Positions 1-60,820 of a stretch of DNA of 60,820 nt are shown here, piece after piece; the first letter of the stretch is position 1; each line of letters opens with the position of its first letter. Under the pieces are notes generated by a model. The model made no database searches, had not been told where the DNA came from, and was given only the letters and a program-made list of their open reading frames with translations. The position numbers were made by a program, and so were the translations under genes. Origin of the DNA: Girardia tigrina (taxonomy: Eukaryota); the NCBI GenBank assembly GCA_001938485.1, contig MQRK01224224.1:1-60820 (forward strand), read 5' to 3'.

Positions 1-852
1 TTTTATGATAATAAATATGATTTATATATAAATAACTAAAATTAATTATAGAAAGAAAATAAATAAGCAAAGGAAAAAGATTAAATATTTATGTGAAGAA
101 AATAAACATTATTTAATTTTAATAAATAAAGAAAGTAAAGATGAAAGAAAAGGGTATAAAAGAAAAGAAAGTTAAGAAGATAATCACCCTTAATTATAAT
201 TTGAAAGAATAGTTTGAAAGTTCAACAGAGAAGTTCTAAAAGAAAGTTTAACAAGCGTAGTGAAAAAGTTTATAAAAGGCGTAGCTATTATTTAGATACC
301 ACGTTGAATACAACTCACGGGTATCAGTATAAAAGAGCAATAANNNNNNNNNNNNNNNNNNNNNNNNNNNNNNNNNNNNNNNNNNNNNNNNAAAATTGGA
401 AATTGATTAGAGAAAATTGACGTAATAGAAGTACGAGTCGATATAATTATATATATTTTCTTAATTATATTTTTATATATTCTAAATTGACTGGAGGTAA
501 ACGTTGCGTTTCCTCCCCTATCTAATCTATAAAATCATAAATAGGTTTAAGTTCTTTTTAAATATCGATTTCGAATTGTAATTGTTGTACAAATTAAATA
601 TACATATTTTATTTAAAGTCTCGTTTTTGTTTTCATTTTTGATAAATCATTTTATTCACACCTATATCCCAACATGATTATAAATTTTTAAAATTGATTA
701 ACGAATTTGGTTGCGATTCGATTTGACGTAACCAAAAGAAAATTGATAGAAGATAAATTATGAATTTCTTTGATTATAAATTTTTCTGTTTTATTTAACG
801 AATTATCGATAGGAAACTTTTTTTGAAAATGAATAATGAAATCGAATTATTT

Positions 853-1306
853 TCAAATCCAAAAACAATTTTCAATTGTTTTCCGAACCCTTAATTCGAA
901 TGTTAAAAGTCTTTCATTCTCATCTTGACAAATTTGGTTTAGTTTGTCCAATTCTTCCAACAGTGGTACTTTCTTTATAAATGTTTTCTGGAACCAATTT
1001 TTGGATTCCACATCTGAAATTGGTTTCTTACCCTCTTCTGTTGCATTTCCCCAAATAATTTTAGCTTCGTTTATCAACAAATAGCTACACATTTCCGAGA
1101 ATGTTAACCCAAAAATTCTGAGCATTGGCATTGTCTCTATACCATATTTGACCTTCTTCAGAATCAACTCCATTGTACTCCTTTATTTTCTTCTCGAGGG
1201 TTTCCTTAAAGATTGATGGCAGTTCTAGTTTAGTAAGTCTCAAAACTTTTATTGCAACACCAGCGTGGTCGCTAGATAAATCTCCAGGTTTCACTTCAGG
1301 ATTCAT
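853..1306 (-). mobile_element. Possible degraded LTR-retrotransposon gag fragment (two overlapping frames)
   Basis: Frameshifted ORF pair. LEELDKLNQICQDENERLLTFELRV loosely resembles the gag major-homology region. A TGG-starting PBS-like sequence lies upstream on the - strand (1676-1687). Confidence 0.3.
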
Positions 1307-2053
1307 AATATCAACAAGTAGAATTTATTTAATATTTACAATCTATTTAGAATACTTCAACAAATTAATAATCACAACTTTCCTAAAAATCATAATGTAT
1401 AAAAATTCATTTTTATTTTATTCCCAAAATATTCCCAAAATATATTTATAAAGAATTATGTTGCTTAATTCCTGATAATCATAATTTTTAAAAATTTATT
1501 ATTCATTTCCCAAATATTATAAATCAGTAAATTATTTCATTTTATGTCCATTATTCCTAATTCCTAATGAATTATTTCATTTAATTCCAAATATTTAATG
1601 CATGAAAATTATTTCATTCTAAGTCATAATACTAATTTTTAAGAATTTTTAAAAATTAATTTCTGACATTAAAATGTCCCGTACCCAGTTAAAAACATCA
1701 TTATATCAAACAGTATTATAATAAGTAAAAAAATCAATGACAATATCGTTTCTTTACAAATTAATTCAAAGATGTAAAATGAATTTTTTTCTCATTTCAA
1801 ATTTTAATGAAAACATAATTACAAAAGAAAAAACTATTTATTTTTTATGATAATAAAAAGTTTCTTTTCAATGATAATAAAAAATTACCAAAATAACACC
1901 CCGTGTTTAAATGCATTAATTTCATTTTCATTTTAGAGTGTCAATAATAGTAAATTCAAGATTATGTATTTTTCGTTGATTTATTTTTGATTCCATTCAC
2001 ACTCAATCACACTCAAACATACTAAAATTATTTTTCTATTCTACTTGAAAACA

Positions 2054-2219
2054 ATGATGAAAGATCTTAAAAAACGATTTTCATTTTCCGGAAAGAAAAG
2101 TATCAGTGATAAAATAGAATCGCAAATCGAAAATATTTCGATAACCTCAAAAAGTTCCAATTATAGTAATTTTCAAAACGGTGTGTCTCACGAATCGAAT
2201 TGTTCACAAAGAAATAATT
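2054..2219 (+). CDS. CDK16/17/18: PCTAIRE kinase (CDK16/17/18-like), first coding exon: MMKDLKKRFSFSGKKSISDKIESQIENISITSKSSNYSNFQNGVSHESNCSQRNN
   Basis: ATG at 2054; N-terminus resembles the CDK17 start MKKFKRRLSL. Donor GTTAGT at 2220 is phase 1 (an alternative phase-1 donor GTGTGT is at 2181) and matches the phase-1 acceptor at 21645. Not in the ORF track. Confidence 0.7.
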
Positions 2220-2693
2220 GTTAGTATATATTTTTTCTTATTACTAATAGAAATATTATTTTCATTGATTTATTTTAATTTAAATTTAATTATGATTTAT
2301 CGATTATAAATCAATTTAATTTTATAGCTGACTATTATTATAATAACTATTAGTTTCGTGAAATAGTATGTGAAAATTATTAAAACGATTTGATTTTAAT
2401 AATATTTTTTACGAATTAAAATCGTTTATGTTTAAATATGTTAGCGTAATTTGTGAATTAGTCGAAAAATTGCCGCATTCACTAACTATATGACATATTC
2501 TAAATTAAAATGAAAAAATCTCAATTTAATATGAAAAAAATCAATTTATTGTGAAAAATTATGAAATTAATATTACAAATTCTGCGCTTAATTTTAAAAA
2601 GTATGTATTTATTATGAATATAATTTCATATTAAATTGATATTTTTTTCATATGAAATGCAGAATTTTTAATATTAATTTCATCATTGAATTA

Positions 2694-3972
2694 TTGGGTT
2701 GTCCAAAAAGTCATTGCGTTTTTTACTAAAATATTTATTATCAAAAAATGACATGGATGCACAAATATTTTTACACGATATACTGTCCATTATTTTCAAT
2801 CACATTCTTCCACCTTTCCGGTAGCTTCATTATTCCTGATTCACAAAAACCTTTGCCTTTGTCAGCAAAAAAGCCGTCTAGGAACGATTTGATGTCATCA
2901 TCACTGGCGAATGATTTTCTGTTTAAGGAATTCTGCAGTGATCTAAATAAGTGAAAATCCGATGGGGCCAAGTCTGGAGAATACGGTGGGTGCGGCAAAA
3001 CCTCCCAACCCAGTGATAAGAGTTTCTGGCAAGTGGTCAAACTTGTATGCAGTCTTGCGTTATCATGCTGAATTACAACTCCTTTTCGATTTGCCAATTT
3101 AGGACGTTCCTGTTGAATTGAATGAGCCAATTTCTCCAGCTGACCACAATATCTGTCTGAATCGATGGTTTCATTCCTCGGAAGGAGTTAAAAAAACACA
3201 ATTGCTTTAAAATCCCACCAGACGGAAAGCATAACCTTCTTTTGGTGAATTTCTGCTTTTGGGATCGTTTTGGCATGCTCACCACGTTTTGTCCATGATC
3301 GTCGGCGTTCCATATTGTTGTAAACAATCCATTTTTCGTCACCCGTGATCAAGCGCTTCAAAAATGGATCACTTTGTTCTCGCTTCAAAATGTCAATACG
3401 TTTCACCAAATGAATTTCTTTCAGTTCATGTGGTAACCACATATCGAGTTTACTGACGAATCCAAGTTTCTTTAAATGACTTCCAACACTTGATTTTGAT
3501 ATTTCCAGAGTCTCTGCAATTTCTCTTGTCGTCATATGTGGATTAGATTTGACCAGTGCTGTTATTTTGTCGCCATCAACTTCAACTAGTCGACCGGAGC
3601 GTGGTGCATCTTTCAGATGAAATTTTTCAGAACGAAATTTAGAAAACCAGTATTGACACTGTCGAAGTTTTANNNNNNNNNNNNNNNNNNNNNNNNNNNN
3701 NNNNNNNNNNNNNNNNNNNNNNNNNNNNNNNNNNNNNNNNNNNNNNNNNNNNNNNNNNNNNNNNNNNNNNNNNNNNNNNNNNGATTTTCCATTTCGAATT
3801 GACGGTAAAGTAATAAATTAAAACAAAATCAATTAATATTTTGTATAAACATAGTCTGGAAATTAAGGTTTCAGAATATATAATTGAATTTAAATTTTAT
3901 CGCATCGTTTTATATTTTCAAGCTTTTTATTAGGACGTACTCAAAAACGCAATGACTTTTTGGCCAACCCAT
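2694..3972 (-). mobile_element. Full-length mariner (DD34D) element, inactive
   Basis: ~30-bp TIRs TTGGGTTG(T/G)CCAAAAAGTCATTGCGTTTTT flanked by TA. Motifs WLPHEL, ITGDEKW, HDNAR, HPPYSPDLAPSD. ORFs 3188-3535 and 2771-3130 share a frame, split by one TAA. Confidence 0.95.
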
Positions 3973-4006
3973 TAAAAATACATTAAAAAAATGCCGATTT
4001 CGTGAA

Positions 4007-4256
4007 TTCTTCTTCTTTTTGACCTTAGCCGTTGGGCCGTGGGTGCACTCAATTATGCACAAGCCTTTTCCACATCTCTTTTTTTAGCCTCTCTTCTCAG
4101 ACCTTTCATGTTCAATCCACTCCATTCTTTTAAGTCATCTGTCCATTGTCTCTTTGGTCTTTCTCCTTCCACTCTTCCTTCAATCATAATCTTTGTTAGT
4201 GCTTGTTTTCTTATCTGATGTCCGTAGAATTTCAGCTTCCCATCAAATAGCAACAT
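4007..4256 (-). mobile_element. 5'-truncated non-LTR retrotransposon 3' end (RTE-like)
   Basis: C-terminal motif LKFYGH..R...EGRVEG.RPKRQWTDDLKEW, a short 3' UTR and a (GAA)n tail. Second copy at 52739-52815. Confidence 0.75.
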
Positions 4257-4300
4257 AGTTCAGTAATATACATATTTAGTATATACATATTTATATATAT

Positions 4301-5224
4301 TTAATATATGTATTTAGTAAAAATATTAGCATTGACGGTAGAGTTAGCCATTGTTTTGCAATAACCCATTCCGTTGATTGTCATACTTGCAATTAAAGAA
4401 ATTGATCTACCTCTTACTGTTGGTGTTGATACTATAGCACGAGTTCCTCGCTTCGATCTAACATGAGATCTTTTTAAATGTAAATTAAAAGATGATTCAT
4501 CGATAAATATCGCCCCTGAAAAATCATTGTTGAAATGGTTGTTAAACCATAGCGCATATTCCTTTCTCAAAATGATTTTTTTCGACCGAATTAACTCTAT
4601 CTAGCTCTCTGTGGGAAAGTTTCAGAGTTATTTTTAGCTCTTCTAGGCATCTATTAATGCTAGAAATTGATATCGAAATTTTCAGATCAGCTGCTTGCTC
4701 AAGCTCTTCTTTAATTTCTTTAAGTGTAAACTGTGGGTTAAATGTAACGATCTCCTCAATGTTGTTTATATTATGCGCTGTGAGAACTGTTCTTATTGAA
4801 CCACCTTTTGCTTTGAGGTTAACAATATTGTGCTTGTTATATTTATTGACTATTACTGTTGCTGAATTATAGTTAATTTGAACGATCTCTGATGCTTCTA
4901 ATATACTCTGTCCTTGTTCACAGACGAGTCTAATTAAGCTTTGACGTTTTTCATTTGATATTTTAGCATATGAAACTCTTGTTGGGGTTTGATTTGCAGG
5001 ATTAACTGTCAAGGCAGTATTGTTCGAATTATTTGAATCCCTTTTGATTTTTGAAAAAGCGTGAAATTGCGTTAAATAAATTTAATCAAATTAATTTCTT
5101 TTTTATATTTCTATATTTAATATTAACCCTAACTTATTTATCAGGTGAGTTATTAGTTAAAATTTTTGATTTAAATTTTTGAACAAAATTCATTGATAAA
5201 ATGTTCAATTTGACCGGAAAATGG
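4301..5224 (-). mobile_element. IS630/Tc1-like (DDE_3) transposon, 3'-truncated
   Basis: HTH-type ORF 4542-5012, then IFIDESSFNL...RGRSISLIAS (first catalytic Asp). Frameshift in an A7 run. Putative terminus CCATTTTCCGGTCAAATTGAAC next to TA at ~5224. Confidence 0.8.
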
Positions 5225-5295
5225 TATATAAATAAAAATCTTAAATAATTAAATATAAATTTATTACATCTTCCTTCAAAACTAACAAATACTAA

Positions 5296-5511
5296 ATTAT
5301 AATTACTGATGATCGAGTGTGAAACTTCAAAACATGTTCAATAATCCATTTCTTAAAAAAACTTTCACAGAATTATTTTTCAAAAAAATATATTTTTAAG
5401 TCTTGTGAACTCTAATTTGATATTTTTAGAAATAATTTTATTAAAACTTCTTTGAGAATTAATTATTGAACATTTTTCGAAGTTTCATATTCCATCGTCA
5501 GCAATTATAAT
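5296..5511. repeat. Inverted pair of ~100-130-bp repeats, each with a minimal hammerhead-ribozyme core
   Basis: + copy: CTGATGA(5306)...aAAA-CATG-TT-CAATAAT. - copy: ATTG-CTGACGA(5501-5495)-TGGAATATGAAACTTC-GAAA-AATG-TT-CAAT. Confidence 0.65.
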
Positions 5512-6552
5512 GTAATTTGTAAAATAATAAAATGTTATTTTCAATGAAATATTTATTTGAACTTAAGATTTAATTGAAACCACTTTGACACTACCTAAAT
5601 TCTTGAAAATAGTCTGTAAATGTTTAAAAACCTTCATGATAGTGTATTTTAATTATCCATTTTTTAAATCCTTTCTTAAGCCGTGTTTGTGTACATAATT
5701 TTAGCAATGTATCCTCATTGTTGTGATCTATCTGTTTGTTTATGTACATGACATCCCTCAAGCGTTCTCTAAGAATATTTAAACCATAATCCGTGATTTC
5801 AAAATTGAAGACAAGTTTCAAAATCTTTGATATAACCAGTTTATCATTTCATCTCTATGCTTTTTCTCACAAACGCTCTCTGATATTCCTTGGAGACCTG
5901 TACCTGTTTTCTTTTTATATAATTCAGTTAGATATCCCCCATTCATCCTATTGACAAAATATCGTACATTGGATCGGCAAAACAAGGATTAGTGTGCATT
6001 CACAATCAGGTCAAGTCTCAATTTTTAAAATCTTTAATTAAAATAAATAAATTTCTAATAATTCTTAAAAAATTAAATTTTTATATTTAAATCTTCCATT
6101 TTTAAATAATATAACAATTAAAATAAAAAAATTTAATTATTATTCAAATATTTCCCCAATTATAATTTGTAAGGATAAAGTATGAAAATTCGAAACATCT
6201 TTAATGATCAATTTCTGAAAACTTTATTAAATTATTTTTCAAAAATATCGAAATTAGCGTCATATCAACTCGTGCATAAAAATGCAACGCCTCTTTAAAA
6301 ATTCAAAATTTTCGGCACCCAGGTAGATGATTTGGGAGCTATATAAGTTCAAGGAGTGGTTAATTGTTTTACAAAAATGTTTTACCACAGACCCCACATT
6401 GTACAAAGAAAAGCTTAAAACTTTTGTGCACTCAGATTCGTGCACGATATTTCAGGAAGACGGAGTTAGGTCCATACAGTCTATGCTCCAATGGCTTGAC
6501 GAATTTACAAAATTTGTACAATTTATGTTCTGCTTAAATTGTATGCACATAC

Positions 6553-6557
<5 letters not shown>

Positions 6558-6597
<40 letters not shown>
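6558..6597. repeat. (TA)n microsatellite
   Basis: Direct observation. Similar tracts at ~11670-11781, 32759-32782, 43437-43476, 51848-51980 and 60785-60820. Confidence 0.95.
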
Positions 6598-6602
<5 letters not shown>

Positions 6603-7668
6603 TAAAAATCTGTTGGGATCCCAAACTAATATTACTTGTTAAGAAACTTATTAAAATAAACATTCTTGGAATCTTACTAAGAACATTATTTGAAGTAATA
6701 ATTTGATTAGTAGGTGCGATTTAACACATTTTAAAAATTTAATTAACAAGTCTTTTTTTAATATATATTAGTGTATGAAAAATGTTTTCAAGTTTGTAAT
6801 TTACATATGTATTATGTATTAATTATAATTTAAAATGAATGATGTAATTTAATTTTTAAATATTTTATTTTTGTATTTATTGCTAATAATTATTTTGAAA
6901 ATTATGTAATTCAAGCAGACTAACTGTTGATAATTTTTTGAAACTTTGTTTTCTCAATGGACCTAACGCCTGAAGTCGTTCTATTTAGAACGAAACATGG
7001 CGTGAATGTACAAAATGATATTGTAGTAATAGTGAGGAATATTTTAAATTTGGTATGTTGATTTTTGTATGTTGAGTTTAGTATTTGGATGTGTTTCTTC
7101 CCTCCAAGATGAAAAATTGGTATTTTGGATTTTCGAGAGGAATAGTTATTCGAGTATAATTTGCATTTTAAAGTACAACCTAAGATATTAAAAAAAACTT
7201 TTAAAATATTAAATCGTTTAAACTTTTAATATCAAAAATAACTTTTAATTTATTTTTAAATTAATTAAATAAATGTTTTTGTTTAAATAAAATTATTTTT
7301 AAATTAAATTAATATTTAGATAAAATTTTTACCGAAATTATAAAAGTAGAATTTTTAAAAATAAAATCTGAAATCATTTAAAATGAAAATTTATTCGAAT
7401 AATTGTTTATTAACAAGATATTAATAAAAATTTATCAATTATGCGAGATGTCAAATTATGAAAGATTGGCTGAGGATTGTCCCAAAGACAATTCAAATTG
7501 TGATTAAAATAAATGTGTGAAAACCATATTGGTGTTCTTAATAATAATATTTTGCATTTGAAAAATAATGATTATTCAATGTTATTATTTTCATTGATAG
7601 AAATTATTTTGATAATTACTATTTACATTAATTTATTAACGATTGTTTCTCCGCAATTTCTTGACAGG

Positions 7669-7695
7669 ATGAATGAATGAATGAATGAATGAATG
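7669..7695. repeat. (TGAA)n microsatellite
   Basis: About 6 tandem TGAA units. Confidence 0.9.
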
Positions 7696-10600
7696 ACATA
7701 AAGATGTAAATGTTCAATCGATAATACTAATAATAGTCGCGATTACTGAATTGTTTCTGTGTGCCTGTTTGTGCTATGACTGTTGCATTCATCTGTTCGC
7801 CGCCGGTTTGTAATTACAGATGGTTAAAACCTGTATTGAATTTTAGATTCTTGTCGCTTTTGGGTTTATTATTAATAATTGTCGTTGAGTAACGTATGTC
7901 AAATAGTGGCTTTTTTAGCTAGTAATAAATACCATATGTATTTATTTACAGTTTGTATCCACTAGATCTGATCCGATCATTGAATTTCATTTCGTGTCTT
8001 TATATCTATATTATGAGGGAACATAAGTCTGAGATTTAAATCAAATAAAGATTTGGTAAAGCCAGTTTTGATGCAAAATTAAATAAAAATTTAAACAATT
8101 ATTTCGTTATTTTAAAGGGTAATTTTTCTATTCTTCAAATTGACCTTAATTCGCATTATGAGAAGGGTTGTATAGAAAATCATTGCTAATCAGACACTAC
8201 AACCGGTGTCATTGATTAATAAACAAAATGGGAAAAAATAAACCAGCCTCAATTTTAAATATTTAAATTTTTTTTATTTTATTTCACTAATTAACATCAA
8301 TTGTTTTCTATTTATAATTTAATTTTATTTGGGAAATATTAATTATTAATGGTAAGCAAAATATATAAATGATGACCTATGATAATTCGTTAACTTGTTT
8401 TGATCATAAATATATTTCTAGTCTGGTAAACATTAATATGCTATTATTTGAATAAAAAAAATGTGAAAGCCCATTTTCGAAAACTATTGTGGTACATGTT
8501 TCTATTTTCTTTGGTCAATAATAATTAAATTTAAATTAAGAAAATAAATTACTACCAAGCATACAAGTCGATAATATAGTGAAAGCTAATCTTGTGTACA
8601 AATATAATTGTCAGGGGTTACAAAACTCGTGCATTGGAGGGACAATTCGTCATCGCAAAACACGGATTAGTGAACAGTCCCAGTTGAGTAGATCGAATAA
8701 GGTTGTCGATCCCTGTAAATGATTCAAAGATACAATTTCAAAAGACGATTTTTCTATTCTTCAGATGAATTTCGATTGACATTAATAGAGGTTGTTTTGT
8801 GTATCAATGCTAATCGGACACTATCACTCATTAATTAATTAGAAAATTAAAGCAGTTTCAATATTAAATGTTTTCAGATAATTTATAAAAATAATTAAAA
8901 TTATCATCCAGTAAAATAAAATTTAAATAAAATTAATCATGAAACTGTTTTTACACACTTTTATATAAGCTTTATCTGTCTATTTGTCTGGTACAAATCT
9001 TGTAAATGATTTTTCAGCCACTTCCCAATGTTCAATTAAGCTGAAACATTGCAAACTTACTCATTTGATGACAATACACGAATCAACTAACAGATATTTT
9101 TGTGCACATATAAAAGGGTTTTTTTCTAAAAAACTATTTTTTATATGTATTAATTGTTTATACTCAATACTCAATTTCAAATAAATAAGGAAATGAATAA
9201 AAATCTAAGCACGGAATCGGTTTCTGATGGCGATAATGTGAATGCGATAGACTATGAGGAAGAAGGATGTTGAAGAATACATAATTTTAGTGCATCCAAT
9301 AATTGTGGGTTTTGAAAGCATGTATTATAATTTTGAGAAAACATTTCAATAAAATAGAAAATGGTGAAATTCATGGGGCATCAATTTCTTATTTTGAAAA
9401 TTCATTCGAGCAGATTAGTTGAGATCTGTTATAAAAAGGAAATATATTAAACTTCGTACATGTAAAAGTTGTTGTATAAGAACTTTTTATGTTATTTTCT
9501 AAATAATACTCCCACTCGTCATTGGGATCACATATGATCGTAATAACTAATAAAATTGGTCGAAGGCATATGACTGGCAGTTAATCTGTTATTCATAAGC
9601 TGTTAAATTGAAAAAATATATTACTTATATAATATATAATTGAGAAATTTGGAAAATTATTAACAATGTATTTATTGGGAAATGAAGTATAACTAAAATT
9701 ATATTTATAATGTCGCAAAATAGATTTTGATAACAATCAAAATGAATTTATAAGTTACCTAATTCTGATGTAGACCTAGACTTATTAACCAGATTCAACT
9801 TTTTTGAGCAATTCGTTTTATTGCGTCGATTCCGTCATATTTCTGAGGTTTTCCTGCATAAATAAATTGGTTTTTGTCGAAAAAATATGAAAATTTAATA
9901 GTCAGAATAATTTGAAACTCTATCAATAAATTATGATTATTATAAATTATTCTTAATTTTTCTATTCTTATTCGACAAAATTTTCGTTCAAATTGAATCT
10001 TTTTGAGAATTGTTTATAAATCAATAAAGAACAATTGTGGGGTTCTTGGAAATCCAATGTAAATTGTCAAAATCGGGTGGAGTTGGTTTTTTGTTTCAAA
10101 ATCTGTTTAAAAATTGATTTCGTTTTTTATTTATAACAAACTGAAACAAAAGGAGAACTAAAGTTTTCTATTTTTTTAAAGGATTTTAGAAATAATTTAA
10201 TTAATTTTGTAGAATTTTTAAAATTAGGAAAAGATTTTTCTGGGAAAATCTGTTTTTATTATTACTTGTTAAATTTTTCGTTCAATGACTTACAATTTTG
10301 TGGATACAAAAGTATTTTTTCGTTATCGAAGCAAATCTAAAAAAAACAAATAAAAATTGATTTTTTAGGTTTTTTTCATGAGATTTTTTATTTGAAATTG
10401 ATTTTAATTATTTATTTATTATTTTTATAATTATTATATTTAAAATATTTATAAACACAATATAATCTCCTTAATTGAAACTCTTGATAATCACGACTTT
10501 TTAAGAATCGCAAATTTTTATAAGTACAAAAAGAAAGCTGTATTTTAATACTTAAATTAAATAAATAGTTAGTCTAAAATTTCCCATTAATTTTCCGCAA

Positions 10601-11603
10601 ACAGAATTTTCCATATTTTATTTTCTACTTCCGTATTCTTTTTAGTGAATTTTTTTACTATTCCGAAAATTTATGAACGAAAACTTTCTCCCACATTTTT
10701 ATATAATTTTCAATAAAATTTTTAATTGTTCACAAAACTATTTAATTTAATTTATTTTAAATTTATTTTAATTAGCAAAAACAAATAACAATTATATTTT
10801 CACTGAATGATAAGAATTAAAGGAAAAGTTCGTTTGCTTGAAAAGTCCTGTGCGGGAAAGCCCAATAGGGAGAAAGTCCGGCCACCAAATAAAAAAAGTA
10901 TATTTAGACTGATTATTCGAACTTGAATTTGCAACATCTGGCTTAAATGATTGTGATACTTGTATAACAGCCTTAAATCGAAAAAGAAAAAATTTGGAGG
11001 AATTGATTCTTATCTAAAACTTTTTCAATTTGCTCTAATTTGATGTTATTTTTTACCAAGAGTTTATGGAACTTTGATATATAGACGACAGTGGGGGTAT
11101 TAATAAAGCGTACGCAGTTGCGTGGTTGCAGTACTGTAACACTGGTGGAGTGTGGAGGGAGCCTAATGGTATCTCACCATTATCGATGATCGATCGATCA
11201 TCACTTGTCCACGAGTATCTCATCGTCCCTATCGACGGTACACCGATTCCTCGATGTTTGTAGTGATCTTCGAGAAAGTAAAGATTTTTTATGATGAATT
11301 TTCCGTTTAAACTGCCATAGTTTTTTAGCTTGTTTTCTTATTTCAGCGAATTATTTCATTCGAATTTTCTATATTTATTCAATTGTGATAATTGTTCGAA
11401 TTTCTTAAACAAATCCGCGACTTTCTCGTTTTAATTATTGTCGTAGACGAATCTGTAATCTTTCTATTCGAATAATTTCAATTTTACGAATTTTCAAATT
11501 ATCATTACCGCAATTTTTATTAACATAAAACATTTATTTAAACAAACTCTTTTTCAAACAATCAATTTCTTTTATTTTTAACATTCAATAATCATTTTTT
11601 TTT

Positions 11604-11738
11604 CAGGCCCGTAGCTAACCTCAGTTTCATGAGGGGCCACGTGAAATTCAGAGGGGGCACGAATCATCCTTATATATATATATATATANNNNNNNNNNNN
11701 NNNNNNNNNNNNNNNNNNNNNNNNNNNNNNNNNNNNNN

Positions 11739-11784
<46 letters not shown>

Positions 11785-12010
11785 TATATACCTGAATTTC
11801 TTTTTGTTTTACATAATTAATGATTGTAATTTTAATCACTCTTGTCACTGCCATGTTTCATTTTTATGTCAAATACACATTTTAAATAAAGACTGTAAAG
11901 ACTGTACATGAAGATACATATATATTTCTTAAAACGGTCCATTAAAACTTTTCTAAAACTTTTTTTGAGGGGACCAGGCTTTCTTTGACCCCCGGTTATG
12001 TACGGGCCTG
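11604..12010. mobile_element. hAT-like MITE containing a (TA)n tract
   Basis: TIRs CAGGCCCGTA / TACGGGCCTG. Imperfect 8-bp flanks TTTTTTTT / CTTTTGTT. Confidence 0.7.
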
Positions 12011-13256
12011 CTTTTGTTAAATATTTTTTAAATATTATTTTTTAAACATAAACTAAATTACAAGAGTATTATATCAATAAATTGAAGAATCAAGTCATCG
12101 AAATAATTACATCAGTTGTACATATACCGGATCAGTCAAGTAAATGTATAGTAAAGTAAATTCGTATAATTGACATTAGTCTCAGTAATAAATTTACTTT
12201 TTCTTCTTGTATTGGCACTATTCTTTGTTTCAATTAAATTTGGTTCTGTTTTTACTGATTTTTATATGTCCATTTCTTCTTTTTCTTTTTGAAAAACTCA
12301 TTGTCATTTGGTTTATTTATATCAGTTTATCATTGTTATTTTCTATTAATTCCACTGATTAATGTTTTCCACGGTGGTTTTTTGTCCTATCCAGGGCGGA
12401 TCCTTAATATCAGCATTATGCTGAGGGTGAATACTAGTTTTATTTAATCTATTGTAAATTGGATTTCAGAATTTAGTCATAATATAATATTTTTTATTCT
12501 TTTTTGCTAGTTTATATTTAAATTAAGATAAAATATTAAATTTATCATTAAAAGCATAATCATACAAACATACGTTATTAATATTTATTTCTTATTATTA
12601 TATTTTTAATACTCAAATGGAAAAGATGAAAAATATTATTATAGGATTTCCAATTTGAATTTTAGATTTTTAAATTTACTTTTAATTTGATCTTCTTACT
12701 TTTTTTATTTTGATTTTGGAATCTTTAATTTGATACTTTTATTTTGAAAAGAATTCTAGGAATTTAATCATTTTTTAAGAATAACCATCGTTTTGTGTTA
12801 TAATTTACTCGATTTAATTTTTATTTTACAGGGAATCTATACAAATATTGCTATTGGGTATTTTCTACATTCCTGTGTGCCCTATGCCGTCCAATAAGAA
12901 TTAGTATACTCTAAATAATATCTATATTATGAGTAACGTAAACAGATTTTTTTGCCTGCATATATATGCGGATATTAAAATGACTAATTATTCAACAATT
13001 ATGCATACAATAAAAATTCCGTTTACCTTAACATCATTATTTAGTTATTTTGACTATAAAAATTATGATCACGAAGTACAAAAATATATAAATTGTCCAA
13101 AATAAACAGAAAATTCTTTTTTTGAAAATAATTAAATATAAATTTAAAATATTTAAGTATATTATATATACTAAAATACACATTAAAATGTCTTCAAATA
13201 AAATAATTAATTATTTTTGAACAAATGTATTTTTATCTTCTAATTATAATTTAAAG

Positions 13257-13521
13257 CAGTGTCGGACAACCGGTGCACCGCGAGCATTTTTGTAAAATAT
13301 TTAAAATCGTTAAAGTACTTGAACTTGTTATTGAACAAGTTATTGAAGTATTACTGTAGCAATATTAGTCGTATTTTTGCATCGTTGTAAAACACTGTAA
13401 ATTTCGCACACAGTAATTGTAATTACCTACGAATAAATTTATCGTGAGTCCCACAGGTGCACCGCGAAAAAAAAGTTTTAAGCTTAGTGCGTCGCAACTC
13501 GGAAAAGGTTGCCCGACACTG
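13257..13521. mobile_element. hAT (Charlie/Buster-type) MITE
   Basis: TIRs CAGTGTCGGACAACC / GGTTGCCCGACACTG. 8-bp TSD ATTTAAAG / ATTTAGAG. Subterminal GGTGCACCGCG repeats. Confidence 0.85.
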
Positions 13522-15875
13522 ATTTAGAGTATATTAGTTCTTATAGCGTGGTATATTTGTAACACAAATTTAGTATATTCAGTATAAAAATATATGTATA
13601 TATTCACTATAAAAATAAATTTGGAAAAATGGATACCAAACATCATAAAATCGACACAAATAATTTTTCCAAAAAAGAAAAATCATTTTAAATAAAAAAA
13701 AATATCCCAAATTTAAATCAAAAATCCCGAATCAAAATAGAAATTCTAAAATCCAAATAAAATTTAATTTTAATTGAATATTCCATATTTAAAACATATT
13801 ACAACTAAAAGTGATTAAAGTATTTATATTAAACCTTCAAATACGTTTCAAAGAAGCTTATTTTTAATCAAGAGAAGTAAAAATCAATTTTTTAATTATA
13901 AATAAATTAATTAAATAATTCCTTCGGCTCAAACTGATAATTAAGGAAGAAAAACGTATTCGATTTAGATTTAGATCCTTTCGAAAAAGTTCTCTATTTT
14001 AAGATTAGGTTAGATGTGATATGTTTGACCAAAGTCTTTCCTAAAAAAATGAAAATATGTTCGAGTTTTAAATATAATTTTTTCTTTAAATAAAAATTAT
14101 TCTCGTATAATTCCAGTTAAATCGACTTTTTAAATTCTTTGATCTTTAACAATTTTGTAATTTGTTAATATACCTATATAGAAGTTATTAAAGATTTTTT
14201 GATTTAGTATCATTTTATTAAATTAGGAAACTTTATTTTCTTTCACAAAAAAATTTTCAATTTCCTAAGAAATTCGAGTAATAAATATTTTAATATATGC
14301 CTATTAAATTAGAATTTAATTATTTTTATAAAACGTTACAAATAATTTATTTAAACATACATTCCTTTTAGTAAAATTTAATGTATTTCTAATCAACAAA
14401 AAACAAAACAAAAAGCATAATCTTTCTATAAAGAAATTATTTTAAAAAGAATTTTGCTCTGAAGACTTTAATTCTTCAGTCTGGTCTAAAGACAAAGTTT
14501 CAAAAATGCCAAAGTAACAAAGAGTAATCTAAATAATGGAAAATAACAAAGTCACGATAAATTCATTAATATGATTTTCCATTGATAATGATGGCAGTCG
14601 ATGATTCCCCTAAATCTCTGACATTAACATTAGGAACGGCTTAGTTGTAATATAATTTATAATATTAAAAATATCTTAAGTTAAAATTTCACTTAAGATC
14701 TCTATCCACGAATTAAAAATAATACCTCCTGCTTCATAATACTTTCTTTATTAAAGATTTCCTTAGAAAAGTTAATAGTTAACGAATACATTTTTCAATA
14801 AATATTTGTAATTTACCATAAGTATCTTTTTCTAGAACATGTATATATTCTTTTTGACATCTCCATTTTTATTTGTCCATAAATTTCATACAAACATGGA
14901 TTGCATTATCTTAGACTTATGACCATAAATTTATGGAATGATCAGATTCAGCTTTCTGTATGATGTTTGACATCAAAATTCTTAATTGATTTTTCATTTT
15001 TTACATAATTAATAATTTCAATTTTATTTTTCTGTTGATTCTGTTCTTTGAACTCGCCCTGATTTCAATTATGTTGTGTTATTATTTTACTTTCTAATTT
15101 ATTAAGATGCAATATAAAGACCAAACTTGAAAGTAAAATTGTATAAACAACCGTTGAGAAAATCGAGATATTAAATTAAATTTTATGTAATTAACAACCT
15201 TACCTCTTTGAACGAGTGGAACTCATCATAAAAATGTTACTGTTTGATTGTAAAAATGCGGAGAAAATAAAAATTAGGAATGAGTGAAAAACGAAAAGCA
15301 AAAATAAAAAAAAATCGAAGTTCTAATCGAAATTCTAATGGATTCACGGAAAACAGAAATCGAAACAGTATTTCGGAAGATTCGTTTAATTTCGTTTAAT
15401 TCGTTTCCATTTCCAATCGAAATCAATTTTTTTTGTGAAAATCAAAGACCATAAATCAGAAATTTTAAAATCAGAAAATTTGGAAACGATCCCAATCAAA
15501 TCTTCAAATTCTTGCAATGTCAATTGAAATTAACTAAATTTAAAAATTCATCAACCGAACAAAATCAAAAACTCAATGGGAAATTTTTCTACTCGATATT
15601 AATTCGATTTTCAAAATTTTAATTACTTTAAATTTTAATTACATTTGAAATTTGATTTTGAATTTTAATTGACAATTTTTTTTGATTGTGGATAATGTGA
15701 TTAAAATTATTATTATAATTATAGTAGAAAAATGATTATTCAGTTTTTTTAGGATTATTTAAATAAGTCAAAAAAATGTTTATGGTTGCCGTAATGTCAA
15801 AAAAATTGATTATCAATAAATATTATGAAATCATTTTTACAATTCAAAAATTTGTTTAATTCGTTTGTTGGATAG

Positions 15876-16265
15876 TTATTCTCCGTTTTACCAATTTCAT
15901 CGGCATGTCAGTTCCGAACGTTATTTATAACATTAATGTGAAATCGAATTCGAATTATCAACCGATTATACAAAATATTCAAACGATCAATAAAGAAATT
16001 GTCACTATGAGTCCGATGTTAAAAATCGAAGCGTCAAGCGGTAGTAAAAATAAATCCGTCAGAAATAATGATCAGACTCAAGAGTCACAAATTCTCTCAT
16101 CGAATCTCAAGCCCGAAGCGACGTCGATTAAGAAATCACGAGGTCATATCGATCGTTGTGGCGGACTGTCGGAAGAAGCCGTGATGAAACCTTCATCGGA
16201 TCCTGATCAGCCAACGACAATAACAAAAATATCGGACGACAAACGTTGGGGGTCATCTGACGCCG
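15876..16265 (+). CDS. Candidate alternative exon of the PCTAIRE kinase (phase 1-1 cassette, or alternative first exon from ATG 15905)
   Basis: Open frame 15905-16435 is GC-richer and Ser/Thr-rich. Donor G|GTGAGA at 16266 is phase 1. An AG at 15874-15875 gives a 390-nt exon in frame with the ORF. Confidence 0.55.
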
Positions 16266-17695
16266 GTGAGATAGTAAATTTTAGCCCCCACGTCCCACAA
16301 TCCACCCCCCAGCGCCAAGACGCCGCGGCCACCAAGCTGCGTTCGCTCTCGCATCACCAGTTACAAAACACAAAAAGACCCACAGAACGAACGTTACTCG
16401 TTTCTTTGTACTTATTTAGGTACCTAGTATTATAGGATGCTACAAGCGTAATAGATCTTTACGGTCAGTCGAATTAAGTGGTTGTTTTTGGCGAACTTCT
16501 TTCTCTCCGTACATCGCGAGAACGCTATTCAGAGGTTGTGCATATCTAATGTTTATGATGATTTTATGACGAATTATTGTCAAAAAGAACTGGGACTAAT
16601 ATTACTATTGTTTCCAATAAAAATGTGATGTTTTTTACCTACTTAGTGGACAAAAATCCAAAGGTAAGGCGGTTAAATATTCACTTAATTTGGTGATTTA
16701 TGAGTACACTGAGTGTATATAAAAATCTGATCCATAAAATAAGTTTCAGTATATCTTAATAATTAATTTAATAATTAATTTCAATGTTGTGCTCTCCAAT
16801 TATTTTTAACCACTGGCCCCTATTACGACAGATCTAATAAAGACTGCCGAATATTTGTCTCATGCAATTTTATTATCGGTCTCAAAAAAACAAATAACCA
16901 AATTTACGTTACCATAAAATTTTCGGAAACACGAAATATTGTATAAAAATTTAAATAAAAAGCCAAAAAGAATTTATTTATTCTTTTAATTAATATTTCA
17001 TAAATATATATATTGCCGAAAGGCTGATGTCATGTCGATGAATAGAGGGAGCTTGCTTTTCTTTTTCAAATCATACAAAAAACATGATTTAATTTCTACA
17101 TTTATTCACTGAGTTGTTCTTGATTTCATTTAATGATTCCTCTTGTCTCTTACGGCTTAAAATTATCCTCCTGTTCGATTATAATAAAACTTTTAATTGT
17201 TTAATGTTACAATAAAATATATAATCTTTTACAATGTAACACATTTCTTAAATTAATTATTTATTAAATTTTTCCACATGAGTTTTCAACTTTTTCGGTT
17301 TCTAAAATTTTAAATTATTTTTTGTATTTTATTCGTCAATATACGCATAATCAATTTAAGTATAAAACAGTATTTTCTCAAGGAAATAAGCTTTGTGTAA
17401 AATAAATTGTATATTCAGTTTCTGATATTCTTTTTAACATTAGATTTATATTAATATTTATTTATATTATTATTCTAGTGAGTCTATAACACAAACTATA
17501 TTAAGTGACTCCACATTTTTTAAATTATAAATTAGTGTTTAAGATTTTAAAAATTATTCTAAAAATTTAGTATTATTTATCTTTCGATTATAACAAAAAA
17601 GCTTAAAAAATGTGTTTATGACTGTATAAATTGATCATTGTTTTTATCAGTTTCTGTTGCCCATTTTCATTAATACTTTTTTCTTAATTAACTTA

Positions 17696-18775
17696 GGTAC
17701 TTTCACTTTATCTCAACCCCTAAAAATTTTGATAATTAATTTTTATATTTATTAAATATTGACAAAATATTGATTAATAAATTATTCATTTATTTCTAAA
17801 ATTTATATGATATAGTATGAATCTCTTTGATTTACCGTGAACCGAAGAAGAGGCCGTTACTCTTCTCCAAGAGAATAGTATCTTGCCGACCGAAAGATCA
17901 CAATATGAAGCTATACTTTAGTCAAGAAATCTTTTTAGAAGTGCAATGTCAAAGCACGCAAAAAGAAGGTCACTATCCGTACCGGTACTTGGTTTGTGTA
18001 TTCACGTTTGTCATTTGTCACTACTGTACGCTTCTTTTATGGTTGGTCCGAAGAGTACACATTAATCAAATGGTGCATGGAAGAGTTGGGTACAGGACAG
18101 AATACACTTGTTGATTGGAACGCCTATATGGGTGAAGTAGTTACCGAACAATTGACTCGACGTCCGCAACAGAAGATTGGTGGCCAAGACATGATCGTGG
18201 AAATTGATGAGAGCATGTATACCAAGCACAAGAACAATGCGGGTCGTATTTTGTCTCAACAATGGATTTTTTGGGGGTTGTGCCGTGACACATGTGAATG
18301 CTTTCTTGTCCAGGCTCCAGATCGAAGCGCAAAAACATTGATGATCGAGATCTAGAAGCACATAAAGAAGGGAACGACGATCTATTCAGAAAGTTGGCGA
18401 GCGTAGAAGACCAAAGAATTGGAAAAGGCTGGCTTCGAGCATTTCAAAGTCAATCACAAGTACAATTTCGTAAATCCGGACAGTGGAGTTCAAACGCTTG
18501 TGGGGATCAGCGAAATGGCGCAATAAGAAGCAACGAGGCACCAAGCGCGAGTTTTTGGAATCCTATTTGGTGGAATTCATGTGGCGCAAGCAACTTGCCG
18601 GTTCTGATGTCTTTAAAGGATTGATGGAAGCAATCGCAGCGTTCTGGCCTCCCGAATCACAAATGTAATGCTTTTTGAGTATTTGAGTCGTTTGAATAAA
18701 TTGTTTGATCAATTTTGAAATTTTATTTATTTTTTTTATCAAAAATTTTTGGGGTCGAGATAAAGTGAAAGTACC
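17696..18775 (+). mobile_element. Merlin (IS1595/ISXO2-like) DNA transposon, frameshifted transposase
   Basis: TIRs GGTACTTTCACTTTATCTC(A/G)ACCCC with a perfect 8-bp TSD TTAACTTA. Motifs IGG.DMIVEIDES, PDRSAKTL, YLVEFMWR. Confidence 0.93.
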
Positions 18776-19434
18776 TTAACTTATTTATATGATGTGTCTT
18801 CGACTTTAGAAAGTCATATTTTATGTTTATATTTTTCATAGAGAAATTAGAAACTTTCTTAATTATGTTAATTTTATCGTTGCATCTTGAAAATACTAAG
18901 TAAAATAATGAAGTTTTAATTTTTAATTATTTTTTACTTAAGTGATTTTGAGGTTGATTTAAGCATTTATTCAAATTACTAATTAGATACAGTTAAAATG
19001 TTAAAACTGCTGACAATCTAGAAGCATTAATTAATAATAGCAAGTATAAATCTAATATTTTAGGTATAATATTTTAAATATTATTTTTTGATTATTTAGA
19101 ATTTGGAATTTTACTGGAAGAAACTAATATAATAATGATAGAGTTATTAATTAAATAAGCTTAGTAATTAGATTGAATAATCGAATTCTGAGATGCATAA
19201 CATCATCAATGTTAAAATGAAGATTGTTGAGATTACAATTCAGAGGATGTGAGCAATAAATAAGTATCAAATAAGACAATCGAAACTTTTAAGCTCTGCT
19301 AAAAACTTCAATATTTGTATTAATTGTAATCTTTATTTATAACTTATTATTCAAACTGTGAACATTTTGATTGTCTAACAATATAGAGAATAAACTTCTT
19401 CATCAATTTGTAAGTATGAATCATGAGAGCATTA

Positions 19435-20624
19435 TTAAGTTGGAACGAAAATTTTGTCAGTTGTGTAAGAAACTAACTAAATTTTTAAAGTTAATTTTAT
19501 CTTATATGGATTTTATATATTATGGATATGATTTCATATATATTCTTCAGAACATTTTAATATATTATTCGCATTGTATTGTCTTTTCAATAAAAAGTTA
19601 TTCATTTTAGGAACAAGTTAAAAGGCCAAAAAGCGTGAATTTTTTGATTTTAGACAAATTCAAAATTGTTCGTACATCAGCAAAAGCGTCTAATTCTATT
19701 TGCGTCAGCAACAGTCGAGATTCTATGACTGAGAGAACATGTTTCCGATGGTATGCGAAATTCCGCTCCGACTATATGCATCATAGAGACAGAAATCCAT
19801 CTAGAGACCTAACAAAAATAATAAACGAGCTCTACGCCGTTCCATTGAAGCGGATCCGACGCAAACAACGCGCGAACTGGCATCTGAACTCCAAATTTCC
19901 CATACACCGATAATTCGGAATCTGTAGAAAATGAAGAAGAAAAATAAACGTGGTCAATAGGTCCCACACGAACTCAATGAAATACCAAAAAATCGGTGAA
20001 ATAACGACTGTTCTCGGCTATTGCATAAATTCAGTCGTGGTGGATTGTAATGGATTTTGATGTATGATGAGAAGTGATCAGCATCACCGTGTTCAGGCAA
20101 CTTTGCGTGTTCATGGTATCAAAACGGCTCGTGTTTGTTTTCAATAAGTCAACACTAGACCTCATTTTTCGCACTGGACGCTTAAAAATCTTGAAGCATG
20201 GTGTTGGGATATTCTTAAGCACCCGTCATATAGCCCAGACGTTACTCCATCTAATGATCATCTTTTCCGGTCACTGAACATTTCATTCACGGATATCGCT
20301 TCATTGAAAATGAACACGTGGAACAGATCCTTTAAATGTTTTTCAACATGAAAATGCCAAAGTTTTACCACCACAGAATTTTCTTGTTTGAGTCTTGTTG
20401 GAGAAAAATAATTGAAAGTAATCGCGACCTCTTGTTATTTTAAAAATTTTGGTTTTCATAAAATCAATACGTAATCAGTAAATCATTTAAAAACTCTCAA
20501 CAAAGTTGTAGAGAGTGCAGTTTTGAACGTTAATTTTAGGATCCAAAGATCTTATATATAACGCTTCACATGTCACTCTCTCATAAAATGTTAATTTTTT
20601 GACAAAACTTTCATTCCAACTAAA
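19435..20624 (+). mobile_element. Old degraded mariner element
   Basis: Imperfect TIRs TTAAGTTGGAACGAAA.. / ..TTTCATTCCAACTAAA. Residual motifs WYAKFRS, VPHEL, HPSYSPD..DHLFRSL. Confidence 0.75.
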
Positions 20625-20855
20625 TTTTAGTGACCATTATGATGAAAACTCCGACATTCCAACAAATCAAATTAATTTTTTAATATATTATTTTTTTAAA
20701 TTGTCCTTAAACCCGTCATGCTAATTGTCATGGGATTCAGATTGCACTAGTAAACAAAATCAGAATACAATTTTAACTTAAATTTTAATTTCAAGAATAA
20801 ATTAAAATTGGAGTATGATGAAAAATAAAAAGATGATTAAACAAGTCCGGGTTAA

Positions 20856-21082
20856 CCCATTAAGTACCAAATTTAAAAAATCAAGAAAAAGTATTTTTTG
20901 TTGAAACGATTTTATTTAGATTATAATATCTGGAAAATTAAAAAATTAAAAAAAAATGAGCATTAATTTATAGGGATGAAACCTAAGGAGTAATAAAATT
21001 ATTTAAGAAATAAAAACTACTTAAATACAAAAAACAATTTTTTTCGTAATGCCATATAAATAGGACGCTGGGCTATAATGGG
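20856..21082. mobile_element. piggyBac-like MITE
   Basis: TTAA|CCCATTA ... TAATGGG|TTTA termini. Confidence 0.55.
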
Positions 21083-21644
21083 TTTAATAAACAGAATAAT
21101 ACTTTTGTGTTATGTGTGAAATAACGTGTTAATAAATTTTAAAGACCTAATCATCGAGTCTTTTTCGCCACATTAATTTGTATTCGAACGAAATAAACGA
21201 TAAATTATTCTCATGACAGTTGCTTTTTCAACCCGTGATGGATCTATCTCATGAGTTGTCCACTACTCAAAACGGCAGCCGCTTTACTAATATATCTTCT
21301 AAATCTAGGTTATATACTTCGATTTTTTTAAATTGCATTTTATAATCCAATAACTATAATGATAACAAAGCGGTATTTTAGTCTTTTGATTTTAGTCTTT
21401 TTTTATTTTTTAGGGATTAGGAAACCTTATTTTATTGATTATCTTATTTCTATGCTGATTACGGTTTTAAAATGTCAAATTGGTTTTGTATACAAGCGAC
21501 AAATATTTATCAATGGAATTTATTTCAGATAAAAATAATTTTTACTTTACAATTTAAAATGTAATTTATTCATATTAAAAATTTAAAAATGTTTAAAAAT
21601 ATAATTTTGATAAAAATTTTAATAATTGTTTTCTAAAAAATCAG

Positions 21645-22321
21645 CACATTTGTATGGGGAGTGTAATGGGTCGTTCAACTCAAACGTCGTGAGCGGCCCG
21701 TGTTCAATGTACAATCAGTGTTACAGTCAGTCAACTGCATCAAACAACAGCAACCATTATCATCACATAGCGGTTACTCATGTACCATCATCCTTTGGGT
21801 CTTCAACGACTTCATCTGAAATTATATCGAACCAGTGCAATGGTATGTCCTCTTATAACGAAAATGGCTGTCATTCTGTTTCTTCATCATCTGCATCATC
21901 TTTGTTAAATCACTGTCGATCCAATACAGATCTCGTTTCACAACACACAGGTCCGCCGAATTCTTCTTATAATCGTAGTCAATCTTGTTCCGTTTCCATG
22001 GCCATTGGTGATAATGAAGAAGAAGCAAAGGACAGATTTGTAGTAATAGAGAAGGGGAAATGTTATGTCGATGGAGAGTTGGTTCAAGGATTGTCGCCAT
22101 CACAGTTGGCACAAGTGCGACGTCGACATCGTCGTCCAGGTAATTCTGGTGTGATGTCCAGCAGCAGTGGTACCGGTAATGATCGTGGAATGGAGTCTAC
22201 TGATTCAGATATTAGTAAACGTTTGTCTTTGCCTGCAAATATTAATTTACCTGCACATCTACTCAACCGAAAAAGTCAATTACTTGAGCCGATGACGAAG
22301 AAGGATCGCAGATATTCATTG
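21645..22321 (+). CDS. CDK16/17/18: PCTAIRE kinase exon, N-terminal regulatory region
   Basis: Acceptor ATCAG|CA, donor TTG|GTTTGT (phase 0). Encodes DISKRLSLPANINLP and RRYSL, matching CDK16 DINKRLSLPADIRLP and RRVSL. Confidence 0.9.
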
Positions 22322-23099
22322 GTTTGTTCTAAAATTTAATTATTATTTCTATTTACTCGAATTTTTTTTAAAATAATCTATTTTTTTCAGTTATAAATTG
22401 ATTATTATTTTATTTTTGATGCTCTGATGAACTGTTATCATTCGCTATTGTCGGTTGTTGTCGACTTTAAAGATTGTCATGATTATTATTTGTCATAGCA
22501 ATATTTTTATTACCGCAACATTCGAGAAACAGTACCTAGAATCCATGAAATGTTTTGATTAGTTTTGACTAGTCAGACCAATTCGATGTTGATCCTTTAT
22601 TGCGAATAAATGAACTGATCAAATGTGATATGATGATAACATGAATATTTAATGTGACACGATTAATCTGATTTAAATAGACAAGGTGCAAATCAAGAGA
22701 AAATCACCATTTATTTGAATTTTCTATCTTAATATTTACACATTATAAATATTTTTTGCAATTATTTAATTTTTTATTTTATATGAAAACTATTCGATTT
22801 TTAATTGATATAGTTTCGTATGGTCGAATAGTATCATTTCATAATTGAATTCCAAAAAAAGATGCTGTTAGAGATAGGTGAAGAGATCGCCCCGAAGTCA
22901 TAGAGGTGGTCCTGTTCTACCTTTTTTGACCGCCATATACACCAAACAAATATTAATCAATGCTATGATGACTCTCGAACTCATTTATTCGTCTCAAAAC
23001 ATTCCTGACCATGGTTTCATAACAGTTCGTGTTTACTTCACACTCGATTTGCTTTATCGGATTGATTACACAGTTGATTCAACCTTTTCAGTATTGAGA

Positions 23100-23310
23100 T
23101 AAACTTGAACAAATTCATTCATAAACAATAACGGATCTAATTTGCCGACTTCCATGTCCTACATTGTTCTAAGACTATGCTGCTTATCATGGAGACCTGC
23201 AGCGCATATCTGTACGACTTGAAATGAAATTTATAACCGCTCTTTTACAAGGGTCACCAGGGGCGCTTCGGACATCACAAGAATCATAGTACTTCGCTAT
23301 TTCACATCCC
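23100..23310 (-). pseudogene. Decayed 28S rRNA fragment
   Basis: 23131-23216 (ACGGATCTAATTTGCCGACTTCC..CCTACATTGTTCTA..GGAGACCTGCAGCGCATAT..GTACG) is the reverse complement of the conserved LSU core CGTACC.ATATCCGCAGCAGGTCTCC...TAGAACAATGTAGGTAAGGGAAGTCGGCAAATTGGATCCGT, recalled from memory. Confidence 0.8.
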
Positions 23311-25029
23311 AATATACTTAATTGAGGGGTATTAATACATTTGAACAAATCTTAATTTCCAATTCAGTCTGTTATAATGATATTTGAACCATTTCATTCT
23401 ATTGTAATTGCATCAAATTCTTTAGCGTTATTTAAAAATATTTAGTGTTTTTGTATTTCAAACGTTAAATGATCATTTAGAAGATTCTGTTGTTAACGAT
23501 TAGGAGCATTTTAACCACTTACTCACTTGAGCTCAGTTGAAATATTTTGTTTATCATTTAAATAATATTATTTCAATCAAAAGATTTTTTAAACCTTCAA
23601 ATTAATTTTAATGTGAAAAAAATTGTCTCAATTTTAATAAAATTTCATTTAATGGAATTTGAATTAAATTATTTTTTACTGATCATATGCCTGATGCGTT
23701 CAATAAGCGCCCGGACTAGACTATAAAGCCTTTAGATACTTTTCATGCTAGTTAATGTATAAATATAGATTGTTTGAAAATATCATTTACTGCTTCTTTA
23801 CAGTGACATCCATAATTTCTAATTTTCGTCAAGTGATATTGCATCTAGTTGAATATTGAAGTAGGATAATGTTTCTAGCTTCATGCTATAAAGAGTGAAA
23901 AATACATTTTTTTCTGTTAAAAAAGGGTCGACGAAATTGCAAGAGAAGAATGCTGATTCACTATAAGAACCTGTCAAAAGGGTTACTTGTGAGTGTTGAA
24001 AGTGTGAATACCATCCTGTATTAATCGTTAAATTGAACATTTTTCAGATTTGTCTCTAAATTTTGTTTATCAAAATTGTGAGAGAATTGTTTTTAACGGA
24101 ATTAAGAAAACATACAAATTTACAAGGAATATGAAGATAATTTTTTCGGGAATATTTTTACCGTAGATGAGACACACATTAAAGAATCAAATAGAATCAA
24201 ATAAAGAATCAAAAATATTAGTGGAAATTCTTCAATGGAAATAGTTTTAGGTAATTCAATCTAGAACCTCGCACCAAAAAGAGAGTGTGGTCGCTTTCTT
24301 AAGTGAGCAATGTCAAAAATGAATTTGTTGATCACTGGAAGTAGTAAGTAGAGAACACAGTTATTATGTTGAACAAAACTTCTTCCATATCCTGATTATT
24401 ATTGCGTTAAAATATATTTGTTGTTTATTGCTTCCTGGTCTAATCTGGGTACTTATTTAACACATCACATATTGACTTTATATTATTTCTGTTAATCCAA
24501 TGAAGTACTAAAAACACTAAGATACAAATTTTATTTTCATCAATATGTACTTGAATAAGTCAAGCTTAGGAGAAATGCGATAGACTAGCCAGATATTTAG
24601 GTATAATTTTTGAAGAAAATAATCCATCAATGCTGGAAATGGTTTAAGAAATTCCATGATGAGAACTTATGAATGTATTAAACTGAAATATATGAGCTGA
24701 AATGTTTTACATATGTTTGACTAAACGAATACGACAAATGTTTATTAAAGACTTTAATTTTCCGTGTAAAGAATTGCAAGTGCTTAGTTTTGATCCATTT
24801 CATAATTAACTTGCATGGAATCTAGAATTGTTTTTTTAGGGAAAATTCATTTACTGGCTCTATGATATTATAATCAAGGATAGTTTAATCCTCAAAGTGT
24901 TTGAAAATTACCGGAAAATGAAGTTTTTCTACTCATTAAAAACTGTTCATAAGATCAGAAATCTATATTCTTTTGTTTTCATGCGTTAAGAATCACTTGT
25001 TAACCATGTGTTATACAATAATGCGATAA

Positions 25030-27110
25030 GAGAAAGATTATCCCTATAAGCAAGATGGTTGACTCATTTAACATCCAAACCAAGATTGCCGATAGGGAAG
25101 TGAATTCCGTTAATCTAATATGACATTAGATGACTGATTTCTTACTAGTTAATTGAATTAAAGGAAATCAATTCTTCTACCACTTGCAGTTTCATGTTTT
25201 GGATAGAAAAATTTTACAAGAATAATCTTCTCTTACTAACAGTAAATATATTATTCCCAGATCTCATGTCGGTTCGCTCATCAAAAAAATGACATCGTTT
25301 TAACACAAAGTCCTCTTTCATATTCTCCACACTCGGCCAAGTTTGATCATTTTATTTGCTTTTTTTTAACATAAATTTTTAGCAGTATTATTAACTATTT
25401 TCATTTGCATTTTAGTTTTTTTTCGAAATGATCATAACTTTGTCGACCTGATTTAATTCTGATTAAATTAGGCAAAGATTAATAGAACTTTAATGACGTT
25501 TTTAATGCTTAAAAATTTTAGTGTAATTATAATATTATTTTTTCACATAATAACTTAATTGATACGCACCTTCAATCAATACATTTTCGATCATACATTT
25601 AAATTTTATTTTAAAAAACATGTTTGTTAGAGAAAACCTTCATTCAAGCCTTATTTGGGTAGTTTCTTGTGTTTAGTGACATAGGTTGTCCTCTTTATAA
25701 CAACAGTCGATGGTTAAAAGAAATGAAGTAAATGAGATGAAGCTTAAAATGCGATAAAATTATAACCTTAAGAAAACGACAATTTTTTTTCGAAATAATT
25801 AGTCCATATTCTACAGAAATTACTGGCTTCGAAGATCGATTAATTAATGCTTTTATTTATAACAGCTATTTCTATTCTATATTTTTATTTTGACTATATT
25901 ATATTCATTATAATTTATCACGTTGAAGGGCATTTTAGTAGGCCTCCGATCTCTTTCAATGGTATTGAGCCTAAGGCTCTTTAGTAAGTTCACTCCAACT
26001 TAAGAGACTAGCAACTCCCGATAGGCTTTTATGGGGTCCTAAGCCCTCTTACGAACTCTCATCGGTCCTCCTGTGAAAAATGACTAACAATCTTCCAGTG
26101 AACCTAGAGCAGCCAGCGAAGGGTTATCTGAAGTTTCCTTTTCGAAATCGAAAACGTGCAACTTCTGAGAAGATCGTCTCAGAAGAATTCTGGCATATCT
26201 TTTTTCGTAGTTTATGTTCTTCTTTCTGATTTGCGTCACTTCTGCTTGATTGAAGTTACTTTGGTTGATATTTCTGTTGTTTGGTGGTCGTTTCGGTAGT
26301 GTCTGGTTAGCCATTCTTGAGTTGAGTAACTCTATAAGGTAAGGTTTTTGATCTGCATCTAGTTTGGTATTCTTGAGGTCTTTGCGAACATGTCGGTTCA
26401 ATTCTTTTTGTTCGGCAAACTTAGTGTAGCAGTTCTCGTAGTGGTATTGGATTAACTTCATTCAGTGGTTGATCAGTTTTAATAACTCACTAGGGGTTTT
26501 CCTGCAGTTCTCCTTTAACGGATTATCTGCATTCGGAGTATAGCACCTTTCTGTCCGGAAATGTTAATTAAGTCTTTACAGGCGAGTTTTGCTTCCAACA
26601 GCCATTCCAGATCAATCTTCAGGCATTCTTCTGATCTCTGCTTTCTTCTTCAACTGATTTTTGTGGAGCTTTCCATCGCACTTTTAAATGTTGAGTACAC
26701 TTCTTTGAGGTCTTCCTAAAAAGCTAAGGGAACATTGAATATAAGCCGTCTCTTATCAATGATGTCCATGGGGTGTTATATACCAATACTGATCGTTTCC
26801 ATTCTGATTCTGTATCTTATCAACATTATGTGGTGTTCTTGTGCATATATTATGGAGTGCTTTTAGTTAACGAATCTTCTTTCCATTCGCTCACCAGTTT
26901 TCGGATCCATAATATACGATTGGGAAAATGCAACTTCCAATTAGAGTTTTTTTGTTTCTGATATTTAACTTATTACACTCCAGAACTGGTCTTAGTTCTC
27001 TTAACTTCATAATTTTTTATTTATTACCAGTTGATATTGTCAAATATTCACCCGGTTTATACATGTTATATGCGAACCTTCTCGAACTTTTAAAAAATTT
27101 TGTTTTTTAA
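25030..27110 (-). mobile_element. Heavily degraded retroelement-like sequence (non-LTR?)
   Basis: Coding-like composition, a 125-aa ORF at 26084-26461 and vague RT-like remnants near 25090-25200. No clean motif. Confidence 0.3.
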
Positions 27111-28914
27111 TGATTTTCTCCATAATCTTCTTTTTTTGATAATAAATTAAAGCATGCATTCTCGGTATCGACTAATGTGGCCCTCAGTCACCGTTTACCC
27201 CCTTTGATTATTATTCCACGCTATCCCAAGTAGCCTCTCAACTCATCTCCCTCTTCATCTATTGTATTGTTTTATTTGCTGTTTTATCAGTATTACTTAT
27301 GTAATGAAAGATAAATTTAATAAAACTTTCCTTTCCTTACTATGTTAAGTCAGAAAAAAGTTTTATTTAAATTAAAACCATTTATCGTTAAAATACAGAC
27401 AATTAATTTATTGTTGGTTTTCTCACAGTCTTCAAGGTTTTACTAAATCAATATATTCTTGTGATTTATATAAATAGTGTTGGTCTCGCGATGTTGAGGG
27501 TTATTAATAACGTTGCTTCAATACGCATTAACTAACGTACTCATCAGTTGAATTTATTACAACTACCGTTTAATCTTTTCTTTTAATTATGTCACTTTAA
27601 CTAATTTTCGTTTTATATGCTATATTGTGATGCGGTGGGAGTTATACTAGTTTACTACGAAATTGTCTAATAAGATAGAATTCTATATTGTACCTGAAAG
27701 TTGGAAGCAGTTTTTCAAAATCCTGCTTCCAAAACCTGGGAAACAGGGACAATATGGAAAGTATCATCGTCGAAACGAATTGCTCTTTTAGAGTGTGAGT
27801 ACAATATATTAGCTATGTTTTATAAAGACCCTAGTCAAATGGAACCTTTACTAAACATGAATTTAAATTCAGACAGTATAGAAGAACCCCACGTGAAAGT
27901 TTAGCACTTCGATTCGGAGGTCCTTAACAAATTACTTCAAACATCCAATTACGGGGTAATGTAGTTCGGGGACAATGATTTTTAATTAGATGAGAATTAG
28001 TCGTCAGGTGGATAAGTCTAAGATATAGGAAATATAAAATATATCGGGTCTGGTGGAAACGATCACCCAAATTAGTTGCTCAGGGGGATGGCGCAGTCAA
28101 AGAACCCGGGTAAAACATTGCACGGTTTACCAGCCATGTGGATGCAATGAGGAACAGACCGGAATCTTTTGCCCTCAGCTAAAAAAAAATCTGACCTAGT
28201 ATACTCCTAAATAGTACAAAAGCAGGCCAAAATTTACAATTTCTAGAATGTATTTAAAATTATTACAATGTTTGAATTAAGCTAAGGCTTAAATTAGAAA
28301 AATATATTTATTTTTAGATAGTTAATTAAAATGTAAAAATTAAATAATAATTTATGAAACTTTTCAAACATTAACTGAATAAATTTCAATACTACTTTAC
28401 TGTTTATTATTATATTGCACATACAATTTATTACTTATTTTTAAATTGATTTGTCAATTTAATTAAATTGTATAATTTTATTTGCGATAAATTAAAAAAA
28501 CGAATAATTCCAAGACACATAGATATGTATATATATTTATGTATAAATATAACCGAGTGGGGAAATTGGATCAGAATCGTTAAGATGACACATCGCACAG
28601 AATTTATAAAGCAATTATTAGAAAAGAATTTATATTGATTTATTTTTTATTTTGAAGTGACTTGTGAGATGAGTTAGAAGTGGACCTCATGATTTGATTT
28701 AAACGAACATTTTAGTTCAAATTTTTCCTGTTAACAGAAATCTTGTTAAATAATGAGCGGTTAATTTCAGTCTGAAAATAATGATATAAATTTGTTTACA
28801 ATTTAAAGTATATAATTCCAGCTCGAGGCTAAAAACAAATTTCTAATTGCGCGACTGTTTAGCCGAAAGTCGTCCCGATATTCATATTATATATAATTAT
28901 GTTTGTATAATATT

Positions 28915-29030
28915 GAGTCTTGTGAACAATAATTTCATATTTTAGAAAAATAATTTTGTTAAGCCTTTTTTTAAGAAAGATTATTTGACATGTTTCGAAG
29001 TTTCAAACATAATTCATCAATTTGTAAAAT
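28915..29030 (-). repeat. Copy of the hammerhead-containing repeat
   Basis: Reverse complement reads TTGATGA-ATTATGTTTGAAACTTC-GAAA-CATG-TC-AAATAAT, followed by the family tail ending GTTCACAAGACT. Confidence 0.65.
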
Positions 29031-29919
29031 TTTATTGCTAATTTTTAAATTTTATAAAATTACAAATTAAAATGAAACATGGTATATTTTTCAATATGTA
29101 TTTAGTTTCCTAATGTTATTATTAAATATTAATAATAATTTACATTTATATTTTAAAGATTTTAAGAATTGCAACGGCCTTACTTTATCCGTTTTAAATA
29201 TTAAGTAATGGGTTGTAGAGTAATCAATTATGATTCATAGCACTGTCATTCGTAATGTTATCTAAAGCCCTTCTGTAAAATTGAAAACTCATCCTTTGAA
29301 ATAGAAGAGATTCTTTTTACAATGAAACTAATGATCGAGAACACTTCTAGATCGACTTGAATGTGAATGCTCACTAATCTGATTTTGAGATGATGATTTA
29401 TGTCTCTAATGTTGGCGTCCTATCCCTTTCAATAATATTTATCCTCTAGGCTCTTTAGAGGGTCCACCCAAACTAAAGAGTATGTAGCAGCACCTAGATA
29501 GACCCGATATGAGGTCGGATTACTTCAGTCTCCTACCATGGATTGTAGTTCAATGGTTCTGCATGTCTTTGGCTGTTTCTGTGGACTTTATACAGCCGTG
29601 AAACTTTATACATCTGAACTATCCTTTGGCAGATAAGTCTGCTATCGTAAAAGATATACGTGTTTCTTCAGCATTGATCATTTCTTCCACTACCTTAGAG
29701 GTAGTCTGAGGTTCCGTTACTAAATGACTTTCAATTTTTTGAATATCTTTGGTATTTTGGTCGGTTTCCTCAATTGTGCTGCTGAACTGGTTGATTTTTT
29801 CTGCTTGATTCTATGCAATTCTGACAATTTAGGGTCCTTCTAGTTTTGGATCCCTATTGATTTGTCTCTTTAGCACCATTTTGCTTTATGAGTCTTTACA
29901 GCAGGTACATTTGAAAAGT

Positions 29920-30050
29920 TTTGAGACTTCGGTAATCTTACCAATGTACGAGTTTCTACACTCGTGATAATTAAATTTATACACCAGATTAGCTTGTAAT
30001 ACACAAATAGTTTTCGATTTATTTGAGATGAATCTTTTAATTTTAGATGT
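29920..30050 (-). mobile_element. Penelope-like GIY-YIG fragment, opposite orientation to its neighbour
   Basis: NLVYKFNYHECRNSYIGK (VY...C..YIG motif). Confidence 0.6.
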
Positions 30051-30164
30051 CATTGAATAAATAAATTTCATTAAATAAATAAAAATTCGCAATTAATATT
30101 TGATAATATCCTTCAAAAGCACAATGCATTCAAAAATCTATCATTTTATATTCAAATTTTTAAA

Positions 30165-30660
30165 AATTATATCACGATCTCATAAAATTCAAAATATGTT
30201 CAGTAATAAATCTATTACACCTTTAACACTTTGTTCTGATATTGTTTATGAATATAAATGTAATGGGTGTGATGCCACATACATTGGAGAGACTGTCCGT
30301 CATCTCTGTAAACGAATTCAAGAACATGGTCGAAAAGAGAGTAAGAGTAATATTGCAGAACATAGGAAAAAATGTAAATGCGATGTTAATTTTGATAATT
30401 TCAAAATTCTGTGTAAGCATTTTGACAGTTATTGGGAGAGAGTGTCGTGTGGAGCATTGTTAATTAGGTCACGTTGCCCTAAAATCAATGTTCAATCGGC
30501 AGTCTTAACTAGTTAATTGAGAATTTTTGATTAGCATGATTTCATGCAATCGATTACATAATCATCATTTTTGTATTTATATACAGGTGAATTGATTATT
30601 AATTAGTGACCTGAAGATGACGGTTGATGCATCGAAATATATTGTCAATAAATATATTTT
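30165..30660 (+). mobile_element. Penelope-like retroelement 3' end (GIY-YIG endonuclease plus pLTR/3' region)
   Basis: DIVYEYKCNGCDATYIGETVRHLCKRIQEH...IAEH...FDNFKIL is a typical PLE endonuclease. Hammerhead and AATAAA lie downstream. Confidence 0.9.
30607..30647 (+). ncRNA. Minimal type-I hammerhead ribozyme
   Basis: TGAC-CTGAAGA-TGACGGTTGATGCATC-GAAA-TATA-TT-GTCA: stem I TGAC/GTCA, both core boxes, palindromic TATA stem-loop III. Confidence 0.7.
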
Positions 30661-31063
30661 TTAATGGATGAGTGATGTTTTTAAATTTTTAATAATTTAA
30701 CTTTTTAAAAAGCAAATTTACATTCATATTTTACAAATGATGAAATGTAAAATGAAATGTATGAAACAGAAAATTTACATTTATTGTGACCATGAGAGTG
30801 CGATCAGATAAAATACATCACTATCATTCATTTGAATTATTTGATTATAATTACGTATTTTAATAATGAACTTCATAAAATTGTGTTAATATATCTTTTA
30901 AAATATATTAATTAAAATTCATGTGAAAATATTCTGTTTATATACCACAATAGTCACTCATACGCCTTAAGTGTTTTTTGTTTACTAAAAGCAATAAAAT
31001 TTTGAAAAAAGATTTTCAATAGTGAATATTTTCATCGACTTAATTAATGTAATGTAATAAATA

Positions 31064-31800
31064 CAGTCTGAGTCATATAATTATCACTTTTTTAAATAAA
31101 GCCCTATCTTTTCTATTATTTAAGATATATCTCTGTAATTTAGTATATATATATTACTCATGTTATATAACAATNNNNNNNNNNNNNNNNNNNNNNNNNN
31201 NNNNNNNNNNNNNNNNNNNNNNNNNNNNNNNNNNNNNNNNNNNNNNNNNNNNNNNNNNNNNNNNNNNNNNNNNNNNNNNNNNNNNNNNNNNNNNNNNNNN
31301 NNNNNNNNNNNNNNNNNNNNNNNNNNNNCATATATTTAATAATTAGTTTTCCTTCCACCAGCTTTAATCAATTGTAATACTCTAGTCTTCATCGATTTTA
31401 TCAGGTTTTGAAGAGTATCCAAAGGTAACCCATCCCAAGCCCGTACAGTGGCATTTGTTAGATCATCTTTGTTACGATATTGTTGTCCATCTTTGTAAAC
31501 AACCCTTGTGATTAAACCCCAGATGTTTTCGATGGGGTTTAAGTCTGGACTAATTGCAGGCCAATCCNNNNNNNNNNNNNNNNNNNNNNNNNNNNNNNNN
31601 NNNNNNNNNNNNNNNNNNNNNNNNNNNNNNNNNNNNNNNNNNNNNNNNNNNNNNNNNNNNNNNNNNNNNNNNNNNNNNNNNNNNNNNNNTTTCAAGCATT
31701 TCTTGATACGCAATAGAATTCATTTTATTAGAGATAAAGGCCAAAGTACTCTTAGATGTGGAAGTGAAAGCTCCCCAAACCATCACTGATCCTCCTTTTC
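31064..31800 (-). mobile_element. Tc1-like (DD34E) transposon, 3' half
   Basis: VMVWGAF and WPAISPDLNPIENIW motifs; TA|CAGT terminus at 31064. N gaps inside. Confidence 0.88.
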
Positions 31801-32131
31801 CTACACGTATTATATGTATTATATGAAATCAACTAAATACAAACTAGTTTTAAGTTATAAATCTTCATGATCGAAAGAGAAATTATATATACCACTTAAT
31901 TATTGAAACTGTAAGGGGAGAACAATATTGAATTTATTCGGTTATGTTTTTTATGCTTTTTAGAAATCATTTGTATTTCAATTTATTATTATTAATTTAA
32001 ATTTGTTTTTTTCATTTATACTTTATTTTTTGGCTCAATTGAAATGAGAATCACATGGAAATTATTAATAATGAATAAAAATTGGCCATTTCAAACAGGT
32101 GAACAAATATCACTACTATAATCATTTATTA

Positions 32132-32370
32132 CAGCAGTTCTCAACATTTTTTTCTACGGAGACCCATTTTCCAATTTTGTTAGGACTTCGTGACTCCAAA
32201 TAAAATCAAAATTACTAAAAACACATAACTTAATTTATTAACTACCAGCAATCTGCTACAATTTAATGAGATGGCTGATACTGTTTAGCTTTCACGAGTT
32301 CATCAATTTGTGGAAGTGTTGTGGGTAATGTACATCGTCAATCATTTCCATCAAGTCTATTTCTAGATTT
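32132..32370 (-). mobile_element. hAT Charlie/Buster transposon 3' end
   Basis: Reverse strand translates KSRNRLDGND*RCTLPTTLPQIDELVKAKQYQPSH*, the Buster C-terminal signature. Terminus CAGCAGTTCTCAAC. Confidence 0.8.
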
Positions 32371-32559
32371 TGATTTTATCAGCAATATCGAAGAGGAGCC
32401 TGTTTCATACATATAAATCGATTGAAAAGGTATTTTTGAAAGTTTTTTTTGATAAAACAGGATGCTTGGATTTATCCGCAAATGGATTTTTTGAATTTTT
32501 TATATTTTTTTCAGATTTTTTCCATTCTTTTTTTTGGCTTACTTTCCAGGTATATAAGT

Positions 32560-32892
32560 ATCCATGGTATTTAGAAACCTATTTATGAAGGCTTTTTACT
32601 TAATCAATTTTCTCCAAACTTGACACACTTACTCATTTTCGATGGCAATAAATGATAATGTGAAAATTTGGTCAAACTAGTAATTAAAAAATTTTTTTTG
32701 CAAAAAATGTTTTATGATTATCCACAATTTTTCCATTAATAACTTACCTTTCATATACCTATATATATATATATATATATATCCATGGAAATTAGAAACC
32801 TGTTTTTGAAGGCCTTCTACTCAATCGATTTTCTCCAAACTTTGTACACTTACTCATTCTCGATGACAATAAATTATGTGAAAATTTGATCG
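32560..32892. repeat. Two imperfect ~115-bp direct repeats (32560-32675, 32780-32892)
   Basis: Shared ATCCATGG..TTAGAAACCT..GAAGGC..ATTTTCTCCAAACTT..ACACTTACTCATT.TCGATG.CAATAAAT. Confidence 0.8.
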
Positions 32893-35800
32893 AAAAAAAC
32901 TTTTTAAGATCCCAAAATGGGAAAAAAACGGAAAATTCGTAGTTCCCGAACAATATTAATTGCAAGATATCTATTTATAAATTATAAGTAGTTTGTATTA
33001 ATTTTTAATGTGTTTTTTTTTAATTTAAAATTTTTTAAATCTTAAATTTTTAAATTTTAAAAACTTTGTTTGCAAAGTAGAGTTTTGTCTCAATAAAGAA
33101 TGGATATAAAAATTTTAAATTTTTGATTTACTATTTTTAAAATGTTTTAAATAGAAATGTTTTGGGTTTTTCCTTCCATACTTTATAATAAATTTACTAT
33201 GATATTAGTAACTATTTAATTGCAAATTGAAGTTGTCAAAATTTTTGTATGAAATTTCCCCTTTCTACAAAAGATAACAAAAAATTCTGTTGGCCAAGTA
33301 GAGTTCTGCCTGCATAAAGAATGGATATAAAAATGTTTTTTTGATTTACTAGTTAAATAGGGAGTCTTCAGGTTTTTTGAGAGAATAAGAAGTTGCGACA
33401 AATACATTAAACGGTTATTCTGTTTTAAATTAAAGAGAATTTCAAAATAATCCATAGCAATAAATAAAAAAATAAAAATTAAATATAACCACATAAACTG
33501 TAAAACAAATTATATCTTTAATTATGATAAACTGTATAAAAATAATTCACAAACTTCAGATATTCTATCTTATAAATTTTATATTATATTTATAACGAAA
33601 CTAAAATTATATTATTATTTATTCTAAATTATTTAATAAAAATTACATAACTAATTTCCATACAATTTCCGATGTTCTTTAAATGGATTTATTGATTGCT
33701 ATTTACTTTTTTTAAATTAGTCAACAGGGAAAAATTTTAAAAATGAGTTTTTATTGTATTTAGTGTTGCATAATAAATGAAACATTCTTTAATTTTATAA
33801 TATAACAAACATGAATAAATCTGTGTTTCTTTATAGAGAAAAGTACAAACACCATTTGAATAAGTACAATAATTTTGCTATCTGTTTAGTAGAAAGCTTG
33901 ATCAGATCTAAACAATTATACACAACGCAGCATGTGACATTAACAATTATTATTTTAATTCACAAGAATAAACGTTTTCAAAGATTTTATGTTTTCAGAT
34001 GTGCATATTTTGAATTTCCATTTGTTATTCACACTAAATAAATAACTCATTTGTGCATTACAACATAGGTTTCTGTGGAGTTTTCGATATGTTTTTTCAT
34101 CGTTTTTAGTCTAATATTTTTTAAAATAATGCTAGCTAATGTTAGTTTAACACATTACAATTTTTTCTGCAGAATTTTAGTCAAGCTACATTTTATTGCT
34201 TGAAAGATATTGTTAGTATCTTATCAATAAATGTAATTTATGATATAATATATCATCAAATAACATCTTGTGCATTCCATAAATTGAGTTCCTAATCGTC
34301 CTTCCTCCCGGTGACATAATGTCGATGTATCAAAAAATCGAACAAACAACTCTGAAAATTTACATTCTAACTATTTCATGCTTACTTATTAATCTCATTA
34401 TTCTTAAATTGTTAATAAATTCAAGAGCCTCAATTTGGAACTGGATATGCTACTAGTTGCTTCTCAAATGTGGCCTGGGCTTGATAAGACACTGAAAACA
34501 TATAACTACTTCATTCTCATTAAGTTATTAAATTATTGTTTATTGAAAATTTAGTTACATATCATAGTATTAATATAACTTATATAACAAAGTTTATAAT
34601 TATTTATTTGCAATCCTTTGCGATATTTGATGTTTTGCAATATTTTTGTTAGAAATTATGAAAATAATTAATAATGTTATCCTATAATTATGGGATTTGA
34701 TTTAAATACAGTTTATTGTTTTATAAATTTTAGGATGCAACGTAATATCAAGTTTCTCTAATGTAGTTTAGTTATGTTCTAAATCTCTGATTATATCTCA
34801 CAAATTATCCCTAAGGTCACCTTTCAGAAGTCATAACTTCCTCCATTCATTGAACTTTCCTTAAAACGCTCTTTGCAAACCAATAGGAAATAATTCATCA
34901 TATTACATGAATGAATTACTATTATTCGGAAAGGGATTTTGCAAAAAACAATTTATCTAGTTTTATGTTGCTTATGAGAAGTAGTTCATATTTCCAATAG
35001 AAAGATTGCTCCTATACAGTAGATTTCGATTGTCTCTGATCATTATCAGCTTTTAAATAATTTAAAACTAAATAACAAATTTATAGAGGAAAATAAAAAT
35101 TTAAACACTCTAATTTTTTTTGACAATGATGTATTAAATTTTTAACAATTTGAACTCAGTCACTTGAACCCTATTAGGTTTTTAAAATTAATTTAAATAT
35201 CTATAACTATGGTTCCTCCATCATCTCTTACACATACCTTTTAAGTCCTACCTTATGTTCGGCAGAAATGTATATCCACATGGCTTACTCAGTGAATCCT
35301 AGTTTCCTATATTCAATTTTTGACATCCCCGACAGCCTTTGATATCCTTAAAACTTCACAATATAATTTCTGTTAAAACAAGCCCGAGAGGAAACAAAAT
35401 TTGATTAATTTGGTATATCTGTGAAATATTTTTGAAATATAAAATAGAGAATGCATTAAATAGCATGAAAGGGCATTAATTTACAATACCTTTTAAGGTG
35501 TTTCGAATACCGTTCATTACCACAAATTATTCATTATTAACCAAGAAAATAACTTTAAATTTGAAGTTGTTTTAATGGTTTAGTAATTTTTTTAATATTT
35601 CTTACAGATATATTTTGTCGAGTTTTTTGAAGGATATATTTGATAAATACATTTAATTAAGACGTTAGCTTTCTGTTGGAAAATACTATTGTTAACTAAT
35701 AATATATACATATACGTATTACAATTGATCGGGTAGTCTATCTAGTGTCTTTCTACAGGATACATTAATTATAATTCTCTTTCAATCGAATGGCAATTGT

Positions 35801-36585
35801 TTCATTCGATATGCAACCAATACTTCAGTAGACGTCCAGAAATAACCAATGTTTTTATCAGTTTTGATGGTGAATGGAAAGTGATAGATTTATTCTGCGA
35901 TTGCTAGATTTACCAACATTATTCTCGTCAGGAATTAATGCAACCACATTGTTCTCTTTGCATCAGCAATGTTAGGGAAATTTGATGGCAATCAATGTAC
36001 CATGCTCATCAGCCACTAAAATCTCCTGCTAGGCTGTACAATTCAGTCTCTTACTTTTTATAGACTGTCTTTTTACATTTTCTTATAATATTTTCATTAA
36101 TTTTTTTTCTTGACTTGAAAACTCCAATTAAGAATAGTTTCTTTTTTTATGAAGTTTGCTCATAAAAACAGTTATAAATATACTTTAATTAAATTTTTTT
36201 GAGTATAGACGCTGATGTCAAATTGTTTAATTAAAAAAAATAATGGATCAAAAAATTATTTTGAGCTGAGGATGTGAGAAAGTCGGATTGGGCAATAATG
36301 GGAATTGTCAAAAGATAACTATAGTATTTGCCTCAGTCGCAGACTCGCCTGCCGTCGCCGCCACTTTCTCGTGTTCGTATTGTGCTCAATTGGTTCTGCC
36401 ACAGAAAATAAATCAAATGTTTACATATATTAGTTTACCAATCGGGTTTTAATAGATTATCGATTAGTACTACCACCATTTTTTGCTTTTCCATTAATTG
36501 AAAATTAATTGTTTGTCTCATTAATTCATTTTTATTAAAATTCAGAAATAATTAAATAATTTGATGATTTTTTGTTTTATTTTAG

Positions 36586-36642
36586 GCAGAAATCGGTTTT
36601 GGAAAACTGGAATCTTACACAAAATTGGACAAATTGGGGCAG
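36586..36642 (+). CDS. CDK16/17/18: PCTAIRE kinase 57-nt exon AEIGFGKLESYTKLDKLGQ
   Basis: Acceptor TTTTAG|GCA, donor CAG|GTGAAC, phase 0-0. Near-identical to CDK16 SEIGFGKLETYIKLDKLGE. Confidence 0.95.
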
Positions 36643-37419
36643 GTGAACATTTCTTTTTATTGTTTACAATTGTTTCATCAATCGTATACTTTACTAATGT
36701 GCAATTTTAAATAGAATAATGATAATATTTATGATATTTGTTGTTGAAATTCAATTGAAGTCCAGTCGAAACATTAGTGTATCTGATTACCGCCGATATA
36801 TTCATGTTAATATTATTCATCACACAGGGTTGAATGAATCACGGTTTTGACTAAAGATTGTTGTGGTAAATTACCATTAACAACATCCATCACGGTCATG
36901 AATAATTGACGCAATGAATTACAATTGAGGGGGATGATTCTGGGGCTGGGGTTGAGGTTCCATGGATAATTGCTATGAATCATTTCTACATACTACATTC
37001 ATCGAACTATGAAAGGCATTGTTTGATTGTAGTATAAAATAATATAATAATTCGTATTATCTTGCAATTACTCTAATAATTATGAACCAGTTTACTATTC
37101 ACGTGACGCTCATTGAAATGATCCTTCAATATTTGTGATTATTCTAATATTAGAATTTGTAAAATTGATAATATTTATATTTGCCGAAGTTTTTGTAAAT
37201 ACATATATCACTAAAATTTTTGAATAAATGGAAAAATGGTATAAATAAAATAAAAAATTTAATTTGATGATAAATTTCGACAAAATATCTGCCTGTCATG
37301 TTCGAGCTTTGATGTTCGTAAATCGTTCTTCTTGTCAAAGTAATGATCCTGTGATAAGCACTATATTTTATTTTTTAAAAATAAGAAAAAAATAATAGTA
37401 AAATCGAAAAGATAAAGTA

Positions 37420-38870
37420 CCGTGTTTCCCCAAAAGTAAGACAGTGTCTTACTTTCTTTTTATTCCTAAAAGCCCCACTATGTCTTACTTTCGGGGTATG
37501 TCTTATATTGGGAAAAAATTGTCGAATTTTAAAATATATATATTCATTGAAAATATAAAAAGATAAATATAAACAAAGTAAAATTAAAGCGATACTTGTT
37601 TGAAAAAATTATTAATAGAAAATTAAAATACTGAAAAAAACAAACGTTTAGAATGTTTTAAAGAGCATAATATTTGATTTAATAATCTATAATGATATTA
37701 ATAAAACCTATAACATTCTATATCAGCAAAAAGAGCAAAAAATTGAATTTATCAAATGCAGTGGAATTTAAATCTAATCATTTTTAATGTAAGAATGGCT
37801 TGGGAAAACTAGTAATTTTACTTTTTATATATAAATNNNNNNNNNNNNNNNNNNNNNNNNNNNNNNNNNNNNNNNNNNNNNNNNNNNNNNNNNNNTTTTT
37901 CTGTAATATATTGTAAATAAATGTATTTTAACATACCATTCAAACATTTCATTTATATTATTTATTTTTGTTCTGTAAATTGTTACTTTTTTGCGTTCGA
38001 TTTTTAAATTGGATGTTGTTGTTGTATCTTGCAAAGTAATGCTTTATATATTACTTCTTTTTTTTCAATTTTTTTTATAAAACAATGATTTGCCTTACTT
38101 TTTTAGAGTAATGTGTTTTTTAATTGAATGTTTTTTCATTATTTATTTTAATTAAGTATTTTTCATTATCTTTTTAATCATATAATATTTTTCCATTTTA
38201 TTTTTAATTTAAATCTTTTTTTATATTTTTTCATTGATTTTTCTCATACATTATTTGCACATTTTGTTTTTTTCAACACGTTGTTTCTTTATTGATTTTT
38301 CATTCTTATCATTCCCGCCAAATCTCCCTCCTAAAATTCCCTCCAATCTTCCCGCCAAAAATGCGGGGGCGATGTTTGGGGGGGTTACCGTTGTCCATGG
38401 TCCTGATGGACCACGGAAAACATTATTGCTGCTCCAGCAGAGAACTGTAAGCCCACACAGCCCGGTATGTTGGGACTTGTAGTCCTCCTCAGCTGCATCT
38501 TGCGGTTACAATAAGAGCTGCAGAGAATCTCTTCACACCCCCCTCCCCCTCCTGGTCTCTCTCTGTATGACCAACATTGACCTTTTTCCGGGAGAACACA
38601 GAGCCAGTGACACCTGTCGGCAGACTGATCAAAACGGCGCTGTCTCTTCAGTCGGAGGGGGAGGGCACTGGCCTGGCACCCCCCCCAGGGTGCGGTCCGC
38701 ACACCCAGCCCCACTCTTTGTACCGCACGTCACTGGAGGCAAATCCCACCGTGTTTCCCCGAAAGTAAGACATATGTCTTACTTTCGGGGTACGGCTTAT
38801 ATTAGCTGACCCTTCTGAAACTCCCGATACGTCTTACAATCGGGGGTGTCTTACTGTCGGGGAAACACGG
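37420..38870. mobile_element. Non-autonomous Tc2/pogo-like DNA element with GC-rich internal segment
   Basis: TA|CCGTGTTTCCCC...GGGGAAACACGG|TA termini, GTCTTAC subterminal repeats, third TIR copy at 38749. Related terminal fragment at ~59830-59872. Confidence 0.85.
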
Positions 38871-39890
38871 TAGCAAACAATGTTGATTTTCGTCAAAAAT
38901 TTATCTTTGGATATTGAAATTATAATGGTTAGTAATTTCAAAATGTCTTGGACCCCAAATGATAGAAAATAGCAAAGCATTGGTACCAAGTTCATATATC
39001 AAGCAATAAATAGTAGCTAAGAATAGAAACTAATCACTTCATTTATATACCATCAACCGCTATTAACTTTCCAGCGTAGGGTTTTGCTCAAAAAACCGAT
39101 CTTTTTAGCATACCAGTCATCATAAAAATGTTTCCACTCATGTTATTTCCAGGTTCCTAAATAAATAAAAGGATGGATGTAGTAAATCAGGTTTGCAAAG
39201 CGGAGGATCAAGAGATGTGAAACCACAGTCTTGCTAGCTAAAATGCTAACATTAAAGTTATGCTCGAAAGCATTGTCAAAATGCAAACACCATCAAATAA
39301 TTGCCATGCGGTAGTCCGGATTTCAACGTCAACAGAAGTTTTTCATCACATTGTCACTAAATTGAATAACGCTTGTTCCCTGTTAATTAGATTATCAGAG
39401 GAAATGTGTCCTGAGTAATATTTTCGAAATGACTTATTTTCGAAACCATAAGTTACAAAGTTGCAAGTATGCACATTGCACGTCGTTATCTGATATACTG
39501 GTTGATATAAGAAGTTTTAACAAATCGAGTGTAAAACTTCCGATAATACAAGTTGGAAGTGATGTTGTGGTTTGAACCAATATAAATACGAAACCTTTCA
39601 GCCACTATGGATATTTAATCATGTTGTCCTGTCGATTTAATGGCTCACATTTTAAAGTGTCTTCGTCAGAAATCATCATGATTGACAAACTTTCTTGATT
39701 TCTGATATCCATTTGTATGCATTGTTAATCACGAAGGAGACAATTGTGTTTTTTATCGTATACTCCATATCATGAAATATTTCCTTATTGTTCTTATTCA
39801 GCATAAATAAATGATACTGCAGCGTAACTTTTCTGGGAGAATTCAATCGAAAAATGAAAATAAATAAACATATCCAAATTATTTGAAATA

Positions 39891-41223
39891 CAGGGGTGGC
39901 CATAAGTCGCTTTACCCAGTTTTAATAATAATAAACACAAAATTCTAAATGATTTTTAAACAAAAACCAGATAAAATTTGTTTTAATAATTATTTATTTA
40001 AAAATTTTTAAAATTATTTCATTTTGTTCATTGTTGTTGGCAATATTGGCATGGTACGACAATTAACACTTCAGCAACGAATTATTATAGTAAAGCAGTG
40101 GATAAAGCATGATAGAAATTCAAGAGCTGTAGCTGCAGCATTTGCAAAAGAGTATCCGAATGACGTTCCTCCATCACGACAATCAATGCATGTTTTGGCT
40201 AAAAAGTTTCACGAGACCGGCTCTGTAACCGACAAGAAAAGAAGTGGGCGCCCTAACAATATGAATACCGATGAAAATAAAGAAAATATTAGAACTTTCT
40301 ATCAGTATGCGCCATCAACATCTGCATTTCGTGCAAGTTGGCAGTTGCATATACCACGCGCAAGTTTACGTAGAATAATGAAGGACATTGAGTTGAAAGT
40401 TTGGCGACCTCGTTGGCTTCATCAAATGAATGATGACGATTATGACAGACGCATAGAATTTTGCGAATGGTTACAGCAACAACTCCATGAGAACATTGAC
40501 ATCAGGGACAGAATAATTTGAACCGACGAACCTTCATTTAAGTTGAATGGTCACGTTAATTTGCATAATGCCGTGTACTACTCCACTGAGAATCCTCATC
40601 TGGTATGGGAGACCAACAATCTTTCTCCAGGAATTTGTGTGTGAGGAGGAATACGTTCAACTGGTGTGCTGGGTACATACTTCTTTGATGGAACGGTCAA
40701 TTCTCAGCTATATCTCGACATGCTGCGTGATTTTGCCGTACCTCAGCTTGACACAGATAACGACGTTTGGATGCAAGACGGTGGTCCCCCTCATTATGGT
40801 AGAAATGTACGCGACTTTTTGGATAACACTTTTGAGATGTGGATCGGCAGGAGAGGAACCACTGAATGGCCTCCACGATCACCGGGTCTGACACCTTGTG
40901 ATTATACAATGTGGGGTATCCTGAAGGAACGTGTTTACTCACAAAATGTTCTAACCATATCCTAGTTGAAGGAAAGAATTACTACAGAATTTGCAGCCTT
41001 GAACAACGATAAAGACTTGTGCCGACGAATCTGTCACTCTGTTCAGAGAAGAATCCAGTTGTGTATTAAATCTGAAGGACAACACTTTGAAGATAAGATT
41101 TAATTGTTTTCAAGTTTTTGTTTTGAAATTATTATTGTACGCTGATTAAATAAAAGTTGTATAATTTAGAAATTTGTGTTTATTATTATTAAAACTGGGT
41201 AAAGCGACTTATGGCCACCCCTG
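39891..41223 (+). mobile_element. Full-length Tc1/mariner element of the rosa/DD41D group (DD40D here), three premature stops
   Basis: ~50-bp perfect TIRs CAGGGGTGGCCATAAGTCGCTTTACCCAG..., TA flanks. Single frame 40051-41103 with RSGRP, TDE.SFKLNG.VN.HN, QDG.PPH and WPPRSP.LTPCDY. Confidence 0.95.
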
Positions 41224-43433
41224 TATAATTAATAATATGGAAAATAATATAAAACAAACATCAATACCACAAAGTCAAGGAACTAATATTCCTTCGTAAA
41301 ATCTAGTCTAAGACTTTTTAAATGAACCACCTAAAATAGTTTTTGATTTTAATAAATAAAATTTATTAGCAAAATGAAGGCTACATGTTTAATTTTGATT
41401 AAAAAATTTAAATACAACTTGTTGTTCTTATTATATGTAAAGAAAAACGAATTTATTTAAGAAGACATTAATATTTAGAAAAAGTACGTAGTGGGTATAA
41501 GTTTTAAGACCATCGAATGTTTTCTGTCCAAAATTTATTGAGAGAGGGACTCGCATGAAGCATTATATATTCCCGACCTTTAGATCCTTAAGTTAACGTC
41601 CAAACTATACTCTACTGATGCATTAGGTTTTTAAAATAAACTAATAATGTCGCATTATTATACTTTTAACTACTGTATTATTTGAGCAACTTTTTTAATA
41701 TTCATTTTATCTTATAATGACGGTTAAATAATCGAAATTAATAATCAAAAAATATTCTAATTGACTTGATGTCTTTGTGTTTGTCAATGTTGTTGATTGC
41801 TTCAGTTTTTTATTTCTTCTTAAAACAGGCTTCCAATTCTTCCAAATTTATCTTAAAATCATTATTCATTGTCCTATGTTTCTATTTACCTTTATCTGTT
41901 TTTCTTTTGTGATACTCAGTTTATCACCCCATCACTTTACGGTTTATCTATTTTTTTATTTTTTTCACTTCCAGTAAAATTTTTACACTAAGAAAGCTTG
42001 TATGAAAATTAAAGATCATAAATTATACAAATCATATTTCGTGTAAATTTTTTATTCCCATCATGGAACAGGTAACTTTACAAATTATAATTGATCGTGT
42101 ATAATTATCCAAGTGGGAAACAAATATATATTTTGACATTTTAAAAGTTTGATGGAAACAGTTTTCATTCCATTATGAATTAAAAAAGTAAGAGATCAGT
42201 ATACATTATTGTTTGTTTTTTTGCTTTCTTGTTTTAGAATTCAATTTTCGATATGGGATTAGTCCTGTCAAATTTAAATAAAAATAACCTTGATGTAACA
42301 TTATGATATAGATACAAAATAAAAAATCATACAGGTTGTAAATAAAGTTGCACAATTTTTATGTACCTTATTCTTTATGCTCTTAAAACTATTTTTTGAC
42401 TTTAAGATCATTTTGCATGATGTGAGTGTCTTAGATATTGTTTGTGTTGTGTTAAAATTAATTCGTGCTTTTTTATTCATTAATTTTATATTAATTGAAT
42501 TTTCTTTTTGTCAAAAAATGGAAAGGCCAGATCAGGTATTCGTGTTAGTTAAGTTGTTGATCGTCACTTTGACGTCAGTTAGCTAGAAGGTGATTTATCA
42601 TGTTCCGGTCAACATATAATTGCAAGAAACAAATATTGGTGTGGTACTGAAGATATTGAAATTGTACAAGGGGTAGCTACTTAAGTTTCGTACTAAAGAA
42701 GCTTTCTTCGGACTGTGGCGTCATACATCAACAATATACAGAATAGTGTCTGTTTAAAGAAAATGTATTCCTTAAACAGTTTCTTAATTGCTAAAATGAC
42801 AAAAGTTTTTCCCCACTTTATTATTTAAAACTGAAACAGGATCGAATAATTCAATGGTTTGTATATGAATTTGTACGACATTGTATCCTTCTCAGAGTGT
42901 AAGAATAAATCAAGAGATTTATCTTAACATTTGCAAAATAATCTCGTTCTTTCATTTATATTCTGCCCAGTCACTGAAAATTCTGGCTGTAAAAAAAGTG
43001 CTGTTCTCCAATTTTATCCTTTTCCTATCAGTTGCAGAATCGCCTTTAGATTACAACAAGCTGGAACACAATTACTAATGACATATTTCATGCAATTGTA
43101 AAAAATATATCAAGACATTACAACGGTGTAGTTTAGCTCATACATTTTTTATGATTTTAATAGTAATTTTGTTGATATTTATGATTAAATGAAAGATATT
43201 TTAAAACGCTGCAGGACTTTATTTAAGTATTTATAATAATTAAAACTTAAATTTCAGTTTAATTTTTAGAATTACTTTTAGAAATTAATTGTATTTTAAT
43301 TTAAAAGAATTCCCAAGTTGATGAGGTAATATTGCATAGAATATTTCCTGTCAATCTCTAGCAGTTTGATTGATTCGTTTTTTAGCATTTTATGTATAGT
43401 GTATTTTAATAAAGCTATTTACACATACATTTA

Positions 43434-43478
<45 letters not shown>

Positions 43479-43989
43479 TATAGACACCCAGCATATTTTA
43501 TTACAGTTACGCTTAAAAGAATCCGGACAATTTTTTTCTAAAAAGGGATAAATTCGTATCAGATTCATCGGATCATCTAATTCAGATGTATACCACCGCA
43601 TTTTGAAAATTTTCATTTCATGAGGACCAATTGAATTCCGAGACTCTGGGCTAAGTCTTTGTAAAAAAGCACTTGATACCATATTCTAAAGGATTTACAT
43701 AATTTATGAAGATTATTTATAGAATTATAGATTATACCAAAATGGTTTCAATGGCATTAAAAGTTATCTCACAAATGCATAGAAAATGATTGGTAAATGG
43801 CTGGTTAATGTAGAAAATAAAATTAATATTACGGATTGTATGAAAACTCGTACATTAGAGAAACAAATCACCCTCTCAAAACTTGGATTAGTGAATGTTA
43901 TAAGAATATTCATTTTAAAGCGGAAAACTTCACTTTATTTATTTATAAAATAATTTTGTTTCTACTCATTATTACGTTCAGACTATTTC

Positions 43990-44860
43990 TTCAGGGTTTT
44001 CTTGTACGAATTAAAAGTGTGACACACAAAGTTATAAAAATGGCTCGTAATATCAACCATGCCTTTAGTCAAAGAACCACTACTAAACGCACAGTTCTAA
44101 GCTTGTTTCAGAAATATAGTAATGGAAATAAGAATTAAAAGCATTAATCGATTCTTCACACTTCGAGTGTTTGCTGCTTAAGTGGATCTATACTTTAAAA
44201 CTTTTTCTAATCACGTTCAAGAAATTGGGAAATCAAATAGCTTGACAAATATTTTCCACATAAATTAAACGAAATAAAATTACTGATTTTAAGTATCATC
44301 TTGGCTGATTTTACCGAGCACAAATAACTCTTTTCTTTAACGCATAGTGATATGTGATGTAATGAGGATTTTGTGCGACAAGAGACAAGATAAAATATCA
44401 AAATAGTTCCCAAAACGAAAATTGCATCATACAATAATGATGAAAACTGTTTAGAACTTCCTAAATCTTGACCATAATAACCGAGAAGTACTGTCGACAA
44501 ATGGAAAAAATTATTATAAGTAGACGGATATATATCCAGGTTATTATGCATAAAATGCCCTTTTGTCCTGTAGGATGAGTTCCGATCTCATATCTCAAGA
44601 ATTACCCTTCAAAATTTGAACGAATTAGGGTCATAAATTCTATCTCAACCCAACGAACTCCCTCAACCTCCCAATCTCGTTTTTCCTTGAAAATATCTTC
44701 AAAAATCAAGAATCCGGTCAAAAATCGATTCATCCCCTTTATATCTACAGATTTCTACATCATTAGAATAAATAAACTTGTATCTTATTGACAAAAATGT
44801 ATATGTTCTAAGGGGTTTTATTTTGATTAATAAAGTGTACTGCAAACTGAGACGGACTAG
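43990..44860 (+). mobile_element. Highly degraded mariner remnant
   Basis: ARNINHAFSQRTTTKRTVLSLFQKY resembles the mariner HTH (RNINNAFG.GTANERTVQ.WFKKF). Confidence 0.5.
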
Positions 44861-44918
44861 TTAAAAATAGGCCTTTAAAACGGCATTATTTTTTACGCAA
44901 TTTGTTACTTGTATTATA

Positions 44919-46112
44919 TTAGGGTGAGTCATAAGTTGTGGGGCACTTTTTATTAAAAATTAAAATGTTCATAAAACAACGCACAATAAAGATTATGATT
45001 CGAAATAAAGTCCATTATGTTCAATACATTNNNNNNNNNNNNNNNNNNNNNNNNNNNNNNNNNNNNNNNNNNNNNNNNNNNNNNNNNNNNNNNNNNNNNN
45101 NNNNNNNNNNNNNNNNNNNNNNNNNNNNNNNNNNNNNNNNNNNNNNNNNNNNNNNNNNNNNNNNNNNNNNNNNNNNNNNNNNNNNNNNNNNNNNNNNNNN
45201 NNNNNNNNNNNNNNNNNNNNNNNNNNNNNNNNNNNNNNNNNNNNNNNNNNNNNNNNNNNNNNNNNNNNNNNNNNNNNNNNNNNNNNNNNNNNNNNNNNNN
45301 NNNNNNNNNNNNNNNNNNNNNNNNNNNNNNNNNNNNNNNNNNNNNNNNNNNNNNNNNNNNNNNNNNNNNNNNNNNNNNNNNNNNNNNNNNNNNNNNNNNN
45401 NNNNNNNNNNNNNNNNNNNNNNNNNNNNNNNNNNNNNNNNNNNNNNNNNNNNNNNNNNNNNNNNNNNNNNNNNNNNNNNNNNNNNNNNNNNNNNNNNNNN
45501 NNNNNNNNNNNNNNNNNNNNNNNNNNNNNNNNNNNNNNNNNNNNNNNNNNNNNNNNNNNNNNNNNNNNNNNNNNNNNNNNNNNNNNNNNNNNNNNNNNNN
45601 NNNNNNNNNNNNNNNNNNNNNNNNNNNNNNNNNNNNNNNNNNNNNNNNNNNNNNNNNNNNNNNNNNNNNNNNNNNNNNNNNNNNNNNNNNNNNNNNNNNN
45701 NNNNNNNNNNNNNNNNNNNNNNNNNNNNNNNNNNNNNNNNNNNNNNNNNNNNNNNNNNNNNNNNNNNNNNNNNNNNNNNNNNNNNNNNNNNNNNNNNNNN
45801 NNNNNNNNNNNNNNNNNNNNNNNNNNNNNNNNNNNNNNNNNNNNNNNNNNNNNNNNNNNNNNNNNNNNNNNNNNNNNNNNNNNNNNNNNNNNNNNNNNNN
45901 NNNNNNNNNNNNNNNNNNNNNNNNNNNNNNNNNNNNNNNNNNNNNNAAATTAGAATGAACATAAAATCATGATTTTCTTACAAATACTGAAACTTCGGTT
46001 TATGAGCTTTATTACGATATACAAATTCAATTAATATCGATTCGACAATTCATGTTGTAATTAAAGATAATTACTTTGGAAAGAGTGCCCCACAACTTAT
46101 GACGCACCCTAA
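44919..46112. mobile_element. Tc1/mariner-type element, interior mostly an N gap
   Basis: TIRs TTAGGGTG(A/C)GTCATAAGTTGTGGGGCACT at both ends, TA flanks, ~1.2 kb span. Confidence 0.85.
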
Positions 46113-46893
46113 TATAAATATTATTACTCTATAAATCACAATAATTTATTAAAAATCAAGAGATTGTTTATATAAACTTATAAATATTGTTTGAATATTA
46201 ATTAAATTAAAATTTACTTTAAGATTTTATTCAACTCAACAGTTCACTTTTGGACCAAACATTGTTATTAATTCATAGCAATACACGTTGACACATTTCC
46301 CAATTTCTAAATGACAGCTTTGACGTGATATTAGACTGAATTGAATGGTTTTTATAGTGTTGTTGTCAGTGCTTCAAGGATTAGTGCTAATTCAAGAGGC
46401 TATCTGTATATTATCATATATAGTCTGACAATTATATATCCATATTACGGGAAAATAGACAGGCTTAAGTCGAGGAATCCGAGAGGGGAAACTTACTAAA
46501 TAAAATGAAGATTAATAAAAAAACTGTGATAGTAGAAGTAATTCTATTCAACATTCAATTAAATTTTAAACATCAAAGCCATTACCAGTACAAAAAAATC
46601 AAAGTATTATTCAAATTGGTTGTTTGTAATGCTATAAGTTCACCTTCTCGAGATGGACAATATAGTTACGTTATACAATGATGCAGCTCGCAAATGTACA
46701 TTGTGAGAAGTGGTTGCAACATGAATATCAGAATTCATTTTTAACACCAAAATTTATTTATTTGACAACTCCCGATTTTCAAACAAATTTCCGTTAATTA
46801 AAATTTACAACTTGTGTCATAAATTTTATTTTACTTTCAATTTGTAAAAAAAACATTTTAAACTTTAAAAATAATTTATTATATTCTATAAAT

Positions 46894-47107
46894 CAATGGT
46901 TTCCAGCATGTGGGGCGCCCCCCCCCCCAGGGGGGCGTGAGACTGTTGCAAGGGGGGCATGCAGCTGTTTCCAAAATATCATTATGGAATACAAACCAAA
47001 AAAAATCGAATAGGTGTCACAAAAAATGAATTAACAATTTTTTTTAAAGGGGGGGGCGTACCATTTTTTTAAAGCGGGGCGCCGGTACAAAAGGTTGGAA
47101 ACCACTG
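46894..47107. mobile_element. hAT (Charlie-type) MITE
   Basis: TIRs CAATGGTTTCCAGC / GTTGGAAACCACTG. TSD CTATAAAT / CTATAACT. G/C-run interior. Confidence 0.85.
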
Positions 47108-49009
47108 CTATAACTTATTTATGACCTTTTACTATATCAAATTTTTATTATTTTTTAAAATGCATTTTTAAAAATTATATGACAAATAAAATTAATTATT
47201 CCATTAAATAAAATCCAATAAATGTGTAAAAACTTGAAAATAATTTATTATATTTGATAACATATTTTTGAACTTTTCTTTTTAATTAAAACTTTATTTA
47301 TTATTTTTAGAATGCTTTTAAAAATTTTATTACTTATAAAATTAATTTATTTCATTTAAATAAGATGCAATCAATTTATAAAATTTTAAAAAATATTTAT
47401 TATTATGTATTTTTTAAGAAAAAATATTCTAAACACAATAAAACTAATTTTTTACATTTATATAACACGTAATTTTAAAATTAATTTGTAGAAAACTATT
47501 TAATTTCGTAAAAAACTTTTGTAGCAGCTTGATATATAAATTTACGCAATAAACTTTTATTAATTGTATTACTTCGTTTAAAATTTTTATTTTAAAACTG
47601 TCAACTGAAATATATCAACTTTAAATTTTTCTTGATTTTAAACTCTGTTTTTATTATTTATTTTGTGCAAAATTATAAAAAAAACATTTTGCAAAAAAAA
47701 TTAAAACATTAACTTATTCAGTGAATCGAAAATTTACACTAACCCTTCATATACATTATGACATAAATACTAACTATTGGTACATCGGTCGTACATAACT
47801 GTTTTGGGAAAAATATTAATAATTATGTTAATTATTTGTAAAGTTTTGCCGCACAATTATCTATCAGATTCCCAGTATCTCCTTCCTCAGATTTGTATTT
47901 CCTTTCTCGGCAAAATATATTCAAACCATTAGCGAACATTAATCATATATTGTCCACGAATGCGTTTCATTGTGAATAAAAATATAGGCATTATATCTAA
48001 CTGTCGTTGTGATGTAAAAACTCTTGGGAAACTATTGTTTATGTAAAGTTAATATAAGGGAGTATTATGTCAGTATAAGGACATCGTAAGGTAAACCAGG
48101 AAACATATTTCAGTATAATCGATGCTGATGGATCAATGGGAAATAAACCAGATCATGCTCGATCCAAACACATCACTCCAACACAAATTAATTTAAATGC
48201 TTGGATTCCTATTTGTTGATTCAGGTCAATTTTGCAAATATTTTGTTTGATTTTTACACAAATAAAATGCTCATGGCGTGATAATTATTTAATTATTTTT
48301 TCGAATATTATATTTTTGAAAAAAACTGAAGTAAAATATTGATTCTATTATTACCGTTTAATTCTGTTTTTGTTTCATTTTAATCGATTTTATTTTTAGT
48401 AATAATGTTATTTATATAGAAAGTGTTACATCTGAGACATTGAGAGATTAATCGAAATGAAAATTATATTTTTTGACGGCGGGGGCGACTGGGTTTGTTT
48501 TCGAAGATGCGCATTCTTCATATCCTACTTATCATCGTTTCAAGACAGAAACCTGATTAATTTTTTTCTTCGAAGAATCTAATTAGAACCAATAAATATG
48601 GCTAAAATTATTTAATAATAATAATAATACGAATCAAATCTGTATACAATAACGTCTGTTTAATAAATACTTGATTACAGTTTTTTGTCCCGGCGATAAC
48701 GAGTTTCCAATTTCTTTTTGTTGTGATAATCTATAGCTTGTCTAGATGTAGATATTGGACAGATATAATATTTCAACAGTTAAAAATTCAAACATTTTAT
48801 GACTTTGTGGATAATTATGTAAAAAATAAATAAAATAATATAAATATTTTTTATATCTTTTTAAATGAAATGAGGATGTAAAATAATGTTTTTCGCTATA
48901 TCATTTCTCTTTTAATTTGTGAACTTCAGTTATTTGTAATTTAAATTAAATGAAAACAATATCCATTTCTAAAAGTATTTCTGCATTTTACAAAAATATA
49001 ATTTAATTA

Positions 49010-50135
49010 CAGTAAAACCTCCCTATATTGAACATCATTTTTACAAGAAAAGTGTTCAACATATGGAGAAATATATATTTATCATTAATATAGTTTCTAT
49101 TTGTATTATAAAACTGCTTTTTGTGATTAGTTATACTTAATTATGAATAAATACACAAATATTACTACGTAACAGGATTATAATAAATTGTGACAAGTAA
49201 AATAAAAAATTCAAACAGTTATTAACGCTGTTGCAAAGCTTTATTTAATAAATTCCGTAATTTTCGATTGTTTTTTGCATTTTGACTTTTGATAAATATA
49301 TTCACTTAATTTTTTTTCAAACACAGATATTTCATTAACCATTGTTTCATCATACGTAACAACAAATTTCTTCAGATCCTTTAAATATGACATGGCTGTT
49401 TTATCATTAATTACAATATCATTATTTTCATTCTCATTCTCATCATTTTTTGATCTTCACACATTGATTCTAGTTGATTTTCATCAATAACAATATTTAT
49501 TAGATCTTCTTCTTTCAAAGTTTCCATACACTCATCATCATCATCAAATGTTACATAAGTTGCAGCTGAAACCTGCTCATCAACCAATGCAGCAGATTTT
49601 GCATCATTAATAAGTTCATCAAGCTCCATAATGTTATCATCAATTTTATCTTCTATATCAACTTGATTAAATAAAAAACCAGTGTGACTAAAACAATTTA
49701 CGATTGTGCTGGATATTACTTCCTCCCAACAGTGTTTTATCCAAATAAACACATCGTGAATCGTTATTTGTGAAATATAAGTCACATTTCCTAAATTTAT
49801 ATTTGAAATAATATTCTTTATAACCTCTTCCTATATTCAGTTTTGAAAAATACTATAATTTTTAATCAATAATTAAAATTAATTAAAAAAACCTTTTACA
49901 GTTTAATGCAATTAAAACTTTTTAAAATTAACATAAACAATCATAGCAAATTAACATATTTAAACAAACGCAGCTTTTTAATGTTCAATATATAGAATTA
50001 CAAATAGTATAAATAACCAAAGGAAATCACTTCACATTATGTTCAATGTTCAGATTACAGAGGTGTTCACATAGGGAGTACTAAAGAGTTGTTTTATATT
50101 AATGTACATTTAAATCCAAAAAAAGTGTTCACTAT
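49010..50135 (-). mobile_element. pogo/Tigger-like internally deleted element
   Basis: TA|CAGTAAAACCTCCCTATATTGAACA terminus and TGTTCA subterminal repeats. ORF with CWEEVISSTIVNCFSHTGF and an acidic tail typical of Tigger/CENP-B transposases. Right end poorly defined. Confidence 0.8.
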
Positions 50136-50303
50136 TTATTAATTTATTAATAACTATAATAACTCTTAATTAATTTAATTAATATAAAACTCATTTTTGA
50201 ATGCTGCTTAAATCAAATTGGTGTTTTAAATAAATCAATTAACATAAATCAATTTTGTAAATGAATGATCTGAACTATTATTTATATGATTTATTTTTTA
50301 TAG

Positions 50304-50513
50304 GGCACTTATGCAACAGTTTTTAAAGGTCGAAGTAGATTAACGGAATCTTTAGTAGCTCTTAAAGAAATACGACTGGAACATGAAGAAGGAGCTCCAT
50401 GTACGGCGATTAGAGAGGTTTCATTGTTGAGGAATTTACACCATGCCAATGTGGTGACCCTACACGATATCATTCACACCGTTAAATCATTAACTTTAGT
50501 ATTTGAATATCTG
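50304..50513 (+). CDS. CDK16/17/18: PCTAIRE kinase exon [70 protein letters not shown]
   Basis: Acceptor TATAG|GGC, donor CTG|GTGAGA, 210 nt. Contains the diagnostic PCTAIRE helix and the VALK lysine. Confidence 0.97.
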
Positions 50514-50678
50514 GTGAGAATTATTTACCATTTGAATGTTTTGTATATTATATTAATATTACACCTTATATAATATAAGGGTGATCATAATTAAGAAATG
50601 ACAATAAATAATAACTCTAAAATATACTGAAATAATAAATAATATAATAAGTATAATCATACCAAAAAAATTTTGGTG

Positions 50679-51043
50679 TACAAGCTTTTATAATTTGTCA
50701 TATGTTTGCGGTTCTGTGTCTATTTCACCCACTTCCCACATTTTTTTGACTGAATTATCAAAGCCTACTTGGCGAAAACCCGCTTTCTATTTGCATTTAG
50801 ATGTAGCAAATTTCAAAGCCTACTACTGAGGAAAACATGAGAACGATACTTTAATTACTTTTTACGGTCAAACTAAAGGCGGAAGATGAGCAGTGACAGT
50901 GAAAAAGTGTATTGTCACCTAGAATACATCAGTCCTGAAAGTTTCATGTCGCTAGGTGAACGGGAAGTGGGTGAATTTTCGATCGCAAGATTTGATGCAT
51001 CCAGACAGACAAACAAACAAATGAAACGTAATAAAAGCTTGTA
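50679..51043. mobile_element. Inverted-repeat non-autonomous element (unclassified MITE)
   Basis: TACAAGCTTTTAT / ATAAAAGCTTGTA ends, inner IR TTCACCCACTTCCC / GGGAAGTGGGTGAA, (CAGA/CAAA)n tract. Confidence 0.65.
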
Positions 51044-51917
51044 AAAATGTTAGTTTTAAGAAAATAATAAAAGGACATTCTTTTATAAAAATGATGTTCG
51101 ATAATATTATTATTGCAAATTATTAATTATTTACAAACCCTCGTATTAAGAACATTTAAACAAGTCTCGTTTGAATGTTTATTGCAATTACATTTAGAGT
51201 CATTAAAACTCTCAGAAGGTCTGTCATCGTTTGCCATCGTTCTAATTGGTTTTCTTATTTCTGTTTTTAATCATGATTATTCGAGCAATTTTTCTAAGTT
51301 ATTTTTAAAATATTTAACCTCTAAAAATACGAATATTAATTTTTTAAAAATATTAATTTTTTACCATTTCTCAATAAATCCCAGAATAATAAAAATGACA
51401 TCAAATTATTAAAAATGCATTTAATTTAAATTTTACTAAAAATTATTAAACTTAATTTTAATTCTGAAATTAAAGATATGAACTTATAAAATGATTATTT
51501 TAATTATGTTCGAATAGTCAATCATTTTAAATTTATTAAAAAAAATACCAATTTCCATCTGGGTGGGAGAATCACCATTCTAAATTCAACATACTTAAAT
51601 CAACATACAGCATCAAAACATTCACACATTCAAACAATTTAAAATATTCCTCACATCTCGCAAATTTATTTTTTCATTATCGTTGATATTTTGAAGAATA
51701 AATTTAGGCTTTTAAATAAATTTAACAATTGGTTTTGTAAAATTAATTTTTTTCCCAGACCAACAACTGTATTATAGATGGTGTTATAAATTTATAATTG
51801 CTTTATAAATGCTTTATTATTAGTAAAAAATATATTTATTACCAGTATTATATATATATATATATGTGTGTGTGTTAAAGCATTTTTTAAAAAAATTCAA
51901 ATTATTGTTCACTAGAT

Positions 51918-51956
<39 letters not shown>

Positions 51957-52319
51957 ATGTGTGTGTATATATATATATAATATATCTCTATGTGTTTATA
52001 AATATGTAAAAAATTAAATATTATTTATATTTAGTAACTGATATAATCTGGACATATAAGTTGAAATATATTTGAAAATATATAACGGATTTGTTCTTTC
52101 AGACAACAATAATGAATTTAACTAATTAAAAAGTACATAAATGAATGTTGAATATAGAGTAGTTCAATGGCATTTCCCTTGTAATTGCTGATCATTGGTT
52201 CCCAATGTCGTACTTTCTCTCGACATTAAGTCAATATTAATTCATTTAAGTACTATTTTTCCAGTAGTTTTGTTCCAATTAATTTAGTATTTCTACCTTT
52301 TCATTACCTCTACTCCTTA

Positions 52320-53659
52320 CTATGGCAGCCAAAATATGAACCTAAAAGTACCAAAAATTGATTTTATTGACCTATAAAATTTTAAATTTTACTATTTTAA
52401 TTAATTTAAATGGTCTAGAAAAGTCATTTCCAGTAAATTTTTACCCAAAATTGACTTTATTTAACTTTATTAGAAATAGTAATTTAATCCAGACTTTTAA
52501 TAGAACTTATTAAACAAAAAAGTGAAAAGTTCATGATAAAATAATTGTATTGTGTGCATATATATTTCTCAATATTTGAATTAAAAAAATTTCGATTTAT
52601 TTCTAGAAGGGAATTGAGCATTGAAAAACTTTGCTTTACCGAGGATAATATTAGTGGAATATTAACCCATTAACGCCTAAACAGGAATTAGAGAGGGTAT
52701 GATGTAAAATCGTCTGCACTAAGATATGATATTGTTTATTCTTTCTTTCTTTTTGACCTTAGCTGTTGGGCCGTAGTTGCACCCAATTATAAACAAGCCT
52801 TCGCCACATTTCTATTTGCATCAGTTATGAAATTACAGTGAATTTATAATCTCAACCAGTCATATTTAAAGCAAAGTAAGGTCATTGACGCATCACTTTG
52901 ATTATATAGACGTGATAAAACTTGAAAAATTTCATAAACATTCTTCTCAAGTCACTAAATTTTTATTTTTTCAAGCGTCCTCAAACGAAGACGGCCGGCA
53001 TAAATGGGTTAAGCAACCTTTCATATACCACTGGCGATACGCTATCATTTTTCATTACTTTAATTGCTCTAATGTCATTCATTTAAAATCTTGTATTGAT
53101 AAATAAACCAACATTGTGTGAATCATCCTTGAAATCAATACTCTTGATCTTATCCAGTGCATTTGCAATAGAAAAATTTGCTCTTTCCAATTCGATTGCC
53201 AAAGTTGACAGACAATTGTATTGAGAAGTTATTGCCACCAAATTTTTTGCAAGGTTGGGTGACTCAAATATCTTTTTTGCAGAGCTTTTCCATAACTGAT
53301 ACTTTAAAAATTTCTTTGATAGCTTGCAAATTCTCGCATAATATATAGAGAGCTGCATCAATCTACGAGTCCAAGCTGATGAGAAGTGGTTCCTATTGAA
53401 ATTCTATTTTTCAAAAAGCTCTAGATTTTGTTGTTGTTTTTACTGAAAAAATTAAATTGTTAGCATTAAAATTATTGCAAACTATTTTGACAGTACTATG
53501 CATGAGTTGCGAAACCAATTCGACATGTATTTTTAATGAATTTCTAGCAGAAACCATATATCTTACGGAATCGCGAAGCAAAAGACAAAAATTTTCTATA
53601 TCAGTATAAAAGTCTTTACTAATTTGGTTTGTTTCAATGGAAACATCAGAAACAGTCAT
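52320..53659 (-). mobile_element. Degraded hAT-type transposase, interrupted by a piggyBac MITE
   Basis: LLLRDSVRYM (cf. LL.SDAA.YM) and C-terminal SVKQSFSMLNSLLEINRNF (cf. VERSFS dimerisation motif). Confidence 0.65.
52666..53008. mobile_element. piggyBac-like MITE carrying an RTE 3' fragment (52739-52815)
   Basis: TTAA|CCCATT..GCC ... GGC..AATGGG|TTAA termini. Confidence 0.75.
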
Positions 53660-53677
53660 ATATGTATATATTAGTAA

Positions 53678-53785
53678 ATCTTGTGAACTCTAATTTAATA
53701 TTTGGGAAAAATAATTTTGTTAAAGCTTTTTAAAGAAATTGTACGTGTTTCGGAAATTCTTCTTCCATCATCACCAATTATAATT
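53678..53785 (-). repeat. Copy of the hammerhead-containing repeat
   Basis: Reverse complement reads AATTG-GTGATGA-T-GGAAGAAGAATTTCC-GAAA-CACG-TA-CAATT, then the family tail ending AAATTAGAGTTCACAAGA. Confidence 0.65.
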
Positions 53786-56700
53786 TTTCATTACTATTTT
53801 AATGTTTCTTTTGTATAAGGTTATTTTAAAAGGAATCAGATTATTTATTTATTATATTTAAGATATTACTATTAATTTTATTTTTTTACCATTTGACTAA
53901 CTACATTAAATATTATAAAACACTAATGATGATCAATACATGTTCTATATTAACAATTTTTTAAGAAGCGCTTTATCAAATATTGATTCGAATAATATAT
54001 AATGTGATTGATCATCAGAGAAAATTTGCTCATGATTTTTAAGCAATTCAACAAGACCTTGACCAATATTCTTACAATTAATGTTGGTTTCATAACAAAA
54101 ATAAATCTATTCTCCCTGTAGCATCGATTTAATTTGCTGAATCATTTTTTCCGAAAATGAATTTTATCTGGAATCTGGAATGCGTTTCAGAATAGAGGGG
54201 ATGGTTCATCGATCTTAAAAGCTACGCAATTTCTTCATTCTTTAATTGTTCAGTGGAATGTCTGCACCAAAAAAAACTTCAGTGATTTGCAAAGAAAATT
54301 GTTAACTCCCATTTACTGCTATGATGTTTGGTTGATCAACAAGCCCTCTAGCTAACTGTAAATGTTTCATTGACTTCATATGGGAATCAATGAAGAATTT
54401 GTTTGTACAACAAACTTGAACTTTGCATAGTTATCAGATTAGCTTGTCTTTTCTCATAACCTTAAAATCATTTAGACTTTTCAGAGCAGTAACCTTTGCC
54501 TTTTCTTTCAAACTTTTTTTAAACGTTTGGCATTGGATTTTAATCCATAAAGTATGTAGGGTTAAAAGGAAAATAAAAATATAAAAATACTTTGTAATTC
54601 CATAACAGTTCCGTTTTGGCAGATGCTGGATGACAACCAGAGATCTGGTCGCCCTGTGACATCCTCAACAACTGGAAATGTGCTGCTCTTAAAAAATTAA
54701 TCTCTCTTAAAAACGGCAATCTCTTCGCATGCTGAGAGAATCATTTGGTATGTCAAAGAAAAGAGTCATTCTCACATTGCAACTTGGTTTCAGAAATGTC
54801 TTCTCCCACTATATTTCTGAGGTAAATAAGCGTGAGAGAAGAATGACTTACCATTTTTTCTCAGCACACAATTGAGGATCTCATACTGCACTGGGCAACA
54901 GAGGACGAGACATTTGTTCTTATACAAAACTGCTCTTATAAGCAAGAAAACATGGCCAGGTGTCACTCCACCCAACGAAAACCAACTGTCATTTGACCCA
55001 AACTCACTAACAATAAAACTTTAATCTTGTTGGTTTTCACTGGCGATATGAAGATTATTAGAGATATTTGCATGCCAGGCGAGACAGTGCCTCTGAACGA
55101 TATTTTGATTTCCTTCGGTCAACAGGCGAAAAATGGTGGCATGGTCGACATCATCTCACGAAGCTCAATGAGTTACTGTAGCAACACAACAATGTTACGT
55201 AACAAACCTTGCAATGCACAACGGAAATCCATCAGTGTCGTGGTGTCTGTCATCAAGCAAAGTTTATATAGTCCAAACTTAAACTAATTGGACCGTTGGC
55301 TATTCAAATTCCTTTAATATTCATTTCATGGTTTAAAAATTAATATTGGTCAAGAAATTCTCAACAGTGCGGTGCAACAACTGAGAAGCTTCCCTTAAAT
55401 GTAGTACTGTTCGGAGCTATGTGCGCTGCTTGAACGCTGTAAACTTGTGTTACACAATCATAGCAACTCTGTGGTTCACTTCTAAATAAAACATTTAAAA
55501 TGTATTTTTTAAAAAAAGCTTTTATATGACAATTCCTGGAACTTTCGGGTTTCTCCAAGTAATTTCACTAGGATTTGTATATTATTTTAATAATTCGAAA
55601 AAGGATTTGTTTTTTATAATACGTGGTATATCCAATAAATATTGAACATACCATAGAAGATCTAATCTACTTTAAATGTACTTATTTTCCATAGCTAATA
55701 CGTTATAAGAGGGTATAATTGATTTGTTTAAATAAATTATTTTGTTTTATTATTTTACAAAGGAAAATGTCGGGAAGAGATATTCATCGAGCTGAATTCT
55801 ATTTATGATGCAGAAATTTTATCCACGAAAACTGTCAAATGTTGATTCTACCATTTACGAGATTCTGTAAAATCTGTTTGGATGAAGAAAATCAGATGGG
55901 CCTTGGAAAATTGGTTCACAGGGAACGTAAATAACGAGTAAAGAACTAACAATTCACTTAATTTCAGCAAAGGTACCATTGTTTTTAACAACGATGATGC
56001 ATGATCGAGGATTGATTTGCTTTCAGCAGAAGTTTAGTCTCTTTGATCATTTTCGAGACATTTTCTTCCAAAATATTATAACTATTTGTGAACATCTCTT
56101 TCTCTTAATGTATTCGAATCAAGACGTGTGTCTAAAGAGTTGTAGCTGCCAAAAAAGTGTCTTTGATGAAGATGCATTTGTCAAACATGTCACAAAAAAG
56201 CTGCCTTACACACAACTCTTTTGGATGTAAGAGACATGATCTTCTGTGAGTCTTACTCTAGTCTTAGGACTCAGAATTTCAGAATCTGAGATGGAAGAGC
56301 AGAGTCTGTAACTTGTACCTTTATCATGAAAATGCACCCATTCAAAAATATAGGCTGTAAATGTCATCAATTGAGGATTGCCGACTCACTTTGCTCTCTC
56401 ATCCTTCCTACAGTCTTGATTTTGTACAATCTGCTAATTATCTTTTTAATTATCTGAAGTGACTTTTCAGAGGTCAAAATTTCGCAAAAGAAGTTTTGAA
56501 TGATACAGCGTCAATGGTTTAGCCCCAAAGCTGCTGGATTACATTGAAAAACTTTCCTAGATTTTGTTGTGTGATGGAAAAAATGCGTCTATGTAAACTG
56601 AAATTTCTTTGTGAAATGATGCCTAAAACTTAATTATTATGAAACAAATTTCATTTAAAAAACTGGAACAAAAGACAAATACAATTTTCTAATTCCAGTT

Positions 56701-57718
56701 TCAACAAATAATGTTTTACAGTGACCCTCCGTTCCTGTAATGTATTCAGTTTGAGGCTATTTAAGAGGTTCTGGAGCGCTAATAGCGCCTTCATACTGCT
56801 TCCCTTGATAACAAACGTCATCGTAACATTAATAAACCTAATTTATTCATCAGATATCACAGCAATGCTATCTCACGAATCGACCGAGGGTTCACCATGC
56901 TTCCTAGCTTACGCTGATCAGCCTCACGTTCTTAACACATCATAGTACGATGTAAGTGGATTGCTAGCCCACTGGTACTACAATTTTCTGTCAGTACAGA
57001 AATCGGCTAGCTCTCAGAAACTTTCGCACAGAGACGGACTCAAAACCTCCTTCTAGCTTCCCAGGGACACTACGTGGAATTATGTCTGACTGACTTGCAC
57101 ATGTTACCAATGTAACTGATTTCTATGTTTTATAGTATATTTACTGAAACTTAAACGCATGACTAGTTCTCTGGCGGTTTGGTTATTCACTCTGCACGAT
57201 TCTTTGGAGTTTCTCTGATATTACATCGTCAATTTTACACTATCTGTCAGAATTTTCTTTATCAAAAACGAATGTTTGATGCATTGTTTGACATTAGTCA
57301 TGTTTGGACTTTCTTCACTCAGCTCGATGAATATCTCAGATATTTTTATGGGCAAGACGTTGCTCGATATTTTTGATAATATGCAAATACATTTTTTTAC
57401 ATTCAAAACTTTGATAAAAAATAATTTATTAAAGCAAAAATAATGAATATTAATATTAATAATGAAAGTAATGAAAATACACGTTTAATATTTGCTTGTT
57501 TTGTAAAATAAATTTATTTGAATCAAATATCTTCTGAAATAGACTCATTCCTAAATGGGGGCACCACGTAAAAATGCCATTTGTATCGGTTAAAATATCT
57601 TAATTTGTACACGAAAAAAATGAAATTTAAAATAATGATAGATTCTGGTATAAAACAATCGTTAATGTAAATCGTTGTGATTAATAAAAATTATGGATAA
57701 TGAGAAATTTTCATTCAG

Positions 57719-57969
57719 CACAAGGATCTCAAACAATATATGGAAGATTGTGCCAATATTATGAGCATGAATAATGTTCAAATATTTCTATATCAAATTC
57801 TTCGAGGTCTCGCATATTGCCATCGTCGAAGAATTCTTCATCGTGACCTCAAACCTCAGAATCTTTTAATCAATCCGATTAGAGGAGATTTAAAATTAGC
57901 AGACTTCGGATTAGCAAGGGCTAAATCCATTCCAATTAAAACTTATTCCAACGAAGTGGTAACTTTATG
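57719..57969 (+). CDS. CDK16/17/18: PCTAIRE kinase exon [11 protein letters not shown]...HRDLKPQN...[22 protein letters not shown](W); gene continues past the window
   Basis: Acceptor TTCAG|CAC, donor TG|GTTAGT (phase 2, within the Trp codon). HRD, DFG and activation loop present. Confidence 0.97.
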
Positions 57970-60088
57970 GTTAGTTTTATTTCGTTCTTATCCAAATAAA
58001 TTAATTAAAACTTGCAAATAATAGTTAATAATTTACTTTCAAAAAAAATATTTCTTCTCATTAATATTATTTATAAATTTGTAAGTTTGTTAAAAACAAA
58101 AAATATAATTTAAATGTCAAACATAATTTTCTCACATAAGATTTCTGACTTTGCATATTATTTTTGCTAATTATTTTATTTTAATATTCTGTGACAATAA
58201 ATAATTGGATTAATACATTTTCATTACATTTCTGGCACAGAATTAATTATTATTCATACATACTTTGCTGTGGTTAGACCAGTTGATAAACATATATAGA
58301 TATTTATTTATTCATATTAGAAATTTTGAGTTATATTTTTTGTTACCTTGATTGACCAATAATGAATTATATTTTTCTTTTTTTACTACTTTAAAAATAT
58401 AATTTTTCTCAATATAAACTCTGTTTTCGGTTATTTAAATTTTAATTGATCCATAACTTTTACTTTTGACTATCATTTAAGATAGTCAGGCAAAATGTTA
58501 AGTCTGGACCGGGATTTATCCAAGTCCAGCTTCTGTATATTCTTCCTGTGCAAATTCAAAGTCCCGGCTTTTTTCATATAATGAATAACAAAAAAAGAAA
58601 AGTTTTTTAATTTTTTCCATCAAAAATATAATTGCAGACATTGTAGAACGAATTACTTATTGTTTTTTATGGCGATTATTTGATCAGATCAAATGATGTA
58701 AAAGGAAACATTTTCTTTAAAAATGTAAATAAAAAAATATTAAAATACTGAAAAGTACAAAAAAAAATCATAAAACAAGAACAATATGCTATTAATGTTT
58801 AGAAATTTCATCTATAAGTGTAAAATATGGTGTTTTTTAACTAAATAATATTTTGGTAGTTAAAATGTACTTCGGTATGAAATCATAACAATACTGCACG
58901 AAAAAAGGAGTAAGGTTTTCATGAAGTTCGTTTGTTGACGAACACTCTTAGGATATACAGTCGAATTAGTCCTCTTGTTTTTTTTTATTTTTGACGCCTC
59001 TTCATGGTGACTGATTTGAAAAACATCTTCCCACTCTCTTTTCTCCAAAAGTTCCATTTGACTAATTGAAACTTGAACTCTACTAACTGCATTTCTTTAT
59101 TATTTTTTTGCTCGAAATATCATAAAACTGTTAAATTTTATAATACCATCAAATGAAGAAACATTGTTTTATGTATCATTTGATTGTTTTTCTAATTAAT
59201 TTCTAAAAAGTCATCTACCTCACCGAGCATCGACTAAATGAAATAGTTTTATGAACACTAAAATTGAATTTTTCAGGATCCCATGTCAATCTTAATGGAT
59301 TTTACTGCACTCCTTGTAAATTTCACTATTTTATTAATAAAAATAAATTGGTGGACATTGTATACAGCATTCCCAACTTCTATCATATATTAAAATATAT
59401 ACATTCAAAGTCAATTCAATTATCTCTAATCTTCTTTTCAGTCATATATGTCGAATTCATTAGCTATGTGAAGTGTTTTTTTGAAATACTTGAACCTTTG
59501 CCTTTAAAGTCAAAACAAAATAAATTCATGATACAAAAACTCAAAGAAACAAAAACAAAAGAAAACATCATAAAAATTCGTACTTACATTTAGTACATAA
59601 TATACCATTAAATAAAATAGTTCTTTCCTCAATTAAAGTGAGAAAATTACACCACATGATATAGATTAAAAAAATATGATAATATCGTGTTTCTCGAAAT
59701 ATAAGACTAATATTAATTTAATATTAATTTTGATGGAAAAATTACCAGTAGGTTATATAAGCATATTTTCAAAATTAGAAATCTTAGAGTTTTGAAATTT
59801 TTAGAAATTAGAGTCTTTAAATTTTGGACTAGGTCTTATACGGGGGGATGTCTTCTATTTGGAGAAACACGGTAATTCCATCAAAGTAATTCAAATTGTA
59901 TAGCGTTTCACCTTTATTTGTGCTTCCGGAACTTAATAATAATATTCGATGCGGTGATTGTCAGTAATCAGAAGGATGCAAAATTAAATATTTTATAAGT
60001 TTGTAACAATTTAAAATTAAATTAAAGTTAAATTAAATATTATTTTTAATGATTTCAAATTAAATATTTTAAATAATTTTTGTAACTA

Positions 60089-60498
60089 CACCTAATTCTG
60101 TTTGTACACGATTTTGATTTAACACGATCTAAAATTTAAAAATAATTTTCTTTTTACACGACTTTCTTTAAAAAATAACACGATCCAAACGATCAAAATT
60201 TCAACTGCTTTAAAATTGTAAGAAAAGAATTTACACAATTTGAAAAAAATTTCCTGAAATTAGATCAATTTGAAATTATTTTCCCCTGGAATTACATATT
60301 TCAATACGGAATTGTTTTTCTCTCCTCCCTTTGATTTTGGTGTTTAAAGTGAATTAAAAATACATGTAAGTACATACAATTGTATTTTTTCTGATTTTTT
60401 ATTTCTGGAACCAATTTTATTTTTTTCTATGAATACAATATCTGTTTTTACACGAATTCTTCTGGAATGTATCTATCATGTAAAAACAGAATTAGGTG
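60089..60498. mobile_element. pogo/Tigger-like MITE
   Basis: TA|CACCTAATTCTGTTT ... AAACAGAATTAGGTG|TA termini with ACACGA subterminal repeats. Confidence 0.8.
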
Positions 60499-60820
60499 TA
60501 TTTAAAATTAAATATCATTTCTAAGTTTTAAAAGAATTGAAGTTTTAGTAAATTTAATTTATATTAAAATTTAGTATTTTACTATGATAGTAAGATAATT
60601 ATGCTCTTAAAATAAAGAGTGTAATAAATATTTTAATTGTAACATATTTAGAATTTTTGAAAGAATATTTAAATAATAAAAATTGTTTTAATGATTAAAT
60701 TAATGATTAATTAAAGAAAAGAAGCAGAAAATTTGTTTGAATTTCTCAAATTTGTCGAAATTCAAATTAGCGTTCACAAGAATCATATATATACATATAC
60801 ATATATATATATATATATAT

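Follow-up and report, generated by a model that had tools for sequence, protein, structure and literature searches.

The stretch of Girardia tigrina DNA analysed here (60.8 kb in all, hereafter the window) carries a short dispersed repeat with hammerhead-like sequence at its core, which raises the question of whether the repeat is a protein-free ribozyme element in its own right or a piece of a protein-coding retroelement. Judging from its sequence, we consider it very probable that the repeat is the 3' pseudo-LTR of an old, decayed, endonuclease-positive Penelope-like family, whose minimal type I hammerhead would cut only as a dimer. This reading draws on two features together: most of the accepted copies (four of six) lie next to remnants of reverse transcriptase (RT) or GIY-YIG, and the majority sequence agrees with a minimal hammerhead. 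Directly observed are the repeat, the core motif of its majority sequence, the coding remnants with their orientation, and the high abundance of the repeat in a public DNA run.

The window has a G+C content of about 27% and includes 1,459 N of assembly gaps. A kinase gene occupies much of it, with Tc1/mariner-type remnants interspersed around the exons:

22193-22321, 36586-36642, 50304-50513 and 57719-57970, + strand: exons of a CDK16/17-like (PCTAIRE-type) kinase

The four exons of this gene (22193-57970) are separated by introns of 7-14 kb, and the gene continues beyond the window end. DNA transposon remnants with terminal inverted repeats of 81-82 nt lie at 39873-41241, with a DUF4817 helix-turn-helix frame inside it (40012-40521), and at 17686-18785; mariner-type and Tc1-type frames are found at 2771-3817 and 4542-5081, and direct repeat pairs spaced 221 bp within 32551-33337 suggest a decayed 221-bp tandem unit.

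Five copies of the repeat, A to E, were verified by both blastn and a profile, and their unit measures about 115-120 bp, shorter than the roughly 130 bp given in the initial annotation. Copy B matches the other four with blastn E values from 8e-20 to 3e-13, and a profile of the five recovers each of them at E<=2e-21, the next match standing at 0.15 and the best in the reversed window at 0.31. Pairwise identity among the five is 65-81%, and each is 81-92% identical to the majority sequence. The copies, with two more decayed candidates, are the following:

5294-5395, + strand: copy A; hammerhead at 5302-5342 with G12 changed to A, final ~20 nt absent, tail-to-tail with B
5398-5513, - strand: copy B; putative pseudo-LTR end with a minimal hammerhead, core intact, helix III palindrome broken
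6158-6272, + strand: copy C; decayed (C3 to G, G5 to A), head-to-head with B
8420-8532, - strand: sixth copy; strongly decayed, inverted, beside the 5' break of a GIY-YIG remnant at 8570
28912-29030, - strand: copy D; CUGA box with a deletion, within a kinase-gene intron, antisense
53673-53787, - strand: copy E; C3 to G, differing stem II, intronic and antisense to the kinase gene
53933-54019, + strand: possible seventh copy; head-to-head with E, without stem II, borderline

Thus, the earlier list of copies was borne out for A to E, every one of which is damaged, as had been claimed; it had overlooked the copy at 8420-8532, and its entries at ~53.9 kb and ~60.76 kb proved borderline and weak, respectively. 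The overlooked copy scores 71 against the majority sequence, a value reached in 0 of 500 shuffles and above the reversed-window maximum of 56, with a profile E of 0.15. The candidate at 53933-54019 scores 56, which none of 500 local shuffles exceeds but which the reversed window equals at its maximum, and has a profile E of 5.4. The tails at 60750-60784 (profile E 0.3; 12/500 shuffles) and 51.88 kb (1/500) are both weak, and neither these nor a candidate at 21.5 kb (5/500 shuffles) qualified as a full copy. Since D and E lie antisense in kinase introns, the kinase pre-mRNA does not contain them. Copies A and B abut tail-to-tail, and one may have inserted into the AT-rich tail of the other; this layout differs from the inverted Penelope-like pairs described in PMC3846280, which are mostly head-to-head.

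To read the motif, copies A, B, C and E were aligned gap-free over 47 nt, with D omitted for its indels. The majority sequence comprises a stem I (ATTG/CAAT), CTGATGA, an extra T, a stem II of 4-5 bp opened by a G-C pair, GAAA, CATG and TT, so the initial annotation had placed the hammerhead parts (stem I, CTGAYGA, extra T, stem II, GAAA, CATG, TH) correctly. The core boxes CUGANGA, GAAA and UH stand in type I order in the majority sequence and in copy B, and are broken in A, C, D and E. Copy B keeps all 11 tested core bases, with stem I at 5505-5502/5468-5465, C3 at 5501 and H17, the cleavage position, at 5469, while its helix III reads AATG. Among the four in-register copies, the extra T after A9 is universal, helix I cells are paired at 87.5%, and the G10.1-C11.1 pair is present in two, as it is in the majority sequence; C3 is C in just two, being G in C and E. 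Stem II of copy E differs in sequence yet pairs at 5/5 positions, as had been observed earlier. H17 is mostly U, which makes a weaker cleavage triplet.

The majority sequence passes a strict type I descriptor, composed with the motif in view; when the letters of copy B were shuffled 200,000 times, the descriptor was satisfied 6 times. Covariation, put forward earlier as a test of the motif, does not reach significance in the four in-register copies (D left out for its indels; score 0.212, 91/500 shuffles), although the proposed pairs exceed all slid controls (82% against 20-50%). Cells that differ between copies number 4/44 in the core, 15/80 in the stems and 9/64 elsewhere, too few to show selection. 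The helix III segment of the majority sequence is a perfect 8-nt palindrome with a predicted duplex energy of -6.4 kcal/mol, and the monomer hammerhead fold is computed to be unfavoured (+0.9 versus -4.8 kcal/mol); an unfavoured monomer fold together with a palindromic helix III duplex is what dimer-only cleavage predicts. These data support the view that the majority sequence fits a Penelope-like minimal type I hammerhead with palindromic helix III, whereas the copies within the window itself are predicted to be inactive.

The bare CTGAYGA..GAAA pattern is not enriched in the window (4 matches against 1.84 expected; 9/100 shuffles), and the Rfam comparison suggested by the initial annotation brought up no hammerhead among the seven chance-level matches returned for the window at E<=5; hammerhead motifs of this sort escape Rfam. 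Exact-pattern scans for the repeat motif gave 0 matches in metagenome contigs and 0 in viral contigs, and the sequence family is unmatched in Rfam and in the scanned viral and metagenome collections.

A second, younger Penelope-like end in the window offers a comparison for the anatomy of the decayed repeat:

30160-30647, + strand: 3' end of a younger Penelope-like element, separate from the main repeat; GIY-YIG, stop codon at 30532-30534

This end lies within a kinase-gene intron on the sense strand and is 97% identical to P0121, a relative that carries both RT and GIY-YIG. Its hammerhead (30607-30647), with a full core, a TATA palindrome and a weak stem II, sits 77 nt past the stop codon and is followed by AATAAA; it is the only strict-descriptor match in the window, and an exact-core match arose in 0/20 shuffled windows.

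The resemblance to a hammerhead might be incidental: the Penelope-like end would be genuine, but its core would have had a regulatory or coding role and never have cleaved. Such an account would sit comfortably with the non-significant covariation, the unfavourable monomer fold, the G at C3 in two copies, the weaker triplet implied by U at H17, and a possible overlap of the stretch with an ORF start. It has to accommodate, however, a chance fit as rare as that found in the shuffles, as well as the extra U after A9, the G10.1-C11.1 pair and the palindromic helix III, none of which a bare core demands and all given in PMC4209133 as marks of real motifs, and a younger family in the same window with the same anatomy, a different sequence and the same place relative to the ORF. 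We regard an incidental likeness as highly unlikely and retain the pseudo-LTR with a minimal hammerhead as the preferred reading.

The number and variation of the repeats beyond the window were read from four of the 13 public sequencing runs listed, aligned to 5385-5985 at 80% likeness. Run X1 placed 2,269 records on this region, with summed depths of 69,913 at 5490-5510, 35,618 at 5469-5489 and 112-177 at 5826-5888, bearing out the earlier claim that the repeat is abundant; this depth suggests several hundred copies, in a pile-up that favours B and is not a true copy number. Run X3, which bears another organism label, yielded 303 records with the same variants as X1, and the 7 unlike reads of X5 and the single record of X6 fall outside the repeat and are not evidence. 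In the X1 majority, CATG is restored (5474, 75%) and N7 is U (5497, 75%), and core bases are untouched among the variant rows listed (40 of 61). The tally of change types in X1 holds a single G>C, located at 5704; since it is the only one, C3>G lies below 8% among the aligned X1 records. Positions 5490 (38%) and 5482 (31%), partners of one stem II pair that is mismatched in B, vary in X1 and also in X3, and their variants yield G-C or A-U, in a pile-up that gives no linkage between them. Among the 15 joints listed, out of 45, none is a circle- or tandem-type joint over the hammerhead, the contigs being of a kind that drops rare forms.

Whether the copies belong to a coding element was addressed with a query set built from the GIY-YIG frame at 30097-30516, which led to P0121-P0124 (4 of 24 candidates), and 150 further relatives. 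By eye, the GIY-YIG homologues have two Cys within the GIY-YIG core and no evident Cys-rich linker. Profile searches with this set, for which the best match in the reversed window was iE 0.12, and similarity searches located the following remnants beside the copies:

5560-5979, - strand: RT thumb and linker remnant upstream of B; stops and frameshifts, endonuclease part missing
5978-6013, + strand: short GIY-YIG remnant upstream of C, where the inversion meets the B-side remnant
8570-8875, + strand: decayed GIY-YIG end (profile iE 1.2e-13; tblastn E 1e-19)
29140-29412, - strand: C-terminal half of GIY-YIG upstream of D (tblastn E 8e-5 at 29387-29307; DNA z 13.3)
29931-30071, - strand: N-terminal half of GIY-YIG on the D side (profile iE 3.5e-6; tblastn E 8e-11)

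The RT remnant beside B is recognized by profile at 5961-5800 (iE 5.6e-9) and by tblastn at 5973-5788 (E 4e-10) and 5842-5618 (E 3e-5); the 74-aa frame upstream of B, used as a protein query, matched 0/58 candidates at E<=10. Copies B and C are arranged head-to-head around a junction near 5960-5980, and the link of C to a coding remnant is its 36-nt DNA match to the D upstream remnant only (z 6.9; 0/200 shuffles), with no protein-level match for 5978-6013 by tblastn. The GIY-YIG end at 8570-8875 belongs to the same Penelope-like family as the D upstream remnant (DNA z 12-13). On the D side, the GIY-YIG ORF stops about 110-120 nt upstream of copy D and its hammerhead, and its two halves are separated by an insertion of ~530 bp (29413-29940), whose ends carry a near-identical 7-nt duplication and part of which recurs at 25938-26038. 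Moreover, 67 X1 records leaving the B flank at 5556 run on into a match to 30005-30034 (27/30 letters by eye), which makes the upstream remnants of B and D one family. Other Penelope-like remnants lie at 20490-20591 (- strand) and 43673-43895 (+ strand), the latter of the same family as the D upstream remnant (z 8-10), and no hammerhead was found beside either.

The linkage to Penelope-like RT and GIY-YIG sequence that the initial annotation had proposed to look for is therefore present at four of the six accepted copies: B, C and D lie downstream of the remnants on the same strand, and 8420-8532 is inverted. Its proposed tandem copies did not appear, as none is head-to-tail within the 60.8-kb window; a full-length Penelope-like element is likewise not seen there. 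For A and E, neither tblastn nor DNA similarity, which did not rise above shuffles, revealed an upstream coding remnant, and long AT-rich blastn extensions upstream of them were discounted for that reason; 5' truncation explains the absence. Searches for related loci gave 24 stretches in viral contigs via P0121 and 386 in metagenome contigs via P0123, with 0 confirmed in either.

A different account would take the repeat for an ORF-less, non-autonomous element, either a solo pseudo-LTR SINE or a non-LTR retrozyme monomer, that derives from the Penelope-like family and is mobilised in trans by the enzymes of that family. The lack of a detectable coding remnant at A and E is what this account expects, two stem II variants could mark subfamilies, and preprint 10.64898/2026.07.22.740005 traces animal retrozymes to pseudo-LTRs and reports dispersed monomers. 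Nevertheless, coding remnants adjoin most of the accepted copies, the window is without a head-to-tail array, and the X1 depth of the upstream coding remnant equals or exceeds that of the hammerhead, at up to 286,736 (5763-5783) against 69,913; in addition, retrozymes are defined in PMC7229834 by tandem units of ~150-450 bp with canonical type I hammerheads. We find this account improbable, and there is an equally small chance that A- and E-like copies left the parent ORF and spread as a hammerhead SINE of ~115 bp with its own co-varying stem II. If true, such a SINE would be a halfway stage from a Penelope pseudo-LTR to a tandem retrozyme, a step that the same preprint proposes without catching it in progress. 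The pseudo-LTR of a decayed coding family remains the preferred reading, and of the earlier description of solo pseudo-LTR or retrozyme-like, ORF-less units, the pseudo-LTR part stands, while the ORF-less and retrozyme-like parts give way to copies that adjoin coding remnants and form no tandems.

There are hints that the ORF of the parent element may have begun inside the repeat. From the position of the loop 2 ATG, copy A stays open over 25 codons, the majority sequence is open for ~30 codons provided one ambiguous column is kept, and the closest full-length relative, P0132, starts with KLEF, which is also read at the 3' end of the repeat, a hint only; a profile of the N-termini of 33 long relatives found nothing in the repeat above control. 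In Anolis PAc, the ORF begins inside the hammerhead (PMC11167929), and rotifer elements have up to 22 codons within the pseudo-LTR plus tail (PMC3846280).

By analogy with published Penelope-like biology, the pseudo-LTR end would be the part copied first at each insertion. Close to the 3' end of the repeat, reverse transcription would have a fixed starting point, and since it would mostly stop early, short 3' stubs would abound; at the 5' break of some of them a second stub would lie inverted, a layout that B/C, 8420/8570 and perhaps E with 53933-54019 would represent. A common end motif is found in copies B, D and E, and TA-rich DNA follows D and E, both of which fit a fixed internal start of reverse transcription such as that described for Anolis PAc (PMC11167929). 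Heavy 5' truncation is reported for Penelope-like insertions, which often bear a truncated copy in inverted orientation at their 5' end (PMC8557442, PMC3846280); the B/C and 8420/8570 layouts fit this. On a tandem transcript from the active ancestor, the 8-nt self-complementary segment of helix III would let two hammerheads pair, and cleavage would then fall after the GUH triplet, at a slow rate and perhaps with a protein assisting. The PAc hammerhead is described as protein-assisted and as dispensable for insertion in vitro (PMC11167929).

In 2014, Cervera and de la Pena described minimal hammerheads (min-HHR) in the pseudo-LTRs of metazoan Penelope-like elements (PMC4209133). In these, helix I is short, positions 9 and 10.1 are separated by an additional base, and a G10.1-C11.1 pair is present; in rotifers, shrimps, mosquitoes and flies, helix III is small and palindromic. 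These motifs reach thousands of copies per genome, occur mostly singly in truncated elements, with opposite-strand pairs 100-700 bp apart, and show low activity even as dimers (PMC4209133); dimer cleavage was described by Lunse et al. (RNA Biol), as cited in review PMC6765202. The repeat shares with this class the type I topology, a 4-bp helix I, the unpaired base between 9 and 10.1, G10.1-C11.1 and the palindromic helix III, and also its dispersed single motifs tied to truncated elements, opposite-strand pairs and several families per genome; it differs in its helix II, which has 4-5 bp here compared with the published 6-8 bp. With endonuclease-positive (EN+) elements of the Penelope/Poseidon type it has in common RT followed by GIY-YIG, 5' truncation, an inverted 5' copy and a hammerhead just beyond the ORF end (PMC8557442, PMC3846280, PMC11167929); unlike the EN+ elements described there, PAc included, this family is known from remnants, with no full-length copy in the window.

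Non-LTR retrozymes, in turn, consist of non-coding units arrayed head-to-tail, from which circular RNAs arise (PMC7229834; 10.64898/2026.07.22.740005). The repeat resembles animal retrozymes in being short and AT-rich and in its type I hammerhead and pseudo-LTR ancestry, and is unlike them in that its copies are dispersed or inverted, ~115 bp long and for the most part joined to coding remnants, and in that its hammerhead is of the minimal, not the canonical, form. We rejected a retrozyme assignment because neither tandem units nor a non-coding nature, as these sources define the class, holds in the window, although the ribozyme would work like that of a retrozyme.

Most likely, the repeat belongs to the ordinary debris of an animal genome and is not a new protein-free element. 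As such, it adds one animal family to the Penelope-like min-HHR class already described in PMC4209133, whose supplements list many families, and this one might be among them. The practical use of the result is a correct annotation of the repeat. For studying the role of the hammerhead in Penelope-like transposition, the decayed copies are poor material, and the younger family at 30160-30647 is a better starting point.
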